Shown here piece after piece: positions 1-64,000 of a DNA stretch of 64,000 bases. A program made the position numbers and the translations under genes. Positions within the stretch are counted from its first letter, which is position 1, and each line of letters begins with the position of its first letter. The notes under the pieces are model-generated. The model saw only the letters and a program-made list of their open reading frames with translations. It was not told the DNA's origin and searched no databases. This DNA comes from Candidatus Saccharimonadales bacterium (lineage in GTDB: Bacteria > Patescibacteriota > Saccharimonadia > Saccharimonadales > DASZAF01), in contig DASZAF010000016.1 of assembly GCA_035945435.1 (NCBI GenBank), positions 359-64,358 of the forward strand. Reading direction: 5' to 3'.

Positions 1-469
1 TGCCAGCTGTTTTGCCTTTAATCTGCACTCCTCGATACTTCATAAAGTCAGCATCAAAATCTAGTGGGAAGTTGTCTTTAATTAAACGGGGAGTTTGCCG
101 AGCTAGATTAAACATCATAGTAACTGCCCACTCTGCTACGGCCTGAGTTGAGAAGTTCTTGATATTACAAATAGGTATGCCACGCTTATCGGCAGTGTCT
201 TTATCAATATATCCAAAGGCAGTTGAAGCAACTAAAATAGCTTTAAGATTAGGTATATTCTCATAGTCTTTACTTGTGAGCTTCCAACCAATGTAGTCAG
301 GGTTAAGACACAGCAAGCGTTCTTCATTACCAGCGAACAACTCTGGCGTTTCACTCAATGGTTTTACATCAGTTATAACAGTAAGGTCTGCTTTGCTTTC
401 AGCTAATTGTTCCTCAAGCTTTTCATCAACTAACTTTGTCCATAGAGGGTCAAATATAAATACTTTCAT
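1..469 (-). CDS. D-isomer-specific 2-hydroxyacid dehydrogenase family protein (N-terminal part only; the gene runs off the left edge)
   Basis: Not in the ORF track because it is truncated. Reverse-strand translation from the ATG at 469-467 gives MKVFIFDPLW...AILVASTAFGYIDKDTADKRGIPICNIKNFSTQAVAEWAVTMMFNLARQ...GVQIKGKTAG. This is typical of the catalytic-to-NAD-binding domain junction of D-2-hydroxyacid dehydrogenases. Confidence 0.6.
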   Translation of the reverse strand, partial: MKVFIFDPLWTKLVDEKLEEQLAESKADLTVITDVKPLSETPELFAGNEERLLCLNPDYIGWKLTSKDYENIPNLKAILVASTAFGYIDKDTADKRGIPICNIKNFSTQAVAEWAVTMMFNLARQTPRLIKDNFPLDFDADFMKYRGVQIKGKTAG

Positions 470-503
470 GGTCTAATAATACCTTATTTACCGCCTAAAA
501 TTG

Positions 504-523
504 TATAATACAGATAGTAGGAG
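504..523 (+). promoter_or_regulatory. Putative -10 box (TATAAT, 504-509) and Shine-Dalgarno (AGGAG, 519-523) for the DUF4236 gene
   Basis: The motif ttgTATAATa is followed by tAGGAGat, which lies 6 nt before the ATG at 530. Confidence 0.35.
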
Positions 524-529
524 ATATGT

Positions 530-1693
530 ATGTCATTGCGATACCGCAGGTCAATAAGACTAGCAAAGGGAGTAAAGCTTAATCTAACTAAAACTGGTGT
601 AGGCATGACTGTTGGCGGTAAAGGCGCACACTATTCTGTTCATAGTAGTGGACGTCGCACCGCTTCAGTGGGTATGCCAGGCACGGGACTTTACTACCAA
701 AAGCGAACTAGTAGCAAATCACGCGATGCCGTCACACCACGCACGACCACTGCACCACAGCCGAGTGTACATGCTACACCGGCACAGCAAAAACAAGCTA
801 ATGCGATAGGAAGTACAGATGACGCGCTAAAGGTGACAAGTGATAGCTACGCACTATTTCGTACACAACTTACTACTCTGCTTGAATGGCGTAAAGTAAA
901 ACGTGCTGAGGTTACAGAGGCAAAGTCACAGCTTAAAACATTGACTGCTCACTACAATCGAAGACGCGCAATGGTGTTGAAACGATTTTATGTTGACGCA
1001 GAAGCGGCGATGAACCAGCAAGCAGAGGTAGTAGCGTCACTTGAGCAAGAACTCAATGAGAAGTCCATGAGTTTGTCTTTTGCAAATAGTCCACAATTTG
1101 CCAGCACATGGACAGACTGTGTCACTACGTTTAATGAGCTAATGGGGAGCGAACGAGTCTGGGACATCACATACTCAACTGCCGTAAACAAGTTCAAAGA
1201 CCGGAGCGTTGCTAACAATAGCTTCAATCGTACTTTGATACAAGAAACTCCCGAGCCATTGGCATACATAAATAGTGATGTTGACTGCTTAGCATTACCT
1301 GGTGCCAATAATTCAAGTATCTACATTTATCCAACGTTTCTCTTAATCTTTAGGAGTTACCATGAGTTTGGCATCTTCGACTTGAAAGAGGTTCGCCCTG
1401 GAATACATTTGACCAAGTTTATCGAAAGCGAAGGAGTGCCAAAGGATACTGTTGTCGTAGGTCAAACTTGGTATAAGACCAACAAAGACGGTACCAAGGA
1501 CAAACGCTTCAACGGCAACTACCAGATACCCATAGTTCAGTATGGAGAGCTGCTATTTGAGAGTGCTAAGGGACTGCAAGAGTTCTATATGTTCAGCAAC
1601 ATTAAGGCGTTTGCTTCATTTTCAAAGGCGCTTGCAGCACACTACCAAGTAATCGCAAAAACAAAAACTCAAGCAACGGCTATAAGAAGCTAG
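530..1693 (+). CDS. DUF4236 domain-containing protein
   Basis: The N-terminus MSLRYRRSIRLAKGVKLNLTKTGVGMTVGGKGAHYSV matches the DUF4236 signature (basic R-x-x-K-G-V-x-L-N-L-S/T-K-x-G). The C-terminal 200 aa have no family I recognise. Confidence 0.6.
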   Translation: MSLRYRRSIRLAKGVKLNLTKTGVGMTVGGKGAHYSVHSSGRRTASVGMPGTGLYYQKRTSSKSRDAVTPRTTTAPQPSVHATPAQQKQANAIGSTDDALKVTSDSYALFRTQLTTLLEWRKVKRAEVTEAKSQLKTLTAHYNRRRAMVLKRFYVDAEAAMNQQAEVVASLEQELNEKSMSLSFANSPQFASTWTDCVTTFNELMGSERVWDITYSTAVNKFKDRSVANNSFNRTLIQETPEPLAYINSDVDCLALPGANNSSIYIYPTFLLIFRSYHEFGIFDLKEVRPGIHLTKFIESEGVPKDTVVVGQTWYKTNKDGTKDKRFNGNYQIPIVQYGELLFESAKGLQEFYMFSNIKAFASFSKALAAHYQVIAKTKTQATAIRS

Positions 1694-1750
1694 ACGCTAC
1701 TACAGTTGCTTAGCATTAGCCTTCTAAGTGAGGTTTATAATATATATGGT

Positions 1751-3112
1751 ATGAGCGCAAGGAAGAATAGTAAGAAATCTCAAAAAGCATACAAACCAAA
1801 GCCGCCAAAGGTAGGTACTGATGTTGGTGAAGAAGAGAAACGCTATAAAGCATTTACTGAGCTGGCTATAAAAGGCGGTGCTGAACTTCGTAAAAAACTC
1901 AAGTTAAGCGAAGATGCGTTCTCATTAGTCTATGGCCCTAATACTGGTAACCCCAAGAAATACTATCTTACGGGGGTTTTGAATGAAGTCGAAAAGGCCG
2001 GTATGGCCATGATGTATACGGCTGACTTTGTCGTAGAAAGCAAGAAAAAACCAGAGCCAGAAATAACTGACGCTACAGGTTATCGGATTGCGAACAATGC
2101 TATCCAAGTCAAGATTGATGAATTAACAGTTTCTGAGCGAAAGTTGACCGAAACGTTGGTTGACTTAGTGGGTTTTCGGCGCGCAGATGAGGCAGACTAT
2201 TATCGACATTACATCGTACTCCACGAATTAGATGCCAAGAAGAAAATCCAGAATGACATGCATGAGTTTTCAGGAGTGAAGAGTAAAAACCTTGCTTTCC
2301 AGATTGAAGAACTTGAAAAACAAGCTGATGCGCTAGCGGCCAAGCTTGACCCAGCAAAGTGCTGGTATGCCAAGAAGCGTCGTGGCGTTCTGACAAGGAA
2401 TATCAGCACGTTTAGCGAGCGATTTAAAGAAGTTTTCCCTTACATGAAAGAGTATGAACAGGCGACACTTTACACTTATGGCGCATCGTTTGGTAGACAA
2501 AGCGGGTTCCTGCATTCTGGTAAGCCAGTGGAGCGACGTAAGTTAACCCTTAATACTTTAGGTGCACACGTCGGTCGTATTGGCACTTTAGCACCGGGTG
2601 TTCTAACGGCTACAAAAGACCTAGGCCACTTAAACAACGTCAAAGGCATCTTAAAAACTATATCCGACGTAACAAAGAAGAATGATTACCCCATTAAGCT
2701 CTTCAGGCAAAAAACAAAGCCGAAAATAGTTGAGGGTGATTTTGTGGTAACAGTTTGGGGTAGCCTGGGTCAAGTTACAAAAGTTATCAAAAGTAAATAT
2801 GGTTATAAAAGCTTTCGAGTAAAGTACTTAACTGATATGCCCTTACCTGACATGCCGGTTGACGATTTTCCCGCTGAAAATGTTCGATTAGTCTACGCTA
2901 GGAAGCCACTCGTTGAGCAATTAAGGCAAGAAATACATAAGGCCACGCCCGAACTAAAACCTGGTACGAGAGAGCTAAACAAATTGATGACCGAGAGCGT
3001 TTTACACCTATGGAATAACGTCGGTCTCAAGGAGTTCACGCTTAACAACCCGAAAGCTGGTTATGAAAAAATTCAACAGGAAATTGATAGGATAAATTCT
3101 CCCAAGAAATAG
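1751..3112 (+). CDS. Hypothetical protein (453 aa, lysine-rich N-terminus)
   Basis: Long ORF. The ATG at 1751 (MSARKNSKK) is preferred over the TTG at 1706 given in the track. No recognisable domain. Confidence 0.45.
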   Translation: MSARKNSKKSQKAYKPKPPKVGTDVGEEEKRYKAFTELAIKGGAELRKKLKLSEDAFSLVYGPNTGNPKKYYLTGVLNEVEKAGMAMMYTADFVVESKKKPEPEITDATGYRIANNAIQVKIDELTVSERKLTETLVDLVGFRRADEADYYRHYIVLHELDAKKKIQNDMHEFSGVKSKNLAFQIEELEKQADALAAKLDPAKCWYAKKRRGVLTRNISTFSERFKEVFPYMKEYEQATLYTYGASFGRQSGFLHSGKPVERRKLTLNTLGAHVGRIGTLAPGVLTATKDLGHLNNVKGILKTISDVTKKNDYPIKLFRQKTKPKIVEGDFVVTVWGSLGQVTKVIKSKYGYKSFRVKYLTDMPLPDMPVDDFPAENVRLVYARKPLVEQLRQEIHKATPELKPGTRELNKLMTESVLHLWNNVGLKEFTLNNPKAGYEKIQQEIDRINSPKK

Positions 3113-3113
3113 G

Positions 3114-3410
3114 TTACTGACACTGCACTCCACCAACTCCTATTAAGTGCACAATAGACAGCCTAATCATATTTAATAATCCGTGGTCTACTAAGCAGTG
3201 CCCTGTAGCCTGCCTAACGCTGATTATTGACCATATGACGAGGCAGCCTACTAGAGCAAACCATGTAATAAGGTAAACTTTTGTGTCAATTCCTTCTGAA
3301 TGAGAAGGCTTTGAGCCGACTTTTGCCATGATAGTACTTATTAGAAGTGCGATAGCACCGCTAATAAAAACAGTCCCCCAAAATGTTAAGAACAGTACTA
3401 GCAATATCAT
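3114..3410 (-). CDS. Small membrane protein (98 aa, 2-3 predicted TM helices)
   Basis: Hydrophobic segments MILLVLFLTFWGTVFISGAIALLISTIM and VYLITWFALVGCLVIWSII. It lies downstream of the 76-aa membrane protein gene on the same strand. Confidence 0.4.
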   Translation of the reverse strand: MILLVLFLTFWGTVFISGAIALLISTIMAKVGSKPSHSEGIDTKVYLITWFALVGCLVIWSIISVRQATGHCLVDHGLLNMIRLSIVHLIGVGGVQCQ

Positions 3411-3459
3411 ATTATTCCAACCCTGCCTATTACTAGGGTCTGAGTGTATGTGGAGTTCT

Positions 3460-3690
3460 TCATGCTTTCTTACCTGACTGCTTGCGCTTGTTTAAAACCT
3501 TTTGTGCATACACGAGATACACGACAAGTCCAAAAATACTGCATAAAAATCCTATGAATTCCACAAGTAGCGCTTTCGGCATATCGACAGGCAATTTATT
3601 GCGCTTATAGGCTCTGTGGCAGTAAATCCAGAACAGTATAAATGCAATTGCTCCAATACTTTGACCAACTTGCTGTGCATTGCTTTCCAT
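3460..3690 (-). CDS. Small membrane protein (76 aa, 2 TM helices)
   Basis: A strong Shine-Dalgarno (GAGGAG) sits 5 nt upstream of the ATG at 3690. Two hydrophobic helices are present (IGAIAFILFWIY and FIGFLCSIFGLVVYLVY). Confidence 0.5.
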   Translation of the reverse strand: MESNAQQVGQSIGAIAFILFWIYCHRAYKRNKLPVDMPKALLVEFIGFLCSIFGLVVYLVYAQKVLNKRKQSGKKA

Positions 3691-3720
3691 TCAATCTCCT
3701 CTTGAATTTTCCTGCGGCCA

Positions 3721-3748
3721 AAAATAAAAAACGACACCGCAAGGTGTC
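3721..3748 (-). terminator. Intrinsic terminator (minus strand)
   Basis: On the minus strand the sequence reads GACACC-TTGC-GGTGTC followed by GTTTTTTATTTT. This is a perfect 6-bp GC-rich stem with a tetraloop and a U-run. Confidence 0.7.
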
Positions 3749-3853
3749 TAAAGCCATTCACAAGTCAGCTTTCGCCGAAATGCTTATGCGGTGCCGTTTC
3801 TCACGGCGAACCGCAATTAAATTGCGCTTCTGACTTGATAATGACTTTAGACG
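3722..3853 (-). ncRNA. Candidate structured RNA of about 130 nt (sRNA, or cis-regulatory leader of the two small membrane-protein genes)
   Basis: An extended -10 promoter lies just upstream. The helices are nested: 3746-3753/3845-3852, 3755-3758/3840-3843 and 3761-3768/3830-3837, enclosing hairpins 3771-3777/3804-3810 and 3812-3817/3821-3826. An intrinsic terminator follows. There is no ORF on this strand. Confidence 0.45.
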
Positions 3854-3859
3854 TTGGTA

Positions 3860-3868
3860 ATTATACCA
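3860..3868 (-). promoter_or_regulatory. Extended -10 promoter (TGgTATAAT on the minus strand)
   Basis: The reverse complement of 3860-3868 is TGGTATAAT. The predicted transcription start, about 7 nt downstream, coincides with the outer helix of the structured RNA. Confidence 0.45.
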
Positions 3869-3993
3869 TTTACCCCTGTAATCCCCAAGCATAAGCGTAA
3901 AAATAAAACCCCTAGTGCTTGCTGTCTAACCCCTTATACACGAAAATATAGGAACGGGTGTGGGCGAAAACAAGTATGAATATGGGAATGTAA

Positions 3994-4749
3994 ATGAACC
4001 TAAAAGCTCAAGTTAAACATATTGAAGGCAAAAGTTTAGCCTGGCGCAGGCTTGCCGTATTCTTTAGAGAAGAGTCAATCTATGAGCTAATCAAAACCCT
4101 GGGTATTTATTCGCGAAAAGGCTATTTTGAGTATGAGCTTAGGATTAGTAGTGGATACTATGACTGGACACAGGCTCGTCGGGATATACAGTTTCGCACA
4201 GATGTTTTTCAGCCGTCTCTTGGCTTTAAGGGGCTATATCAACAAGACCCCTATGGGTTACATGTTAAAGGCAAGTTACCACTCTCAGAGAAAGAAATAA
4301 ATGAAGTCGTAGAAAAACTGCCGCCTGATATAGCCGAAAAGTATTTATTATTCAGCCTGACAAATATCAATCAGGGCAAATTCATGAAGCTCATTTCTAA
4401 GTTACTAGATGAAAATAGTGCTGACGATGACATATTTTATCCACCAGTTCAGTATCGAGAACTGAAGGTTGATGGTGATGGAATTTATTATAAAAACAAG
4501 CCGTTTGAAATGGACTACCCCCATCGGCAAGCTATGCGTATTTTGATAGAAAAGAAAGGCAAACCTTGCGATTACGAAGATTTTAAGGACGATGACGCAG
4601 GGATTTTTATTAAAAGCATTAGAGAATACCCTAATATCAATCACACCATACGTAACCTTATCTATGAATTACGCGGTGAATTACTGATTAACACGGGTAA
4701 GCGACTTATCGAGAACCATGAAAAAGGTGGCTGGTATCTAGATATTTGA
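3994..4749 (+). CDS. Hypothetical protein with a possible C-terminal winged-helix (OmpR/PhoB-type) DNA-binding domain
   Basis: The C-terminus ...QAMRILIEKKGKPCDYEDF...INHTIRNLIYELRGELLINTGKRLIENHEKGGWYLDI resembles the trans_reg_C pattern (recognition helix plus a terminal beta-hairpin G-x-G-Y/W-x-L). The gene is monocistronic with its own terminator. Confidence 0.35.
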   Translation: MNLKAQVKHIEGKSLAWRRLAVFFREESIYELIKTLGIYSRKGYFEYELRISSGYYDWTQARRDIQFRTDVFQPSLGFKGLYQQDPYGLHVKGKLPLSEKEINEVVEKLPPDIAEKYLLFSLTNINQGKFMKLISKLLDENSADDDIFYPPVQYRELKVDGDGIYYKNKPFEMDYPHRQAMRILIEKKGKPCDYEDFKDDDAGIFIKSIREYPNINHTIRNLIYELRGELLINTGKRLIENHEKGGWYLDI

Positions 4750-4780
4750 CCGCAACTATTACTGACAACTGACTGACCCT

Positions 4781-4810
4781 ACACCCCTCATACTCAGGGG
4801 TGTTTTTAGT
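4781..4810 (+). terminator. Intrinsic terminator
   Basis: ACACCCCT-catactc-AGGGGTGT forms an 8-bp perfect stem and is followed by TTTTTAGTTT. Confidence 0.75.
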
Positions 4811-4819
4811 TTAAGGAGC

Positions 4820-5071
4820 ATGTCTATGGATATGGACGAACCAGTCATTAGAATACACGATTTGGGGCTTGCGGCTGCGCTGGTGAGCCACGACTTCAAG
4901 TTACATGCTACTGACCGTGACCAAAATGGCCGCCTCTACTTTATCTTTAGACAAACTGACAACCTAACTCAAGACATTGACGCATATTGGGCTGACACAC
5001 TCGTCGTTAAGGCGCGGACGTACTCAGACAATATCAAGATGCTTAAATCACGGATTTACGGAGAGCGGTAA
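4820..5071 (+). CDS. Hypothetical small protein (83 aa)
   Basis: The ORF has a Shine-Dalgarno (AAGGAG) upstream. No confident family assignment. Confidence 0.4.
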   Translation: MSMDMDEPVIRIHDLGLAAALVSHDFKLHATDRDQNGRLYFIFRQTDNLTQDIDAYWADTLVVKARTYSDNIKMLKSRIYGER

Positions 5072-5073
5072 CT

Positions 5074-5271
5074 ATGCGGCTCAGTGCAAGTTTAATAGCG
5101 AAGTTTCAGAAAAGGTACTTTGAGACCTTCGGTGAAGCTATTACGGCGGAACTCGCCGAATCGGAGCTGTTGAGTCTTGCCGAGCTGGTAGAGATTACGC
5201 GGAAGTTAGTCAAAGCAACCAATAAGGGAAATGGCAATGAAAAACAATCAAGCACCAAAAACCACAGTTGA
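5074..5271 (+). CDS. Hypothetical small helical protein (65 aa)
   Basis: The ORF starts 2 nt after the upstream stop, which suggests translational coupling. No recognised domain. Confidence 0.35.
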   Translation: MRLSASLIAKFQKRYFETFGEAITAELAESELLSLAELVEITRKLVKATNKGNGNEKQSSTKNHS

Positions 5272-6754
5272 CCAAATAATTGCTGCCTTGACGGAAAGTG
5301 CTGTTAAGCTTTTTCACGACCAGTACAATGAGCCGTATATTGCTTACGACGGCAACGGCAGTAACGTCAGCAAAGTTCATTCAAATATAGCCAAGCTATG
5401 GCTAGTTCACTATTGTCACACCCAGCTAGGCAAAGTTCCTAGCACTGATGCAGTCAACCGTGTGCTGGATACACTGGCGGCACGCGCCCACTTTGACGGT
5501 AAGCAGCATGCTCTGGAAGCTCGCAGCGTCTACAACAAAGAGGGCTTGTGGTACGACCTTGGTGGCAGTGCTGTACATGTCACGCCGGAACGGTGGGAAG
5601 TCATCGAGCAGCCGCCAATCATTTTTAGGCGCTTCTCACATCAAAAACCCCAGGTTGTACCACGGCGCGGCGGAGACCTACGAGCACTCTTAAAGTATGT
5701 CAATATAACCGACGAAGCCGAACAACTACTGTTTCTGGTCTACGTTGTGGCAGCATTTATACCTGACTACCCGCACCCACTCTTAATCCTGCATGGTATA
5801 CAAGGTGCTGGTAAAACTACGCCGATGATGATTATGAAAGACCTGATTGACCCGTCGTCGCTTAGAGAGGGTTTTTCACTGCCCAGCAAAGAGAGTGAAT
5901 TTGCCCAAATCGCCAACCATCATTACTTCTTATTCTTCGACAACCTTTCGACGATGCCCGAAGCGTTTTCTGATACCCTGGCCAGGGCGGTGACTGGCGG
6001 TAGTTTTAGTAAGCGCGGCCTGTACACCGATGACGACGATGTTATCTACCGCTTTCAAAGGACTATTGCCCTTAATAGCATCAACCAGGTGGTCTACAAA
6101 TCCGACCTGCTAGACCGCTCAATCCTTATACATTTAGAGCGCATTAGCGAGGATAAACGCAAGCCGTCCCAGCTTTTCTGGGCTGAGTTTGAGCATGACC
6201 TGCCAGACATACTGGGTGCAATCTTTGATGTATCAGTTAAGGCTCTCGCGTTGCGACCAAACGTTAAGCTCGACAAAGCAACCCGAATGGCCGACTTTTT
6301 ACACTGGGGCTATGCTATTGCAGAAGCAGCCGGATATAGCGGCAAGGCATTCGAGCAAGCTTACTACGCCAACATCGCCACCCAGCATGACGAAGCGATT
6401 GAGGCCAATCCAGTCGCTCAGGCAATCATGGAGTTTATTAAAGACCAGGCAACGTGGACGGGCACGCCATCCGAACTATACGCACTGCTCACCCCGATAG
6501 CGTTCAAACTGGGGGTTAGTAATAGCCGAGGCTGGCCAAAAGATGCACCACGGCTTGGCAGGGTGCTGGAAATCCTAACCCCAAACCTTGCTGCTAAGGG
6601 TATCGTGCTAGAGCGGTCACGCGCTCAACAACGACTAATAACCATAACTAATACTACTGTCGTTACTGTCGTTACTGACGTTACCCCTGTAATAAATGCC
6701 TCTGATGATGACGGTACGACGGCAACGACGGCACAATCGGAGTTTAAGATGTAA
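5231..6754 (+). CDS. P-loop NTPase, phage/plasmid SF3 (D5/P4-alpha-like) helicase family; putative replication protein of the element
   Basis: Walker A is LHGIQGAGKTT and Walker B-like is YFLFFDNLS. Next comes LARAVTGGSFSKRGLYTDDDDVIYRFQRTIALNSIN...DLLDRSILIHLERI. That pattern resembles the D5/P4-type block (lTGgD-x-i-x-R-x-lY...f-x-p...N...d-x-a-x-x-R). Confidence 0.55.
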   Translation: MAMKNNQAPKTTVDQIIAALTESAVKLFHDQYNEPYIAYDGNGSNVSKVHSNIAKLWLVHYCHTQLGKVPSTDAVNRVLDTLAARAHFDGKQHALEARSVYNKEGLWYDLGGSAVHVTPERWEVIEQPPIIFRRFSHQKPQVVPRRGGDLRALLKYVNITDEAEQLLFLVYVVAAFIPDYPHPLLILHGIQGAGKTTPMMIMKDLIDPSSLREGFSLPSKESEFAQIANHHYFLFFDNLSTMPEAFSDTLARAVTGGSFSKRGLYTDDDDVIYRFQRTIALNSINQVVYKSDLLDRSILIHLERISEDKRKPSQLFWAEFEHDLPDILGAIFDVSVKALALRPNVKLDKATRMADFLHWGYAIAEAAGYSGKAFEQAYYANIATQHDEAIEANPVAQAIMEFIKDQATWTGTPSELYALLTPIAFKLGVSNSRGWPKDAPRLGRVLEILTPNLAAKGIVLERSRAQQRLITITNTTVVTVVTDVTPVINASDDDGTTATTAQSEFKM

Positions 6755-6824
6755 CACATAATCAAGATAACAATAAGGGGAAAGATATTTAAGATGCTAG
6801 TCAATAATTTTAAGGAGGTTAGAG

Positions 6825-7091
6825 ATGGACAAATTAAACAATAAAACCGGTATTACTTTTCGCCTACAAGTCAAAGACTATAAGTTCAGAAGTGATGAAG
6901 GCAACACCTTCGATTTTGAAGATTGCACCGATTTGCATAGACTTTTTGCTTGGGCAATCGGCCATGTTGTAGATGAGTATGTATTTGAAGAACTACTTAA
7001 AGGTGATATTTCCAATATAACGATTGTGCTAAGCCCTGATAACTTAAAGGAGGAAGACTTTGTGACCGAAAATACAGGGTATAAGCTCTAA
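6825..7091 (+). CDS. Hypothetical protein (88 aa)
   Basis: The ORF is preceded by the Shine-Dalgarno AAGGAGG. No recognised domain. Confidence 0.4.
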   Translation: MDKLNNKTGITFRLQVKDYKFRSDEGNTFDFEDCTDLHRLFAWAIGHVVDEYVFEELLKGDISNITIVLSPDNLKEEDFVTENTGYKL

Positions 7092-7158
7092 CAATATGGA
7101 GATAGATATGTACGACAACACTTTAATAAGCTATAATATAAATGTTTTCACATCTGGT

Positions 7159-7184
7159 AGACACGCTGTTCGTGTTTTTATTTC
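7159..7184 (+). terminator. Intrinsic terminator-like hairpin
   Basis: agACACG-ctgtt-CGTGTtt is followed by TTTATTT. Confidence 0.45.
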
Positions 7185-7194
7185 TGCTCTTCAA

Positions 7195-7259
7195 GGGCAG
7201 CATGGTGCAGAAAGAAGCGAATAGCGACTGGATGTGAAAACAGCCATGCTGTCCTTTTT
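7195..7259 (+). promoter_or_regulatory. Long-range hairpin plus T-run immediately upstream of the recombinase gene (possible attenuator)
   Basis: GGGCAGCATGG (7195-7205) pairs with CCATGCTGTCC (7244-7254) over 11 bp, including one G-T pair, with a 38-nt loop. TTTTT follows at 7255-7259, 16 nt before the ATG at 7275. Confidence 0.35.
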
Positions 7260-7274
7260 GATAGGAATAAAACC

Positions 7275-8924
7275 ATGAACTACTCAGAACTAAAATTTGC
7301 CTTGTACGCCCGTAAGTCCACCGAGGACGAGGGTAAGCAGGTTCAGTCTATAGAAGACCAGATACACTATATGCGGCAAAAAGCTGATGACTGTGGTATA
7401 AAGCTAAAACGCAAAGACATTATCACCGAGGAGAAATCCGCTAAGGCACCTGGTAAACGGCCGAAGTTTTTGCAACTAATTGCTGACATCAAAGCCGGTA
7501 AGTACAACGCTATAACCTGCTGGCAGACCAACCGCCTGGCTCGTAACCCCGAAGAAGCGGGTATTATCCAACAACTACTGCAAGACGGAATTATCAAGTG
7601 TATTGTGACCAGTGACCGAACTTACTACCCCGAAGACAATGCTGTGGTGTTTGCTGTAGAGATGAGCATAGCCAATCAGTTTGTCCGCGACCTTATGAAG
7701 AATGTCCGCCGTGGCATGTATTCCAAAGCCGAAAAAGGCTGGTACCCTGGCAGGCCACCAATCGGCTACAAAAACGACCGTGAGGAGAAAATCATAATTG
7801 AAGACCCTGAGCGCTTTGATATGGTGCGCCGTATGTGGGACATGATGCTGACTGGTACCTACACCGTTAAGGCAATCGGTGAAATTGCCGATAAAGAATG
7901 GGGCTTACGCACTATCAAGCGCAAGAAAAGCGGCAATAAACCGCTGTCTTACAGTGGTGTTTATGATATGTTCCACAATCCCTTTTATAAAGGCGTCATA
8001 CGCTACGGTGGTACAGAAAACCCTGGCAAGCATACAGCAATGGTTACCGAGGAAGAATATGACCGCGTGCAAAGCCTTATACACACCAAACTACCGGAAC
8101 GGGCAAAGAATAAGGAGTACATCTTTGCTTTTCGTGGCATGCTTAAGTGCGGTGAGTGTGGCTGCTCTATAACACCGCAACATACCGTGACCACTAAGAA
8201 AAGCGGTGTTGTTCATGAGTACGACTATTACCGCTGCACACTCCGCCGCCGTGATTATAAATGCACCCAAAAGAAGTACCTAACCGAAGACAATCTCAAC
8301 GAGCAGATTAAGCAGGAGCTAAAGACGCGCACCATCATGCCACGCTTTTATGAGTTGGCAGTTATGGCTTTGCAAGAAATGAATGAAGATAAAATCACCA
8401 AGCAGATTAAGGTGAGCGAAACGCAGAACAAGGCCATTGTCACCAAAGAAACCGAAATCCGTGAGCTTGGCCGCATGCGCTACCGTGGCGAGTGTCCTGA
8501 TGATGAGTTCTACGCCTCTGAAAAGGATAAGCTTGACCAAGAACTCAAAGACCTCAAGAAAGCCCGTGAGAAAGCTGAAAAACGAGCTAATGACTGGCGA
8601 GCTGTAGCAGACGAAACTTTTAGCTTTGCCCGTTATGCCGAAGAAGACTTTAATAGCGACAGCCTTGAGAATAAACGGAAGGTCTTGGCAAAACTCGGTC
8701 AGAACCTCACGCTGCTAGATGGAAAAATCCATTTTACCCCTAATAAATACATGGTGCCGGTGCAACAGGCATATCCAGACCTTGCAGCCCGCTTAGAGGC
8801 CGTTAGAAACGCCCCACAACAGATACGAGAACGGGTTGAAGCAGAGGTCAAATCTGAATGGTACACCCGGCAGGATTCGAACCTACGACCTTCGGCTCCG
8901 CAAGCCGACGCTCTATCCAGCTGA
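7275..8924 (+). CDS. Large serine recombinase (resolvase/invertase N-domain, recombinase domain, zinc ribbon, coiled coil)
   Basis: The N-terminus KFALYARKSTEDEGKQVQSIEDQ carries the catalytic Ser motif. Also present are WQTNRLARN, a Cys-rich zinc ribbon (LKCGECGCSITPQ...YYRC) and a coiled coil. Codons 529-549 (8859-8921) are the antisense of tRNA-Arg. Confidence 0.9.
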   Translation: MNYSELKFALYARKSTEDEGKQVQSIEDQIHYMRQKADDCGIKLKRKDIITEEKSAKAPGKRPKFLQLIADIKAGKYNAITCWQTNRLARNPEEAGIIQQLLQDGIIKCIVTSDRTYYPEDNAVVFAVEMSIANQFVRDLMKNVRRGMYSKAEKGWYPGRPPIGYKNDREEKIIIEDPERFDMVRRMWDMMLTGTYTVKAIGEIADKEWGLRTIKRKKSGNKPLSYSGVYDMFHNPFYKGVIRYGGTENPGKHTAMVTEEEYDRVQSLIHTKLPERAKNKEYIFAFRGMLKCGECGCSITPQHTVTTKKSGVVHEYDYYRCTLRRRDYKCTQKKYLTEDNLNEQIKQELKTRTIMPRFYELAVMALQEMNEDKITKQIKVSETQNKAIVTKETEIRELGRMRYRGECPDDEFYASEKDKLDQELKDLKKAREKAEKRANDWRAVADETFSFARYAEEDFNSDSLENKRKVLAKLGQNLTLLDGKIHFTPNKYMVPVQQAYPDLAARLEAVRNAPQQIRERVEAEVKSEWYTRQDSNLRPSAPQADALSS

Positions 8925-8935
8925 GCTACGGGTGC
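8859..8935 (-). tRNA. tRNA-Arg (anticodon GCG), CCA encoded
   Basis: The minus strand reads GCACCCG-TA-GCTC-AGCTGGATA-GAGC-G-TCGGC-TTGCGGA-GCCGA-AGGTC-GTAGG-TTCGAAT-CCTGC-CGGGTGT-A-CCA. This folds into a cloverleaf with U33, G37 and a TTCGAAT T-loop. Confidence 0.85.
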
Positions 8936-9049
8936 ATATGGTGCAGTCAGACGCAGATGTCTGCTGCATGTCAGTAAAAGGTACTTCCCGCGTGAGGGCG
9001 GGACTGACAAGAATATATCACAGGTTACCCTAAAAAAACAGGGGTAGTA

Positions 9050-9742
9050 TTAGAAGCGGAGCTTGCGAGACAGTCGGTCGACTGCGTCGAACTTGTAGTT
9101 CTCCATGGGCAAGAAACGGCTCAGCACATCGACAATCTTCTCGCCCTGACCTTCCTCAAAGTAGATAGAGAGCATTGGTCTGAACCTGGCATTAGGACGG
9201 AGCAAGATGCTCCACAGGCCGCCATCCTTAACGATTCCGAATGAGTGGAAGTCGTTGAACTTATAGATTCTCTCACCAATATGAAGACCAGTCCCATCAA
9301 TTGCGTAATGGAGAACACGCGGTTTCCTAACGCCGACGACACCAATGGCCACACACATAATCGCTGAACCAATTGCCATAAACCAATCACGAAGGATAAA
9401 GACACTGAAGAGAAGAAGCGCCACTACAAAGACGCCGAAAACGACAAACCAACTGGCCGGTTTTTCGTGATCTATAAACTCTGAGGCCTCCCACGAAACT
9501 TTCTCCGCTTCAGTAAACGTAGGCTTGGAGATCGTAGGGGCTTCGTCGTCTTCATCGGCCGGGTCATCAGGCGTTAGCAGAGCTGCCGGCAGACCGTCAT
9601 GGCCGACCGGGGCCACCTCGTCATCCTGAGTAGGTGCGTCGTTGTGGGTCGCCGACGCATCAGTCGAGGCCGGTGCCATTTTGTCGTCACCACCCTCAGT
9701 ATCTTTCTCCCAGTAGCCGTGCTCATCTCCTGGTTGCTGCAT
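9050..9742 (-). CDS. Membrane protein with an acidic N-terminal region, two TM helices and a C-terminal bacterial PH-like domain
   Basis: The start was moved to the ATG at 9742 (MQQPGDEHGYW) because the track start at 9844 lies inside tRNA-Ser. The TM pair is WFVVFGVFVVALLLFSVFIL / AIGSAIMCVAIGVVGV. The tail resembles YdbS/bPH-type domains. Confidence 0.5.
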   Translation of the reverse strand: MQQPGDEHGYWEKDTEGGDDKMAPASTDASATHNDAPTQDDEVAPVGHDGLPAALLTPDDPADEDDEAPTISKPTFTEAEKVSWEASEFIDHEKPASWFVVFGVFVVALLLFSVFILRDWFMAIGSAIMCVAIGVVGVRKPRVLHYAIDGTGLHIGERIYKFNDFHSFGIVKDGGLWSILLRPNARFRPMLSIYFEEGQGEKIVDVLSRFLPMENYKFDAVDRLSRKLRF

Positions 9743-9812
9743 ATAGGTAAAGTATATCACTAATGCCGCGAACGCCGCATAGACGACACCATGACAGTTG
9801 ATTGCAAATGTA

Positions 9813-9905
9813 TGGCGGAGAGGGAGGGATTCGAACCCTCGCACCAGGTCACCCCAGTCTAACGATTTAGCAAACCGTCCCCTTCAGCCTCTTGGGTACC
9901 TCTCC
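9813..9905 (-). tRNA. tRNA-Ser (anticodon GCU), class II with a long variable arm, CCA encoded
   Basis: The minus strand reads GGAGAGG-TA-CCCAAGAGGCTGAAGGG-G-ACGGT-TTGCTAA-ATCGT-(21-nt variable arm)-GAGGG-TTCGAAT-CCCTC-CCTCTCC-G-CCA. Confidence 0.85.
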
Positions 9906-9971
9906 AAACATGGGTATTTTACTATAACTCTGCTCTCTTGGCGAACCGTGCGAATACAGATGTTATACGCG

Positions 9972-10059
<88 letters not shown>

Positions 10060-10068
10060 AGTGGCCAT

Positions 10069-10077
10069 ATTGTACCA
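10069..10077 (-). promoter_or_regulatory. Extended -10 promoter (TGgTACAAT) for the tRNA-Ser genes
   Basis: The reverse complement of 10069-10077 is TGGTACAAT, located 9 nt upstream of the tRNA 5' end at 10059. Confidence 0.4.
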
Positions 10078-10146
10078 TATTGCGCCCCTTATAGAGCTTG
10101 CCTTGAACCACATAATTGTGCTATCTTGACCTCTAACAGCCGTTTA

Positions 10147-10176
10147 TTGCAAAACATTGACAATTTTAGCTATAAT
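10147..10176 (+). promoter_or_regulatory. Putative sigma70-type promoter of the hsp20 gene
   Basis: TTGCAA (10147-10152), an 18-nt spacer, then TATAAT (10171-10176). A second TTGACA at 10157-10162 is too close to the -10 (8 nt) to serve as its -35. Confidence 0.4.
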
Positions 10177-10219
10177 GAAGTTGCAATAACCGCAGTTTCG
10201 GCGATAAGTGGAGGATACA

Positions 10220-10708
10220 ATGGCAAGAGGACAAAAACAGAAGGACGATCTGCTCCTAGACGAAGAGTTGGCTGCAGCGTTCTTGAACGATGACGACGCA
10301 GCCGCTGCCACTGATCAAGGACAGCCAGCTAGCGACGCAGCTCCAGTCCAAGCCGAATGGGAAGAGACAGAAGAGGAAGTAGTACCAGGCCAGCTTGCAG
10401 TTGATGTCTACGAAACCAAGGACAAGCTTGTTATCAAAGCACGGACAGCCGGTGTCGACAAGAAAGATCTCGACGTCAGCATTTCAGATGGCATTCTCAC
10501 AATTAGCGGCACTCTCTCAGCCGGCGACGAATCGTCAGCTGAAAACTACCATATTCAAGAGTGCTATTGGGGAGAGTTCCGTCGCTCTGTAACTCTGCCC
10601 GTGCCGGTGCAGGAAGATGGAGTCCAAGCCGAACTCAAAGACGGTGTCCTGACGATTACGTTCACGAAGATCAAGCAGGAGACTGCCCGTAAGATCGAAG
10701 TTCTATAG
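10220..10708 (+). CDS. Hsp20/alpha-crystallin family small heat-shock protein
   Basis: The alpha-crystallin domain reads LAVDVYETKDKLVIKARTAGVDKKDLDVSISDGILTISG...GEFRRSVTLPVPVQEDGVQAELKDGVLTITFTK. The ATG at 10220 follows the Shine-Dalgarno GGAGGA. The track start at 10208 (GTG) lies inside that Shine-Dalgarno. Confidence 0.9.
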   Translation: MARGQKQKDDLLLDEELAAAFLNDDDAAAATDQGQPASDAAPVQAEWEETEEEVVPGQLAVDVYETKDKLVIKARTAGVDKKDLDVSISDGILTISGTLSAGDESSAENYHIQECYWGEFRRSVTLPVPVQEDGVQAELKDGVLTITFTKIKQETARKIEVL

Positions 10709-10730
10709 ACCATAAAACCGTATCTCAAAA

Positions 10731-10755
10731 AGAACTCCTCCGGGGGTTCTTTTAT
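10731..10755 (+). terminator. Intrinsic terminator of hsp20
   Basis: AGAACTCC-tccg-GGGGTTCT forms an 8-bp stem with one G-T pair and is followed by TTTATATT. Confidence 0.6.
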
Positions 10756-10794
10756 ATTCAGCGCTTAGCGTAAAAGCAGGGGACATAGCAAAAG

Positions 10795-10828
10795 AAAAAG
10801 GAGAGCTGCTTATGCGCTCTCCTTTTAT
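10795..10828. terminator. Bidirectional intrinsic terminator between the convergent hsp20 and pilin genes
   Basis: AAAAA-GGAGAGC-tgcttatgc-GCTCTCC-TTTTAT has a perfect 7-bp stem, with an A-run on one side and a T-run on the other. Confidence 0.6.
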
Positions 10829-10844
10829 CAGCATCGATCTGGAG

Positions 10845-11285
10845 CTAGCTGTTGGCTGAAGCGGCAGCCGAGACGTTCCCAATGACGAAGTGGACGATAA
10901 TCTGGGCAAAGATGACGATAATCAATCCGACTACGGCGTAGATAATCGTGTTCTTGGCATTCCCAATCTGCCCCGAATCACCACCTGAGACGATGTATCT
11001 GAATCCTCCGATGATGATCATGACGACAGAGACGGCGCCGATGATGAATGAGAGGATGTTAATCGCGCTCTTTACGACTGAGTTAATGCCTGTGTTGTTG
11101 TTGCTCTCACAAGTACTTGTCCCCGAGGAGATGACACCGTTACAGACGCCACCTTGGATGGGGTTGTTACCGTTGAGTGCTGCGTATGTGGCAGTGGCGG
11201 GTACCAGCGAGACCACAAAGAGAGAAAGGAACGTTGCCATGCTGACGGCAATAATCGTTCTGAACTTTTTAACAGCATTTACCAT
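10845..11285 (-). CDS. T4SS pilin-like protein (TrbC/VirB2-like), paralog 1
   Basis: The protein has a signal peptide and a short Cys-containing exposed region. These are followed by the shared block INILSFIIGAVSVVMIIIGGFRYIVSGGDSGQIGNAKNTIIYAVVGLIIVIFAQIIV, which is helix, G-G-x-R-Y-x-x-S-G-G-D loop, helix. It has its own Shine-Dalgarno (AAAGGAG). Confidence 0.7.
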   Translation of the reverse strand: MVNAVKKFRTIIAVSMATFLSLFVVSLVPATATYAALNGNNPIQGGVCNGVISSGTSTCESNNNTGINSVVKSAINILSFIIGAVSVVMIIIGGFRYIVSGGDSGQIGNAKNTIIYAVVGLIIVIFAQIIVHFVIGNVSAAASANS

Positions 11286-11381
11286 ATCTTTAAAAGCTCC
11301 TTTGTTGCTGATTTTTCTTCATTATATATCACTAATGTTAGGTTTGCACTAGTCTAGATCTGATCGGTGTGTTAGCTATCG

Positions 11382-11789
11382 CTATTGGGTGACTTTGCCG
11401 ATGACGAAGAGAACGATGATTTGAGCAAAAAGAGTGATGGCAAGACCGACCATGGCGTAGATAATCGTGTTCTTGGCACTGGAGATGGCATTTGAGTCGC
11501 CACCCGAAAGAACATACCTCATGCCCCCGATTATGAGCATGATAACGGAGGCCGCGCCGACGATAAATGAGAGCAGATTGAGTGTATCCTTGATAAGCTG
11601 CGGCACCGACTGACCTTTTCCGACAGCACCAGTGTCGTTGAGGCCTTTTTGGGCATCGCCAACCGAATCAGCCAATACAGAATGAGTGCCACTTGGCAAC
11701 ACAATAAGAATCGCAGCCACGAGCAGACACGCTCCGGCAATCAGTCCTAGTCTTTGGTATGGTGAGAGCCTGGCAAGTGCGTTTCTCAT
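11382..11789 (-). CDS. T4SS pilin-like protein (TrbC/VirB2-like), paralog 2
   Basis: The shared block here is LNLLSFIVGAASVIMLIIGGMRYVLSGGDSNAISSAKNTIIYAMVGLAITLFAQIIV. An N-terminal TM/signal segment is present. Confidence 0.7.
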   Translation of the reverse strand: MRNALARLSPYQRLGLIAGACLLVAAILIVLPSGTHSVLADSVGDAQKGLNDTGAVGKGQSVPQLIKDTLNLLSFIVGAASVIMLIIGGMRYVLSGGDSNAISSAKNTIIYAMVGLAITLFAQIIVLFVIGKVTQ

Positions 11790-11851
11790 ATCTTTCCTCT
11801 ATCTCCGTGCCTTTCTATGCTGGTTATTATAGCTTATATCTTGTCACTGGA

Positions 11852-12280
11852 TCATAAATAACCCAGCACGAACTGGATGATGGCGGCCCCGAAGACAGCA
11901 ATTACCAGACCAGCCAAACCATAGATAATAGTATTCTTGCCGCTTTTAGTCCCTGACGGGTCACCGCCAGAGAGGACGTACCTCAAGCCACCGATTACCA
12001 TCATAAAGACCGAGATAACCGCAACGAAGTAGATAAAGACGCTCAGAAGAGTGGCGAGCACTCCGCCTTTACCGAGAATCCCGCCTCCTTTTTGTGCCTC
12101 ACAGACAGTTGCTCCAGGGTTGCTTTTACAGACACTCTGACCACCACCGGCGCCGAAGATGTCGAACGCATATGCAGGCGCCAAGCCTCCAAACTGCACA
12201 ACGGCAGTAACTGCCAGCACAAAAGTTATAGCCCAGGCTTTCAGGTTGAAGATTTGTCTTTGTAGATTCATATGTCTCAT
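11852..12280 (-). CDS. T4SS pilin-like protein (TrbC/VirB2-like), paralog 3
   Basis: The shared block here is VFIYFVAVISVFMMVIGGLRYVLSGGDPSGTKSGKNTIIYGLAGLVIAVFGAAII. A signal peptide ends in AYA. Confidence 0.7.
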   Translation of the reverse strand: MRHMNLQRQIFNLKAWAITFVLAVTAVVQFGGLAPAYAFDIFGAGGGQSVCKSNPGATVCEAQKGGGILGKGGVLATLLSVFIYFVAVISVFMMVIGGLRYVLSGGDPSGTKSGKNTIIYGLAGLVIAVFGAAIIQFVLGYL

Positions 12281-12291
12281 TCTATTCCCAC

Positions 12292-13044
12292 CTACAGTCC
12301 CGTGCCGAGCACAAAGCCAACTATAACCTGCGCGAAGAGTGCAAAGATAAGTCCAACTACTGCATATATAATTGTCTCTTTCGCTTGCTTAAGAGTGCCT
12401 GGGTCACCACCTGAACGGGTATAGGTGAGACCACCCCAAACAACCATGATGGCTGCCAGTACCGCTACGATCTGGAAGACAAGAGTCAAGATAAAAGCCA
12501 AAGTGCCGGCTTTGACGGCACCGGGGTTCGGCAGCCCGGAAGCCGCGTCAATCTTGGCTGCAAATTCACCGGCGATAAAGCCGATGATTCGAGCGGCCGT
12601 CACGGTAATGACAAGGCCAACAAGGGCATTCACGATAGTGTTACGGGCGTCGTTGATACTATTCGGCGAGCCAGCGCTGGTGGTATAGCGAATGGCGCCC
12701 CATATGACGAAGCCGACTGCTAAGATAGCGGAGAGTCGTAACAATATCTCAAAGACCGCAGCCACAATCAGCCAGATGCCGTCTGGTCCTGAGATAAAGG
12801 GCCTGCATTCCGTGCCTCCTCCATTGACGTTAACCTTGGTGCCTTGCAGGTATTCATACCAGGTCGGAAAAGCCAAAAAGCCAGTGTCTTGAGCAAGACT
12901 ACAAGGAGCGGGGTTGGTCATGTTGAAGAGAACATTAACCGGACTAGCTGCACGCGCAGGCATGACAACAACGAAGAGGCCCATCACCAGACCCAGGAGA
13001 CTGCCCGAGAGCATGATCCAAAGGCGAAATCGCATTGACATCAA
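12292..13044 (-). CDS. Tandem-duplicated (two-domain) T4SS pilin-like protein, paralog 4
   Basis: One 250-aa ORF contains two copies of the pilin block: ...VGFVIWGAIRYTTSAGSPNSINDARNTIVNALVGLVITV... and ...IMVVWGGLTYTRSGGDPGTLKQAKETIIYAVVGLIFALFAQVIV. Confidence 0.65.
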   Translation of the reverse strand: MMSMRFRLWIMLSGSLLGLVMGLFVVVMPARAASPVNVLFNMTNPAPCSLAQDTGFLAFPTWYEYLQGTKVNVNGGGTECRPFISGPDGIWLIVAAVFEILLRLSAILAVGFVIWGAIRYTTSAGSPNSINDARNTIVNALVGLVITVTAARIIGFIAGEFAAKIDAASGLPNPGAVKAGTLAFILTLVFQIVAVLAAIMVVWGGLTYTRSGGDPGTLKQAKETIIYAVVGLIFALFAQVIVGFVLGTGL

Positions 13045-13418
13045 CCGAGGCCTCCCGGTGATATGAAGTTCAAAATAATCAGACCGAAGATGTAGAGAAA
13101 GAGTGCAACGACAACATTCCAGATCTGCATCTTTGCTTGGCTTACGGTCTGTGAGTTTCCGCCAGCGGTTAAGTACTTAAGGCCAGCCACAGCCAAAAAG
13201 ACGACTAACAGGACGCCGATTCCGGCGGAGACAAACTGGACAGTGTCGTGGATAAGAAGTTGGAGATTACTAAGATCCTGCTGGTTAGGGTTTGGTGGTG
13301 GGGTCGCGGCAAAGACCGCACTCGGGAATAATACGTAGCCAGCCACCAGACTAAGCACGGCAGCCGAGGTGATATGTCGTTTTTTGTTTTGAACACTCAA
13401 TTTGGTAAAGACGTGCAT
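13041..13418 (-). CDS. T4SS pilin-like protein (TrbC/VirB2-like), paralog 5
   Basis: The ATG at 13418 (MHVFTKLSV...) is preferred over the track start at 13472. The block is VSAGIGVLLVVFLAVAGLKYLTAGGNSQTVSQAKMQIWNVVVALFLYIFGLIIL. The gene overlaps the start of paralog 4 by 4 nt. Confidence 0.6.
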   Translation of the reverse strand: MHVFTKLSVQNKKRHITSAAVLSLVAGYVLFPSAVFAATPPPNPNQQDLSNLQLLIHDTVQFVSAGIGVLLVVFLAVAGLKYLTAGGNSQTVSQAKMQIWNVVVALFLYIFGLIILNFISPGGLG

Positions 13419-13484
13419 CGTATAAGTATTCTTCTTGGCTATACTGTAATACAGAAGTGGGGATCGAGGCAAGAAAGCTCTCAG

Positions 13485-13507
13485 GGTCTGAAGGCGATTT
13501 TCAGACC
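13485..13507. promoter_or_regulatory. Perfect 8-bp inverted repeat (GGTCTGAA-N7-TTCAGACC) in the divergent pilin / VirB6 promoter region; candidate operator
   Basis: The arms are 13485-13492 and 13500-13507. No T-run follows on either strand, so it is not a terminator. Confidence 0.35.
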
Positions 13508-13526
13508 TCCAGATCTTAGAAAATAC

Positions 13527-13535
13527 TGATATACT
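13527..13535 (+). promoter_or_regulatory. Extended -10 promoter (TGaTATACT) of the T4SS operon; near-leaderless
   Basis: TGATATACT ends 10 nt before the ATG at 13546, with no Shine-Dalgarno in between. Confidence 0.4.
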
Positions 13536-13545
13536 ACATTACATA

Positions 13546-15114
13546 ATGTTGAAGCGTCGGTCAGGACTGTTTGGGTGTGCTCTGCTTCTAGTTAGCTCAC
13601 TTCTGATGGCCATTCTTCCCGCTCTGCCAATACATGCAGCCAACACATGCACATGGACGGGCAAAACCGCCATGACCTGCAATGGCACAAACGTTGGCCC
13701 AGGCACTATCTCCGGTGCAAACATGACCTTTCAGTACTCCGTCAGTGGTAGCGGCGTTGGCAACGCCTGTCGTGACTTTATAACAGTCAATAACTACAAG
13801 AAAGCCACTTCAGTCAGTATTCTCGAAGGTGTCGGCATTATTATGAATTCGAGGCTGGCTAGCACCGCGACCAACAATGGTATACAGCTTGCTGCCAACA
13901 ACACCTGCTTGAGCGGTGGCACATATAACTTGACGAATACCTGGGGCGGTGGCGGTACTCAGGGTGGAGGAAGCTGCAACCCGCCTACTTTTAACATCAA
14001 CAGTAACAACACGATCACTCTCGCTAAGGGTCCCTGTGCTGGCATTAGCAACACCTTTAACGAAGCGGGCCAATCGAACTACTATGTCGGCAGCATTAAT
14101 AAGGACGGCTGCCCCAATGATTACGTTTATTTCGATCCGGTTGCTAACTCTATAACCTACTACCAGGTGGCCAACATAACTGGTCAAGGCTCGCAAGGAG
14201 GCTTTACGAACCCCCTGCCAGCAGATCTCGGCAACTACCCTGGTACCTGTGCGGCGAACAATGGGGCCGTGGCTACCATCGGCCAGAATCAGGTGGGCGG
14301 GCAGCAGCAACAGCAAGTCTGTGAGACCCAGGGTGGCTTCATGGCAGACATTCTCTGTGGCCTTATTAATGCCCTGAACAAAGTAATCCAATGGCTCTAC
14401 AGCAACGTGCTGACGAGGCTTCAGTTCCAATTGCTCGAACCCGTCGCAGCCAGCGAAGACGGACTGACGGGCCTCTCGGGAGCTTCATATAATAGCGTTC
14501 ATGCTTCATGGCTGGTCGTTGTCCGGCTGGCCTCCACCCTAATGATCCTCGTCTTCCTGATCATGATCATCGGCCAGGCGGCCGGCAATTATATCGACGC
14601 CTATACAGCCAAGAAGCTGCTGCCTCGCATTGTTATCGCCTTCATTCTCATCAACCTGTCATGGTACATAGCAGGTTTTGCTATGGAGTTTTCTAACATC
14701 GTCGGTGATGGTGCCAAGGCGGTCATGCTAGCGCCGTTCAGCAGCCAAGCTGCACTCATCATCAGTCCGACGGCTGGAGCAGAACAGCTAGGCATACTAC
14801 TGGCGGCAACGGTAACGGCCACCCTCCTGGTTATCGCAGGACCGGGCCTCTTCGTCTTGGTCCCCATCGTGGCGGGTATATTAATCGCTGCGGCCATTGG
14901 CTTTTTCCTGGTCATTCTGCGACAAGGCTTCTTGATCGCCTGTACCGTTTTTGCCCCGGTAGCCATCGTCCTGTGGGTCCTACCCGGAACTAAATCGTGG
15001 TTTAACAAATATAGAGACCTGTTCGTGGGATTATTAATAATGTACCCACTCTTCCAAATCGTCATCGCCGTTGGCGCTTTGCTGGCATATGTAATAACGG
15101 CAGGTAACAGCTAA
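13546..15114 (+). CDS. VirB6/TrbL-like polytopic membrane protein with a Cys/Gly/Asn-rich extracellular N-domain
   Basis: The protein has a signal peptide and a soluble region of about 270 aa (CTWTGKTAMTCNG...). At least six TM helices follow, including ILRQGFLIACTVFAPVAIVLWVLPGTKSWFNKYRDLFVGLLIMYP, which is typical of TrbL/VirB6-family proteins. Confidence 0.6.
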   Translation: MLKRRSGLFGCALLLVSSLLMAILPALPIHAANTCTWTGKTAMTCNGTNVGPGTISGANMTFQYSVSGSGVGNACRDFITVNNYKKATSVSILEGVGIIMNSRLASTATNNGIQLAANNTCLSGGTYNLTNTWGGGGTQGGGSCNPPTFNINSNNTITLAKGPCAGISNTFNEAGQSNYYVGSINKDGCPNDYVYFDPVANSITYYQVANITGQGSQGGFTNPLPADLGNYPGTCAANNGAVATIGQNQVGGQQQQQVCETQGGFMADILCGLINALNKVIQWLYSNVLTRLQFQLLEPVAASEDGLTGLSGASYNSVHASWLVVVRLASTLMILVFLIMIIGQAAGNYIDAYTAKKLLPRIVIAFILINLSWYIAGFAMEFSNIVGDGAKAVMLAPFSSQAALIISPTAGAEQLGILLAATVTATLLVIAGPGLFVLVPIVAGILIAAAIGFFLVILRQGFLIACTVFAPVAIVLWVLPGTKSWFNKYRDLFVGLLIMYPLFQIVIAVGALLAYVITAGNS

Positions 15115-16607
15115 TGGCAGCTGGACTTGTATCGGACGTCGTCGCAGAGATCTGTATCTTTGCCCCATTCTTCTTACTGCCTCGTATCGCTGAGTCTAGC
15201 TTAGGTGCGTTTGGTAAGGTTGCCGGCATCGCCAATGCTCGCGGCCGTAGTCTGCATGGCAGGGCCCGCAAGGCAACTGCCGAGAAGACCAAGGAAGGAC
15301 TCAGAAAATCTGCTACCGGTGAACGGTATAAAGGTGTCGCCGGCAAGATCTTCAACAAGCCCGCCTTCATCGCCGGTAACGCTGCCTACGGTAAAGGAGC
15401 GGCTCGTTTTGCTCCGTTTGGCAAAAATGCTCAGATGCAACGAGTTGGCGCTATCTCGGCCGCCTCACAGCAAGCCGCCCGGGATATGCAGGCCCATGGT
15501 GTTTCTATGGATCCATTTTCAGCTCGCGAATTTGCCGCCTATGGCTATAACTCAAAGGCGCTCGAACAGCGCGCTCATCAGCTGATGGAAGGCGATGACT
15601 CATGGGTTAAGAATTCCGACGGCAGCTTTAAACTAAATGCAGCCGGTGAACGAATCAAGAATGCTGACGCCGTCTCTACCGGTAAAGCCTTAATGACCTA
15701 CCGCGCTTTTGCCGGACGTGGAGACGCCCGGTTGGCTGCCGCTCAGGTCTCAGCCGAAGCTGGCAAGCTGACCGACGAAGCCGCCTTTGGAGCCGGACGA
15801 CTACTCGGTACGGGTCGAAGCAATATGGCTCGTGACGCCTTTGTCGACTCGCTCTACCAGACCAATGCTCGCAAGGAGATGATGACCCAGTTCAGCCGTT
15901 CAACCGACTTCAACTGGGGTGCTGGTGACAACCAGCCGATGTATGCCGGTGCCGCGGCTGGTATGACTAAGGCTCAAGCTAAGGAAGTTGTCCACGCCAA
16001 CCGTATGCAGCGCTTCCACGACGACTTTGTCACCAACGGTAAGTTTAGCCAGGAAGACCTTCAGAGCATCAAGAATGCCGACAATGCCCGCGACTACGCT
16101 CAAGGTCTTATCGACTACACCCAGGAGCGCCACACTGAGATGACGAGAGCTCAAGATGCAATGGGTGCCGCTCAGAGCAAGATGGAGCGAGCTGCGAACA
16201 TCCTTAACAGTAGTACCGCTACAGAGGCCCAGAAGATAGAAGCTGGTAGACTTCGAGACTCGGCAGCCTCTCAGTTCAGAACAGCCCAGAAGAGCCAGGT
16301 TGTGGCTCAGCAGGCTGCCGAACGAGGGGCACAGAAGATTGGCTACATGACGTACCTCGGCGGTTACTTCCGAGAAGGCACAGGGGCAGCCATTCAAGGT
16401 CAGCTCACGAGCACCGTTCACCAGCCGACTGCGCCTGGCGAAGCACCATATAATGACACCGGCACCTTTATGCACTTCTTACGCGAGCAGTCACAGGCCG
16501 GCGCTCAAGGTAACGGTCGGAGCACACTAGAAGCCGAAGCCGCCAGACGGCGAGCAGCCGGAGGCGGACCTCAGCAGCACTTCTATGACCAGCCAGAAGG
16601 ACACTAA
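15114..16607 (+). CDS. Hypothetical Ala/Gln-rich helical protein (497 aa) in the T4SS operon
   Basis: The start overlaps the upstream stop (TAATG). One N-terminal hydrophobic segment is followed by a long, predicted helical, low-complexity region. No recognised family. Confidence 0.45.
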   Translation: MAAGLVSDVVAEICIFAPFFLLPRIAESSLGAFGKVAGIANARGRSLHGRARKATAEKTKEGLRKSATGERYKGVAGKIFNKPAFIAGNAAYGKGAARFAPFGKNAQMQRVGAISAASQQAARDMQAHGVSMDPFSAREFAAYGYNSKALEQRAHQLMEGDDSWVKNSDGSFKLNAAGERIKNADAVSTGKALMTYRAFAGRGDARLAAAQVSAEAGKLTDEAAFGAGRLLGTGRSNMARDAFVDSLYQTNARKEMMTQFSRSTDFNWGAGDNQPMYAGAAAGMTKAQAKEVVHANRMQRFHDDFVTNGKFSQEDLQSIKNADNARDYAQGLIDYTQERHTEMTRAQDAMGAAQSKMERAANILNSSTATEAQKIEAGRLRDSAASQFRTAQKSQVVAQQAAERGAQKIGYMTYLGGYFREGTGAAIQGQLTSTVHQPTAPGEAPYNDTGTFMHFLREQSQAGAQGNGRSTLEAEAARRRAAGGGPQQHFYDQPEGH

Positions 16608-16609
16608 TC

Positions 16610-17554
16610 ATGGCTCTCTATAAAGTCCCCCAGGACGTCGAGGCCGAAGATAAGATCGTCGGGCCATTTTCACTTAAACAGTTCATCTTTATCCTACTCT
16701 TCTTCGCCTCGGGCTGGTTCGCCTTTATCCTTAGCCGAATCGCTCTACCGTTTGGCTTTATCATGCTGCCGTTCCTCATCATCTTTGGGGTGCTTGGCTT
16801 CGTTATGCGTAAGGACCAGCCAGTTGAGGTCTATCTTGCCGCACTGGTTCGTTTTTATCTAAAGCCACACAAACGGATTTGGGATCAGGAAGGCTATGAG
16901 CAGCGGGTCATTATCACAGCTCCGAAAATAATTGAGAGGCGACGGACAAAAGATATTTCCCAAGAAGAGGTCCACTCACGTCTAAGTCGCTTGGCTAATG
17001 TCGTTGACAGTCGTGGTTGGTCGGCAAAAGGCCTGAACACCAAGCCGTCCGATCGTATCGCTAACCCGACCATAGCCAGTCCTAACCCTGACGCTGACGC
17101 GCCGGACATCATGGACGAGGGAACTGTGACGGCTCAGAAGTTCGATAACCTCATCCAACAGAGAACACAGGCCAATCGCCAGCAGGTGGTAAGCCAGATC
17201 CAGCAGGCAGCTGCAGCCTCGCCAACACCGCCATCCCAAATGCCAGCTGCCAACAACAAAGCCTTCAACGATGACGTCAACAACCTGCTCGATAGCATGG
17301 CGTCTACTCACTACAACCCATACCCGACCGATATCCACCAGACAGTAATAAAGCCGGGCGGAGATCGGGCGGCCGATCAAGCAGCGGTAGTCAAAGCAGC
17401 AACGGACGCCGCAAAAGCCGTCGCTCAACCTATGAAACCACAGGTATCACCTGCTATAATGCAGTTAGCGAATAACAATGACTTAACGGTGAGCGCGATT
17501 GCACGACATGCACACTCGCTTCCTACAGATGAAGTGGTGATCACCCTCCGTTAA
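16610..17554 (+). CDS. PrgI/VirB3-like membrane protein with a disordered C-terminal extension
   Basis: The N-terminus MALYKVPQDVEAEDKIVGPFSLKQFIFILLFFASGWFAFIL plus a second TM helix matches the PrgI (VirB3-like) N-terminal pattern. The gene sits directly upstream of the VirB4 genes. Confidence 0.6.
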   Translation: MALYKVPQDVEAEDKIVGPFSLKQFIFILLFFASGWFAFILSRIALPFGFIMLPFLIIFGVLGFVMRKDQPVEVYLAALVRFYLKPHKRIWDQEGYEQRVIITAPKIIERRRTKDISQEEVHSRLSRLANVVDSRGWSAKGLNTKPSDRIANPTIASPNPDADAPDIMDEGTVTAQKFDNLIQQRTQANRQQVVSQIQQAAAASPTPPSQMPAANNKAFNDDVNNLLDSMASTHYNPYPTDIHQTVIKPGGDRAADQAAVVKAATDAAKAVAQPMKPQVSPAIMQLANNNDLTVSAIARHAHSLPTDEVVITLR

Positions 17555-17564
17555 GCCGAGTAGG

Positions 17565-18617
17565 GTGGAGCAGCACTCATCGATGGAACCGACCAACACG
17601 AACCCGAACCAAGCACCATCAGCGACCGGAGGGGGCCCACAGCTCCCCAGTGTTGGTGGCGCTCCAGCTGCGCCTCAACAGCAGTCTTCGTATTATCCAG
17701 AGGCGATGTCGACCAGCTCATCGCCAGCACTCGGGCTTAATCTACCTCATCATCCCGACACCCAGTCACAGCCTCCTCTGCAACCACAGCCAGCTCCTCC
17801 ACAAGGCACGCCACCCCAACAACAGGAAGCCCACTTCCAGCAACCAGCCGCCCAGACGGGTGTGGCCAATCCGCAACAGAAGATGCAGACCCCACCAAGA
17901 AACCAAAACAGCACTCAGAATTTATTGGAGATCGCCGAGATACGCGACGGTATCGTCATCATGAATGATGGTAGCTTCAGGGCGGTCATCCTAGCCCGAT
18001 CGATTAACTTCGACTTGATGAGCGCCGGTGAGAAAGAGTCCGTCGAGTACGCCTACCAGAACTTCCTTAACTCTCTCTACTTCCCAGTGCAGATCGTCGT
18101 TCGATCCAGGAAAGTGGATATGCGACCATATCTCGAAAAACTCAATAGGATCCGGACTGAGCAGGACAATATGTTATTGGCGCTGCTCATGGAAGACTAT
18201 ATTTACTACGTCTCACAGCTGGTCGAACAGACCAACATCATGAGCAAGCAGTTCTATGTAGTCGTTCCGTACTTCAGCGAGATCAAAGCCGGACAAGTCG
18301 CCGCACAGACCAAGGGTTTCCTATCGGGGATCCTCGGTAGTAGCAAGCAGCAACTGATCATAAACGAGAGTGCCCTTGTTAAAGCTAAGACCGAACTCCA
18401 GAATCGTGTCCAGAGCGTTGTTAACGGTCTCCTGCAGCTCGGTGTCCAGGCCGTCCCACTTGACACACAGGAACTTATCGAACTTTACTACGACGTATAC
18501 AACCCCGATACTGCTACCAGGCAGCCGCTACCAGAGCTCAACAATATGGCAACGGTCGTCGTCACCAAAGGTGTAGGTAACGCTAAGCAGCCACACCTAG
18601 ACGGAGGCGCACGGTAA
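17565..18617 (+). CDS. T4SS-associated protein; Pro/Gln-rich N-terminus plus a domain resembling VirB4/TraC-type N-terminal regions
   Basis: The segment IAEIRDGIVIMNDGSFRAVILARSINFDLMSAGEKESVEYAYQNFLNSLYFPVQIVVRSRKVD resembles the N-terminal segment of Gram-positive VirB4-like proteins. The stop overlaps the VirB4 start (TAATG). An alternative start is the ATG at 17583. Confidence 0.4.
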   Translation: MEQHSSMEPTNTNPNQAPSATGGGPQLPSVGGAPAAPQQQSSYYPEAMSTSSSPALGLNLPHHPDTQSQPPLQPQPAPPQGTPPQQQEAHFQQPAAQTGVANPQQKMQTPPRNQNSTQNLLEIAEIRDGIVIMNDGSFRAVILARSINFDLMSAGEKESVEYAYQNFLNSLYFPVQIVVRSRKVDMRPYLEKLNRIRTEQDNMLLALLMEDYIYYVSQLVEQTNIMSKQFYVVVPYFSEIKAGQVAAQTKGFLSGILGSSKQQLIINESALVKAKTELQNRVQSVVNGLLQLGVQAVPLDTQELIELYYDVYNPDTATRQPLPELNNMATVVVTKGVGNAKQPHLDGGAR

Positions 18618-20650
18618 TGGCACTCTTCGGCGGCAAGAAGGTAAACCCAGTCGAACTGGCTGAACAGCAGCGACTTCGTGAACAGAATGAGGTCGAACAA
18701 GCCTTCCTCAAAGGCGTCACCGAGCTACGAGACTTCATAGCGCCGAGCTCACTCGAACTCGAGTCCGGCTTCTTCCGACTCGGTACGTATTATGCCCGCA
18801 GCTTCTATGTGTATGGTTACCCGAGACAGATCTTCACTGGCTGGCTCTCCTCAATTATCAATATGGACGAAGAGATCGATGTCTCAATGTTCATCTATCC
18901 AGTCGAAAGCCGCGTCGTACTCGACAACCTTCGCAAGAAAGTATCCCAGCTTGAAGCCGACCTGCAGTTAAACGCCGAGAAAGGACGAGTCCGCGATCCA
19001 GGGACCCAGGCAGCCATCCAAGACGCCGAGGAACTTCGCGACAAGCTCCAAGTAGGCGAAGAACGCTTCTTCCGATTTGGTCTCTACTTCACTATCTACT
19101 CAACATCACTCGACGAGCTTAACTTTATCCAGCATAAAGTCGAGACGGTTCTTGGTCAGCAGCTGGTCTACTCAAAGCCGGCTACAGTTCAGATGGAACA
19201 GGGTTTCAATTCGACAATTCCACAAGGTCTTGATCAGCTTCAAGTCCGCCGGAATATGAACACCGGAGCCCTGAGTACCAGCTTCCCATTCACCAGTGCA
19301 GACCTCACCCAAGAGAATGGCATTCTTTATGGCATCAACATGCACAATAACGGATTGGTTATCTTTGACCGTTTCACTCTAGAAAACGCCAATATGGTCG
19401 TCTTTGCCAAGTCAGGTGCCGGTAAGTCGTTTACCGTTAAACTCGAGGCACTACGAAGTATGATGATGGGGACTGAAGTGATTATCGTTGACCCCGAAAA
19501 TGAGTATCAGCGCCTTAGCGAAGCAGTCGGTGGCTCGTATATCCGCCTCTCACTCAACTCCGATACCCGGATTAACCCGTTTGACCTGCCACTGGTTGTC
19601 GATAGCGAAGAGGCAGACAACGCACTACGCTCCAACCTCATTACGCTCCACGGCCTGTTACGACTCATGATGGGTGGCGCCACTGCGGCCGCCTCAACAG
19701 CTGGGGGATACAGTGTCTCCGCGATTGGCCCTGTTCTCAGCCCGGTAGAAGAGGCCGACCTAGACCAAGCCTTAATCGACACTTACGCGAGAGCCGGTAT
19801 CACTAACGATCCGCTGACGCACAACACCACCCCACCGACTGTTAATGACCTCTACGATACCTTACTCCACATGCCTGGTACCGGGCCGCAGTTGGCTCAG
19901 AGATTGCGAAAATACACCTCAGGAACATTTGCCGGTATCTTCTCGCAGCAATCAAATGTCGACATCTCAAACAAGCTGGTCGTCTTTAACATCCGTGATC
20001 TTGAAGACGAGCTTCGCCCCGTCGCTATGTACATCGTTCTTAACCACATCTGGAATCGTACCAAGACAGACCGCAAGAAGCGCATGCTGGTCATTGACGA
20101 AGCCTGGCAGTTGATGAAGTATGAGGACTCTGCTAACTTTATGTTCTCACTCGCCAAGCGCGCTCGCAAATACTTCCTCGGCCTGACAACCATCAGCCAA
20201 GACGTTGAAGACTTTATGAGCTCGAAGATGGGACGTGCTATTGTTGCGAATGCATCGATGCAGATTCTCCTCAAACAGTCACCAACAGCAGTCGACATCC
20301 TAGCTGCCGTCTTCAAGCTGACTGAGGAAGAGCAGAAGCGGCTATCTCAATTCCCAGTCGGTCAGGGTCTACTCTTTGCCGGTCAAAATCACGTTCACGT
20401 CCAGATTGTTGCCTCACCGACCGAAACCTCACTGATTACTACCAATCCGGCCCAAATACAGCAGCAGACGGTCAATATTGCGCACCCGGGCCCAGTCGCT
20501 CCGGGCGCTACCAATCCTCCTGTACCACCGCAGCCAGCTGAACCGCAGTTCACATCGCCTAACGACGAGGTTCCCCGCGAGCCTCTTGCGTCCGTTGAAG
20601 CCCAACAGGGGGGAACATTAGAAGTTAACGGAGGGGCAGGTAGACCGTAG
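18617..20650 (+). CDS. virB4: VirB4-family T4SS ATPase
   Basis: The N-domain is FRLGTYYARSFYVYGYPRQIFTGWLSSII...DVSMFIYP. Walker A is VVFAKSGAGKSFTVK and Walker B is MLVIDEAWQLM. TTISQDVEDF follows. Confidence 0.9.
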   Translation: MALFGGKKVNPVELAEQQRLREQNEVEQAFLKGVTELRDFIAPSSLELESGFFRLGTYYARSFYVYGYPRQIFTGWLSSIINMDEEIDVSMFIYPVESRVVLDNLRKKVSQLEADLQLNAEKGRVRDPGTQAAIQDAEELRDKLQVGEERFFRFGLYFTIYSTSLDELNFIQHKVETVLGQQLVYSKPATVQMEQGFNSTIPQGLDQLQVRRNMNTGALSTSFPFTSADLTQENGILYGINMHNNGLVIFDRFTLENANMVVFAKSGAGKSFTVKLEALRSMMMGTEVIIVDPENEYQRLSEAVGGSYIRLSLNSDTRINPFDLPLVVDSEEADNALRSNLITLHGLLRLMMGGATAAASTAGGYSVSAIGPVLSPVEEADLDQALIDTYARAGITNDPLTHNTTPPTVNDLYDTLLHMPGTGPQLAQRLRKYTSGTFAGIFSQQSNVDISNKLVVFNIRDLEDELRPVAMYIVLNHIWNRTKTDRKKRMLVIDEAWQLMKYEDSANFMFSLAKRARKYFLGLTTISQDVEDFMSSKMGRAIVANASMQILLKQSPTAVDILAAVFKLTEEEQKRLSQFPVGQGLLFAGQNHVHVQIVASPTETSLITTNPAQIQQQTVNIAHPGPVAPGATNPPVPPQPAEPQFTSPNDEVPREPLASVEAQQGGTLEVNGGAGRP

Positions 20651-23502
20651 TGGTGGCGCTACAAAGCGAAGACTCCAGAACAGGCAATCGATCCCAGCGC
20701 CGACGACCAGCAGCTCGTACCGGTGCAGGACGCCCTCCGGCGAGACCTAGTGGTACTCGATCGGGAACTCCGCGCATGGGAGGTCCGGCCAATCTACCGA
20801 CCCTAGAAATGGGGGACGACGGGCTTACCCAGCAGCCAGGTGGTGGCGGTCAAATACTGACCCCTCAGCGCGAGGAGTCTAGTGAGTTTGAGCCGCCTAT
20901 TCAGACCGGAAGCAGTGAGCCAGAATATCCGGGCGATCAAAGTCATAGACAAAGCACTCTGCGTGACGCTGAAGCTGGCGTTGAGCAGCCACGCGATAAC
21001 GAAGGAGGCGGTCTTGGTAGCGTCGCAGCAGGTGAGGGGTCACTCGAAGCACCAGCTACTACGCAATCAAGCTTCAAGTACAAACCAGACGCAGACAGTC
21101 TCCAAGGTTCTGCTAAAAAGAAGCGGAAGAGAAAGGTCCTCTTTGGTATTATTGGTGTCTTTCTTGTCATCTTCTTTCTGGTCATCCTCGTCCAACTGTT
21201 TAAGGCCAAATATGAGGCCTTGATCATTGATGATGCCACCAAGATTGCTATCGACTATATGCTCGAGAAGCGGCTCAAACAGTATGTTAATGACTACTTC
21301 GCTCACGTTATCTTTCCTGAAGCCGCTTTCTGTCACGGAGATATTACTCCCGAATGTATCGACAGAGCTGATGGAGCGGGTCTCTTCAAATTACTAACCG
21401 CCAAAGGAAAACAGCTAGCCCTGAATAAGATCGAGAATAAGCTCTTGGTTGACCCTGACGGCAACAAATGGAGAATGGAGTTCGACGGCGCTAAGAAGCA
21501 GTGGAAGATCAGTTGTCCAGACTGTGGGGCAAACGGAACGGCAACGGTCGCCGAAAACGTGGCCGAGGACCCAGCTAAATTCGACCTCTTTTCGGAGGTA
21601 TATACCCGCAACCCGGTGACTGCTACCAGACTCATAATGGAACGGCTGAATGTCGGGGAGGATCGTGTTGGCTTCTTTACCAACCTATTGAAACGTATTT
21701 TCGTCTCTTGGAGGTACGGTACCTCCGGGTGTGTCTTTGCCTGCACAACACTAGAGAAACTCTATAATGCTAAGCTCGGCGTCACAGATAAGATAGCTGA
21801 GTATAAAGCGATGCTGCTTAGTATTATCAATGACCGCGTGATAGAACCGATCAAAATCGGAGCCACTCTACTCTTGGGATGCGTCCTCGACCTGAGCCTC
21901 TCGTGTCTCAACAAAGGCGGGCCCGAGCAGGATGAAGCACAGGAGGGTCAAGACGTCTTGGCGGAAGATGCCGTTGACGAGAGCGCGACAGTCGAAGCGC
22001 AGGCCTCAAAAGGGCTACTTGCAGCACTCAAAGAGAAAGTCACCGGCTACCTTGCTACGTTGATTGCCTATGCTCTTACCAAAGCAGGCTTTGACGTAAC
22101 CGCCAAGAACGTCACAGATGCGGTCCCATATGTTGGGCAGGTTATCTTGGCCATCCAGATAGCTCACTTCATTGGCAAACTCTCTACCATCCTGGGAGGT
22201 GGTGGTTTAGCCATTAGTCTGACGGGCGTTCCGTATCCCTATCAAAACCAAGTCCCACCGGCTACTCGTGATATCCCTATGAACCTCTGGAACGATGTCA
22301 TCAAGATTCCTCAGGCCGAACAAGCCAATAACTTACTCCAGGCAGCGGCCGCTGAACCAACGGCTGAGCTGAATGGTGGCATTGAGGCGGGTGCCTACGA
22401 CACCAACCAGATAATAGCCAGCAACGAACTGGCTGGATCAACTGCCGACGTTGGGCGAAGCAAGCTTTACGACTACATCGCCGGTGGTGAGTACGGGCAG
22501 ACTACGCCGGGCAATACCGGTGCCCAGACGTGTCGCGATGGTCACCCGGTGCCCTCTAATCAGCTCATGTGTAACGAGTTCAGACTTGACCAGGAACCAC
22601 CGCTCGTTCAAGCGATCCGCAATAATCCGATCCTTGAAATATTCCTCAACAGCCTCTCAGGCCTTCTCAATAATCCAGTTGTCAACGGACTCGACGCCAT
22701 TATCAACTTCGTCTTTAATCTCCTCGGCACCCTGATTGTCGACCTTCTTAAAGCCATCTATTCGCTGCTGAACTGGTCTTTGGGCAGATACAACCCCTTG
22801 CGTTATGCTGTTGACCTCCTTGGAGACATCTTCAAGCATTGTCTGCCATACGTCATGAAGTTCTTTGAAGTCGTCTTCCCGCCGATGATTGAAAGCTTGA
22901 CTGAGGTTATCCAGACGCCGTGGCGACTGTTCGATGCCGCTTATACCGGAGCCTCATACGCTAGCTACCAGCTGGCGACGGGTGGGATCGACACCAACGG
23001 CCAGCCGTACGGACTCGGCGGTTACGACCTCAACCAGCAACAATCCAACCAGCTTATCTCGGCAGCCAACGCTGATTACGCCGCCAATGAGGCAGCCCTG
23101 CCACTCGGTCAGAAGCTCTTCTCGATCACTGATCCAAACTCAATCCTAGCCAGGCTAACTATGTCCGCCCCGATTCCAACGAACGTTGCCGACTTTACTG
23201 CTACTCTCAACCCACTCAATATTTTCAGCATGCCATTTGCTGCCATATCCCAAGCTCCGGCCCATGCTCTTCTAGAATACCCGAGCCAGGACACCAACGG
23301 CGTTCCAACGGTTGGCTTCGCAGTAAACGACAAGGCCTGGACCTCGGACCCATTCATGGATCCTGACACCTGCACCGATAACCGGCAGACGAACGGAGTC
23401 AACGCCATCGGTGAGACCAACTACACAACCGGTGACATGTGTCTCATGGATGACGCGGTTGGTAATATATTCTTAAGCGGTAATGGAAACTCACCGAATT
23501 AA
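20650..23502 (+). CDS. Large hypothetical membrane-associated protein (950 aa) in the T4SS operon
   Basis: The GTG start overlaps the VirB4 stop. A disordered Arg/Gly/Pro N-terminus is followed by a TM helix (VLFGIIGVFLVIFFLVILVQLF) and several further hydrophobic segments. No recognised family. The true start is uncertain. Confidence 0.45.
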   Translation: MVALQSEDSRTGNRSQRRRPAARTGAGRPPARPSGTRSGTPRMGGPANLPTLEMGDDGLTQQPGGGGQILTPQREESSEFEPPIQTGSSEPEYPGDQSHRQSTLRDAEAGVEQPRDNEGGGLGSVAAGEGSLEAPATTQSSFKYKPDADSLQGSAKKKRKRKVLFGIIGVFLVIFFLVILVQLFKAKYEALIIDDATKIAIDYMLEKRLKQYVNDYFAHVIFPEAAFCHGDITPECIDRADGAGLFKLLTAKGKQLALNKIENKLLVDPDGNKWRMEFDGAKKQWKISCPDCGANGTATVAENVAEDPAKFDLFSEVYTRNPVTATRLIMERLNVGEDRVGFFTNLLKRIFVSWRYGTSGCVFACTTLEKLYNAKLGVTDKIAEYKAMLLSIINDRVIEPIKIGATLLLGCVLDLSLSCLNKGGPEQDEAQEGQDVLAEDAVDESATVEAQASKGLLAALKEKVTGYLATLIAYALTKAGFDVTAKNVTDAVPYVGQVILAIQIAHFIGKLSTILGGGGLAISLTGVPYPYQNQVPPATRDIPMNLWNDVIKIPQAEQANNLLQAAAAEPTAELNGGIEAGAYDTNQIIASNELAGSTADVGRSKLYDYIAGGEYGQTTPGNTGAQTCRDGHPVPSNQLMCNEFRLDQEPPLVQAIRNNPILEIFLNSLSGLLNNPVVNGLDAIINFVFNLLGTLIVDLLKAIYSLLNWSLGRYNPLRYAVDLLGDIFKHCLPYVMKFFEVVFPPMIESLTEVIQTPWRLFDAAYTGASYASYQLATGGIDTNGQPYGLGGYDLNQQQSNQLISAANADYAANEAALPLGQKLFSITDPNSILARLTMSAPIPTNVADFTATLNPLNIFSMPFAAISQAPAHALLEYPSQDTNGVPTVGFAVNDKAWTSDPFMDPDTCTDNRQTNGVNAIGETNYTTGDMCLMDDAVGNIFLSGNGNSPN

Positions 23503-25738
23503 TATGAGACAGCTCTTACAAATCACTGGCAAGGTCACGTTTATCGCCATACTCAGCGTTATGTTCAACCTCGTTACACTGTCCGGCATGGCGGGAGCAG
23601 CTCCGACTGGAGGAGGGGATAATGGCACGAGTCCATACTATAACACCAACACCCCCGAGGTATACGGCGGCTATCCATGGTATGCCCTGCCGTGTTTCAG
23701 CTCTACGGCCGGAAACACAACCTCAACACTTCAGATCAACAGCCAAGCCGCACAGGCCTTGGCGAAGAAGCTAAGCACCGGCAGTGTCAATATCGGATAC
23801 GCCATGTACGACTCGAGCGGCAACCTTGTTTCCAACTACAATGACACGTTTGAAAACTATGGAGCCTCTATCACCAAATCTATGATCCTCGTGGCCTACC
23901 TTACCCAAGTAGCCAATGGAACACTCAACCCCAATACGACCGAGAGCGACGGCATAAGTCTGGCGGCTAACGCCGACGCAATGATCCATATATCCGACGA
24001 TAACGATGCGAACGTCGTCTACCATGCACTTAAGAATCCGTCACAGTCAATTCAGAACGTAGCCAGCCAAGCAGGCATGACCGGTTTTAAATTCAACGAT
24101 TCAGCAGACACTCTCTACGACCTCGGCCAGTCGCAAATCACGGCTAATGACTTCGCTAAGTTCTTCTCTAAGATCGATACCATGATCCCATCATCACAAC
24201 AGCAGACTGGCCTCGATCTGCTCGCCAACGTCAGCCCTGTCACGGGTATTCTACAAGCCGGCATACCGGGTACCGTTTACTCAAAAGAGGGATGGAAAGG
24301 GGAGTCGAGCAGCAACACTGGTATTAGCACCCAGACAAACCCATATGGTGCAGAGGGAGTACCATACATCGTCAACCAAGCAGCTCAGTTCCAAAGTAAC
24401 GGCACGACCTACGGCCTTGCTTTTACAACTGCCGGCGTAGCCGACGAAGGTACTGGCGAACTAGATATCTTGGATATCACCAAGGCACTCTTAACGCCAT
24501 CCCAGAGTGGGACACCCGGTACACCAACAACCACCCCGAGCCCGACTGGCTCGAGCGGAGGTATTACACTGACCGGCGTACCACAGGCCTGGCAGCCGCT
24601 CTTCATTGATGCTGGGGAGAAATTCAACGTTCCACCGATTTGGCTGGCAGCCATCTTCTACACCGAGAATGGCAATAATTGGGCCGGCTCACCAACATCT
24701 ACAAACTGGCCGACCTCGCCGACAGGCGCCCAAGGACCAATGCAGTTCGAGCCCGGCTCATGGTCAGCTTATGGGACAGTTGCCAGTGGCACCGGCCTGC
24801 CCGCACGCCCCTCCAGTGTCGGCAATTCACCGGATATCAACTGGCCTCCAGATGCTGTTTTTGCAGCTGCAAAATACGGCTCACAGGGTCTTGGTCTATC
24901 CGGGACAGCTGCCCCAGGTGATCTTAATCAAGCATTTATCGCTCACACTATGATCTACGCCGCAGGTGGCTATAACGCCGGTTATGGCACGATGATACAG
25001 GCCACCAAGCAGTTTGGTGCAAATGCGCCCGTGGACGATCTTACTAAGCTTGGAGCGGGCTACTCACAGACCGTCGCCTACATGAAAAACGTCTACGCTC
25101 TCGTAACTTCTAAGTTCAGCCAGTCTGGTCAAGGACCTGGTGGGAGCAACTCGCCGTGCTCAAGTAGCACCGGCGTAACTGTTAGCAACAGCAACATCGT
25201 CAATGTTGCTCTTCAACAAGACGTAGCCTGGAATAGTAACCCAGGCTCTGACCACTCACTCTTCGTCAAATATACTGCTAATCAGTCATACCTGATCGGT
25301 GAATGGTGTGCAGCCTTTGTCAGCTGGGTTTATATGACCGCCGGTGTACCGCTCTCGGGAGGTGGCGGGCCGTCTTGGCTAATCGGTTCAGCGTTCGGCA
25401 TCATGCGCTACATGCAAACACACGGGATCTGGACCGCGAATGGAGCTAACGCGGCCGCACCACAACCGGGCGATGTCGTTGTCTTCTGTTTCCAAGGTTC
25501 GACATGCGGGACGTCAACCTCATTCGAAAGTCATATCGGTATCGTCGACCAAGTAGTTGGAAATGACCTCTATACAATCGAGGGGAATGCTGGGCTTAAC
25601 GCCTCAACAGCCGGTCTGGCTCCAGGATGCAAAGCGTTTGCAGGCAATATAGCTAGCGCCCCGCTTGGCGTTGGCTGTTCCGTTTATCCGGGATACCAAC
25701 ATCTTAGTTCAATCGTCGGTTGGGGTGGTCTTAAATGA
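23483..25738 (+). CDS. Secreted three-domain cell-wall hydrolase: serine beta-lactamase/PBP-like domain, lytic transglycosylase (SLT) and CHAP (VirB1/PrgK-like role)
   Basis: The protein has a signal peptide. The beta-lactamase-like part carries S-x-x-K (GASITKSM), a SDDN motif and KEG. The SLT-like part reads PIWLAAIFYTENGNNW...GAQGPMQFEPGSW. The CHAP part reads EWCAAFVSWVY...SHIGIV. An alternative start is the ATG at 23504. Confidence 0.8.
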   Translation: METHRINMRQLLQITGKVTFIAILSVMFNLVTLSGMAGAAPTGGGDNGTSPYYNTNTPEVYGGYPWYALPCFSSTAGNTTSTLQINSQAAQALAKKLSTGSVNIGYAMYDSSGNLVSNYNDTFENYGASITKSMILVAYLTQVANGTLNPNTTESDGISLAANADAMIHISDDNDANVVYHALKNPSQSIQNVASQAGMTGFKFNDSADTLYDLGQSQITANDFAKFFSKIDTMIPSSQQQTGLDLLANVSPVTGILQAGIPGTVYSKEGWKGESSSNTGISTQTNPYGAEGVPYIVNQAAQFQSNGTTYGLAFTTAGVADEGTGELDILDITKALLTPSQSGTPGTPTTTPSPTGSSGGITLTGVPQAWQPLFIDAGEKFNVPPIWLAAIFYTENGNNWAGSPTSTNWPTSPTGAQGPMQFEPGSWSAYGTVASGTGLPARPSSVGNSPDINWPPDAVFAAAKYGSQGLGLSGTAAPGDLNQAFIAHTMIYAAGGYNAGYGTMIQATKQFGANAPVDDLTKLGAGYSQTVAYMKNVYALVTSKFSQSGQGPGGSNSPCSSSTGVTVSNSNIVNVALQQDVAWNSNPGSDHSLFVKYTANQSYLIGEWCAAFVSWVYMTAGVPLSGGGGPSWLIGSAFGIMRYMQTHGIWTANGANAAAPQPGDVVVFCFQGSTCGTSTSFESHIGIVDQVVGNDLYTIEGNAGLNASTAGLAPGCKAFAGNIASAPLGVGCSVYPGYQHLSSIVGWGGLK

Positions 25739-25762
25739 TGCAAATAAAGGTAGACTACATAT

Positions 25763-26506
25763 ATGGACCCACAGTATAGACGTTATCTGCTTATGACCCT
25801 TGCCGGTGTAGTGGGCGTCTTTGTGCTCATCTTAATCGGCTACAGCCTTCGCAATGTCTTCCGCGGACCGTTTTATGTTGTCAGTACGGATCCCGCTAAC
25901 AAGGCAACCCTCGATATTGTCAGCCCAGTCTCTATCACATACAACATACCGGTTGCCTCATCAACTACCAAGAACTTCTCAATCTCCCCAAGTGTCAACG
26001 GAACTCTGTCTACAAAAGGGGACACGCTAACTTTCACTCCTAAAAACAACCTTAAATACCATGATCAGTACACGGTTATCGTCTCCAAGGCAACTTCGGC
26101 TAATGGGAAGTATACAATCGGCTCCTATAAACTCACTTTCACTGCAGGATACGTAAACTACAACCAGCTACCAAAGTCGCAGCAGCAAGCTTCAAACAAT
26201 GCGACGGATCTCCTATATAGGCAGTTCCCGATAACCAAATTCCTGCCATATCAAACAGTCCATTATTATATCGGCTTTAGCGGTGAGACTGACGGCAAGC
26301 TCGACCTTCAGATTCAACTCTTTGCTCTTTATATCAACAACAATGTGTCTATGTACCAACAGGATCTGCAGCAGTTCCAGAATGAGGCCCTGCAGTGGCT
26401 TCAAGGTAATGGTGTCAATACGTCGACTTTGAATATTACATGGAGCCCAGATCCAAATAACCCGGCAACCTACAGCAATCTACCCACTATGACTCCTGGG
26501 CCCTAA
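25763..26506 (+). CDS. Membrane-anchored protein with an Ig-like (SbsA_Ig-type) domain; last gene of the T4SS operon
   Basis: An N-terminal TM helix (LLMTLAGVVGVFVLILIGY) is followed by STDPANKATLDIVSPVSITYNIPV...FSISPSVNGTLSTKGDTLTFTPKNNLKYHDQYTVIV. Confidence 0.45.
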   Translation: MDPQYRRYLLMTLAGVVGVFVLILIGYSLRNVFRGPFYVVSTDPANKATLDIVSPVSITYNIPVASSTTKNFSISPSVNGTLSTKGDTLTFTPKNNLKYHDQYTVIVSKATSANGKYTIGSYKLTFTAGYVNYNQLPKSQQQASNNATDLLYRQFPITKFLPYQTVHYYIGFSGETDGKLDLQIQLFALYINNNVSMYQQDLQQFQNEALQWLQGNGVNTSTLNITWSPDPNNPATYSNLPTMTPGP

Positions 26507-26509
26507 GGT

Positions 26510-27589
26510 TTATCCTAGGTTGATGGTCTGACCCAGTCTATTCTTGGGTATACTCCCTTCAATACCCGACTCCGGAGTAGTAATGATCGTCTGCCACGGC
26601 GTTAGGTGATGCGACAAGGCCTTACGTCGAGTCGCATCCAGTTCCCCAAAGACATCATCAAGTAGAAGAAGTGGTGGCCGTGAACTTACCTCGTATAGCA
26701 ATGTAGCTTCAACAATCTTGAGCATCACAACAAGGGTTCGCAACTCTCCTCGCGAGGCATTGAAGTGAGCAGGTGAACCATCGAGGTCAATTGTAAAATC
26801 GTCGCGGTGAGGGCCAACTGAGGTAAATCCTCTCTCCTGATCCTTGCTTAGATTTGTTTCCAATTGATGCAGGAAGGCAGAAGCTAGAGTGACAACATCC
26901 CCTTTAACCGCTGTCTGGTGGTGAAGTTGAACCTTTGACGCCTTGTGACTCAGCTGGCTGTAAGCATCACTTGCTAGCTTGTTTACTCTATCAATTAGAT
27001 CCTGACGTTCGTTCATAATATGAGCTCCTAGCTCGCTCAGACGCACGTTCCAGACAAAGAGTTGGTCTTGTGGAGCAATATGGTCGTAAATGTCTTTCAG
27101 GAGTCTGTTACGCTGCGCCAGTGACCGTTTGTAACGCGTCAAGATTCGCTCATAAGTGGGGGAGAGCTGAGTAAGTAGTACGTCTAGAAAGAGTCGACGC
27201 TGATCTGGGGAGCCCGTTAAGAGCTGCATGTCCCGGGGTTCAAAAAGAACAACCGGAATACGAGTGTTGACGTTTAGTCGTTTGCTGACATCATTGATCC
27301 GAAATTCCTTGGTAGTCGTCTCTTTCTGAGGATCACGACGGATACGCAGACTACGTTCAACTGCCTGCTCGTCATTCGTCGCCAGATGCAACCAATCGGC
27401 ATCATGATGTATAAGGTTACTATCCTGCACGCGAAACGAGCTTCCATAAGAAGTAACATAGAGAGCCTCAAGAAGGTTCGTCTTACCGCTACCGTTCGGG
27501 CCGACAACCATATTAACCCCATCACTTAGGTCGAATGTGGTGTCTTTATATGAGCGAAAGTTCTTAAGATGAATCTTTCTGTACATCAC
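26510..27589 (-). CDS. recF: DNA replication and repair protein RecF
   Basis: The sequence LKNFRSYKD...VVGPNGSGKTNLLEALY (Walker A) and the C-terminal LLLLDDVFGELD are present, in the conserved dnaA-dnaN-recF order. Confidence 0.9.
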   Translation of the reverse strand: MMYRKIHLKNFRSYKDTTFDLSDGVNMVVGPNGSGKTNLLEALYVTSYGSSFRVQDSNLIHHDADWLHLATNDEQAVERSLRIRRDPQKETTTKEFRINDVSKRLNVNTRIPVVLFEPRDMQLLTGSPDQRRLFLDVLLTQLSPTYERILTRYKRSLAQRNRLLKDIYDHIAPQDQLFVWNVRLSELGAHIMNERQDLIDRVNKLASDAYSQLSHKASKVQLHHQTAVKGDVVTLASAFLHQLETNLSKDQERGFTSVGPHRDDFTIDLDGSPAHFNASRGELRTLVVMLKIVEATLLYEVSSRPPLLLLDDVFGELDATRRKALSHHLTPWQTIITTPESGIEGSIPKNRLGQTINLG

Positions 27590-27625
27590 AAGCTATTATC
27601 GTTCACTTTAACCAGTGACACAAAA

Positions 27626-28720
27626 CTAGCTCTTTAACGGCATAACAATGTGCTTATAGTCGACCTGCTTCGTGGCAGCTGTCAGAACACACGGTGATAG
27701 CTTGCCGTTGAAGGCAAACTTGACGGATTTCTCATCAATACAGCCAAGTGCTTCAAGGACGTAGCGTGAGTTAAGTGTCAGCCGGCCACTTCCTGTTACT
27801 TCGGCTTCTATGTTGGCGTCGTTTTCGCCAACCTGCGAAGCAACCGAGTGGATACTGACCGTCTTGGTTGTTTCGTCCACTTCAATCGTAATACTGCCAC
27901 CGCTATCCCGAGCAAAGAGCGAGGCGATCTTGGTGATACGAACCAGCTCTTCCTTGTCCAGTACCGCAGAGGTCTCATTGGTATCAGGTATTAACTGGCG
28001 GTAATCCGGGAATGTGCCGTCAATCAAACGGCTGACAATATCGATTTCACCAATACGAATGCGAACCTGTGTCTCGTCAAACCAGAACTCAACCTCTTCA
28101 ATGTCATCCGTTAAGACTCTCAGAACTTCCTGTAGCGTGTCTGCCGGAATAATCGACTGAAGTTGGGCGGAGCTTTCCACCAGTTGTCGTTCCGCCAGGC
28201 GATAGCCGTCTGTAGCTGCAAAGTAGAGTTTCCCGTTGTGAGTATGTGCGTAGACACCAGTCAGTACCGGACGAGTGTCGTCGCCCGAAACCACTAGAAC
28301 GGTCTGCTGAATTGCTCGCTTGGTGATGTGGGCGGGGAGAGTGATCTTATTCTGGTTACTCACCGATGGCAGACTTGGAAACTCATCCGCCACCATACCG
28401 TTGATAGTAGCGTTGTAGTTAGTTGTCTTGACGTGTAGTTTATGTTGATCCGAGATTAGTTCAACATTACCTTTGGGAAGATTACTGACAAGTTCAGTCA
28501 TAAGACGAGCAGGAACTGTTAGCGACCCCTCTTCCTCAATCTTGCCTCCGACATATTCCGTAACTGCTAATTCCAGATTGGTAGCTGCAAGGAGAAGTCT
28601 GTTTTGTTCGGTCTTTAAAAGGACGTTATTTAAGATGGGCAGGGGAGTCTTGCCGGAAGCAATGCGAGCAACTACTGATAGTGCTTTGCTTAGATTCTCT
28701 TGTGTAACTTGAAGGCGCAT
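27626..28720 (-). CDS. dnaN: DNA polymerase III beta subunit (sliding clamp)
   Basis: 364 aa, MRLQVTQENLSKALSVVARIASGKTPLPILNNVLLKTEQNRLLLAATNLE..., located directly downstream of dnaA. Confidence 0.92.
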   Translation of the reverse strand: MRLQVTQENLSKALSVVARIASGKTPLPILNNVLLKTEQNRLLLAATNLELAVTEYVGGKIEEEGSLTVPARLMTELVSNLPKGNVELISDQHKLHVKTTNYNATINGMVADEFPSLPSVSNQNKITLPAHITKRAIQQTVLVVSGDDTRPVLTGVYAHTHNGKLYFAATDGYRLAERQLVESSAQLQSIIPADTLQEVLRVLTDDIEEVEFWFDETQVRIRIGEIDIVSRLIDGTFPDYRQLIPDTNETSAVLDKEELVRITKIASLFARDSGGSITIEVDETTKTVSIHSVASQVGENDANIEAEVTGSGRLTLNSRYVLEALGCIDEKSVKFAFNGKLSPCVLTAATKQVDYKHIVMPLKS

Positions 28721-28999
28721 CTTTATTGGCTGATTCCTTTCTTCCTATTGTTATTTATATAAGTAGTAGAAGTAATAGTAGGGGGTGTTGATAATGTGTA
28801 CAAACGGCTTTTCAACAGATAGAAAATTGTCTCAAGTGTTGTGAATAGTCTGCGTAAAATAGGTGCGCAACTTGATGTCAGTGGGGGAGAGAATGGGGAA
28901 TACCAGGCTGGTTTGATAGCGAGTGCTTCTACCTGTGTATAAGACCGATTTGTTTGCACATGACTAGACACAGTTGAAGACACAGTTTGTGCACAGCTC
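28721..28999. other. oriC segment in the dnaA-dnaN spacer: AT-rich stretch plus DnaA-box-like 9-mers
   Basis: TGTGTATAA (28934-28942) is a perfect TTATNCACA box on the complementary strand. TGTGAATAg (28840-28848) and TGTtGATAA (28786-28794) each match 8 of 9 positions. An AT-rich run lies at 28741-28780 (candidate unwinding element). Confidence 0.55.
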
Positions 29000-30352
29000 C
29001 TAGACATAGAGGTGCTCCCTTAGTTCTGCTACAATTTGTCGCATTGAATAATCAAGAGCGATAACTTTCTCAATCTTTTCAATGGAGTGAATGGCTGTGG
29101 TGTGGTCTTTTCTGCCAAGCTCACCGGCGATCTTCGGAAAACTTAAATGGAGTTCGCTTCGAAGTAGATACATGGCTACTTGTCTTGGTAAGACGATGTG
29201 TTTGTCGCGTTTAGGGCCAATCATATCGGCCACGGGGATCTGAAAGTGTTTGGCCGTCTTCTCTACGACCTGCTTTGAGGTCAACCTTTGTGGTCTGTTG
29301 CGGTGCGTACCGAGTAGACCACTTGCTACCTGTACATCAGGAGCGACGCCGCGCATCTCGCAATATGCCAGCAACTGATTAAGACCACCTTCAAGTTCAC
29401 GAATGTTGGTCTGGAAGTTAGTGGCTAGAAACTCAATCGTGTCTCGGTCGAGCGTTACGTTATGAGAGTTGGCCTTTGACTGCAGAATGGCGCACCGGGT
29501 CTCGTAATCGGGTGTCTGGATATCTATCGCCATCCCCCATTCGAACCGACTTCGAAGACGCTCCTCTAAAGTGGGGATCGACTTAGGGGGTTTATCTGAA
29601 CTGATGATGATCTGTTTGTTGGCCTGGTGGAGGGCGTTAAAGGTGTGGAAGAACTCTTCCTGAGTCTTCTCCTTGCCGGCAATAAACTGCATGTCATCAA
29701 CGATTAAGACATCGACGTTTCGGTAACGATCGGCAAAGCTTTTCTTCTTGAAGCGAATTGCTTCGAGGAATTCGTTAACAAAGGTTTCGGAAGATATGTA
29801 GGTGACATGTGCGTCTGGGTTCTGCTCAGCGATGCCATTACCGACGGCCTGGATAAGGTGTGTCTTGCCAAGCCCGACCCCGCCGTAAATAAAGAGCGGG
29901 TTGTACTTCATACCCGGGTCGCTAACGACTGCTTGGCAGGCAGCATAGGCTAGTTCGTTGCTCGAGCCGACTATAAAAGTGTCAAAGACGTAGCGAGGAT
30001 TAAGCCCGACAGCTCTACTGTTGGGCTTAGAGCCTGAGGCGAGCGAGTTGGTGGGCAGGGAAACGACATCCTGTCCGGCACGGCCTTCATTCTTCTTCGT
30101 GTTTTTGCTGGATCGTATCTCGTAGGTGATACTTTTTACTTTGACTTCGTTCTTCTCGAGACTCTCTTTTATCTGTTTGTTGTATTTGACCTCGAGCTGT
30201 CTTTTGGCAAAGATGTTCGGCACCTCAATGGTGATATTGCCATTAGCGTCATCAATCAGTTCGGTATTTTTAAACCACGTCGTGAAGTTAGCACGAGATA
30301 CTGCAAGCTCGATTTCACCGAGAACACTCTGCCAAGTGGCACTCTTCGCCAA
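29000..30352 (-). CDS. dnaA: Chromosomal replication initiator protein DnaA
   Basis: The AAA+ core reads NPLFIYGGVGLGKTHLIQAVG...DVLIVDDMQFIAGKEKTQEEFFHTFN. The C-terminal DNA-binding domain reads GRKDHTTAIHSIEKI. The start is TTG with a GAGGGAGG Shine-Dalgarno. Confidence 0.95.
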   Translation of the reverse strand: MAKSATWQSVLGEIELAVSRANFTTWFKNTELIDDANGNITIEVPNIFAKRQLEVKYNKQIKESLEKNEVKVKSITYEIRSSKNTKKNEGRAGQDVVSLPTNSLASGSKPNSRAVGLNPRYVFDTFIVGSSNELAYAACQAVVSDPGMKYNPLFIYGGVGLGKTHLIQAVGNGIAEQNPDAHVTYISSETFVNEFLEAIRFKKKSFADRYRNVDVLIVDDMQFIAGKEKTQEEFFHTFNALHQANKQIIISSDKPPKSIPTLEERLRSRFEWGMAIDIQTPDYETRCAILQSKANSHNVTLDRDTIEFLATNFQTNIRELEGGLNQLLAYCEMRGVAPDVQVASGLLGTHRNRPQRLTSKQVVEKTAKHFQIPVADMIGPKRDKHIVLPRQVAMYLLRSELHLSFPKIAGELGRKDHTTAIHSIEKIEKVIALDYSMRQIVAELREHLYV

Positions 30353-30584
30353 TTCCTAACCTCCCTCGTACGGTTTTGATAGTCCTACTAAAACTATACT
30401 CAATGAGCCGACTTTTCCACAATCTATTTTAGTTACAAAAAACGAACAGCTAAGATGTTCGTTTATACACAGCCTTCAATTCTCCCCTGTAAACATGTGG
30501 ATAAGCTCTTGTCTAATGTGGAAAAGTTGTTAAAATAAACGACAGCTTATTTCTCTTTAGACCAGAGACTGAAAGGATTAATAA
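30353..30584. other. oriC segment between dnaA and rpmH: cluster of four DnaA boxes
   Basis: TTTTCCACA (30413-30421) and TTATACACA (30463-30471) are on the plus strand. TGTGGATAA (30496-30504) is a perfect TTATCCACA on the complementary strand. TGTGGAAAA lies at 30517-30525. Confidence 0.65.
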
Positions 30585-30722
30585 ATGCCAAAACGAACGT
30601 ACCAGCCGAAGAAACGACATCGCTCTCGCGTGCATGGCTTTCGTGCTCGCATGGCTTCACGTGCCGGACGACTTGTCCTCAAGAGCAGGCGCCTTAAGGG
30701 CCGCAAACGACTCTCCCATTAG
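30585..30722 (+). CDS. rpmH: 50S ribosomal protein L34
   Basis: Not in the ORF track (45 aa). Translation is [45 protein letters not shown], the classic L34 sequence, located upstream of rnpA. Confidence 0.95.
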
Positions 30723-30757
30723 GTCGAGGACCTAATGTGTTTATACTGTAGGTAGCT

Positions 30758-31105
30758 ATGTTAGAAGCGAGCTACAGATTTCATGGTCGGCGTAGTCTTG
30801 GGTTTCTCTTTAATCGTGGCAAGACGGTTCGATATGATGGCTTGAGCCTCAAGTTCGTCTATAACTCCCGTAGTATCAACTCACGCTGTGCTGTAGTGGT
30901 CGGGAGGAAAGTCACGAAGAAAGCACCTGTTCGTAATCGGATCCGGCGGCGAATCTTTGAGATCATCAGGTTGGAGTGGGATCACATAAAGCGGCCGTAC
31001 GATATTGCTTTCTTTGTCTTTGATGAGAGGGTGGCCGATATTCCTTATGACGAACTTCACGACCAAGTCGTCTCACTCTTAAAATCTGCCAACTTATACA
31101 CCTAG
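30758..31105 (+). CDS. rnpA: Ribonuclease P protein component
   Basis: 115 aa with the RNR motif region KKAPVRNRIRRRIFE, in the conserved rpmH-rnpA-yidC order. Confidence 0.85.
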   Translation: MLEASYRFHGRRSLGFLFNRGKTVRYDGLSLKFVYNSRSINSRCAVVVGRKVTKKAPVRNRIRRRIFEIIRLEWDHIKRPYDIAFFVFDERVADIPYDELHDQVVSLLKSANLYT

Positions 31106-31176
31106 TAATTTGGAGCGATATAAAAGGCTCTCGCCGCTTCACAACAGAGAAGTAATTATGCTACAATATCTCTAAT

Positions 31177-32235
31177 ATGCAAGGCATTGTCTACTTCCTG
31201 TTATTTGTTATCGTCTTTATTCTGGGCGGTAAGTACATATTCCCCATACTTGGTCATGCGATAATCGGCCTCTATCACGTTATCATTTCTATTACCCTCA
31301 ATATTCTGGCTGCTATCTACGCCATAATGCCAGGGCACGACTTCGGCGTCACAATAATCGTCTTCACCGTTCTTATTCGCCTTCTCATGTGGCCGCTTCT
31401 TAAGAAACAGATGCATCAGACGAAAGTTATGCGCAAGATTCAGCCTGAACTCAAGCGTGTCAAAGAGAAGGCCAAGGGTGATAAGCAACTTGAAGGCAAG
31501 CTGATGATGGAGCTCTATAAAGAACGAGGGATCAACCCGTTTGGAACGGTGGGGGTACTTGTGCTCCAGTTGCCGATAATTCTCGCTGTCTATCAAGTAC
31601 TTCGTCTTATTAGCGGTAATCCTCATGAATTGGTTGCTAAATCATACAACTTTGTTCGTCACATCGGTTACATGAAGAACGTGTCATCTAACATTCACCT
31701 TTTCCACGAAACTCTCTTTGGGCGAATCGATCTAAGCGTCCATGCACTTGGTAGTAATGGCAAAGTCTATATTCCTCTCATGTTCATTGCGCTCTTGGCA
31801 GCCGTCTTCCAGTATTTCCAGTCCAAGCAACTTATGCCGGTCGCGAAGGACAGTAAGTCATTAAAGCAGATCTTTAAGGATGCTGGCAGTGGCTCATCCA
31901 TCTCCGACCAGTCCGACATGACTACCGCTATGAATGGCATGATGGTCAAAATCTTTCCGCTATTCACCTTCTTCTTCGCCATCAGTGTGCAGGGCGGTTT
32001 AGCGCTCTATCTTCTCACAACCACACTTGTTGGCTGGGCCCAACAGAGCTACTTACTCAGCCGAGATGAGGAAGAGATGGAAAAGTCGGTTGAAACCAAG
32101 ACGTCAGTCGTTGCACGGGCTGAAAAGGCGCAAGAGGCTGAAGTTGTGAAGACCACTCCAAAGAAGAAGACTAAGAAGAGTAGTAAGAGCGCCACGCATG
32201 TTAAACGCGGTAAGACCACTAAGAGGAAGGGGTAG
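31177..32235 (+). CDS. yidC: Membrane protein insertase YidC (short Gram-positive type)
   Basis: The sequence GVTIIVFTVLIRLLMWPLLKKQMHQTKVMRKIQPELKRVKEK...LMMELYKERGINPFG is present, with multiple TM helices and a lysine-rich C-tail. Confidence 0.9.
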   Translation: MQGIVYFLLFVIVFILGGKYIFPILGHAIIGLYHVIISITLNILAAIYAIMPGHDFGVTIIVFTVLIRLLMWPLLKKQMHQTKVMRKIQPELKRVKEKAKGDKQLEGKLMMELYKERGINPFGTVGVLVLQLPIILAVYQVLRLISGNPHELVAKSYNFVRHIGYMKNVSSNIHLFHETLFGRIDLSVHALGSNGKVYIPLMFIALLAAVFQYFQSKQLMPVAKDSKSLKQIFKDAGSGSSISDQSDMTTAMNGMMVKIFPLFTFFFAISVQGGLALYLLTTTLVGWAQQSYLLSRDEEEMEKSVETKTSVVARAEKAQEAEVVKTTPKKKTKKSSKSATHVKRGKTTKRKG

Positions 32236-32238
32236 GTT

Positions 32239-32763
32239 ATGAACCAGGACGAAGCCATTACATTTGCCAAACAGTACCTAGAAAACCTTCTGAGCTTCTT
32301 TGGTCTTAATACGTCTGTTAACACCAGCTGCGACGACGAAGTTATCGAACTACAGATTCCCTCAACCCACCTGAACGGTTTTCTAATCGGTCAACATGGT
32401 GATACACTACGCTCTCTGCAATATCTTGTCAGTATGGCACTCAAGAATTCAAACGCCTCAATAGACAGGGTCAACATTGATGTAGCCGACTACAAGAAGC
32501 ACCGCGCTGAGCGATTGGCTACCCAAGTGCAAGACTGGTCTGAGCAAGTTCGCAGCAGCAAGCAAAAGATGGAATTGCGTCCGATGAGTCCAGCGGACAG
32601 GCGAGTCGTTCATCAGACCGTCGGAGAGTATAGTGACCTCAAAACTGAATCTGTCGGTGAAGGCCGGGATAGACGAGTTGTTATTCATCCTGCCGACCAG
32701 ACTGATCAAAAAGAACCAGCAAGCGAAGAACCTACAACTGAGGCAGTTCCTGAGGAGGAGTAG
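32239..32763 (+). CDS. jag: Jag/KhpB-type RNA-binding protein (KH plus R3H domains)
   Basis: The R3H region is MELRPMSPADRRVVHQTVGEYSDLKTESVGEGRDRRVVIHP. The gene is downstream of yidC. Confidence 0.8.
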   Translation: MNQDEAITFAKQYLENLLSFFGLNTSVNTSCDDEVIELQIPSTHLNGFLIGQHGDTLRSLQYLVSMALKNSNASIDRVNIDVADYKKHRAERLATQVQDWSEQVRSSKQKMELRPMSPADRRVVHQTVGEYSDLKTESVGEGRDRRVVIHPADQTDQKEPASEEPTTEAVPEEE

Positions 32764-33862
32764 TCTCTTCCTTTGCGACTAAGGCGTTCTTGTAGACTTC
32801 CAACGTCTGCTTGGCCATCTTCTTCCAAGAGTACTTGTCGTGGACTTTCTTGCCGGCAACTCGAAGCTGGTCACGTATCTTCGGGTTGCTAATTACGTAG
32901 TCTATGGCTGCCACCATGTCGTTGAAGTTGTGGGGGTCAAAGTAGTATGCACCATCTCCATAAATTTCTGGCAGACAGGTCGTATTACTACTAACAACTG
33001 GTGCGCCGTCTCCCATTGCCTCAAGGGCCGGTAACCCAAAACCTTCCATAAATGAAGCCAGGACGTAGGCAAGGCAGTGTTTGTGGAGCCATGCGACTTG
33101 TTCGTCAGGAATGAAGTCGGTAAAGTGAATCTGTTTATAGCCGAGGTCTTTGGCCCACTCCATATCAGCTTGACGCTGCTTATCGATTTTGCCAACAATA
33201 ACGAGCCAGAGATCAGGGTGGGTTTTTAGTAATGCTTGATGGGCTTTGATCAGGCCTCGGTTGTTCTTGTATGGCTCCGCTCTACCTAGGTACATGATAA
33301 ATTTATGCTTAGCCATTTTGGAATATTGTTTTTGCTTACTCTTAGATAGGTCGGTGCCTTCATAGGTAACTGTGATCTTGCTCGAAGGTATACCACTAAA
33401 GTTGATCAGGTCGTTCTTGGTGTAAATGCTAGTGGCGATAATATGGGTGCTTCGTTTTGCGACTCGTTTGAGTAGATATGCAAAGACTCGCTGTTTTACA
33501 AAGAGCTCGATCTTGCTCATGTCATTTGCGGTTATTCTGAGCAGGTTCAGGTCATGAACGGTTGTTACAGAGTTACCTTTATATAGGAGCGGCTGTTGAG
33601 GCATACAGAAGTGAACGAGGTTTGGTCGAAGCTTACGAAGTAGTTTGTTAAAGCCGAGCTGTTCGGCAAAGCTGTAATCCGCAAAGTCGGCTTCGACAAT
33701 CTGAAAATTTGGCTTATGCGGCTTGTAATAGTTGAGATCCTTGCGCCTCACCAAGATAAGAAAAGTGTCTGCCGTATCGAGCTGCTCAAGATAGAAAAGC
33801 AGTCGTTCGATATATCTACCAGTACCTGTGCTAATAATTCGAGCGTCTATGGCAATACGCAT
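32732..33862 (-). CDS. Glycosyltransferase family 4 (GT-B)
   Basis: The C-terminal GT1/GT4 signature is ASFMEGFGLPALEAMGDGAPVVSSNTTCLPEIYGDGAYYFDP. Confidence 0.8.
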   Translation of the reverse strand: MRIAIDARIISTGTGRYIERLLFYLEQLDTADTFLILVRRKDLNYYKPHKPNFQIVEADFADYSFAEQLGFNKLLRKLRPNLVHFCMPQQPLLYKGNSVTTVHDLNLLRITANDMSKIELFVKQRVFAYLLKRVAKRSTHIIATSIYTKNDLINFSGIPSSKITVTYEGTDLSKSKQKQYSKMAKHKFIMYLGRAEPYKNNRGLIKAHQALLKTHPDLWLVIVGKIDKQRQADMEWAKDLGYKQIHFTDFIPDEQVAWLHKHCLAYVLASFMEGFGLPALEAMGDGAPVVSSNTTCLPEIYGDGAYYFDPHNFNDMVAAIDYVISNPKIRDQLRVAGKKVHDKYSWKKMAKQTLEVYKNALVAKEETTPPQELPQL

Positions 33863-33925
33863 CAGACGGATACCTTATACATAGGCATAGTATATAATAC
33901 TCGTCGCCTTGTCTTGGAAAGGATG

Positions 33926-33939
33926 GTGACGTGCGTCAC
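33926..33939. promoter_or_regulatory. GTGA-N6-TCAC inverted repeat upstream of cyoA (CRP/FNR- or Rex-type operator candidate)
   Basis: The sequence gGTGACGTGCGTCACa has perfect 6-bp arms (GTGACG/CGTCAC). Its centre at 33932.5 is about 41.5 nt upstream of the start site predicted from the -10 at 33962-33967. Confidence 0.35.
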
Positions 33940-33958
33940 ACGACCCCCTTTAGAGCTG

Positions 33959-33967
33959 TGCTATAGT
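33959..33967 (+). promoter_or_regulatory. Extended -10 promoter (TGcTATAGT) of the cyo operon
   Basis: TGCTATAGT ends 14 nt before the cyoA ATG at 33982, with no Shine-Dalgarno in between. Confidence 0.4.
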
Positions 33968-33981
33968 GACTAATAACGGTT

Positions 33982-34926
33982 ATGGCAAAATCAAACGGGA
34001 GTCACACAAGAAAGGGCCTGAAATTACTGCTAATCACAGCCCTGATTGTCGTTGTCGTCTCTGCTCTCGCCTGGTATCTAGATCATCATACTGTTGCGGT
34101 TTTGCAGCCTGCAGGAGAAGTTGCCCGAAGAGAACGGGAGCTCATGATTATCGCCATCCTTCTTTCCGTTATCGTAGTAGTGCCAGTCTATATTATGGCA
34201 ATCTCCTTTGCCTGGCGATACCGCGAGGACAACCGAAAGATCAAAACTCGCAAGTACCAGCCAGATTGGGATCGTAGCCGCGTTTACGAGACTCTTTGGT
34301 GGGGTATCCCGATTATTATCATCGGCGCCCTCTCAGTTATAACCTGGGAAAGCTCTCACGCCCTTGATCCCTTCAAACCGCTGAGTTCTTCGGTGCCGGC
34401 CATACCTGTTGATGTTGTTGCACTCGACTGGAAGTGGCTATTTATCTATCCGAAGCAGCATATTGCCTCTGTAAACTTGCTTGAAATACCTAGCAATGTA
34501 CCAATTGACTTTGATGTTACCTCTGATACCGTTATGAACTCTTTCTGGATTCCGCGGCTCGGCGGGCAGATCTACGCCATGCCAGGTATGTCGACCCAAC
34601 TACACCTCATAGCTAACGAGACCGGGAGCTACTATGGTTCATCCGCGAATATTTCCGGCGTCGGCTTTGCGGGCATGAACTTCACAACTAAGTCGGTTAG
34701 CTGGTCGGACTTTAACGCTTGGGTGAAAAGAGCTCAAGCATCATCGAAGGTTTTAACGTCGGAGGCGTATAGCAAACTTGCTGAACCTAGCCAGAATAAC
34801 AAGGCCACCTACTACTCAGATGTCCCAAATAATTTGTATGATGATACTGTCATGAAATATATGTCGCCTCTTGATATGCCGACAATGCCTGCATCAGCCT
34901 CATCAACGGGGATGTACATGCAATGA
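33982..34926 (+). CDS. cyoA: Cytochrome bo3-type quinol oxidase subunit II
   Basis: SDTVMNSFWIPRLGGQIYAMPGMSTQLHLIANETGSYYGSSANISGVGFAGMNF aligns with CyoA. The CuA Cys/His ligands are absent, which indicates the quinol-oxidase type. Two N-terminal TM helices are present. Confidence 0.88.
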   Translation: MAKSNGSHTRKGLKLLLITALIVVVVSALAWYLDHHTVAVLQPAGEVARRERELMIIAILLSVIVVVPVYIMAISFAWRYREDNRKIKTRKYQPDWDRSRVYETLWWGIPIIIIGALSVITWESSHALDPFKPLSSSVPAIPVDVVALDWKWLFIYPKQHIASVNLLEIPSNVPIDFDVTSDTVMNSFWIPRLGGQIYAMPGMSTQLHLIANETGSYYGSSANISGVGFAGMNFTTKSVSWSDFNAWVKRAQASSKVLTSEAYSKLAEPSQNNKATYYSDVPNNLYDDTVMKYMSPLDMPTMPASASSTGMYMQ

Positions 34927-36935
34927 ACTGGCACATACTGACACTCTTCGGTGGTCTACTCGGCAAGCTCAACCTTAACCAGATACCACGCGATCCGATT
35001 ACTTTCGGTGCGGCCGCTTCTATTGTCGGTGGCTCGATCCTAGTCGTTATCTTGCTTACCTACTTCAAGAAATGGAAGTGGCTGTGGAATGAGTGGTTGA
35101 CGACGACGGACCATAAGAAGATTGGCACGATGTACCTAATAGTAGCTGGCCTGATGCTCGCACGGGGAGGTGTCGATGCTGTCATGATGCGCCTTCAGCA
35201 GGCAACGTCAGTGGGGGCCTCACACGGGATTATGTCTTCGAATATGTTCCAACAGGTCTTTTCTGCGCACGGTACAATCATGATCTTCTTCGTTGGTATG
35301 GGTTTCCTCTTCGGCATCGTCAATCTGGTTCTGCCTTTGCAGATAGGCTCACGTGATGTTGCTTTTCCCTTTATGAATGCCACAAGTTTCTGGCTCTTTG
35401 CAGCGGGCATGGTTTTGATCAACGTCTCGCTGGTTATCGGCTCATTCTCGGGAGCAGGTTGGCTAGCTTATCCGCCACTTAGTGAGTTAAAATTCAGCCC
35501 TGGCGTCGGCGTTGATTACTGGATATGGAGTCTGGAGATTGCCGGTGTTGGTAGCCTGCTTAGTGGTATCAACTTTATGACTACCATATTTAAGATGCGG
35601 GCACCGGGCATGACATTTAGAAGACTCCCGATGTTCGTCTGGAGTGTCATGGGGACTATGACACTTGTTATTTTTGCCTTTCCAATTCTAACTGTCACCT
35701 TGACCCTCCTATTTCTCGATAGAGCACTTGGGATGCATTTCTTTACAGCTGGTGGTGGAGGCAACGCCATGATGTATGTCAATCTCATCTGGGCCTGGGG
35801 GCATCCGGAGGTTTACATATTAGTTCTACCCGCCTTCGGAATCTATTCGGAAGTAGTGGCCACTTTCTCTAGGAAGCGACTTTTCGGGTATACCTCTATG
35901 GTCTGGGCAATCTGGGCAATCGTTCTCCTCTCGTTCTGCGTCTGGCTGCACCATTTCTTTACCATGGGCGCGGGTGCAGACGTTAACGCCGTCTTTGGTA
36001 TTGCTACTATGCTGATTGCGGTACCGACTGGTGTGAAGATCTTCAATTGGCTCTTCACAATGTATAGAGGAAGGATCCACTTTGCTTCACCGATGATTTG
36101 GTTTATGGGATTTGTCTTTCTCTTTACCATGGGCGGAGTGGCCGGAGTCCTTATGGCGGTGCCTCCGATCGACTTTCAGGTCCACAACAGTCTCTTCTTG
36201 GTTGCTCACTTTCATACCATGATTGTCAGTGGTGTGCTGTTTGGCTACTTTGCCGGCCTGACTTATTGGTTTCCTAAGTATTTCGGCTTCAAGTTGAATG
36301 AACGACTCGGTAAGTATGCGGCCTGGTGCTGGATAATCGGCTTTGTTTTGGCCTTCGGCCCGCTGTATATTCTCGGGCTTATGGGAGCGACACGACGCCT
36401 CGATCACTACGCGCTTTCAACGGGCTGGCAGCCCTTGTTCATAGTTGCGGGAATCGGCGTGGCTATTATCTGTCTAGGTGGTGCCTTTCAAGTCCTGCAG
36501 TTAATTGTCAGCTTCTTCCAGCGAGGGACGCACAAGGATCTAAGTGGTGACCCATGGAATGGTCGCACACTTGAGTGGTCAACACCTTCGCCCGTTCCCT
36601 TTTATAACTTTGCACTTATCCCAAATGTAACGGATAGAGATGCTTTCTGGGCTATGAAGCAGGCCAAGAAAGGGAAAGGCGAGGGGAACGAACCACCGTA
36701 TCGGCCGATACACGTGATGAAGAATACCCCGGCAGGCCTATTCATTGCCGCCTTTGCGTTTGCCGTTGGCTTCGGCGCTGTCTGGCATAGCTGGCTTCTT
36801 GTGGCGGCGGGCCTTATCGGTCTGGCCTTAACGATGATTATTCGTCTGAGCAACGATAGTATTGAGCGGACTGTCTCAGTGGCAGAGATCAAGCGCGTCG
36901 AGGCTAGCTATGTGGTTGAAGGAGAGAGTGTATGA
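34923..36935 (+). CDS. cyoB: Cytochrome bo3-type quinol oxidase subunit I (heme-copper oxidase)
   Basis: 670 aa, polytopic. The sequence contains HKKIGTMYLIVAGLMLARGG..., WAWGHPEVYILVLPAFG and HHFFTMG motifs. Confidence 0.93.
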   Translation: MNWHILTLFGGLLGKLNLNQIPRDPITFGAAASIVGGSILVVILLTYFKKWKWLWNEWLTTTDHKKIGTMYLIVAGLMLARGGVDAVMMRLQQATSVGASHGIMSSNMFQQVFSAHGTIMIFFVGMGFLFGIVNLVLPLQIGSRDVAFPFMNATSFWLFAAGMVLINVSLVIGSFSGAGWLAYPPLSELKFSPGVGVDYWIWSLEIAGVGSLLSGINFMTTIFKMRAPGMTFRRLPMFVWSVMGTMTLVIFAFPILTVTLTLLFLDRALGMHFFTAGGGGNAMMYVNLIWAWGHPEVYILVLPAFGIYSEVVATFSRKRLFGYTSMVWAIWAIVLLSFCVWLHHFFTMGAGADVNAVFGIATMLIAVPTGVKIFNWLFTMYRGRIHFASPMIWFMGFVFLFTMGGVAGVLMAVPPIDFQVHNSLFLVAHFHTMIVSGVLFGYFAGLTYWFPKYFGFKLNERLGKYAAWCWIIGFVLAFGPLYILGLMGATRRLDHYALSTGWQPLFIVAGIGVAIICLGGAFQVLQLIVSFFQRGTHKDLSGDPWNGRTLEWSTPSPVPFYNFALIPNVTDRDAFWAMKQAKKGKGEGNEPPYRPIHVMKNTPAGLFIAAFAFAVGFGAVWHSWLLVAAGLIGLALTMIIRLSNDSIERTVSVAEIKRVEASYVVEGESV

Positions 36936-37549
36936 GTGAAAGTGCTGCCACCATGGCTGTCGAGCAGTTGAATACCCGTGAAGAGCACCAGGAGGCGGAC
37001 TCACGCGCGACCTTCGGCTTCTGGGTCTATATCATGACCGACTGTGTCCTCTTTGCCAGCCTCTTTGCTGCCTTTGCCGTTCTGCGTAATAACACGTACG
37101 GCGGTCCTCCAGGCGGTCTATTATTCAGTCTCCCCTACATCTTGACGGAAACACTCGCCCTGTTAACTAGTAGCTTCACATGCGGACTAGGTATACTTGC
37201 CGCCAACCAAAAGAAGAAAAATCTGACCCTCTTCTGGTTTGGAGTTACCTTCCTGCTGGGCGCCTTCTTTGTTGGGCTTGAGCTACATGAGTTTGCCAAA
37301 CTGGTCCATGATGGTGACAGTTGGCGTCGAAGCGGCTTTCTCTCATCCTACTTTACGCTGGTGGCTACTCATGGCCTCCATGTGTCGATGGGCTTGCTCT
37401 GGATGATCGTCATGGGATTTCAGGTGGCTACCCGCGGGCTCGTCCGTTCGACAGTTCGTCGCCTGACATTGCTGAGCATGTTCTGGCACTTCTTGGATAT
37501 TGTCTGGATCTTCATCTTTACGATCGTGTATCTGCTGGGGGCCCTCTAA
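36932..37549 (+). CDS. cyoC: Cytochrome bo3-type quinol oxidase subunit III
   Basis: 205 aa with five TM helices. FGFWVYIMTDCVLFASLFA...HFLDIVWIFIF is typical of CyoC. Confidence 0.85.
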   Translation: MSESAATMAVEQLNTREEHQEADSRATFGFWVYIMTDCVLFASLFAAFAVLRNNTYGGPPGGLLFSLPYILTETLALLTSSFTCGLGILAANQKKKNLTLFWFGVTFLLGAFFVGLELHEFAKLVHDGDSWRRSGFLSSYFTLVATHGLHVSMGLLWMIVMGFQVATRGLVRSTVRRLTLLSMFWHFLDIVWIFIFTIVYLLGAL

Positions 37550-37550
37550 T

Positions 37551-37952
37551 ATGGATGAACAGAAACCACAACTTTTTAAGAAAGAACGTGCTACTTACCG
37601 GGGGAGTCTGGCTCTCTATGTAACCGGATTTATCTCGTCAGTTGTCTGTACTCTGGTGGCCTATATGCTGGTCTGGATCCACGTCAACTCGGGTCACGAA
37701 ACCTTCACTCATCCGTTCATCATCACCTGTATTGTTGCCTTGGCGCTCGTTCAGTTCTTCGTTCAACTCTACTTCTTCTTGCATCTTGGCCACGAAACCA
37801 AGCCTCGTTGGAAACTGTTGGTTCTTGCCTTCATGATATTGGTTGTTTTCATCTTGGTCTTTGGCAGCCTCTGGATCATGCACAATCTTAACTACAGAAT
37901 GACCCCTCAGCAGATGAATACGTATATGATCAACCAGAACGGCGGCCTATGA
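37551..37952 (+). CDS. cyoD: Cytochrome bo3-type quinol oxidase subunit IV
   Basis: The ATG at 37551 (MDEQKPQLF...) lies directly after the cyoC stop. The track start at 37500 is inside cyoC. Three TM helices are present, with the LALVQFFVQLYFFLHL motif. Confidence 0.8.
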   Translation: MDEQKPQLFKKERATYRGSLALYVTGFISSVVCTLVAYMLVWIHVNSGHETFTHPFIITCIVALALVQFFVQLYFFLHLGHETKPRWKLLVLAFMILVVFILVFGSLWIMHNLNYRMTPQQMNTYMINQNGGL

Positions 37953-38803
37953 GTCTACTCAAGGACTACTACGAGCTAGCCAAGCCAGAGCGAACCTATG
38001 CCAACATTATGACGGCTGGAGCAGGGTTCTTGCTGGCCTCTAGATGGCATATCAACTGGGCGCTACTAGTCTACCTACTGGTTGGTACGTCGCTAGTTAT
38101 CGGTTCAGCCTGTGTCGTCAATAACTACATTGACCGAGAGATAGACAAGAAGATGGCTCGGACAAAGAAGCGCCCGCTAGCTGTTGGTCGGATACCACTT
38201 TGGAACGCCATAACCTATGCCGTTATTCTTGGTGTTGTTGGCTTTGGCATCTTGGCTCTCTATGTCAACTGGCTGGTTGTTGCGATGGGGGTCATAGCCT
38301 ATATAGACTACGTTGTCCTATACGGCATTGCCAAGCGAAAATCAACCTACGGAACGATTGTCGGCAGTGTCTCTGGCTCTATGTCGATGGCAGCGGGTTA
38401 TGTGGCAGTCAGCGGTCGGATCGATGGAGCAGCAGTCTTACTATTTGCCATTATGACCCTCTGGCAGATGCCTCACTTTTACTCAATTGCCATGTACCGC
38501 CTCAAAGACTACACGGCGGCGGGGATCCCGGTTCTTCCGAGTAAAATCGGCATGCGGAATACTAAGATACGAATTATCTTGTATATCATTGCGTTCATGG
38601 TGGCCTCCATGCTTCTGACTGCGTTCGGCTATGCCAACGATATCTATTTCACTATCGCTGCGGCCGTCAGCGTCTATTGGCTTTGGCAGGGGTTGCAGAC
38701 TTTTGAGGCTGCCAAGGACGAACCTTGGGCTCGAAAGATGTTCTTCACCTCGCTAACAGTTTTGACTGTCCTCTGTCTAGGGATAGCCATAGGGTCAATC
38801 TAG
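37949..38803 (+). CDS. cyoE: Heme O synthase (protoheme IX farnesyltransferase)
   Basis: UbiA-family motif NNYIDREIDKKMARTKKRPLA in a polytopic protein, located downstream of cyoD. Confidence 0.88.
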   Translation: MSLLKDYYELAKPERTYANIMTAGAGFLLASRWHINWALLVYLLVGTSLVIGSACVVNNYIDREIDKKMARTKKRPLAVGRIPLWNAITYAVILGVVGFGILALYVNWLVVAMGVIAYIDYVVLYGIAKRKSTYGTIVGSVSGSMSMAAGYVAVSGRIDGAAVLLFAIMTLWQMPHFYSIAMYRLKDYTAAGIPVLPSKIGMRNTKIRIILYIIAFMVASMLLTAFGYANDIYFTIAAAVSVYWLWQGLQTFEAAKDEPWARKMFFTSLTVLTVLCLGIAIGSI

Positions 38804-38812
38804 ACTATAATA

Positions 38813-39622
38813 GTGTCAGTGAAAAAACTCATGCAACGCTACAGGTATTCGGTGATCCTGTTACGCGAATTAGTCGTGACTGACTTCAAGCTTCGCTATC
38901 AAGGATCATTTCTTGGTTATCTCTGGACGCTTGTCAAACCGCTGGCCATCTTTATTATCATGTACACCGTCTTCGTACGGTTCTTAAAGTTTAACTTCCA
39001 CGTTCCACACACTGCAGTCTATCTCTTTATCGGAATTGTCCTGTGGGGTTTCTTTACGGAAGTTACTACCGGCTGTACGACATCCATCTTTGGGCAAGGA
39101 GAGCTGCTTCGGAGCATTCACTTCCCACGTTACGTGATCGTCATGGCTGTCTCCATCAACGCCCTCATCAACCTGCTCTTTAACTTTGTAGTGGTGGCCA
39201 TCTTCATGATTGTTAGCAAAGACGCCATCTCCCTGCATATCTTGATGGCCCTACCGCTCTTACTTGAGCTGTATGTTCTTGGCCTGGCTATTGGCTTTAT
39301 TCTAGCTACTCTCTATGTCCGCCTCCGTGACGTTAACTATATCTGGGAAGTTGCTCTCCAAGCCCTCTTTTATGCCATCCCCATTCTCTATCCAATTGCT
39401 CGAGTCCCTGAGAAATGGGCTAAGTGGTTGCTGTTGAATCCAGGCGCACAGATCATCCAGGGAGCACGCTACTATATCGTCACAACCAAGAGCCCGACGA
39501 TCGATAACTACTGGAGTAGCCCCTTTATTCGCCTAGCCCCAGTCATGTTAGTTATCCTCATTGCGATTTTCGCTGGGCTCTACTTTAAGAAGCGATCAAA
39601 ATACTTTGCGGAGGAAGTCTAG
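38813..39622 (+). CDS. wzm: ABC-2 type polysaccharide/teichoic-acid export permease (Wzm/TagG-like)
   Basis: LVVTDFKLRYQGSFLGYLWTLVKPLAIFIIMYTVF plus six TM helices. The start is ambiguous (GTG 38813, GTG 38819 or ATG 38831). Confidence 0.85.
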   Translation: MSVKKLMQRYRYSVILLRELVVTDFKLRYQGSFLGYLWTLVKPLAIFIIMYTVFVRFLKFNFHVPHTAVYLFIGIVLWGFFTEVTTGCTTSIFGQGELLRSIHFPRYVIVMAVSINALINLLFNFVVVAIFMIVSKDAISLHILMALPLLLELYVLGLAIGFILATLYVRLRDVNYIWEVALQALFYAIPILYPIARVPEKWAKWLLLNPGAQIIQGARYYIVTTKSPTIDNYWSSPFIRLAPVMLVILIAIFAGLYFKKRSKYFAEEV

Positions 39623-40843
39623 ATGGACGATCAAAGCAAACCACCAGTCGTTGTTAAGGTTGATCGAGTCTCCAAGAACTTTGCTCTGCCGCATGAGCAG
39701 GCCAACTCAACAAAGATGCTCTTCACCCATATATTTAACAGCCGTGCTTTTCGCCGGACTGAAGTACAGCATGCCCTCAAAGACGTCTCGTTTGAAGTTC
39801 GGAAAGGTGAGTTCTTTGGAGTGGTGGGTCGTAATGGTAGCGGTAAGAGCACTCTCTTGAAGATGATGGCCGGCATCTACCAGCCAACCTCAGGCAGCAT
39901 TACAACGACTGGAAAACTGGTGCCATTTATCGAACTTGGTGTCGGCTTCAACGGTGAGCTAACTGGACGCGAGAACGTCTTTCTCAACGGTGCCTTACTC
40001 GGCTTTTCGCGTAAGCAGACAGAGTCTCATTACAAAGAGATTGTCGAATTTGCTGAGCTCGAGAAGTTCATGGATCAGAAGTTGAAGAACTACTCGTCAG
40101 GAATGAAGGTACGCCTGGCCTTCGCCTGCGCAACGATGTCTCAGGCCGATATTTTGGTAGTCGACGAGGTCCTAGCCGTCGGGGATGCCGACTTCCAGCG
40201 CAAATGTTTTGACTACTTCAAACAGATCAAACGGGGAGATACTACAGTTATCTTTGTTAGCCATGACATGAATGCTATCAAAGAGTTCTGTGATCGCGCA
40301 GTCCTGATTGAGAAAAGTAAACTCGAATATGAAGGTGATCCGAAGGATATTGCCCGTGAGTACGCAATGCTCTTCATGGAAAACTACAAGGGCTTTGTCG
40401 GCCAAGGTGACAACAAACGGTGGGGCAACGGAGACGCAGTCGTCAAAGATGTCACTCTCACGCAACATGGCGATGAGATCATCGTCTCAGCTGACGTTCT
40501 GGCCCGCAAAAATCTCGACAGCATTATCTACGGCATTCATGTTTTCTCAGCCGACGGCCGAGAATTAACAGCGATGAATAATAGGATGATTAATCTGCCC
40601 GATATAAGCGATATTAAGGCCAAGAGCCGCTTTAAGATTACCTGGAAGATGCTCAACATTTTCAATGACGGCAACTATTCTATGACACTTGTGCTTGGTG
40701 ACTCTGCCAATAATATTCTCGATTGGTACAACGAGGCTGCGACCTTTACGATCAAGCGTGCCGAGCGTTCGACGACTCCTATAATGCCACCAGTAAGCGC
40801 CAAGGTCACTAAAAAAGAGGCGACCGCCGCAAAGAGTCATTGA
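39623..40843 (+). CDS. wzt: ABC polysaccharide exporter ATP-binding protein (Wzt/TagH-like) with a C-terminal beta-sandwich-like extension
   Basis: Walker A is GVVGRNGSGKSTLLK, the signature is YSSGMKVRLAFA and Walker B is ILVVDEVLAVGD. About 160 extra C-terminal residues follow (GDAVVKDVTLTQHGDEI...NEAATFTIK). Confidence 0.88.
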   Translation: MDDQSKPPVVVKVDRVSKNFALPHEQANSTKMLFTHIFNSRAFRRTEVQHALKDVSFEVRKGEFFGVVGRNGSGKSTLLKMMAGIYQPTSGSITTTGKLVPFIELGVGFNGELTGRENVFLNGALLGFSRKQTESHYKEIVEFAELEKFMDQKLKNYSSGMKVRLAFACATMSQADILVVDEVLAVGDADFQRKCFDYFKQIKRGDTTVIFVSHDMNAIKEFCDRAVLIEKSKLEYEGDPKDIAREYAMLFMENYKGFVGQGDNKRWGNGDAVVKDVTLTQHGDEIIVSADVLARKNLDSIIYGIHVFSADGRELTAMNNRMINLPDISDIKAKSRFKITWKMLNIFNDGNYSMTLVLGDSANNILDWYNEAATFTIKRAERSTTPIMPPVSAKVTKKEATAAKSH

Positions 40844-40847
40844 AGCT

Positions 40848-42011
40848 ATGGCAACGACTAAAACCAAGCTGTTTATTGAGGCAATTCCTCTCACCAGAGA
40901 GAGACTGCATGGCGTGGCCCACTCGCTTCTTGGTACTGCCAGTACTATCGCTAACGATTCTGACTTCAAAGAACACTATGAGATCATCTTAGTTGCCCCG
41001 AAACAAGGTCTATCCAGACTTGATAGGTTCCCAGAGCTTAAGGACTGTCGTCGAATTGCTTTACCGTTTAAGACTCGCGTCTTCAATGGCTTGGTCAAAT
41101 ACGGTCTACTGCCGCCCATGGATCAGTTGCTTGGCCGTGGCATCTATCTCTTTGGTGACTTCAAAAACTGGCCACTTACCAAACGCTCAGTAGCACTGAC
41201 TTATATCCACGACATTTCCCATGTTCTCTTTCCTGAGTTTGTCGAGCCCAAGAATCAGAGGATGCTGCAGCGAAATACTCCGCGCTTCATCAGACAGACC
41301 GACTACATCATTACAGTCAGCGAAAACTCCAAGCGAGAGATAGCAGAGCATTATCATATCGACCCGGCCCGTATCCTAGTCCTCTACAATGGCGTTGATA
41401 GAAAGCTCTACCGTCCCTACAGCAGCAAAGAGATCGTAAAAGTTAAGAAGATTTACGGTATCACCAAGCCCTATTTCTTATATGTCGGCAATATTGAACC
41501 TCGCAAAAATCTGGTACGACTCGTGGAAGCATTCGAAAAGCTTCCGAAGACAATGAGCCTTGTTTTAATTGGTGGTAGCGGGTGGCTTGACGATCCGGTC
41601 ACTCGGGCTGTCACAAAGGCACGGCGTCGCGGTGTATCTATTGTTAAGCCAACGTCGTATGTCTCTGATGAAGAGATTGCAGTTTTGACGAGTGGAGCGA
41701 CAGCCTTCGTCCATCCATCTCTTCATGAAGGGTTCGGCATGGATCCTGTTCAAGGCATGGCAGCGGGCGTACCCGTGCTAGCTTCCGATATACCCGTACT
41801 TCGAGAGGTTCTTGGTGACGGCGCTACCTATTTCGATCCTACTGACACTGAGGCTATCACTGAGGCCCTGCAGTCAGCACTCAAACTGACCGATGCACAG
41901 AAAGAGAAGAGAGCCAAGAAGAGCATGAAGCGCTCAGATCTCTACGCGTGGGGGCTAAGTGCTAAGAAGTTATACGATTTTCTGAAGACCAGAAAACAGT
42001 CTACCCGATGA
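40848..42011 (+). CDS. Glycosyltransferase family 4
   Basis: The signature is HPSLHEGFGMDPVQGMAAGVPVLASDIPVLREVLGDGATYFDP. Confidence 0.8.
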   Translation: MATTKTKLFIEAIPLTRERLHGVAHSLLGTASTIANDSDFKEHYEIILVAPKQGLSRLDRFPELKDCRRIALPFKTRVFNGLVKYGLLPPMDQLLGRGIYLFGDFKNWPLTKRSVALTYIHDISHVLFPEFVEPKNQRMLQRNTPRFIRQTDYIITVSENSKREIAEHYHIDPARILVLYNGVDRKLYRPYSSKEIVKVKKIYGITKPYFLYVGNIEPRKNLVRLVEAFEKLPKTMSLVLIGGSGWLDDPVTRAVTKARRRGVSIVKPTSYVSDEEIAVLTSGATAFVHPSLHEGFGMDPVQGMAAGVPVLASDIPVLREVLGDGATYFDPTDTEAITEALQSALKLTDAQKEKRAKKSMKRSDLYAWGLSAKKLYDFLKTRKQSTR

Positions 42012-42123
42012 ATATTCTGGTTGTGCCAAAACAGCAAAACTATGTTAGAATCTCGTCAGCTAGAGGGGTGGTGGGTACAGGCTATCTGCGAGTATTTTCT
42101 AGCGCATTTATACCAATCTAAGC

Positions 42124-42132
42124 TGATATAAT
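42124..42132 (+). promoter_or_regulatory. Extended -10 promoter (TGaTATAAT), near-leaderless
   Basis: TGATATAAT ends 10 nt before the ATG at 42143, with no Shine-Dalgarno. Confidence 0.45.
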
Positions 42133-42142
42133 TGGGACAACC

Positions 42143-43474
42143 ATGAGAATTTTGTTTGTGACAATCGATGCCGAAGAGAGTATGCGCGGCATCGGGGCGA
42201 TTATGAAGAATCTTATTCGGGCAGCCAGGGAAGATGGCCATGAGGTTGGTCTGCTCACGGGCATTCCGTACAAGCATGCATATGAGGGCAACAAAGAACT
42301 TCGCGACCGTGTCGAGCATATTCACCTTCAACATTACTTGCTCGAGGGGCGCAAGAGCTTTCGATACATGATCAAGGGTGGTTATCGAAGACGTACTGCC
42401 ATAAAGATGATGTTGAAGCTCAAGTTCTTGGAGCATTCGTTGATGAAGGTCCGTCCAGAACTACTTTCTGGCAAGAAGACGTTAGCGCACGAGCTAGACT
42501 TCATCATCCGAGCTCCATTCGCCTATCAGTTTATTGCCCGTAATAAAGCCCGGGTCAGCCGCATGATTGTCGGTCGGATCGCAAGAGCTTACGACGTAGA
42601 TGTTGTCTATGCTGTTTCGCCAACGATTCTGCGCAGTAAAGATCTTGGTCACAGGACCAAGCTGGTCACCTTTGTGCATGACATCATGCCACTTGAGCTG
42701 ATCGAAGACCCGGCAGATAACGGAACCCAGGTTCGTTTCGCCCGTCAGGTTGAAACAGCCCTCAAACACTCTGATTTAGTCCAAGTCAACTCAAAGAACA
42801 CGGCCGAAAAACTAAAGCCGTTCAAGCCTCGCTGTAAGGTTGATGTTGTCTATGGTGTAGTCTCGAGTGTTCCCGAAGACCTTTCAGACAGTGCGATACT
42901 CGAAATGAAGAACCTTCAACCACAGAACTATCTACTCTATGCTACAGGCATTGAAAAACGGAAGAATGTTGGCGGATTGCTCGAGGCCTACGCCATCGCT
43001 TATGATCGCATAAGGAAGCCGCTGGTCATTATCGGTGCACCGGCATTTGGGGTTGAGGATATCGTTGAGATCTACGAATCGTTGCCCGGCCATATTCAAG
43101 ACAACGTTCTCTTCACCGGCTTCATTAGCGAGGAAGACAAGTTTACGCTCTATAAGAACGCTCTCATCTTTACTTTTCCGAGCTTCTCGGAGGGCTTCAG
43201 TATTACTGTCCTTGAAGCTATGAGCTATGGCATACCCGTTCTAACCAGCCGAGGTGGTGCGCTACCAGAGACGGCAGCTGACGCAGCCTTATACGTTGAG
43301 AATCCATATGATATCCACGAGATTGCCGAAAAGATGGTGGAGCTGGCGAACAATCGAGCGCTGCGTACACGGCTGTCAGAGCTTGGCAGAGAGAGGCAGA
43401 GGCAGTTTACATTTAAACATTTCAAAGATAAGGTAGGCGATTCACTGAAGAGGCTTGAAAAGGAGGGTAAGTAG
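42143..43474 (+). CDS. Glycosyltransferase family 4
   Basis: The signature is FPSFSEGFSITVLEAMSYGIPVLTSRGGALPETAADAALYVENP. Confidence 0.8.
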   Translation: MRILFVTIDAEESMRGIGAIMKNLIRAAREDGHEVGLLTGIPYKHAYEGNKELRDRVEHIHLQHYLLEGRKSFRYMIKGGYRRRTAIKMMLKLKFLEHSLMKVRPELLSGKKTLAHELDFIIRAPFAYQFIARNKARVSRMIVGRIARAYDVDVVYAVSPTILRSKDLGHRTKLVTFVHDIMPLELIEDPADNGTQVRFARQVETALKHSDLVQVNSKNTAEKLKPFKPRCKVDVVYGVVSSVPEDLSDSAILEMKNLQPQNYLLYATGIEKRKNVGGLLEAYAIAYDRIRKPLVIIGAPAFGVEDIVEIYESLPGHIQDNVLFTGFISEEDKFTLYKNALIFTFPSFSEGFSITVLEAMSYGIPVLTSRGGALPETAADAALYVENPYDIHEIAEKMVELANNRALRTRLSELGRERQRQFTFKHFKDKVGDSLKRLEKEGK

Positions 43475-43478
43475 GTAA

Positions 43479-44417
43479 ATGGTTCCAGGAAGAGGGAAAA
43501 AGGGGTTTAACGCAGTAGACTTTATCAAGAACGCTCGGCACAAATCTGCTCCGTCTCCGGCAGACGAGTCAGCGGCTAAGATGGATGAGTCACTCTATTT
43601 CATCCATATGATCAAGAATGGTGCCACGGTTGCGACCGGTGAGCATGAGGCGCTCACTAGAATCTTTACTGGCCAGAAGATGTATGTTGATACGAGAGAC
43701 ATCTCACTAGCGCCACACCTGATGCTGGATGGCGTATGGGAAGAGAGTTTCACTAAGATCTTTCGTCGTTATCTTAAGCCTGACTCGGTTTTCTTTGATG
43801 TTGGTGCTAACTTCGGCTATTTTGGCCTCGTCGCTGGCACCGAGATAACCTCTGAGGGTAGTATCCACTTCTTTGAGCCAAACCCCTTGCTGGCGGCTTA
43901 CATAAAGAGGACTGTTTCAATCAACGGTATGTGGGGACGGTCGAAAGTCGTTCAAAAAGCAGTCGGTGCTTCCAGGGCAAAGTTGGCTCTGACTGTGCCT
44001 GGCGACTACTTCGGAAGCGCTAGTATGGTTATCGACGAACAGGTTGTTGCGGCATTTGTCGATAAAAAAGAACTTCGTTCGTTCAAGGTTGACCAAGTTT
44101 CGCTCGATGACTATGTTGAGGAGGCTGGACTCAAGAAAGTCGACGTCATGAAAATAGACGTCGAAGGTTATGAAGAGAGCGTCTATCGGGGCATGAATCA
44201 AACGATCAAGAAGAACCCTGATCTCGTTGTTTTTCTCGAGTTCACGGCGGGAAGTTATAAGGATCCCAAGGGATTTTTTAAACAGATCAAGAGGGACTTT
44301 AAGAATGTCTATCTCTGCGACGAGGTCCTCAAGCCAGTCGAAACAATCTCAGATCTTGATGAGACTATCAAGAAAGATGGTTTTGCAATGATTGCCTTCT
44401 CAAATATCAACCTTTAG
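43479..44417 (+). CDS. FkbM-family SAM-dependent methyltransferase
   Basis: SVFFDVGANFGYFGLVAG (motif I) is followed by VDVMKIDVEGYEESVYRGM, which is typical of FkbM-type methyltransferases. Confidence 0.75.
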   Translation: MVPGRGKKGFNAVDFIKNARHKSAPSPADESAAKMDESLYFIHMIKNGATVATGEHEALTRIFTGQKMYVDTRDISLAPHLMLDGVWEESFTKIFRRYLKPDSVFFDVGANFGYFGLVAGTEITSEGSIHFFEPNPLLAAYIKRTVSINGMWGRSKVVQKAVGASRAKLALTVPGDYFGSASMVIDEQVVAAFVDKKELRSFKVDQVSLDDYVEEAGLKKVDVMKIDVEGYEESVYRGMNQTIKKNPDLVVFLEFTAGSYKDPKGFFKQIKRDFKNVYLCDEVLKPVETISDLDETIKKDGFAMIAFSNINL

Positions 44418-44433
44418 ATTAAGAATCCTTAAT

Positions 44434-45168
44434 CTAGTCAGTATCGATCATTGCTTTTCCTGACTGTTTATGGCCGATCCAATCACCTGCTGTGTTTTTC
44501 TGGCCATAACTTGGTCCGCGATAGGCCCTGTTTGGGTCTTTTGCCTCCAACCCTTTTTTCAGAAGATCGTCACGGATAAAAAATGCGTTGACGCCTCTAC
44601 TCTCGCAGTATACAAGGCTATAACCTTTCGATTTAGCAATGTGATACATAGCCAGGAGACTACCGCCAAAGTAGTTGGTTGTGTCCCAGTAGTGTTTGGG
44701 ATCATACTTTATGGTTTTGGCCTGCCATGGCGGGATCGAAGCGTTGTATTCAGTCACCACCAAGCGGGGTCGGTAGCTGTTACTGAGACTCTTCCAGATC
44801 CAATAGTCGTTACTATCGATATCGATACAAAGAAAATCGAGATCATTTGGGACTGAGTACTTCTTGAAAAGGCGATTGATGTTCTCAGCTGTAACGAATT
44901 CTTTCTTAATCTCGGGTGAGTTATCATCTCGGCCATCCATCTGCAGAATCTGCCACCCAGACTCTTTGAGGAGGCGAGAGTTACATTCTACGCCATCTTC
45001 AACACCGAACTCAACGCCAAACCTACTTTCTGTCCCGGTACGATGAAGCAGCTCAGCGATAATACCGTCCTCGCCGTTCTGGGAGTAGACACTCTCCTCA
45101 AAGGGCTCGAGGTATCCTGGCCAGTACTTCCGCAGCAGTCTCTTCTGTTTCTGGGTTGATCTAAACAT
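44434..45168 (-). CDS. Hypothetical protein, FkbM-related methyltransferase-like fold
   Basis: The N-terminal YSQNGEDGIIAELL...FGVEFGVEDGVECNSRLL pattern recurs in uncharacterised methyltransferase-like proteins of glycan loci. Weak assignment. Confidence 0.35.
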   Translation of the reverse strand: MFRSTQKQKRLLRKYWPGYLEPFEESVYSQNGEDGIIAELLHRTGTESRFGVEFGVEDGVECNSRLLKESGWQILQMDGRDDNSPEIKKEFVTAENINRLFKKYSVPNDLDFLCIDIDSNDYWIWKSLSNSYRPRLVVTEYNASIPPWQAKTIKYDPKHYWDTTNYFGGSLLAMYHIAKSKGYSLVYCESRGVNAFFIRDDLLKKGLEAKDPNRAYRGPSYGQKNTAGDWIGHKQSGKAMIDTD

Positions 45169-45217
45169 GAACCTAAGTATAAGTTAATGATTAACGCACG
45201 AGAATAGTTCGGCCTGT

Positions 45218-47806
45218 CTAATTGACGATCACGTTAAAGTAGCCGAGACCGCCGATATTCCAGTTACTAGCACCTTCTAGAATCGGCTGTAACCATTCCT
45301 GATAGGTGCCGGCTGAGGTGCCAGACGGCACTTTGAAGTCGAAGCTGAACTTGACGATTTGGCCAGGTTGAACTTGATGCTGATTAGACGTTAGTGTCGC
45401 GCCATCAGACTGATAGACGGCTGCGAAACCCGTTGTCGGCCGGTTATTATCAGTCCATGTTGATGAGTCGTAGAACGGGCTCGGGTTGTTAATCGGGTTC
45501 GTCATAGCCATCACGAGCGGTGCGACACCAGGTGGGCTCGAGGTCTGGTCGTAGAGCGTGTCGTTTCCAGTGTTCTTATATTCAATCGTGACCGTGGAAG
45601 AGCTGCCAGGTGCTACAGAAGGATAGCCGCTAAAGTTATAGAACGACATGCTCCGGCTGTCTTGTTGTACAGTCACATTAGAGAATCCGTTACCACCTGT
45701 CATAACTCCTGGCCACGATGGGAAGTATGGCGCAAACCATTCTTGATAGGTGCCCGGGTTCTCGTTGGTGCCGGCCGTCCAGGTAATGTTAAACTGCACA
45801 TATTGCCCGGGCAGGACTTCATGTTGGTTAGAAGAGAGAGTTGAGTCGTCGCTGTTATAGACCGCCCCGAACGTGTTTGCTAGTGTGCCTGGCGACGGCC
45901 ATGTCCAGCTAAAGTCACTCGGTCGGTTATTGGGTCCCAGTGTTGCGAGAGTGACAGGGTCAACGCCAGTCGGTGCGCTAGTGCTGTCATACCAAGTCGC
46001 ATTACCAGTGTTTTGGTATTGGATCCATTCAGTTGATTGGCTACCAGGCATGAGATTCGGGTAATTCTGCATCTTCGTGAACTGGGCACTGTAGGTTGTC
46101 GGTTGGACAGTCACGTTGAAGAATCCATTACCACCCATCAGTGGGTTGACGTTATTCTCGACAACAGGCTGGACCCACTCCTGGTACGTTCCGGGGCTAG
46201 CCCAGACGGGTATTGTAAAGGTAAGGTTGAACTTTACAATCTGGGTCGGAGCAACTTGGTTCTGGTTTGAGGCAAGGGTACTGCCGTCGGAGTTATAGAC
46301 TGCCGCAAAACCAGTTGACGGGATGCTTGTGCTCGTCCATGCGGCGCTGAACGGGCTCGACCGTCCTTGCGGTGTCGTCTCGAGATCAACGTACGTGCCG
46401 CCTGAGGCCGCAGTCAGATTGTTCCAGGTGGTGTTACCGGTATTTTGGTATTCAATCCACTCCGAAGTCGATGAACCGGCTTGGGCTGATGGGTATCCTG
46501 ACATGTTGTAGTAAGACGCTGCGTAGGTTGAGAGAACGCCTATATAGAAGTAGCCGATGCCACCTGTGTTCCAGTTGCTGGCCCCCTCAAGGGCAGGTTG
46601 TAACCATTGAGTGTATGTGCCAACGGCTGTGTTGTTTGGTACCGAGAAGTCAAAGCTGAACTTGATTATCTGTCCTGGTTGGGCGACGTGCTGATTAGAG
46701 GCAAGAGTGGTTCCGTCTGAATTATAGACTGCTGCAAAACCGGTTGTCGGTCGCGTGTTATTGGTCCAGGTGCTGGAATCATAGAATGGACTCGGGTTGT
46801 TGATCGGGTTGGTCGTTGCAAGGACGAGAGGAGCAGTTCCGCCGGGTGCCGAAGTCTGATCGTATAAAGGATCAGTCCCTGTATTCTGATACTCAATCCA
46901 AACGGTACCGGTCGCACCGTCCTTTATATATGGGTACCCGCTAAAGTTATAGAATGTGGTCTGGTATGATGGCGCGTACGTGCTACCCCACCAGCTGACA
47001 AATGAGTCGACGAAGTTATAGCTCCCGCTATAGTAGTCACCGCAACACCCATATTGGGGAAGGCCGTAGAGGCCTTGAGGGTTGTTGTATACGTGCGGCG
47101 TGTAGCAGTAGAGCGACGAAGTCGAAGCATTCGGCAGAATGAAGTTGTTATAGTTGACTCCGTTGCCATCAAACCACGTGACATGACTACCTGGCACAAG
47201 AGCGCCTGAATAGAAGTTGGTGCTGCTGTTGCAGGCGTAGTTCAGATTTGAGTTCCACCAAGTGTTATCACCGTTAGCCCGCTCGTAGTTAAAGCGGAGC
47301 TGCCAGGTGGCGTTATCTACTTGGGTGAAGAAGCCCGGAAAACTACAGCCTCCGGAGTCAGGGCAGCCGTAACCCATAGCATAGTTGAGCTGCGAAGCGG
47401 TCGGATTCGGCGTTGTTACAAGTGACTGCTCTTTTTGGAGTGTGGCTAAGATTACCTGGGGGTTAATGCCGTAAGCTTGGCCGGCGTCATAGATGATCTT
47501 TGAGTCCGGCTCAGTCTGGCCGCAACTGTAGTACTGGGCCTCATAGGAGTAGGTTGGGTCAGATGTGCTGCCGCAGTTCTCAACGTCAGTCAGATTAGCA
47601 AGGCCACTCCCCTGAGCTCCTAGAAAAGATTGAATCTGGGAGGCGTTCATCGAGGTGTTATTGCGGAAGATTGAGTCGTCGATAAGGTATCTCGACCAGT
47701 TATCGTCAGATAAAGCATGTGCGTGAGGAGATGAAAACCCAAGTAGAGATAACACTGCGGCTACTGCTACAAGGCTTGTTATGAGTATGTACTTCTTCTT
47801 GGTCAT
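45218..47806 (-). CDS. Large secreted protein: Cys/aromatic-rich N-domain with a YGINPQVILATLQKEQSL motif, plus four tandem repeats of about 145 aa
   Basis: The protein has a signal peptide (…PHAHA-LS). The N-domain of about 280 aa resembles cell-wall or glycan hydrolase-associated domains. Four repeats share Y-x-N-x-S-G-Y-P...EYQNTGN...FAAVYNSDG-x-TL-x-SNQ...PGTYQEW. Confidence 0.6.
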   Translation of the reverse strand: MTKKKYILITSLVAVAAVLSLLGFSSPHAHALSDDNWSRYLIDDSIFRNNTSMNASQIQSFLGAQGSGLANLTDVENCGSTSDPTYSYEAQYYSCGQTEPDSKIIYDAGQAYGINPQVILATLQKEQSLVTTPNPTASQLNYAMGYGCPDSGGCSFPGFFTQVDNATWQLRFNYERANGDNTWWNSNLNYACNSSTNFYSGALVPGSHVTWFDGNGVNYNNFILPNASTSSLYCYTPHVYNNPQGLYGLPQYGCCGDYYSGSYNFVDSFVSWWGSTYAPSYQTTFYNFSGYPYIKDGATGTVWIEYQNTGTDPLYDQTSAPGGTAPLVLATTNPINNPSPFYDSSTWTNNTRPTTGFAAVYNSDGTTLASNQHVAQPGQIIKFSFDFSVPNNTAVGTYTQWLQPALEGASNWNTGGIGYFYIGVLSTYAASYYNMSGYPSAQAGSSTSEWIEYQNTGNTTWNNLTAASGGTYVDLETTPQGRSSPFSAAWTSTSIPSTGFAAVYNSDGSTLASNQNQVAPTQIVKFNLTFTIPVWASPGTYQEWVQPVVENNVNPLMGGNGFFNVTVQPTTYSAQFTKMQNYPNLMPGSQSTEWIQYQNTGNATWYDSTSAPTGVDPVTLATLGPNNRPSDFSWTWPSPGTLANTFGAVYNSDDSTLSSNQHEVLPGQYVQFNITWTAGTNENPGTYQEWFAPYFPSWPGVMTGGNGFSNVTVQQDSRSMSFYNFSGYPSVAPGSSSTVTIEYKNTGNDTLYDQTSSPPGVAPLVMAMTNPINNPSPFYDSSTWTDNNRPTTGFAAVYQSDGATLTSNQHQVQPGQIVKFSFDFKVPSGTSAGTYQEWLQPILEGASNWNIGGLGYFNVIVN
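45221..46972 (-). repeat. Four tandem coding repeats (about 430-440 nt each) inside the 862-aa gene
   Basis: Repeat boundaries fall at about aa 279, 426, 569 and 716. Repeats 1 and 4 share long near-identical stretches (NPINNPSPFYDSSTWT-x-N-x-RPTTGFAAVY...PGQI-x-KFSFDF). Confidence 0.7.
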
Positions 47807-47811
47807 CTAAT

Positions 47812-48384
47812 TTAAAACTTAACTGGTATTACAACCTCGTTAATCTGCCTGCCGTTCAGCTGATTATTGGCGGTATTGTAGACGTCGAGTTGCCCACCGC
47901 TGGCATAAGGAGTGAACTGTACCGTAGCCGTGAAGTTACTGTTCACAACGCTGATTGATCCTTGTGAGATCATGCCTGCTTGGTTATCGATCAGCGTGTA
48001 GAAGACAGGCCCGGCCGAGGCACTACCTACTATTGTATCACCGGAGTGAAACGTGCCGTTGGCCGAGGGTAGTTTCACGGTTACGAGTCCGTTTGAGGAC
48101 GTTGACCACTCGCTGGGATCTGTCGGGACGTTGTTGACAGAAGCACCATGCAGGTCTGTACCGGTGCCTTGTTGCACAATCGAGGATGGCTCAGGGCTCT
48201 TCGGCTTGTCTGTAGTTACAGGTGAGTGGTAGCTTGGCTTGCCGGGCGCACGAACAACCGGCGAAGAGTGTAGGAGGTGAATAGTGCCAGTTATCTCGAG
48301 TACTCCTAAAACAAGAACCGCCGCAACGATAACACCACTGGCGACCAGCAGCTTAGGTTTAAGGGTGCCTGTCTTCTTTTTCAT
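47812..48384 (-). CDS. Membrane-anchored protein with a C-terminal Gmad2-type Ig-like domain
   Basis: An N-terminal TM helix (LLVASGVIVAAVLVLGVL) and a Pro/Ser linker are followed by VTVKLPSANGTFHSGDTIVGSASAGPVFYTLIDNQAGMISQG...QLDVYNT...VVIPVKF. Confidence 0.45.
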   Translation of the reverse strand: MKKKTGTLKPKLLVASGVIVAAVLVLGVLEITGTIHLLHSSPVVRAPGKPSYHSPVTTDKPKSPEPSSIVQQGTGTDLHGASVNNVPTDPSEWSTSSNGLVTVKLPSANGTFHSGDTIVGSASAGPVFYTLIDNQAGMISQGSISVVNSNFTATVQFTPYASGGQLDVYNTANNQLNGRQINEVVIPVKF

Positions 48385-48452
48385 TTTTGTTTTGTGGCCT
48401 TTTTATCAAAATAACATCAAAAACTGCTTACGTAAACTATCAGATTACAATA

Positions 48453-48863
48453 CTACAACGGCTCCCCTTTAGATGAGGTTTTGAAGACAAGTCGTTTGTA
48501 GACTAAAAAATTCCAGCATGTGGTTATAGCTAAAGCTATGGTACGGCTCAAGATAATATAGCGACCAGGGAAGAGGCTCACTATGACGACTGTCAGCGAG
48601 TAGTTGAAGGCAACGAGTACGGCATACCAGACTATCTGCTTAGAGATGGCGCGGATCTCTTTCTGGTAGTCCTGGAAAGCAACCAGCTTTTGTAGAAGGA
48701 AGGAGATTAGCAGACCTACCCAAAAAGAGGCGCTAGCCGCAAGTGCTCTCGTCGTATGAAGACCGGCGTACAAACCAACAAGTATGGCGATGTCTATGAT
48801 ATAGGTGAGGCCGCCGATGAAGACGTATCTAAAGAGGGGTCGTTTAAGAGCTTTATCTAGCAT
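48453..48863 (-). CDS. GtrA-family membrane protein
   Basis: LFRYVFIGGLTYIIDIAILVGLY..., four TM helices and the C-terminal WNFLVYKRLVF motif. Confidence 0.8.
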   Translation of the reverse strand: MLDKALKRPLFRYVFIGGLTYIIDIAILVGLYAGLHTTRALAASASFWVGLLISFLLQKLVAFQDYQKEIRAISKQIVWYAVLVAFNYSLTVVIVSLFPGRYIILSRTIALAITTCWNFLVYKRLVFKTSSKGEPL

Positions 48864-48881
48864 ATGATTAGGGTATCATAG

Positions 48882-49844
48882 CTACTTCGGTAGGATAGAC
48901 TTTGTTTCGTCGATAATATAAAGTGGCCGGTTCTGGGTCTCGGTGTGGATACGAGATATATAAAGGGCAATAATGCCCTGCGAACTAAGGACGATGCCTA
49001 CCAGGAAAACAAGTAGGATACCCAGCATACCGGTACCGGTCACCTTCAGGTGCATGGGATCTCCCATGATCAGCTGTTCGACGATAACGAAGATGCCAAA
49101 GAGAAAAGCAATAAACGTAAAGATCGAACCGATGATGCTGAGTAAGTATAGCGGCGCCAGACTCAGTGAGATGAAGCTGTTCGTAAAGAGCTGGATTAGC
49201 ATCGAGACGTTATAGCTGGCCTTACCATGCATTCTAGGGTTGGCTACAAACTCAATAATGTCTTTATCAAAGCCGACCCAATCAATGAGACCACGAGTGA
49301 TGCGATTGCGTTCCGTTAATCGTTTAAATTCTTTCTGGACATCTTGGTCGATAAGACGGAAGTCGGTAGCTCCTGGTGTCAGACTCGTCCCGGACGTAGT
49401 GTTGAAGAGACTATAGAAGATCTTTGAGCCGTAGCGTTTTACAAGCCCTTCCTTCTGATTAGCTTTGCGGACTCCAATGATAACTTTGGCGCCACCGCGC
49501 CACTTCTTCAGGAAGTCATGGATGAGCTGAGGCGGATGCTGGCCATCAGCGTCGATCATAACGATGGCCTTCCCGCGGGCAACGTGGATGCCTGCCGTCG
49601 TTGCGGTCTCTTTACCAAAGTGGCGTGAGAAGCTGACGAGCCTTACTCGTGGATCCTTCTTGGCTAGCTTGCGTATCTCCTCAACTGTCCCGTCTGAGCT
49701 GCCGTCATTTATATATATGAGCTCATAGGTCAGGCCACGTTCTCGAGTCAGCTCTTTAGTGAGCTGTTTGTAGAAAGGTGCTGTATTCTTCTCCTCATTG
49801 TACGAGGGAACAATAACCGATAGTTGCACGGAGCTCGTTTTCAT
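48882..49844 (-). CDS. GT2 polyprenyl-phosphate glycosyltransferase (GtrB/ArnC/DPM1-like) with C-terminal TM helices
   Basis: The ATG at 49844 (MKTSSVQLSVIVPSYNEEKN) is preferred, because the track start at 49937 would overlap the divergent gene. YINDGSSDGT, IDADGQHPP and two C-terminal TM helices are present. Confidence 0.8.
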   Translation of the reverse strand: MKTSSVQLSVIVPSYNEEKNTAPFYKQLTKELTRERGLTYELIYINDGSSDGTVEEIRKLAKKDPRVRLVSFSRHFGKETATTAGIHVARGKAIVMIDADGQHPPQLIHDFLKKWRGGAKVIIGVRKANQKEGLVKRYGSKIFYSLFNTTSGTSLTPGATDFRLIDQDVQKEFKRLTERNRITRGLIDWVGFDKDIIEFVANPRMHGKASYNVSMLIQLFTNSFISLSLAPLYLLSIIGSIFTFIAFLFGIFVIVEQLIMGDPMHLKVTGTGMLGILLVFLVGIVLSSQGIIALYISRIHTETQNRPLYIIDETKSILPK

Positions 49845-49859
49845 GTACTTATAGTACAG

Positions 49860-49865
49860 TATAAT
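49860..49865 (+). promoter_or_regulatory. -10 box (TATAAT) 7 nt upstream of the ATG at 49873 (leaderless transcript predicted)
   Basis: The 28-bp divergent spacer reads GTACTTATAGTACAGTATAATATGCCAC-ATG. Confidence 0.4.
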
Positions 49866-49872
49866 ATGCCAC

Positions 49873-50913
49873 ATGATAGTTGTCATCTTCGCAGGTGGCT
49901 CGGGCACTCGTCTCTGGCCACTCTCTACAAACAACAACCCTAAACAGCTGCTGGAACTCTACGGAGATAAATCTCCGGTTCAGACGACCTATGAGCGAGC
50001 CAAATCTCTCAGCGATGATATCTACTTCGTCCCAGAGACACGCCTGACTAAATCAATCCAAGCCCAACTACCAGGTCTTCCCAAAGACCATTTTGTGGTG
50101 GAGCCTGGCCTGAAGGGTACAGTCAACTGCGTGTTGGCTGCTCTGGCCCACGTCACACCTAACCACGACCACGATGAGCCGATTGCTTTCATACACGCCG
50201 ATCATTTCATACGTGACCGCAAAGGGTTTGTCAAATCGTTTAAGACTGCTGAGAAGGTAACGAATGCAACGAAAGAGATTGTCTTGGTTGGCATCGAACC
50301 AACCTATCCGGCTACAGGATTCGAATATATCCAGAAGAATGGCGACACGGACGCTGAAGGTCTCGCCTATAATGTGCTGACTTTCAAGACCAGACCACCA
50401 TACGAGATAGCCCAGGAATACCTTAAGAGCGGGGATTACCTGTGGAACGCCGGCTACTTCATTGCTTCACTCAACACTTTCCTGCAGCAGATGAGCGACT
50501 ACACCCCAAATCTGAAAAAGGCATACGACAGATTGCTTGCAGCGAAGTCGAGAAAGGAGTTCGAAGAGATATATCTTGGGCTAGAGAGCGACACTATTGA
50601 CTTCGGTCTCATCCAAAAGGTTAAGCATCTCATGGTCGTCCCGGCTTCATTCGACTGGGTGGACGTCGGATCTTTTAAGGATCTCTATTCGGTCAGTGAG
50701 CACGACAAAAAGGGTAACCACACTAAGGGACCGAATATAGAACTCGACAACGTTGAAAACTCCTACATTCGCAATGAAGAGGACAAACCAATAGCCGTGA
50801 TAGGCCTAGATAACATAGTCGTCGTCAATAGCCCCAACGGCGTCTTGGTGGCTCGCAAGGATCTTTCGCAAAATGTGGGTAAGATTGCCAAAAAAGTTCA
50901 GGCTCTCGATTAA
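49873..50913 (+). CDS. Sugar-1-phosphate nucleotidyltransferase (mannose-1-phosphate guanylyltransferase-like)
   Basis: The N-terminus MIVVIFAGGSGTRLWPLS is the canonical NTP-transferase motif of ManC/CpsB-type enzymes. Confidence 0.8.
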   Translation: MIVVIFAGGSGTRLWPLSTNNNPKQLLELYGDKSPVQTTYERAKSLSDDIYFVPETRLTKSIQAQLPGLPKDHFVVEPGLKGTVNCVLAALAHVTPNHDHDEPIAFIHADHFIRDRKGFVKSFKTAEKVTNATKEIVLVGIEPTYPATGFEYIQKNGDTDAEGLAYNVLTFKTRPPYEIAQEYLKSGDYLWNAGYFIASLNTFLQQMSDYTPNLKKAYDRLLAAKSRKEFEEIYLGLESDTIDFGLIQKVKHLMVVPASFDWVDVGSFKDLYSVSEHDKKGNHTKGPNIELDNVENSYIRNEEDKPIAVIGLDNIVVVNSPNGVLVARKDLSQNVGKIAKKVQALD

Positions 50914-52022
50914 GCTGGTTTCTTCCGATGGCTGGCAACAAATTTGTGAATGTTCTTTTGGAACTGTTCTTCTGAAAACTTCTCGGCCTGCTTCTGTAAT
51001 TTTGCTGCCGAAAAAGACATAGTCTCAAACTTCTTGATTGCCTTACAGAGCGAGGAAACAGTCTGCTCTTTGAAGAAGAGTCCAGTAACTCCGTCAATCA
51101 TGGTGTCGAGTGCCCCGTCTTTTTCGTAGGCAATGACCGGTGTGCCTGCTGCTAAGGCCTCAACGAGCACAATCCCAAAGTCCTCAACTTGCGGCCAGAG
51201 GAGTGCTTTGGCCCCTTGGAAGTATTTGGTAATCTCCTGGTCATCAGGACCGACGACGAACTCAATGGTGGGTCCAGCTATCTTCACGAGTTTCTCGTGT
51301 TCAGTCCCATCCCCTACGACTATCAGCCGGCGACCGAGTCTGTTGCAGGCCTCGATGGCTATGTCGAAGCGTTTGTAGGTGTTTTGGCGTCCGCTAACTA
51401 AGTAGTAATCACCCTTTTTGACTGGTCTCTCGGGCTTGAAGCGCCTGATATCTACCGGAGGAAAGATGACGGTCGAGTCGCGATGATAGTACTTCTTGAT
51501 TCGCTTCTGGACTGCATGAGAGTTTGCGATAAAGTAGTCGACACCCTGGACCGATCGCATGTCTAGGTGCCTCATCCATTTTACGAATGGGGGGATGAGT
51601 GGACGTATAAACGGGTCAAGGTTACCAAAGCCCGGGTTACGCCGGTACTCTTCATAGTGGCTCCAATAGTAGCGAGTTGGTGTGTGGCAGTAGCAGATAT
51701 GAACGGCATCTTTTCTGACTCTTACGGCCTTGGCCTCTGCGCTTGCCGAGGAGATAACAACATCGTAGTCTTTTAGGTCAATCTGTCGGAAGGAGTGTGC
51801 CCGGACAACTGGCAGTAGCTGGTGTCGTCTACGTATCGGTTTGGGTAGCTTTTGGATATAGGTCGTTCGAACATCCAGGTTGTTAAACATGTAGAGAAGG
51901 CTAGTTGGTTCAAAAGCCGAAACGAAGATCGGTGCATCTGGGTACGCTTCATGAAGGGCGAAGAGAACTCGTTCAGCTCCTCCGATGTTTGTTAACCAAT
52001 CATAGGTCAGAGCGATCTTCAC
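50910..52022 (-). CDS. Glycosyltransferase family 4
   Basis: The signature is EDFGIVLVEALAAGTPVIAYEKDGALDTMIDGVTGLFF. Confidence 0.8.
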   Translation of the reverse strand: MKIALTYDWLTNIGGAERVLFALHEAYPDAPIFVSAFEPTSLLYMFNNLDVRTTYIQKLPKPIRRRHQLLPVVRAHSFRQIDLKDYDVVISSASAEAKAVRVRKDAVHICYCHTPTRYYWSHYEEYRRNPGFGNLDPFIRPLIPPFVKWMRHLDMRSVQGVDYFIANSHAVQKRIKKYYHRDSTVIFPPVDIRRFKPERPVKKGDYYLVSGRQNTYKRFDIAIEACNRLGRRLIVVGDGTEHEKLVKIAGPTIEFVVGPDDQEITKYFQGAKALLWPQVEDFGIVLVEALAAGTPVIAYEKDGALDTMIDGVTGLFFKEQTVSSLCKAIKKFETMSFSAAKLQKQAEKFSEEQFQKNIHKFVASHRKKPA

Positions 52023-53449
52023 CTTAAGACTCCGCTTTTAGTAAAGACAACCCTGACGGTCTTGATGAGAATAAGCATATCAAGCCAGAAGCTCCAGTTC
52101 TGGACGTAGTAAAGTTCTAGTTCGATGCGCTGTTCGAAGGTTAGACTGTTCCGTCCTGAGACCTGCCACAGACCCGTGATGCCAGTCCGTACACTGAAAA
52201 GAAGTGGACTGGTCTTGTAGTGAACAATCTCCTGCGGCATGAAGGCTCGTGGGCCGACGAGACTCATCTCTCCTTTTAGAACGTTCCAGAGTTGAGGTAA
52301 TTCATCGAGACTTGTCCTCCTCAGGAAACGTCCCACTTTGGTTACACGGGGGTCGTTCTCTACCTTGCGGTATTTCTCTAGCTCTTCGATAAGGTCAGGC
52401 CGGTCCATCTTGCGGAAGGCCTCGATGTCTGACATGCCTGAGTACCGTGGAGTCATGCTGCGGAATTTGTAGAAGTCAAAACGATGGCCAAAGCGAGTCA
52501 CGCGCTTCTGGGTGTAAAAGACTGGTCCGCCATCGTTGAGTTTAATAGCAAGGGCTATCAACAGAAAGACAGGAGAGAGTACGATCAATCCTATGAAGCT
52601 GGCGACAGTGTCAAAAAGTCGTTTGGCGATCCGCCCCCAACCATTAAGGGGAGTAGGTCTGACGCTGACGGCTGGTAACCCGTGGTATAGCTCGACACTG
52701 TTTGAACTCGTATAAAACTCACTATGCGTTGGGATGAACTTGTAGGCTATATGTTCTTGCTGGGCGGTCTGCAGTATCAAGGTATTAGTTTTGTCGTTAT
52801 ACCACTCAGTCTGGATGATGGTATCGATACCAAGATGATCTATCTCGGCTAATGCCCTAGTTAGGCTACGGAAGTGTTTCACTCCATGCCTGAGGAAGTA
52901 CTGCTTGTTGCCGACCGTAGCTTCGATCTTGTGCCCCGTGTGGCGGCTGTCGCTAAGAACCACACCCAGCTCTTGAGTCGCCTCGCCATCACCTATCAGC
53001 ATGACGTGGGTCAAACCCCAGCCATAACGGAAGACTGTAGTTCTGACAATCCCCATTATTTCGCGCTCGATCAACAGCAAAGCAAAACCAATGAGGGTGG
53101 CATAGACGGGAACGATATGGGCGGGGAAGACGGCCTGTTCGCTGAAGTACTGGTAACCGATAACAAAGAGGATACCGACGATAGAACCAACCAGAAGTCG
53201 CACTGCTTGGCTCATTCGGTTTTCAAATACGGGTTTTGTATAAAGGCCAAGAAAAGCAAAGAGAATCAACCAAAATGGGAGGAGGGCAAGAGTTAGGCGA
53301 AGGTACTGTAGGGCGTATACGTGAGCGGCAAGTGGGGCGTGACTGACCTTGACACGCAATATATAGGCAACTGTAAAAGCAAGTACTAGTACGAAGAAAT
53401 CGCCACCAACAAGCAAGAGACGATATATTTGCGACCAGCGTTCATTCAT
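52019..53449 (-). CDS. Polyprenyl-phosphate hexose-1-phosphate transferase (WbaP/EpsL-type initiating sugar transferase)
   Basis: KRLFDTVASFIGLIVLSPVFLLIALAIKL...GPVFYTQKRVTRFGHRFDFYKFRSM...DELPQLWNVLKGEMSLVGPRA, preceded by N-terminal TM helices. Confidence 0.88.
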   Translation of the reverse strand: MNERWSQIYRLLLVGGDFFVLVLAFTVAYILRVKVSHAPLAAHVYALQYLRLTLALLPFWLILFAFLGLYTKPVFENRMSQAVRLLVGSIVGILFVIGYQYFSEQAVFPAHIVPVYATLIGFALLLIEREIMGIVRTTVFRYGWGLTHVMLIGDGEATQELGVVLSDSRHTGHKIEATVGNKQYFLRHGVKHFRSLTRALAEIDHLGIDTIIQTEWYNDKTNTLILQTAQQEHIAYKFIPTHSEFYTSSNSVELYHGLPAVSVRPTPLNGWGRIAKRLFDTVASFIGLIVLSPVFLLIALAIKLNDGGPVFYTQKRVTRFGHRFDFYKFRSMTPRYSGMSDIEAFRKMDRPDLIEELEKYRKVENDPRVTKVGRFLRRTSLDELPQLWNVLKGEMSLVGPRAFMPQEIVHYKTSPLLFSVRTGITGLWQVSGRNSLTFEQRIELELYYVQNWSFWLDMLILIKTVRVVFTKSGVLR

Positions 53450-53603
53450 TGTCTGTTATTTTAGAGCGAATAATGTAAATAGGCTAGTGCGCAGATGTTA
53501 GGTGTAGCGTCAACTTCATTATGTCTTGGTGAGCATTTGTCTAGACGCCCATAGTTTATAGGCCGCTAGAGTGGCATCTGGCGCGTGTATACTGATAGGC
53601 GAG

Positions 53604-55001
53604 ATGACTGACACATCTGCCGTCCACATCCCGTACATAAAGCGGCCGTTCTTGTTACTCAAGGATATCTTCACCCCTCTTAGTTTTGTCGAGCGATTTC
53701 TGCTAGTCAGCTGGCTACTGGTCATTGCCCTGATGCCATTCGATGCGCTTCTGACCTCCTGGGCCGGTTCGGTCTTTGGCCACACCTTGGTGGTCAAGTC
53801 CTGGAAAGAGATACTCATCGCTCTCGATACCTTGGTGGGATCTCTTTACCTCTATCGCCGGAAGCTGTTTAAGAGTTTTTACACCGACAAGATTGTCCTA
53901 CTGATCGTTGCTTACACGCTTCTAAACCTGCTCTTATGGGCAGCACTTCACCCGGCACCAAAGGCGGCCATCGCCTCTCTCCTGATGAACGTCCGTTACC
54001 TCGTCTTTCTGCCGTTCGGTTGGCTGCTTCTGACATTCGTCGAACGAAAGAAACTTGCTCGACTGACTCTATATGTAGTCCTAGGCTGCGCTGTTATAGT
54101 TGGCCTCTTCGCGTTGTTGGAGATGACAGTCCTACCCAAGAACTTCTTAACTCACTTTGGCTACGGCTTTGGGCAGACGGTTGTCAGCCCGTATACGACT
54201 CTGAATAACAACCAGGCCGTCATTCGTCTACAGTCGACACTTCGTGGCCCGAATCCGTTCGGGGCGTACTTGGTTATCGTTACGTTGCTGCTCGCGATGC
54301 TTTGGCGAAAAAGACGCAAGTTCTTCCTAAGCGTTCTCTTTGCTGTTTCACTCGTTTTGCTCTATAAGTCATACTCTCGAAGCGCCGCTCTTGGCATGGC
54401 AGCCGCCGTCGCGGTCTACCTCTGGCTGAGTATCTCCAATCAGAGAGTGCGCCAATGGATCTTTGGCATCGGTGCTGTGATCATAGCTGCAGGTGTTGTC
54501 GCTGTGCTCATCCTGCTGCCCCACTCAAACTTCCTACAGGCAAACATTCTCCACGCCAGGAAGAACCAGACTAATATTAACTCGACGACGGCCCACTTTA
54601 ACGCTGTAACCACCACCGTTAAGGCGATCAGTCATAAACCTCTCGGCTATGGCCCGGGTAGCTATGGTCCAGGATCGTTCTACAGTAAAGTCCCCCAGAT
54701 TCCGGAGAACTACTACTTAGATATCGCTGCTGAGACGGGTGTCTTGGGGCTCCTGCTCTTTCTGGCTATCAATGTTCTGGTAGCCCGACGACTCTGGTTT
54801 CAGCATCGGCAACTTTGGCCTCGTGCGCTACTAGCCGTCTTTGTCGGTATGTTCGTTATCAACTTAGTCCTAGAAGGCTGGTCGGACGATCCGACTGCCC
54901 TACTGTGGTGGGGTTTGGCTGGGCTTTGGACTGCGCCAGTCTTTGTAGCCTCTCCTAACAAGAAAACTCGACGCTCCCTAAATACTTCAAACCGTCGTTG
55001 A
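53604..55001 (+). CDS. O-antigen ligase/polymerase-like (Wzy_C domain) polytopic membrane protein
   Basis: More than 10 TM helices, with LYKSYSRSAALGMAAAV (O-antigen-ligase loop). The ATG at 53604 is chosen because a TATACT -10 (53588-53593) lies 10 nt upstream. The track start is 53571. Confidence 0.7.
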   Translation: MTDTSAVHIPYIKRPFLLLKDIFTPLSFVERFLLVSWLLVIALMPFDALLTSWAGSVFGHTLVVKSWKEILIALDTLVGSLYLYRRKLFKSFYTDKIVLLIVAYTLLNLLLWAALHPAPKAAIASLLMNVRYLVFLPFGWLLLTFVERKKLARLTLYVVLGCAVIVGLFALLEMTVLPKNFLTHFGYGFGQTVVSPYTTLNNNQAVIRLQSTLRGPNPFGAYLVIVTLLLAMLWRKRRKFFLSVLFAVSLVLLYKSYSRSAALGMAAAVAVYLWLSISNQRVRQWIFGIGAVIIAAGVVAVLILLPHSNFLQANILHARKNQTNINSTTAHFNAVTTTVKAISHKPLGYGPGSYGPGSFYSKVPQIPENYYLDIAAETGVLGLLLFLAINVLVARRLWFQHRQLWPRALLAVFVGMFVINLVLEGWSDDPTALLWWGLAGLWTAPVFVASPNKKTRRSLNTSNRR

Positions 55002-55655
55002 CTGTAAGTCTCGTGAGCTCCAAGAAGAGACGTTCGGGTGAGCGGTCGCGTAAGCCAGGCGAAGAGCCTGGTTACCCATCTCAAACTGCGGGAACCAGCC
55101 GAGCTGTGGTTCCCCAACGCTGACATCAAACTCATCAGCCGGTCTGTCAGCTAGGTAGGCCCAACCTCGAGAAGGGTCGACACCCACAGCGCCAGTAAGC
55201 TGTGTCCATGGGGAGAGAGTGGGGTCGCCCTGAACCTTGAATGCTTCGCGAATTGAATACATGGCGATAATCCTATGGGCTTTTGCTGAGTCAGCCTCTA
55301 CTAGGGAGTCATTGAGGAAGTAGCACGTGTTGAATCCAAGTCGTACGCTGTCAGGTGTTCTAGTTACGACGCTCGGATCGGTATTGAAATCGTTGCTCAG
55401 TGCCAACCTGCCGGCATCAACGCCATCAACTTTTACAAAGAAGCAGGCAACCCAATCACCCAATGCTCTCTGTGCTTGACGATATGACCTAACCTCCAGT
55501 ACCCCCGGCAAAAAGCTAACAACTGCAGGATTTAGACTGGCCTCGTTGAGCAGTTGTATATAGCGCCGTACATCGAGAGGGTTTCGAGGCTGGATCCGTT
55601 CAATCTCGATTCGCATCCTATCGGTGACTCTACCACTTGTGATCAGAGTCACCAA
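54987..55655 (-). CDS. Hypothetical protein (222 aa)
   Basis: Long ORF. Its 3' end overlaps the convergent ligase-like gene by 15 nt. No confident family. Confidence 0.4.
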   Translation of the reverse strand: MVTLITSGRVTDRMRIEIERIQPRNPLDVRRYIQLLNEASLNPAVVSFLPGVLEVRSYRQAQRALGDWVACFFVKVDGVDAGRLALSNDFNTDPSVVTRTPDSVRLGFNTCYFLNDSLVEADSAKAHRIIAMYSIREAFKVQGDPTLSPWTQLTGAVGVDPSRGWAYLADRPADEFDVSVGEPQLGWFPQFEMGNQALRLAYATAHPNVSSWSSRDLQSTTV

Positions 55656-55667
55656 GCATAACGGGGG

Positions 55668-56222
55668 TTAGTCTCCTTTTGGGCCGTGTGTAGCTAAGAG
55701 CCGTTTTTGCCTGCCATACTCCCGGCTGGTCAGGTAAACAATCAGGCAGTCGAAGAGCGTCAGCAGTGTCAACGTAATCGAGAAGCGGACAAATGTAATC
55801 CTATAGATCTGGTAGACGATAAAGCCGATCGTCAAAACGACAAGGCCTATATAGGCCCAGAGGCGATCTCTCAAAATTTCAATAACCAGCACGACCTTTG
55901 AGAGACCATGTGCCAACAGGTATATAGCCCCGAACAGCAGGGCAGAGTGTGTTGCGTAGTGGACGCTATGCAGGATGTGATTAGCTAAAAAGTCCTTTGG
56001 GTCCTCACTGAGTTCTTCTTGAGTAACGAAGTGGATCAGATGGTTAACGTCACTCGGTCGGACAAAGAGCAGAACTAGTCCGCCGATGGTCTCGATAATT
56101 CCATCCAAGGCCTTGAGCAAGATGCTGATAACAAAGACCTTATCCAGATCGTTACGGATCTTAAAAGTAGGCATATGCATACTTTGATTGTACCTCGCGA
56201 CCACTAAAAGGGAAGTTGACAT
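55668..56222 (-). CDS. DUF2127-family membrane protein
   Basis: ISILLKALDGIIETIGGLVLLF and four TM helices, typical of DUF2127. Confidence 0.6.
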   Translation of the reverse strand: MSTSLLVVARYNQSMHMPTFKIRNDLDKVFVISILLKALDGIIETIGGLVLLFVRPSDVNHLIHFVTQEELSEDPKDFLANHILHSVHYATHSALLFGAIYLLAHGLSKVVLVIEILRDRLWAYIGLVVLTIGFIVYQIYRITFVRFSITLTLLTLFDCLIVYLTSREYGRQKRLLATHGPKGD

Positions 56223-56288
56223 TTTTGCACATTCGTGCTAGAATAACAATATCTACAACAAAAGATAAACACAGGTAAAAACAAAAAA

Positions 56289-56432
56289 ATGAGTGTCGAA
56301 GACAGAATTCTACGTTTTCAGGAGCGGATCAAGAACCGTCTTGAAGAGATCGAAGCCATGGAAAATGACAACCGCATCGCTCTCGTCCCGGTCGTCGGCC
56401 TCGACCAATCCGAGCTTAGTAACGATCGATAG
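56289..56432 (+). CDS. Possible small ORF (47 aa, helical)
   Basis: MSVEDRILRFQERIKNRLEEIEAMENDNRIALVPVVGLDQSELSNDR lies in an otherwise empty 250-bp gap. No Shine-Dalgarno was recognised. Confidence 0.2.
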   Translation: MSVEDRILRFQERIKNRLEEIEAMENDNRIALVPVVGLDQSELSNDR

Positions 56433-56478
56433 AGACGCCCGATCGCCTTTCTAGGCCAGCTGTGGTTGAATAGAGACT

Positions 56479-56937
56479 ATGAGTAGAGCAGTGGCCGAGC
56501 ACCCGTCCGCGCTGGTGCGTCTACACAGAGAGCTGAAAGAGTGGGTTGTTATCCCCTATCTTCTCGAGGGACAGATCTACTTTTGGAGTGGCTACCTCGT
56601 ATTCGTTCTCTGCTACCACTTTCTTGGTTTCCGGCTCTTTCCCTCGACAGCAATTCAGTATGTTTTTGGCTTGATCATCAACTTCATCCTGGTGCGTTAC
56701 TGGGTCTTTGCCAAACAGGCTCGACGTGATCATCTCAAAGCTGGGATTATAAAGTACGGTCTCTATCTGGCCCTTAACTACTTTGTCACCTACTTCCTGC
56801 TTAAGGGTATGCAAGACTATCTGGATATCACACCATATATTGGCCAGTTCATTGCGGCAGGGTTTATGACGTTCTGGAATTACTTCAATTACCGAACCTG
56901 GGTCTTTAAAGGCCCAACACGCATACATCACAATTGA
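56479..56937 (+). CDS. GtrA-family membrane protein
   Basis: YVFGLIINFILVRYWVF... and the C-terminal FWNYFNYRTWVF motif, with four TM helices. Confidence 0.75.
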   Translation: MSRAVAEHPSALVRLHRELKEWVVIPYLLEGQIYFWSGYLVFVLCYHFLGFRLFPSTAIQYVFGLIINFILVRYWVFAKQARRDHLKAGIIKYGLYLALNYFVTYFLLKGMQDYLDITPYIGQFIAAGFMTFWNYFNYRTWVFKGPTRIHHN

Positions 56938-56975
56938 TTCGGCAGATAATAGGGGTTATCATAAGCATATTCATC

Positions 56976-57446
56976 ATGACTCCTAGCGAAATGCGACCCA
57001 GCAAAAAACAACGTGAGCTCCTCGATTTTATCGAGAATTTCATAAACGAACACGGATATGGGCCGAGTTATCGGGAGATAATGAGGGGAATGGGTTATAA
57101 GTCTGTTTCAACCGTAGCTATCCATATCGATAATCTAATCTCTAAAGAATGCCTCAGAAAGCGGACGCGCTCAGCTCGCTCGCTTGAAGTTATGAGACAG
57201 AGCGCAGAGGTGCCAGTACAGTCATCCGCCAAAGCTTCTCCTGAGAAATGGCTCGTCGGGCAAGTCGATAAGAGGTTTCAGGCAGTTGAGAAGTCTGCCA
57301 AAAAAGTCGAAGAGGAAGCCTTGAATGATCTCTACGTTCTCGTCGGAACACTGCACATACTAGGTATGAAAGAGCATGCCGAGAGCGCCAAGTCACGCCT
57401 CATGGCTCTAAAAGAAAAGGTCAGTGCTCCTGTTGAAGCAAATTGA
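56976..57446 (+). CDS. LexA N-terminal DNA-binding domain protein lacking the S24 peptidase domain
   Basis: SKKQRELLDFIENFINEHGYGPSYREIMRGMGYKSVSTVAIHIDNLISKECLRK is the LexA winged-helix domain. The remainder is a short helical tail with no Ala-Gly cleavage site and no Ser/Lys peptidase domain. Confidence 0.7.
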   Translation: MTPSEMRPSKKQRELLDFIENFINEHGYGPSYREIMRGMGYKSVSTVAIHIDNLISKECLRKRTRSARSLEVMRQSAEVPVQSSAKASPEKWLVGQVDKRFQAVEKSAKKVEEEALNDLYVLVGTLHILGMKEHAESAKSRLMALKEKVSAPVEAN

Positions 57447-57482
57447 CCACCCTCGTTAATACAGATATAATAACCTGCGTAT

Positions 57483-57557
57483 TCCGGGGTAGCTCAATGG
57501 TAGAGCGTTCGACTGTTAATCGAATGGTTGCGAGTTCGAGTCTCGCCCCCGGAGCCA
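57483..57557 (+). tRNA. tRNA-Asn (anticodon GUU), CCA encoded
   Basis: The sequence reads TCCGGGG-TA-GCTC-AATGGTA-GAGC-G-TTCGA-CTGTTAA-TCGAA-TGGTT-GCGAG-TTCGAGT-CTCGC-CCCCGGA-G-CCA. Confidence 0.88.
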
Positions 57558-57564
57558 ATTTACT

Positions 57565-57876
57565 TCATTTAGACTTCGATTGCTTACTTAGTACCCACTG
57601 CACCGACGGGCTTATCGACTTATCTGTACGATGGATGCAGCCTAGCCAGCAACATGGTCTGCGCATACCTTCTTTAAGTTCAGAAACAACTCGCCTGACG
57701 TGTTCATCTCTGGTTTTTTGCTGCTTGACAGTTACTGTCCAGCAGATCCATTCATTACGCGCCAACGGTGTTATATCCTCCCATCTTTCCAATGCAGACT
57801 TGTCAGATAACAGAGCCTTGCGTAAGTCGGCCGGCATTTTGTGTACAGTACCACCGGATATCTCGTGTTTTGCCAT
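57565..57876 (-). CDS. YdeI/OmpD-associated family protein
   Basis: WEDITPLARNEWICWTVTVKQQKTRDEHVRRVVSELKEGMRRPCCW matches the YdeI-family C-terminal pattern. Confidence 0.65.
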   Translation of the reverse strand: MAKHEISGGTVHKMPADLRKALLSDKSALERWEDITPLARNEWICWTVTVKQQKTRDEHVRRVVSELKEGMRRPCCWLGCIHRTDKSISPSVQWVLSKQSKSK

Positions 57877-57904
57877 AGATATATTTTACCCCAGCTAAAC
57901 TATC

Positions 57905-60145
57905 CTACGACCAACCTCCGGAGCGTATACCAATAAGAATAGGTTTGAGGTTGGCATTTGCTAGCCCGGTAAGGGTTGTGGCGTTGCTTGGCAATGGACC
58001 TGAAGTTGTCCCAGACATGATAACTGACATGTTGCCTGATGCGGACTGCTTGTTGAATGTATCTGTAGTGTTGTCGATCCAAAGAGCGAGCCAGTAGACG
58101 CCCTTATCGATATTGATGTTACCACTCGTGAAAGCGGGCGTAAGTGTGCTAGATGAAGTGGCAAGGCTGGTGGCCGTTGCGGCAGCATGAGCTAGCAGAG
58201 TTTTCGGACCACCGTTTGTCCCGTCGCTCTTATAGATCCCGACATCATAGTGGCCTGCTCCGCCTGACGCAAACCTGACCCTAACACCAGTCAACGTAAC
58301 CGGTGCTGGTACAGTTACAGCGACGAGATATGCTGTATTGACTGCACCGGCAGCTGAACTGCTGGTCTGAGCTATCTCCCCGTCGTAGATGGCTAGTGGT
58401 GTGACTGGTGGAGTCGCATTCAGACTGTACCAATTCGTTCCGTCAGTCACGAGCTGGACTACATCATAGTTGGTTATCAGCACCTTACTGCTAGCGCCGT
58501 CTATGGTTCCGCTTGAAGGAGTGATCGTAATGTTGTTTGTTGCTGCTGTCCCGGATATGTCCTTAATCACTAAGACGCGGCTTGCCATATTGGCGGGGTT
58601 GGGGATGGTGATCGTTATGGCGGCGGATTGGTTGCATAGAATATCAGTATCGGTCGGAAGTGCAGAGTAACTCGAAGTAGTGGTGGTGACTCCGCTGAAA
58701 CCAGGGTTGTAGCCAAGAAAGTCAACACTACCAGAGTTAAGGGATATATAACCACTGGTTCCTGCCAGCAAGTTATTTCCGAGAATCGTGTTATTGGTGA
58801 ATGGCCCGCCGGACTCACCTATCGCGTAGCTATAATGCACTGGCGCAGCGGTATTGTCGAATTTGTTACCTATGATCGTGTTGTTTGAAGAGCCGATCTG
58901 GATTCCGAACTGAACGGTATTCGTTGACGGAGAGCCGAGCTGGTTGTCGGCGAAAATGTGGTTGCCGCCGTTTATGGTGATAGCCTGATTTCTGACCTGG
59001 TCGAAACGGTTACCAACAACACGACAAGGACCACTGTTTGATAGACGGATTGCTTCAGTACTATAAGTACCGCCTTTCCCGAAGATATTGCCGCTAACAT
59101 TCATATAACCGCTGCCGCAACGCAGATGCATCGCTGTTGTGTCTTGCGGTGAAAAGGCAGGTTGTGCAGCGGCTGTCGCAGCTCCCGCCCATTTAAAGCG
59201 GTTCTCAATGATATCGTTCGCCTCACAGTTGGTGGCAAAGATATTGGCGTTACCAACGTCAAAGACGCATCTAGATATCTGATTATCATAACCAAAATTA
59301 TTCCCTGGTCCTGTGTTATCACCGTCTAGTAGGATCGCCCAGTTCGGACAGCCTTGGATAAAGACGTCACGGATATATGAATACCTGACTCCATACCAGT
59401 GGATACCATTGCCTTGTCCGGCAGTCGTTCCTGACATATTTGTGCAGTTAATTGAGAGCTGTTCAATTCCGATGTAGTTTCTGACGTAGCCGCTTGTTCC
59501 TGCCGTAGAAGGGATTGCAGTTGCAATAACATCGAAGTTGGCACCTGATTTCGGTTCGATAACAGTGTCCCAGCCTGATCCGCGAAGCAGTATAGAGTCG
59601 CCCGTTATCGTTATGCTTGAACCTGTCGCATAAGTGCCGGCTGGGAAGAAGACAACACCGCCACCTGCCGCCTGAGCTGCGGCTATGGCATTATTAATTG
59701 CTGTCGAGTCGTCGGAGACACCGTTACCAGTGGCTCCGAATCCCATGACGTTAAAAACTGTTGGAATTGCACTTGTCTGCGGGCTCAGTTGTGTCCAGTT
59801 TGTGCCAGAAAACGCCGCGCCTGAGTTATGGGAAGTGGCACAGATGAAGAAGCCACCGTTGTAGCTGACTGCATTGTCGACATTGTAATTGGTGTTTGTC
59901 TGCCAGGCTCCTCTAAAGTTAACGTTGGCCGATAAGTTTCCGAGTTGAGAAGCAGGGATCTGGCCCGAGCCATCTAAGGTGGCGATTCCATTTGCGGCGC
60001 CTGAAGATTGCGTCGTCAAACCGCCGGCCTTGGTAATAGCGCTCGTTTGGAGGGTGCCGTCTGAATTAAGGGAGACCTCAAGAAAGCTGTTAAGGACATT
60101 CCCCCAAGTTCCGTTATCACCACCAGGGTTTGGCAGGCGAGTCAC
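57905..60145 (-). CDS. Right-handed beta-helix protein of the pectate-lyase superfamily (tailspike/depolymerase-like)
   Basis: The GTG start follows a TATAAT promoter. The N-terminus is MTRLPNPGGDNGTWGNVLNSFL. FNVMGFGATGNGVSDDSTAINNAIAAAQAAGGGVVFFPAGTY is a Pectate_lyase_3-type motif. Repetitive G/N-rich beta-helix rungs and a C-terminal jelly-roll-like region follow. Confidence 0.7.
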   Translation of the reverse strand: MTRLPNPGGDNGTWGNVLNSFLEVSLNSDGTLQTSAITKAGGLTTQSSGAANGIATLDGSGQIPASQLGNLSANVNFRGAWQTNTNYNVDNAVSYNGGFFICATSHNSGAAFSGTNWTQLSPQTSAIPTVFNVMGFGATGNGVSDDSTAINNAIAAAQAAGGGVVFFPAGTYATGSSITITGDSILLRGSGWDTVIEPKSGANFDVIATAIPSTAGTSGYVRNYIGIEQLSINCTNMSGTTAGQGNGIHWYGVRYSYIRDVFIQGCPNWAILLDGDNTGPGNNFGYDNQISRCVFDVGNANIFATNCEANDIIENRFKWAGAATAAAQPAFSPQDTTAMHLRCGSGYMNVSGNIFGKGGTYSTEAIRLSNSGPCRVVGNRFDQVRNQAITINGGNHIFADNQLGSPSTNTVQFGIQIGSSNNTIIGNKFDNTAAPVHYSYAIGESGGPFTNNTILGNNLLAGTSGYISLNSGSVDFLGYNPGFSGVTTTTSSYSALPTDTDILCNQSAAITITIPNPANMASRVLVIKDISGTAATNNITITPSSGTIDGASSKVLITNYDVVQLVTDGTNWYSLNATPPVTPLAIYDGEIAQTSSSAAGAVNTAYLVAVTVPAPVTLTGVRVRFASGGAGHYDVGIYKSDGTNGGPKTLLAHAAATATSLATSSSTLTPAFTSGNINIDKGVYWLALWIDNTTDTFNKQSASGNMSVIMSGTTSGPLPSNATTLTGLANANLKPILIGIRSGGWS

Positions 60146-60258
60146 TTCTATCTTTCCCTTTCAGACCTTAAGCATTTATATTATACCTCGAGCACGTCGG
60201 ACTTGGTACGTCGGACTGTATATGGTAAAGGATCAGTCACTAGCTCGTAGATCTGGTT

Positions 60259-64000: not shown

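Follow-up and report, generated by a model that had tools for sequence, protein, structure and literature searches.

The window, the whole 64-kb stretch of DNA that was analysed, carried an intact five-gene cyoABCDE quinol oxidase operon. The best explanation, with a probability of roughly 0.85, was an A1-type heme-copper quinol oxidase operon (bo3-like CyoABCD plus CyoE) of a Saccharibacteria-specific cyo lineage in an environmental Saccharimonadales genome, where it came to lie in the slot between a GT4 glycosyltransferase gene and wzm by relocation or by transfer from another Saccharibacterium. Genomic arguments for the use or removal of oxygen by some “fermentative” CPR episymbionts rest mainly on the cyo operon. 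Such operons were documented in Saccharibacteria in 2013, 2018, 2021 and 2024 (PMC3812714, PMC6031116, PMC8407418, PMC8406219, PMC11659515), and they are found in more than 50% of the genomes from environmental Saccharibacteria (PMC8406219, PMC11659515), so the “few environmental members” of an earlier note on this DNA was an understatement. The window is one more confirmed intact example and alone changes little; its novelty is confined to where the operon sits in the genome, which is unusual, and to a single changed residue at the substrate site.

Operon architecture and enzyme type

The coordinates of the operon and of the region preceding it were determined as follows.

33863-33981, no strand: divergent intergenic region between the GT4 gene and cyoA, 119 bp, with a TATAAT-like GTATATAAT
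33982-34926, + strand: cyoA, subunit II, 314 aa (TIGR01433 score 279.6, cut-off 266.2)
34923-36935, + strand: cyoB, subunit I, 670 aa
36932-37549, + strand: cyoC, subunit III, 205 aa (TIGR02842 score 248.8, cut-off 223.75)
37551-37952, + strand: cyoD, subunit IV, 133 aa (TIGR02847 score 86.2, cut-off 81.45)
37949-38803, + strand: cyoE, heme O synthase, 284 aa (NF003348 score 330.2, cut-off 285)

No internal stop was found in any gene, in agreement with the earlier statement that all four oxidase subunits and the heme O synthase were intact. The mechanical open reading frame for cyoD began at TTG 37500, which was rejected as too long, and ATG 37551 was taken. The translational coupling described earlier was found in part: ATGA overlaps occurred at three junctions (A/B, B/C and D/E), the C/D junction read TAA-T-ATG with a 1-nt spacer, and the proposed GTGA overlap was not present. 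The cyo promoter is presumed to lie within the 119-bp GT4/cyoA intergenic region, where the TATAAT-like sequence is a candidate; promoter and terminator scans gave matches no better than those in shuffled sequence.

The Pfam families across the operon were COX2 with COX_ARM, COX1, COX3, COX4_pro and UbiA, and CyoE carried the UbiA-type Asp-rich motif NNYIDREID. The NCBIfam scores of CyoA, CyoC, CyoD and heme O synthase all exceeded the cut-offs. CyoB scored 997.3, 23 bits short of the equivalog cut-off of 1020.35, and Cyo was its best NCBIfam model, compared with 800 for QoxB and 558 for CtaD. The E. coli subunits matched CyoA (1fft_B, E = 7.6e-78) and residues 13-663 of CyoB (E = 3.6e-252), with about 58% identity to the solved bo3 enzyme and a gapless alignment across the quinol site.

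The 314 residues of CyoA include no Cys, therefore the binuclear CuA centre was excluded, and a C-terminal COX_ARM domain was detected (PF06481, E = 1.4e-15). In CyoB the heme b ligands H116 and H431, the heme o3 ligand H429, the CuB ligands H294, H343 and H344, and the cross-linked Tyr (Y298) were all identified. The D-channel residues D145 and E296 (WGHPEVY) correspond to D135 and E286 (GHPEV) of E. coli, and the K-channel residues K372 and T369 to K362 and T359. TM0 was present, and the quinol-site residues R81, D85 and Q111 correspond to R71, D75 and Q101. The earlier view that subunit II without CuA indicates a quinol oxidase was thus borne out by COX_ARM, TM0, the three retained residues and the lack of Cys, and these features supported assignment as a quinol oxidase rather than a cytochrome c oxidase. 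The heme O synthase gene cyoE was present, and no ctaA (heme A synthase) was found within the 64-kb window. The six His ligands and the Tyr of CyoB were invariant in 120 of 120 closest homologues, in which the heme, CuB, D-channel and K-channel residues were unchanged except for one T359 substitution; this conservation points to purifying selection on CyoB.

Based on these residues, subunit I would oxidise a membrane quinol at its TM0/TM1/TM2 site (R81, D85 and Q111, with Met108 in place of His). Low-spin heme b (H116/H431) would relay the electrons to the centre formed by heme o3 and CuB (H429; H294, H343, H344; Y298), where O2 would be reduced to water with proton uptake via the intact D- and K-channels. 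Heme O would be made by CyoE through farnesylation of imported heme B. Quinol and heme would presumably both be scavenged; their source in cyo-bearing Saccharibacteria is already a recorded open question in the literature.

Genomic position and lineage of the operon

The genes around the operon were as follows.

26510-32763: oriC-proximal block, recF-dnaN-dnaA (- strand) and rpmH-rnpA-yidC-jag (+ strand), used as the synteny anchor
32732-33862, - strand: GT4 glycosyltransferase, left border of the slot; its ortholog follows jag in relatives
38813-39622, + strand: wzm, glycan ABC exporter, right border of the slot
39623-40843, + strand: wzt, glycan ABC exporter

The cumulative GC-skew minimum lay at about 26-28 kb, and the operon was 3.6 kb from dnaA. 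Its flanks were as the earlier note described, wedged between GT4 and Wzm/Wzt, and the Saccharibacteria-like context also held, with a Saccharibacteria-type T4SS and the oriC block syntenic with relatives. At NCBI, the CyoB and YidC entries identical to those of the window are labelled Candidatus Saccharimonadales. GT4 was 47% identical at the same position in three relatives (L083, L085 and L087). Among 32 related oriC-region loci spanning jag-GT4-...-wzm-wzt, whose dnaA was 64-79% identical to that of the window, none contained cyo or a cyo remnant. The jag-to-wzm distance ranged from 1229 to 8860 bp in these relatives and was 6050 bp in the window. Subtracting the 4822-bp cyo block leaves 1228 bp, so that the window corresponds to the shortest arrangement with cyo added. 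The content of the GT4-to-wzm slot was variable among relatives. At the operon borders, a search for repeats (direct or inverted), IS elements and integrases gave only short chance matches and no clue to how the block had moved. The flanking genes of the window had no match around 80 other cyo loci and were absent from all 37 other Saccharibacteria cyo loci, and a metagenome scan with Wzm gave no match either.

Cyo was scored as lying in its usual neighbourhood if an NDH-2-like gene, a FAD_binding_4/FAD-oxidase_C gene or both lay at most 10 kb away. In the 37 Saccharibacteria loci, a FAD-linked oxidase was found in 18, an NDH-2-like gene in 10 and Crp/FNR in 9. None of the three had a tblastn match in the 64-kb window, which also held no dehydrogenase, quinone, heme or copper-chaperone genes. 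The cyo lineage is common in environmental Saccharibacteria, and movement, or transfer between Saccharibacteria, to the variable GT4-wzm slot would therefore have detached the operon from its usual NDH-2-like and FAD-oxidase genes. The cyoE stop and the start of wzm are 9 nt apart, and the gap holds no terminator, so that read-through from cyo into wzm-wzt is likely and the genes are probably co-transcribed.

The closest CyoB sequences were 70-77% identical and nearly all from Saccharibacteria, with none above 77% in the databases searched. The nearest CyoB outside CPR were those of Chlamydiae (61-63%) and Gammaproteobacteria (57-60%). In the NJ tree, the window CyoB nested in the Saccharibacteria clade. 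One exact 34-taxon Saccharibacteria clade was recovered in only 21% of NJ bootstraps, and a nesting test was substituted for exact-clade support: in 100 of 100 bootstraps, the immediate clade of CyoB consisted only of the main, mostly Saccharibacteria-labelled group (minimum 4, median 12 sequences). A CyoB phylogeny had been proposed earlier as a means to identify a donor lineage; it placed the protein among Saccharibacteria. Similarly, comparison of codon usage and GC with core genes had been proposed, and it was run against neighbouring genes, from which cyo was indistinguishable. The cyo genes had a GC of 0.496 and the remainder of the window 0.497±0.026, GC3 was 0.586 compared with 0.550±0.037, and the synonymous-codon likelihood lay within 0.5 sd (<=0.5 sd) of neighbouring genes; therefore no sign of recent cross-phylum transfer was seen.

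Recent horizontal acquisition from another phylum, such as Proteobacteria or Chlamydiae, as a foreign island would fit the empty syntenic slot of the 32 relatives, the Chlamydiae and Gammaproteobacteria found nearest outside CPR, and the published inference that CPR obtained their cyo operons laterally from Proteobacteria or Chlamydiae in the distant past (PMC8407418). It was considered very unlikely, given that the closest CyoB sequences are nearly all from Saccharibacteria, the immediate clade drawn in every bootstrap from the main, mostly Saccharibacteria-labelled group, the composition shared with neighbouring genes, and borders free of integrase, IS and repeat scars. Hence, where the earlier note had suggested “insertion or acquisition”, insertion was supported and recent foreign acquisition was not. 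Equally, cyo might be ancestral at the oriC-proximal site and lost from all sampled relatives with no insertion, as the variable slot content means that gene loss occurs there; this was judged highly improbable, since no remnant was left in any of the 32 loci, the window flanks accompany none of the 37 other cyo loci, many of which share the NDH-2-like/FAD oxidase/cyo neighbourhood, and many independent losses together with a relocation would be required. A chimeric contig or binning artefact joining Saccharibacteria DNA to the cyo of another organism was extremely improbable: although the genome is metagenome-assembled and the arrangement is known from a single contig, both flanks are Saccharibacteria in the order of relatives, two precise joins leaving 119-bp and 9-bp gaps would be needed, codon usage is homogeneous, CyoB itself falls in the Saccharibacteria clade, and the same CyoB protein occurs in an independent Logan assembly source. 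Relocation within or between Saccharibacteria was thus preferred, and such a clean, datable move into a conserved oriC-proximal glycan locus is useful for finding out whether cyo does travel in either of these ways.

The altered quinol site and the possible role of the oxidase

Met108 of CyoB (codon 35244-35246) replaces the quinol-site H98 of E. coli, and three of the four canonical quinol-site residues (R71, D75 and Q101) are kept. Among the sampled sequences of the Saccharibacteria clade, about two thirds had a residue other than His at the H98 position, whereas all 45 outgroup sequences had His. As judged from structural papers (PMC13022660, PMC10037687), Met at this position could weaken or alter quinol oxidation. 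E14 (E. coli CyoB numbering) was Asp in the window CyoB; E14 is the TM0 proton-relay partner of H98. The H98 substitution is one lead that may be new, and a lineage-specific His replacement beside invariant catalytic residues bears on which quinone these quinone-auxotrophic cells use. A doubtful, more far-reaching scenario is that a large Saccharibacteria bo3 subclade exchanged the quinol-site His for Thr, Met or Gln with a relaxed constraint on E14, the donor site being remodelled for host-scavenged quinones or another proton exit; here, an NDH-2-uncoupled operon heading a glycan-export operon might tie the reduction of O2 to the building of the envelope where cell and host meet.

The oxidase may also serve mainly to scavenge or detoxify O2 instead of taking part in an energy-conserving respiratory chain, with detachment from NDH-2 and loss of His98 reflecting a low-flux protective role. 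This was the original reading for the RAAC3 oxidase (PMC3812714) and was repeated in PMC12592800, and the absence of a dehydrogenase from the 64-kb window and the substituted quinol-site His would be in line with it. On the other hand, the strict conservation of E296 and of the residues lining the D- and K-channels is expected of a proton pump, an NDH-2-like gene adjoins cyo in relatives, including those whose CyoB lacks the quinol-site His, and F-type ATPase is reported to co-occur with cyo (PMC8407418, PMC12592800). A mainly protective role was therefore held to be a real possibility, though somewhat less probable than its opposite. O2 removal and respiration are not mutually exclusive, and either could be the physiological role of the relocated operon.

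Comparison with known oxidases

The cytochrome aa3-600 menaquinol oxidase QoxABCD of B. subtilis (PDB 6KOB) is, like the predicted window enzyme, a quinol-oxidising A-type oxidase with TM0, and it matched the window CyoB over the N-terminal 169 residues (E = 7e-51) and the full length (E = 3.7e-205). The NCBIfam QoxA, QoxB, QoxC and QoxD scores on the window proteins were well below those of the Cyo models. B. subtilis Qox has His at the H98 equivalent and Glu at the Q101 position, where the window has Met and Gln; it is a heme A enzyme, whereas ctaA is missing from the 64 kb of the window.

Compared to E. coli bo3, the window has the same cyoA-B-C-D-E order, the CyoB proteins can be aligned over their whole length with TM0 included, the heme, CuB, Tyr and D-/K-channel residues together with R71, D75 and Q101 are shared, and subunit II likewise lacks CuA and contains COX_ARM. 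Gammaproteobacterial CyoB in general are about 57-60% identical to that of the window. The window enzyme differs from that of E. coli in having Met in place of H98 and Asp in place of E14, a CyoA devoid of a lipobox Cys and a CyoD of 133 aa. Its genes lie in a glycan locus close to oriC, and the host is thought, from the literature, to lack ubiquinone and heme synthesis.

The same five-gene operon has been described in the same phylum for RAAC3 (Kantor 2013, PMC3812714), T. rhizospherense (Starr 2018, PMC6031116) and soil CPR (Nicolas 2021, PMC8407418). The window CyoB belongs to the same clade, with 70-77% identity to many Saccharimonadales sequences, and where quinone and heme come from is a question common to all of them. 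Saccharibacteria operons typically adjoin NDH-2 and an oxidoreductase (PMC3812714, PMC8407418), whereas the operon of the window stands apart from these genes, between GT4 and wzm.

Operon structure and oxidase identity

The ORF list was searched and the gene junctions were read for the cyo block, which encodes the subunits of a bo3-type quinol oxidase (CyoABCD) and heme O synthase (CyoE). Five co-directional genes were found, and their coordinates were fixed from the junction reading.

Genes of the cyo block (coordinates, strand, product)
33982-34926, + strand, cyoA, 314 aa, Pfam COX2 and COX_ARM
34923-36935, + strand, cyoB, 670 aa, Pfam COX1
36932-37549, + strand, cyoC, 205 aa, Pfam COX3
37551-37952, + strand, cyoD, 133 aa, Pfam COX4_pro
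37949-38803, + strand, cyoE, 284 aa, Pfam UbiA

No internal stop was present in any of the five genes in the junction and ORF reading, and the Pfam assignments agreed with the NCBIfam equivalog naming (CyoA, CyoB, CyoC, CyoD and heme O synthase), which confirmed the intact operon described in the earlier note. The curated NCBIfam cut-offs were exceeded by CyoA, CyoC, CyoD and CyoE, and CyoB, at 997 bits, fell just short of its own (1020), with QoxB (800) and CtaD (558) far behind. The translational-coupling overlaps described there were found as ATGA at the A/B, B/C and D/E junctions, but no GTGA overlap occurred anywhere, the sole error in that observation; the cyoC/cyoD junction was TAA-T-ATG, with one base between. 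The mechanical ORF start of cyoD at TTG 37500 was rejected as too long, and the ATG at 37551 was taken instead.

CyoA contained no cysteine, therefore a two-Cys binuclear CuA centre cannot form. Together with COX_ARM, a domain that characterises subunit II of quinol oxidases, and the TM0 segment in the CyoB alignment, this upheld the proposal of a quinol-type enzyme whose subunit II lacks CuA ligands. CyoA matched E. coli CyoA (1FFT chain B) with E = 7.6e-78, and the CyoB alignment covered E. coli CyoB residues 2 to 650 with E = 3.6e-252. Residue roles in CyoB were assigned as in PMC10037687. The quinol-site residues R81, D85 and Q111 corresponded to E. coli R71, D75 and Q101; heme b ligands (H116, H431), the heme o3 ligand (H429), CuB ligands (H294, H343, H344) with the cross-linked Y298, and residues of the D-channel (E296, D145) and K-channel (K372, T369) were all present. 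The sole exception among the checked residues was the counterpart of E. coli H98, which was Met108 (codon 35244-35246). In the 120 closest homologues the listed residues were invariant save one substitution at T359 (E. coli numbering), and the H98 position alone varied; such conservation is expected of a functional enzyme maintained by purifying selection. The UbiA-type Asp-rich motif was carried by CyoE.

Position of cyo near the replication origin

The window contained recF-dnaN-dnaA, rpmH-rnpA-yidC-jag, a type IV secretion (T4SS) block with five pilin paralogues and a large glycan locus, and no respiratory, quinone or heme genes other than cyo were found within its 64 kb. The minimum of cumulative GC skew lay at about 26-28 kb, adjoining dnaN and dnaA, and therefore cyo lies at a distance of 3.6-8.5 kb from the presumed origin, in the direction of replication. 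The operon was flanked by genes of the glycan locus.

Genes flanking the cyo block
32732-33862, - strand, GT4 glycosyltransferase gene adjacent to jag
38813-39622, + strand, wzm
39623-40843, + strand, wzt

A search across GTDB, with one genome for each species, returned 80 cyo loci, and none of them had the flanks found in the window. The oriC regions of relatives were then fetched via YidC and DnaA, giving 86 loci with DnaA 64-79% identical, among which the order recF-dnaN-dnaA / rnpA-yidC-jag / GT4(-) ... wzm-wzt was widely conserved. Between GT4 and wzm, relatives carried anything from no gene to several (glycosyltransferase, epimerase or NUDIX), the distance from jag to wzm ranged from 1229 to 8860 bp, and cyo genes were found in none of the 32 loci that span jag to wzm. 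In the window this distance was 6050 bp, equal to 1228 bp plus the 4822-bp cyo block, so that the window represented the shortest arrangement seen (oriC-region locus L153) plus cyo. The position of cyo is thus an insertion relative to the syntenic loci, as the earlier note had suggested. No repeats, IS elements or integrase were found at the cyo borders. The stop of cyoE was 9 nt from the start of wzm, with no terminator-like site between, which would make read-through from cyo into wzm-wzt likely. Within 38784-38831, a promoter-like TAGCCA-16-TATAAT overlapped the last cyoE codons just before wzm, whose candidate starts were GTG 38813 and ATG 38831. The inserted block may thus contain, at its 3' end, a promoter belonging to wzm, although the candidate match was no better than chance, as judged by shuffles.

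Several other features of the region were observed. A small gene absent from the ORF list, within 30353-30757, encodes ribosomal protein L34 (rpmH); as in relative L084, it sits between dnaA and rnpA, and it completes the classic origin-proximal rpmH-rnpA-yidC-jag cluster. Within 10845-25738, five tandem T4SS-pilin paralogues (10845-13472, - strand) adjoined a type IV secretion block with PrgI, a VirB4/TraG-like ATPase, a 950-aa protein without family match and a CHAP/beta-lactamase-like hydrolase; its position directly upstream of recF-dnaN-dnaA was kept in relatives L083, L085 and L087. Positions 1-8935 formed a low-GC block (genes 0.39-0.45 GC versus about 0.50 elsewhere) with a DUF4236/phrog_17982 protein, three ORFs without family match, and a large serine integrase (7275-8924, phrog_95) abutting tRNA-Arg(gcg) (8859-8935, - strand). 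Integration of a mobile element at the tRNA, or what is left of a prophage there, would probably account for this block.

Origin and usual neighbourhood of the operon

Two other explanations for the position of cyo were considered. The flanks on both sides were in native order and the composition was uniform, which makes a two-ended assembly chimera very unlikely. The second, a recent cross-phylum acquisition, would fit the acquisition suggested in the earlier note and was not supported, since CyoB grouped with Saccharibacteria sequences and the composition was that of the rest of the window. GC of the cyo genes was 0.496 (rest of window 0.497 ± 0.026), GC3 was 0.586 (0.550 ± 0.037), and the synonymous-codon likelihood was within 0.5 sd of the rest of the window as reference. 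In a distance-based NJ tree the window CyoB lay deep inside the Saccharibacteria clade, and in 100/100 bootstrap replicates the clade immediately around it (minimum 4, median 12 sequences) consisted solely of members of the main clade, whose labels are mostly Saccharibacteria. In the 80-locus scan, cyo loci of at least 64% identity to the window were almost all from Saccharibacteria, followed by Chlamydiae and other CPR (59-63%) and Gammaproteobacteria (57-60%). The present data are compatible with the ancient lateral origin that Nicolas et al. (PMC8407418) put forward.

A few loci of at least 64% identity came from MAGs with obviously inconsistent labels, and the 'Nevskiaceae' MAG also carried a typical Saccharibacteria YidC. 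Labels of Dormiibacterota, Binatia, Nevskiaceae, Paceibacterota or Actinomycetes were attached to loci L007, L011, L012, L020, L030 and L033 (L001-L037 denote cyo loci of the Saccharibacteria clade), with CyoB and cyo loci typical of Saccharibacteria; mistaken taxonomy labels in bulk MAG submissions are the probable cause.

The ORFs of the 37 Saccharibacteria cyo loci were clustered and then annotated, and the recurrent order was MIP - UvrD - NDH-2-like flavoprotein - FAD-linked oxidase - cyoABCDE - 91-aa membrane protein - two-component system - Crp/FNR.

Recurrent partners of cyo in 37 Saccharibacteria loci
FAD-linked oxidase; FAD_binding_4 and FAD-oxidase_C, GlcD-like or YdiJ-N-like; 18/37
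91-aa membrane protein; no Pfam match; 12/37
NDH-2-like flavoprotein; Pyr_redox_2; 10/37
Crp/FNR regulator; cNMP_binding and HTH_Crp_2; 9/37
Polyprenyl synthase abutting cyoA; polyprenyl_synt; 4/37

The respiratory cluster round cyo, with its MIP channel gene, was noted in L003, L007, L013, L014, L025, L027, L028, L029, L031 and L034. The FAD-linked oxidase may be a second enzyme for electron input, with a D-2-hydroxyacid or D-lactate as its possible substrate. A polyprenyl diphosphate synthase gene abutted cyoA or cyoE in L012, L025, L030 and L037, and its product could be a source of the farnesyl diphosphate needed for heme O, or of a quinone side chain. This neighbourhood agreed with RAAC3, in which NDH adjoins cyo (PMC3812714), and with the 'associated oxidoreductase' of soil CPR (PMC8407418). 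None of the usual partners gave a tblastn match within the 64-kb window; the oxidase genes are separated from their usual electron-input genes at this locus.

The H98 position and comparison with known cyo operons

The H98 position was compared between 156 CyoB of the Saccharibacteria clade and 45 outgroup sequences (Chlamydiae, other CPR, Proteobacteria). All 45 outgroup sequences carried His, as did three solved quinol oxidases (E. coli bo3, A. baumannii bo3 and B. subtilis aa3-600), whereas 103/156 in the Saccharibacteria clade were non-His (Thr 72, Met 22, Gln 8, Leu 1; His 53). Non-His residues were seen in loci L001, L003, L014, L017, L021, L022, L024, L025, L027, L028 and L033. In structural work, H98 sits in a D75-R71-H98 hydrogen-bond network round the quinone head group, and an H98-E14 proton relay was proposed (PMC13022660). 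The E14 position was less constrained in the non-His group (Asp 28, Pro 24, Glu 19, Asn 13) and was Asp in 46/53 of the His group; several of the columns most strongly associated with the H98 state were in TM0 or near residues 93-95, associations that are confounded by shared ancestry. Since non-His oxidases still adjoined an NDH-2-like gene (L003, L014, L025, L027, L028), quinol remains their most likely electron donor. Judged by structures of other enzymes, Met108 could impair or change quinol oxidation. No paper describing the H98-replacement pattern was found in a limited literature search, and Starr et al. mentioned unspecified 'discrepancies in functional residues' (PMC6031116).

A complete Saccharibacteria cyo operon was reported in 2013 and read as an O2 scavenger fed by the adjacent NDH-2 (PMC3812714). 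In a 2018 re-examination quinone and heme were proposed to be scavenged (PMC6031116), a cyo phylogeny followed in 2021 (PMC8407418), and in 2025 cyo was mapped to particular Saccharimonadales families (PMC12592800). The identification and most of the reasoning in the earlier note stood, but cyo is common rather than rare, being carried by over half of environmental Saccharibacteria genomes (PMC8406219, PMC11659515), and the questions it left open are the standing ones of the field. Compared with this record, two features are specific to the window: cyo is relocated into a glycan slot close to oriC, where its usual NDH-2-like and FAD-oxidase neighbours are missing, and its CyoB belongs to a His98-less subclade.

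What the first reader, a model, noticed from the sequence alone, without database searches (positions are those of the whole stretch)
57905..60145. Phage-tailspike-like beta-helix protein as a lone gene next to tRNA-Asn
The N-terminus MTRLPNPGGDNGTWGNVLNSFL and the motif FGATGNGVSDDSTAINNAIAAAQAAGGGVVFFPAGTY are characteristic of pectate-lyase-superfamily beta-helix depolymerases. Such proteins are frequent in tail fibres and tailspikes of phages of Gram-positive and actinobacterial hosts. The C-terminal 150 aa or so look like a separate jelly-roll or lectin-type domain.

No other phage genes flank the gene. Its neighbours are the YdeI-like gene, tRNA-Asn and a methyltransferase-like ORF. There is no classical signal peptide.

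In an epibiont, a domesticated polysaccharide depolymerase could act on the host's capsule or wall glycans. Alternatively it is the last remnant of a prophage that integrated at tRNA-Asn.
Basis: partly seen in the sequence, partly recalled or inferred. Interest (0 to 1): 0.55.

Follow-up and report, generated by a model that had tools for sequence, protein, structure and literature searches.

The report
Lone phage-type tailspike gene in Saccharimonadales
An intact gene for a phage-style sugar-binding and probably sugar-cutting tail spike sits alone, with no other phage genes around it, beside a tRNA gene in the chromosome of a tiny epibiotic bacterium; it is an interesting but not unprecedented case of a captured phage gene whose role in the cell is unknown.

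Summary
A 746-aa ORF lies at 57905-60145 (-), next to tRNA-Asn and a YdeI-like gene. It has no signal peptide and no flanking phage genes. The organism is a Candidatus Saccharimonadales MAG.

The protein is a modular phage-type receptor-binding protein:
- a 40-aa N-terminal motif;
- a CBM5/12 module;
- a pectate-lyase-fold beta-helix (pLDDT about 97);
- two C-terminal beta-sandwich modules.

The helix core is 45-67% identical to about 85 metagenomic proteins. Every one whose context I could read, apart from one second cellular copy, lies in a phage tail module or a viral contig. In three viral or phage contigs the same N-terminal motif heads the protein; two of these genes follow the tape-measure or Dit gene. 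It is not GH28 and not an AlgE-type epimerase, because their motifs are absent.

In two Saccharimonadales relatives, synteny is conserved up to LexA-like and, where readable, tRNA-Asn. It breaks immediately after the tRNA. There is no att repeat, no nearby integrase and no compositional anomaly.

An 81%-identical copy lies at an unrelated locus in another Saccharimonadales genome. Synonymous sites are saturated and pN is about 0.1, so the gene is not decaying.

Best reading: a singly captured, still functional phage tailspike gene. Whether it serves the cell, and on which glycan, is unresolved.

The parts
57905..60145 (-). Whole gene: 746-aa phage-type tailspike / receptor-binding depolymerase-like protein (stop codon 57905-57907)
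   Evidence: ORF. Identical NCBI protein. Domain map by BLASTP.
60026..60145 (-). N-terminal conserved motif (aa 1-40, RLPxPGxDxGxWGxxLNxFL...DGTL), putative virion-attachment or adaptor module
   Evidence: The motif is found at the N-terminus of 17 retrieved proteins. These include P0047, encoded directly after Dit in a siphophage tail module, and the L099 protein, encoded directly after the tape-measure gene.
59789..59908 (-). CBM5/12 carbohydrate-binding module (aa 80-119)
   Evidence: Pfam PF02839, 26.7-29.1 bits against a cut-off of 26.2. The AlphaFold confidence here is low.
58691..59761 (-). Right-handed parallel beta-helix core (aa 129-485), the putative glycan-binding and glycan-cleaving domain
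   Evidence: PF12708. pLDDT about 97. Foldseek matches to AlgE4, Geobacillus virus E2 ORF18, phi29 gp12, Sf6 tailspike and RbmB, and to phage spikes in BFVD. About 85 homologs at 45-67% identity. The family-wide near-invariant acidic residues D205, D274, D276, E308, D382 and E444 are retained.
58418..58690 (-). C-terminal module A (aa 486-576), a 90-aa beta-sandwich of phage tail type
   Evidence: 7705 relatives, often in tandem repeats. Relatives hit Pfam T4_gp9_10_N. The module's own sub-threshold hits are T4_gp9_10_N (E 0.0019) and Phage_depo_C (E 0.0042). Fold matches include the phage Solidus tailspike (93 columns, rmsd 2.5), CBA120 TSP4 and T4 gp9.
57908..58417 (-). C-terminal module B (aa 577-746), a 170-aa beta-sandwich with no Pfam family
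   Evidence: It is found as stand-alone 160-180-aa proteins and at the C-terminus of other beta-helix proteins, one of them (P0138) with the same N-terminal motif. pLDDT is above 90. The best fold match is cyanophage A4 capsid-associated chain 9jwb_Z (E 4.6e-9). Weaker matches are PHR, CBM35 and CBM6 sandwiches.
60152..60185 (-). Possible own expression signals: TATAAT at 60180-60185 and GGGAAAG at 60152-60158 upstream of the GTG start
   Evidence: Read directly from the sequence. The consensus scan did not call a full promoter here, so this is inference.
57483..57557 (+). tRNA-Asn(gtt), the point where synteny with relatives ends
   Evidence: ARAGORN and Rfam. The same GtrA-LexA-like block is in L094 and L095. 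tRNA-Asn follows LexA-like in L095, and a partial tRNA-like match lies at the end of the L094 contig. The downstream genes differ.
57565..57876 (-). YdeI/OmdA-like gene, 28 nt downstream on the same strand (possibly co-transcribed)
   Evidence: Pfam PF13376, E 8e-15. No PHROG hit. It is not linked to the homolog in L001.

Best explanation
The gene encodes a complete, modular phage-type receptor-binding protein: N-terminal adaptor motif, CBM5/12, pectate-lyase-fold beta-helix and two C-terminal beta-sandwich modules. It derives from a phage lineage and now sits as a single-gene insertion in the variable chromosome segment just 3' of tRNA-Asn of a Candidatus Saccharimonadales bacterium, beside that organism's conserved surface-glycan biosynthesis block.

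It is not part of a recognisable prophage and it is not decaying. The reading frame is intact. Its composition matches the genome. It has plausible expression signals of its own. It keeps all family-invariant acidic residues.

The most likely molecular action is binding of a specific cell-surface polysaccharide along the helix groove, probably with cleavage, helped by the CBM and the C-terminal sandwiches, as in phage tailspike depolymerases.

Shown here: the architecture, the phage affiliation, the lone context, the synteny break and purifying selection. Inferred: enzymatic activity, expression, and that the cell (rather than only a past phage) benefits. Unknown: the target glycan (the bacterium's own envelope or that of a host bacterium) and the export route.
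For: - Architecture and fold.
- Phage contexts of homologs: L004 has tube-TMP-Dit then the gene. L006 has capsid-tube-TMP then the gene, with holin and integrase. L008 is a myophage whose portal is 53-59% identical to Streptomyces phages. L010 has Dit followed by an N-motif helix protein. L099 has TMP followed by an N-motif helix protein. Eight IMG/VR contigs carry relatives at 41-63% identity.
- In an NJ tree, window+P0002 form one clade nested among phage-borne sequences.
- Lone context: only this gene in the 64-kb window matches those phage contigs. The neighbours have no structural-phage PHROG hits.
- Synteny with L094 and L095 is conserved up to LexA-like. tRNA-Asn follows it in L095, and a partial tRNA-like match ends the L094 contig. 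Where the downstream side can be read (L095), it is unrelated.
- Not decaying: against the 81%-identical P0002 gene, pS is 0.84 (saturated) while pN is 0.11 in the helix and 0.09 in module B.
- Composition is native: GC 0.506 and GC3 z = -0.57 relative to the window's genes.
- P0002 lies in an unrelated chromosomal locus of another Saccharimonadales genome.
- The family-invariant acidic residues are retained.
Against: - There is no signal peptide, TM segment or sorting motif, so an extracellular role for the cell needs an unknown export route or cell lysis.
- The gene is sporadic. It is absent from both syntenic relatives. A pattern scan of 185,579 GTDB species representatives found no family member. 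That fits cargo better than an old domesticated function.
- The purifying selection measured between the two copies could have acted while the gene was still in phages.
- Enzymatic activity, trimer formation and expression are untested.
- The NJ tree has no support values.
Confidence: 0.58

Rival explanations
1. Neutral leftover. The gene is the last surviving piece of a phage or other integrative element that entered at tRNA-Asn. It is still intact by chance or through recent arrival and has no function for the cell.
For: - It lies directly 3' of a tRNA, exactly where synteny with relatives ends.
- The family is overwhelmingly phage-borne.
- The gene is sporadic in cellular genomes.
- It has no export signal.
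- Viral contigs with relatives and a genome-like GC (0.48-0.56) exist, so a recent donor need not look foreign.
- The genome has at least one phage-type serine integrase elsewhere, at 7275-8924.
Against: - There is no repeat of the tRNA-Asn 3' end anywhere in the window.
- There is no integrase within 49 kb, and no other phage gene or pseudogene fragment matches the related phage contigs.
- The 2.2-kb frame is uninterrupted, and a second 81%-identical intact copy sits in a different, equally phage-free locus of another Saccharimonadales genome.
- GC and GC3 are native.
Confidence: 0.25
2. Native housekeeping enzyme. The gene encodes an ordinary cellular polysaccharide hydrolase, lyase or epimerase that belongs to the adjacent surface-glycan cluster and trims or remodels the cell's own glycan, like RbmB or AlgG-type enzymes. 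On this view phages borrowed the domain from such genes.
For: - The gene is embedded between glycan genes. Upstream are ManC-like, GT4, Bac_transf, Wzy_C and GtrA. Downstream are GT2, PIG-L and GtrA.
- The P0002 copy also lies 2-6 kb from PIG-L and GT2 genes.
- The highest TM-scores in the PDB search are to RbmB, a matrix lyase of the Vibrio VPS locus (TMt 0.64-0.69).
Against: - The syntenic glycan block of relatives lacks the gene.
- It is nested among phage sequences.
- It carries an N-terminal motif and C-terminal modules that are otherwise found in tail-module proteins and phage structures.
- No family member was found in the GTDB representatives.
- It has no signal peptide, whereas secreted glycan-processing enzymes normally have one.
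Confidence: 0.1
3. Orphan receptor-binding cassette used in trans. The chromosomal gene supplies, or recombines into, tails of phages or satellites that replicate in this cell. This would explain why the virion-attachment motif is kept.
For: The N-terminal motif is retained in both cellular copies even though the rest of the N-terminal region diverges (50% identity over aa 3-81; pN 0.42 for aa 1-128). The lack of an export signal fits a protein that assembles in the cytoplasm.
Against: No cognate phage, satellite or tail genes are in the window. There is no precedent in this lineage. This is purely inferential.
Confidence: 0.05

Closest known systems
Phage tailspike / depolymerase receptor-binding proteins with a pectate-lyase-fold beta-helix (for example Sf6 and P22 tailspikes, phi29 gp12, Geobacillus virus E2 ORF18 7CHU, Klebsiella and Acinetobacter capsule depolymerases)
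   Same: The modular layout is the same: a short N-terminal module, a central right-handed beta-helix and C-terminal beta-sandwich modules. Close sequence relatives are encoded in tail modules.
   Different: The gene is encoded alone in a cellular chromosome with no virion genes. tblastn found no match to any of 50,697 isolated phage genomes. Module B and the N-terminal motif have no curated family. Trimer formation and activity are untested.
AlgE4/AlgE6 mannuronan C5-epimerase A-modules (2PYG, 5LW3)
   Same: These are the best Foldseek E-values in the PDB (9e-11) and share the PF12708 N-terminal cap.
   Different: Identity is only 16-19%. The catalytic motif YG(F/I)DPH(D/E) is absent. There are no Ca-binding R-modules.
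RbmB, the Vibrio cholerae VPS lyase (9OZL), and other cell-encoded matrix-trimming beta-helix enzymes
   Same: It has the highest TM-score to a solved structure (TMt up to 0.69). Like RbmB, the gene lies beside polysaccharide biosynthesis genes.
   Different: Identity is about 15%. RbmB is a secreted cellular enzyme conserved with its locus. This gene is sporadic, lacks a signal peptide and groups with phage genes.
PfbA, the beta-helix surface adhesin of Streptococcus pneumoniae (3ZPP, 4MR0)
   Same: It has a beta-helix with the same N-terminal cap. It shows that this fold can act as an adhesin rather than an enzyme.
   Different: PfbA has a signal peptide and an LPXTG anchor. This protein has neither.
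GH28 polygalacturonases and rhamnogalacturonases (the NCBI product name is 'GH28-related')
   Same: The general beta-helix fold and the cap motif.
   Different: NCBIfam GH28-type equivalogs score 23-42 bits against cut-offs of 500-800. The NTD, DD, GHG and RIK motifs are absent.

Membership tests
Pfam PF12708 pectate-lyase-like beta-helix superfamily | Profile score above the curated gathering cut-off | tested here: met
   50.7 bits against a cut-off of 27, aa 131-253.
Pfam PF12708 pectate-lyase-like beta-helix superfamily | Right-handed parallel beta-helix fold | tested here: met
   The AlphaFold model has pLDDT about 97 for aa 130-480. Foldseek probability is 1.0 to many beta-helix structures.
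GH28 glycoside hydrolases | Conserved catalytic motifs (NTD, DD, G-x-HG, RIK) and a family-level profile score | tested here: not met
   None of the motifs is present. NCBIfam GH28-type equivalogs score 23-42 bits against cut-offs of 500-800.
AlgE-type mannuronan C5-epimerases | Catalytic motif YG(F/I)DPH(D/E) | tested here: not met
   The motif is absent. Identity is 16-19%.
Phage tailspike / receptor-binding depolymerase | Close homologs encoded within phage tail-gene modules | tested here: met
   L004, L006, L008, L010 and L099. Eight IMG/VR contigs.
Phage tailspike / receptor-binding depolymerase | N-terminal module shared with virion-borne proteins (attachment to the tail) | tested here: inconclusive
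   The same N-terminal motif heads tail-module proteins P0047, L097 and L099. That it attaches the protein to a tail is inferred, not shown.
Phage tailspike / receptor-binding depolymerase | The gene itself lies in a virion or tail module | tested here: not met
   The neighbours are YdeI, tRNA-Asn, LexA-like, YbaK-like and glycan genes. No other window gene matches the phage contigs.
Phage tailspike / receptor-binding depolymerase | Homotrimer with polysaccharide-cleaving activity | not testable with these tools
   Only monomer models were made. Conserved acidic residues (D205, D274, D276, E308, D382, E444) are compatible with activity but do not prove it.
Prophage remnant integrated at a tRNA | Direct repeat of the tRNA 3' end (attL/attR) | tested here: not met
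   The 17-nt and 26-nt 3' ends of tRNA-Asn, with up to 3 mismatches, match only the tRNA itself. No such repeat occurs in 57400-64000. The window ends at 64000, so a more distant attR cannot be excluded.
Prophage remnant integrated at a tRNA | Integrase or other phage genes or pseudogenes adjacent | tested here: not met
   No structural-phage PHROG or Pfam hit within 18 kb upstream or in the 4 kb to the window end. tblastx against related phage contigs matches only the gene itself. The nearest integrase is at 7275-8924, 49 kb away across dnaA and dnaN.
Prophage remnant integrated at a tRNA | Insertion relative to related genomes, directly 3' of the tRNA | tested here: met
   L094 and L095 share the block up to LexA-like. 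tRNA-Asn follows it in L095, and L094 has a partial match at its contig end. None of the downstream genes is present where the relative can be read (L095). The relatives are distant (about 60% aa identity), so ordinary rearrangement is not excluded.
Prophage remnant integrated at a tRNA | Foreign base composition | tested here: not met
   GC is 0.506 against 0.490 for the window. GC3 z = -0.57.
CBM5/12 carbohydrate-binding module | Profile score above the gathering cut-off | tested here: met
   26.7 bits for the whole protein and 29.1 bits for the fragment, against 26.2. This is marginal, and model confidence is low there.
Sec-exported or wall-anchored surface protein | N-terminal signal peptide, TM segment or LPXTG | tested here: not met
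   Maximum KD(15) is 0.54 in aa 1-80. Maximum KD(19) is 1.41 over the whole protein. There is no LPXTG.

The most novel reading that the evidence does not exclude
A Saccharimonadales epibiont has co-opted a receptor-binding depolymerase from phages that infect its high-GC (actinobacterial) host. It uses this ready-made host-glycan recognition and cutting tool to find, attach to or breach the host envelope.

Evidence that does not exclude this:
- The five phage or phage-like contigs found through the protein search have 60-70% GC.
- One of them has a portal 53-59% identical to Streptomyces phages.
- The neighbouring YbaK-like gene is also closest to Actinomycetota.
- Published work shows that a phage of a Saccharibacteria host binds the epibiont (PMC13578794) and that predicted Saccharibacteria phages are targeted by Actinobacteria CRISPR spacers (PMC10746230).
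Probability: 0.12. Interest if true: 0.8.

Novelty: new member of a known kind. Interest (0 to 1): 0.4.

Why it matters
Saccharibacteria live attached to other bacteria, and how they recognise and engage the host surface is largely unknown. Their phages are barely characterised. A phage receptor-binding protein carries a precise glycan specificity.

If the cell uses this one, it would be a direct handle on either of two things:
- the epibiont's own phage receptor or surface glycan;
- the host glycan it attaches to.

Either way the protein can be tested recombinantly. If it is only cargo, the locus still marks tRNA-Asn as an insertion hot spot. It also documents gene flow between uncultured phages and Saccharimonadales, and it defines two uncurated phage tail modules: the N-terminal WGxxLN motif and C-terminal module B.

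Tried and rejected
- tblastn of the protein against 50,697 isolated phage genomes gave no match. The family is known only from metagenomes.
- Module B against IMG/VR by pattern scan gave no relative.
- The full-family alignment A1 was too divergent for the locus search. The narrower alignment A3 found nothing in GTDB representatives.
- An empty-site comparison was attempted through YbaK-like in GTDB. It returned mostly Actinomycetota and two non-syntenic Saccharimonadia loci.
- The same comparison through LexA-like in JGI metagenomes returned one distant hit.
- Only the protein-database route gave usable syntenic relatives, and those are distant.
- An exact-protein lookup of the window's own gene in the contig index was not on record.
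- A homology search with the 75-aa N-terminus alone found no candidates.
- L001, L002 and L003 are 99.98-99.995% identical, so they give no in-situ selection signal.
- A search for an attP-like copy of the tRNA-Asn 3' end in all phage loci found none.
- Rfam found only the tRNA near the gene.
- Rejected: GH28 membership and AlgE-type epimerase membership, because the motifs are absent.
- Rejected: linkage to the serine-integrase element at the left end of the window, because dnaA, dnaN, recF and respiratory genes lie between.
Full report
OBSERVATION

tRNA-Asn(gtt) lies at 57483-57557 (+). A YdeI/OmdA-like gene lies at 57565-57876 (-), 28 nt downstream of the ORF on the same strand.

The identical protein is in NCBI as 'MAG TPA: glycosyl hydrolase family 28-related protein [Candidatus Saccharimonadales bacterium]', on a 66-kb contig. 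The 'epibiont' assumption is therefore reasonable.

The protein has no signal peptide, TM segment or LPXTG motif.

ANATOMY

BLASTP against the retrieved homologs, together with profile searches, divides the protein into five parts.

1. aa 1-40 is a conserved N-terminal motif (RLPxPGxDxGxWGxxLNxFL...DGTL). It recurs at the extreme N-terminus of 17 retrieved proteins with different downstream domains.
2. aa 80-119 is a CBM5/12 module, marginally above Pfam's cut-off.
3. aa 129-485 is a PF12708 beta-helix. About 85 metagenomic proteins share it at 45-67% identity.
4. aa 486-576 is 'module A', a 90-aa unit.
   - It has 7705 relatives among 1.8 billion representative proteins, often in tandem arrays.
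   - Its relatives hit Pfam T4_gp9_10_N.
   - Its own sub-threshold hits are T4_gp9_10_N and Phage_depo_C.
5. aa 577-746 is 'module B', a 170-aa unit with no curated family.
   - It occurs as stand-alone 160-180-aa proteins.
   - It also occurs at the C-terminus of other beta-helix proteins, including one (P0138) with the same N-terminal motif.

AlphaFold gives the helix a pLDDT of about 97. With a dedicated alignment, the C-terminal 270 aa reach pLDDT 90 as two beta-sandwiches.

Foldseek places the helix next to these structures:
- the AlgE4 and AlgE6 epimerases;
- Geobacillus virus E2 ORF18;
- phi29 gp12;
- PfbA;
- the Sf6 tailspike;
- GH87;
- RbmB;
- many phage 'pectate lyase superfamily' spikes in BFVD.

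The leading matches of the C-terminal model are nearly all phage structural proteins:
- a cyanophage A4 capsid-associated chain;
- the Klebsiella phage KP1 baseplate;
- the Acinetobacter phage Solidus tailspike;
- CBA120 TSP4;
- the mycobacteriophage Douge central fibre;
- T4 gp9.

PHR, CBM35 and CBM6 sandwiches rank lower.

The GH28 motifs and the AlgE catalytic motif are absent. Six acidic residues that are nearly invariant across 68 family members are retained. This is compatible with an active glycan-cleaving groove but does not prove one.

WHERE THE RELATIVES LIVE

Every helix-core homolog whose context I could read, other than P0002, is in phage-like DNA.

| Homolog | Identity | Locus | Context |
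|---|---|---|---|
| P0014 | 61% | L004 | follows tube, tape-measure and Dit genes |
| P0026 | 49% | L006 | follows capsid, tube and tape-measure genes; followed by holin and integrase |
| P0044 | 51% | L008 | between head genes and sheath/tube genes of a myophage; its portal is 53-59% identical to Streptomyces phages BRock, LuckySocke and others |
| P0047 | 51% | L010 | carries the N-terminal motif; follows Dit |
| P0046 | 51% | L009 | dense array of small unknown ORFs |
| P0009 | 63% | L104 | dense array of small unknown ORFs |

A pattern scan of IMG/VR found eight viral contigs at 41-63% identity. In L099 the N-motif helix protein directly follows the tape-measure gene. L097 encodes a protein with the same N-terminal motif.

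In a neighbour-joining tree of the core, the window protein and P0002 form one clade. That clade is sister to P0006 and P0009 and is nested among phage-borne sequences. The tree has no support values.

Isolated phage genomes contain no match. A pattern scan of 185,579 GTDB species representatives found no family member. The family is therefore essentially a metagenomic phage tail family that is rare in cellular genomes.

THE CELLULAR COPIES

P0002 is 81% identical over aa 129-746 and has a longer, divergent N-terminal region that keeps the motif. It lies in a cellular locus: SecE-NusG-L11-L1 ... PIG-L, GT2, histidine kinase | gene | DUF6953, YgjP-like.

That locus's L11 falls in a 90% cluster with a Candidatus Saccharimonadales L11. 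Its flanks share nothing with the window.

Two more distant N-motif beta-helix proteins are likewise lone genes in cellular contexts:
- P0088, from an NCBI Saccharimonadales MAG;
- P0089.

Between the window gene and the P0002 gene, synonymous sites are saturated (pS 0.84). pN is 0.11 in the helix, 0.09 in module B, 0.18 in module A and 0.42 in aa 1-128. This is strong purifying selection. It cannot be said whether it acted in cells or in phages. The three P0002 loci are the same strain and carry no information on this.

THE LOCUS

The window is ordinary chromosome.
- recF-dnaN-dnaA lies at 26.5-30.4 kb.
- A quinol oxidase lies at 34-37 kb.
- A large surface-glycan cluster runs from about 38.8 kb. 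It contains ABC-2/Wzt, GT4s, an FkbM methyltransferase, GT2, a ManC-like gene, Bac_transf, Wzy_C and GtrA.

Two Saccharimonadales relatives share the block ManC-like, GT4, Bac_transf, Wzy_C, GtrA, LexA-like at 37-66% aa identity. They are L094 and L095 (GCA_050730875.1). In L095 a tRNA-Asn follows LexA-like, as in the window. In L094, ARAGORN finds no tRNA. A 42-nt match to the window's tRNA-Asn region lies at the very end of that contig, after two unrelated ORFs.

None of the window's downstream genes is present in L095. These are YdeI, the helix gene, the 229-aa ORF, YbaK-like, DUF3817, GT2, PIG-L and GtrA. The L094 contig ends at the tRNA-like match, so its downstream side cannot be read. 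L095 has unrelated genes after the tRNA. Where it can be read, synteny therefore ends exactly at tRNA-Asn.

The signatures of a recent integration are absent.
- No copy of the tRNA 3' end occurs anywhere in the window or in any phage locus.
- There is no integrase within 49 kb.
- No neighbour has a structural-phage PHROG hit.
- tblastx of the whole window against all related phage loci matches only this gene.
- GC (0.506 against 0.490) and GC3 (z = -0.57) are native.

Upstream of the GTG start there is a TATAAT at about -35 nt and a GGGAAAG ribosome-binding-like site. The consensus scan did not call a full promoter.

INTERPRETATION

The best-supported account is a phage-derived receptor-binding depolymerase gene. 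It was captured singly in the variable segment 3' of tRNA-Asn, is still intact and has been constrained. Its likely molecular action is to bind, and probably cleave, a specific surface polysaccharide.

What it does for the cell is inferred, not shown. The lack of an export signal and the sporadic distribution weigh against a long-established domesticated function. The intactness of two diverged copies in two phage-free loci weighs against mere decay.

I put about 0.58 on 'functional captured phage RBP gene' and 0.25 on 'neutral remnant'. I put 0.10 on 'native glycan-cluster enzyme'. That rival is supported only by the neighbourhood and the RbmB fold match. I put 0.05 on 'orphan RBP used in trans by phages'.

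WHOSE GLYCAN?

The five phage or phage-like contigs found through the protein search (L004, L006, L008, L009, L010) have 60-70% GC, and L008 is clearly related to Streptomyces phages. L010's capsid has weak actinophage matches. IMG/VR relatives span 48-68% GC.

The Saccharimonadales loci have 46-54% GC. A donor phage of a high-GC, possibly actinobacterial, host is therefore possible. A Saccharimonadales phage is not excluded.

The literature makes the three-way phage, host and epibiont contact plausible.
- A prophage of the actinobacterial host binds TM7x (PMC13578794).
- Predicted Saccharibacteria phages are targeted by Actinobacteria spacers (PMC10746230).
- Patescibacteria phages carry lectin/glucanase genes proposed to aid adhesion (PMC12911398).

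I rate the reading 'epibiont uses a host-phage RBP against the host envelope' at about 0.12.

VERDICT

This is a new member of a known kind, a phage tailspike-type beta-helix protein, in an uncommon setting. It is of moderate interest.

Noticed in passing
window 530-8924, with tRNA-Arg 8859-8935 and tRNA-Ser at 9813-9905 and 9972-10059: A large serine recombinase (7275-8924; PHROG integrase, E 1e-66) abuts a tRNA cluster. Upstream of it are a DUF4236 protein with a strong PHROG hit (530-1693; phrog_17982, E 9e-65) and several ORFs with no family. This may be an integrative element at the left end of the window. It is separate from the tailspike gene, 49 kb away across dnaA.
   Followed up: partly
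window 12292-26506: A type IV secretion-like cluster. It contains a T4SS pilin (12292-13044), PrgI (16610-17554), a VirB4/TraG P-loop ATPase (18617-20650), a 950-aa unknown (20650-23502), a beta-lactamase-like plus CHAP hydrolase (23483-25738) and a Big_5 protein (25763-26506).
   Followed up: no
window 60985-61521: The YbaK/tRNA-editing-domain gene next to the tailspike is more similar to Actinomycetota homologs (65-66% identity, or 71% over a shorter match; for example Mycobacterium and Pseudonocardiales) than to the Saccharimonadales/Saccharimonadia homologs found (59% and 53%). This suggests transfer from the host phylum. Its GC3 is nevertheless native.
   Followed up: partly
window 56934-57446; L094 10001-10453; L095 10001-10438: A short LexA-like protein has only the LexA DNA-binding domain, with no peptidase S24 hit. 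It has thousands of homologs, and all but one of those that carry an organism name are Saccharimonadales or Saccharibacteria. In the relatives examined it sits after GtrA. A tRNA-Asn follows it in L095 and in the window.
   Followed up: partly
window 33982-38803: Quinol/cytochrome oxidase subunits II and I plus a UbiA-family prenyltransferase, in a Saccharimonadales genome next to the replication-origin genes (recF-dnaN-dnaA at 26510-30352).
   Followed up: no
proteins P0117, P0118, P0123, P0127 and P0133 (relatives of window 58418-58690): The 90-aa module A occurs in long tandem arrays, up to 23 copies in a 3238-aa protein. It also occurs together with collagen repeats and T4 gp9/10-like domains. 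It appears to be an abundant, poorly curated phage-fibre building block.
   Followed up: partly
proteins P0119, P0121, P0122 and others (relatives of window 57908-58417): Module B exists as many stand-alone 160-180-aa proteins at 40-53% identity. Whether these are separately encoded tail-tip proteins or fragments from short contigs was not determined.
   Followed up: no
protein P0108 (688 aa): The same N-terminal motif (71% identity over 38 aa) is fused to an alpha-L-fucosidase (PF01120) domain instead of a beta-helix. The motif is therefore a portable module attached to different glycan-active domains.
   Followed up: no
window 57443-57898 (+): A 151-aa ORF in the mechanical list overlaps tRNA-Asn and runs antisense to the YdeI-like gene. 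It is almost certainly spurious.
   Followed up: yes
L094 11418-11459 (contig end): The 52-kb contig of the closest syntenic relative ends inside a partial match to the window's tRNA-Asn region. This fits an assembly break at a variable or repeated region there.
   Followed up: no
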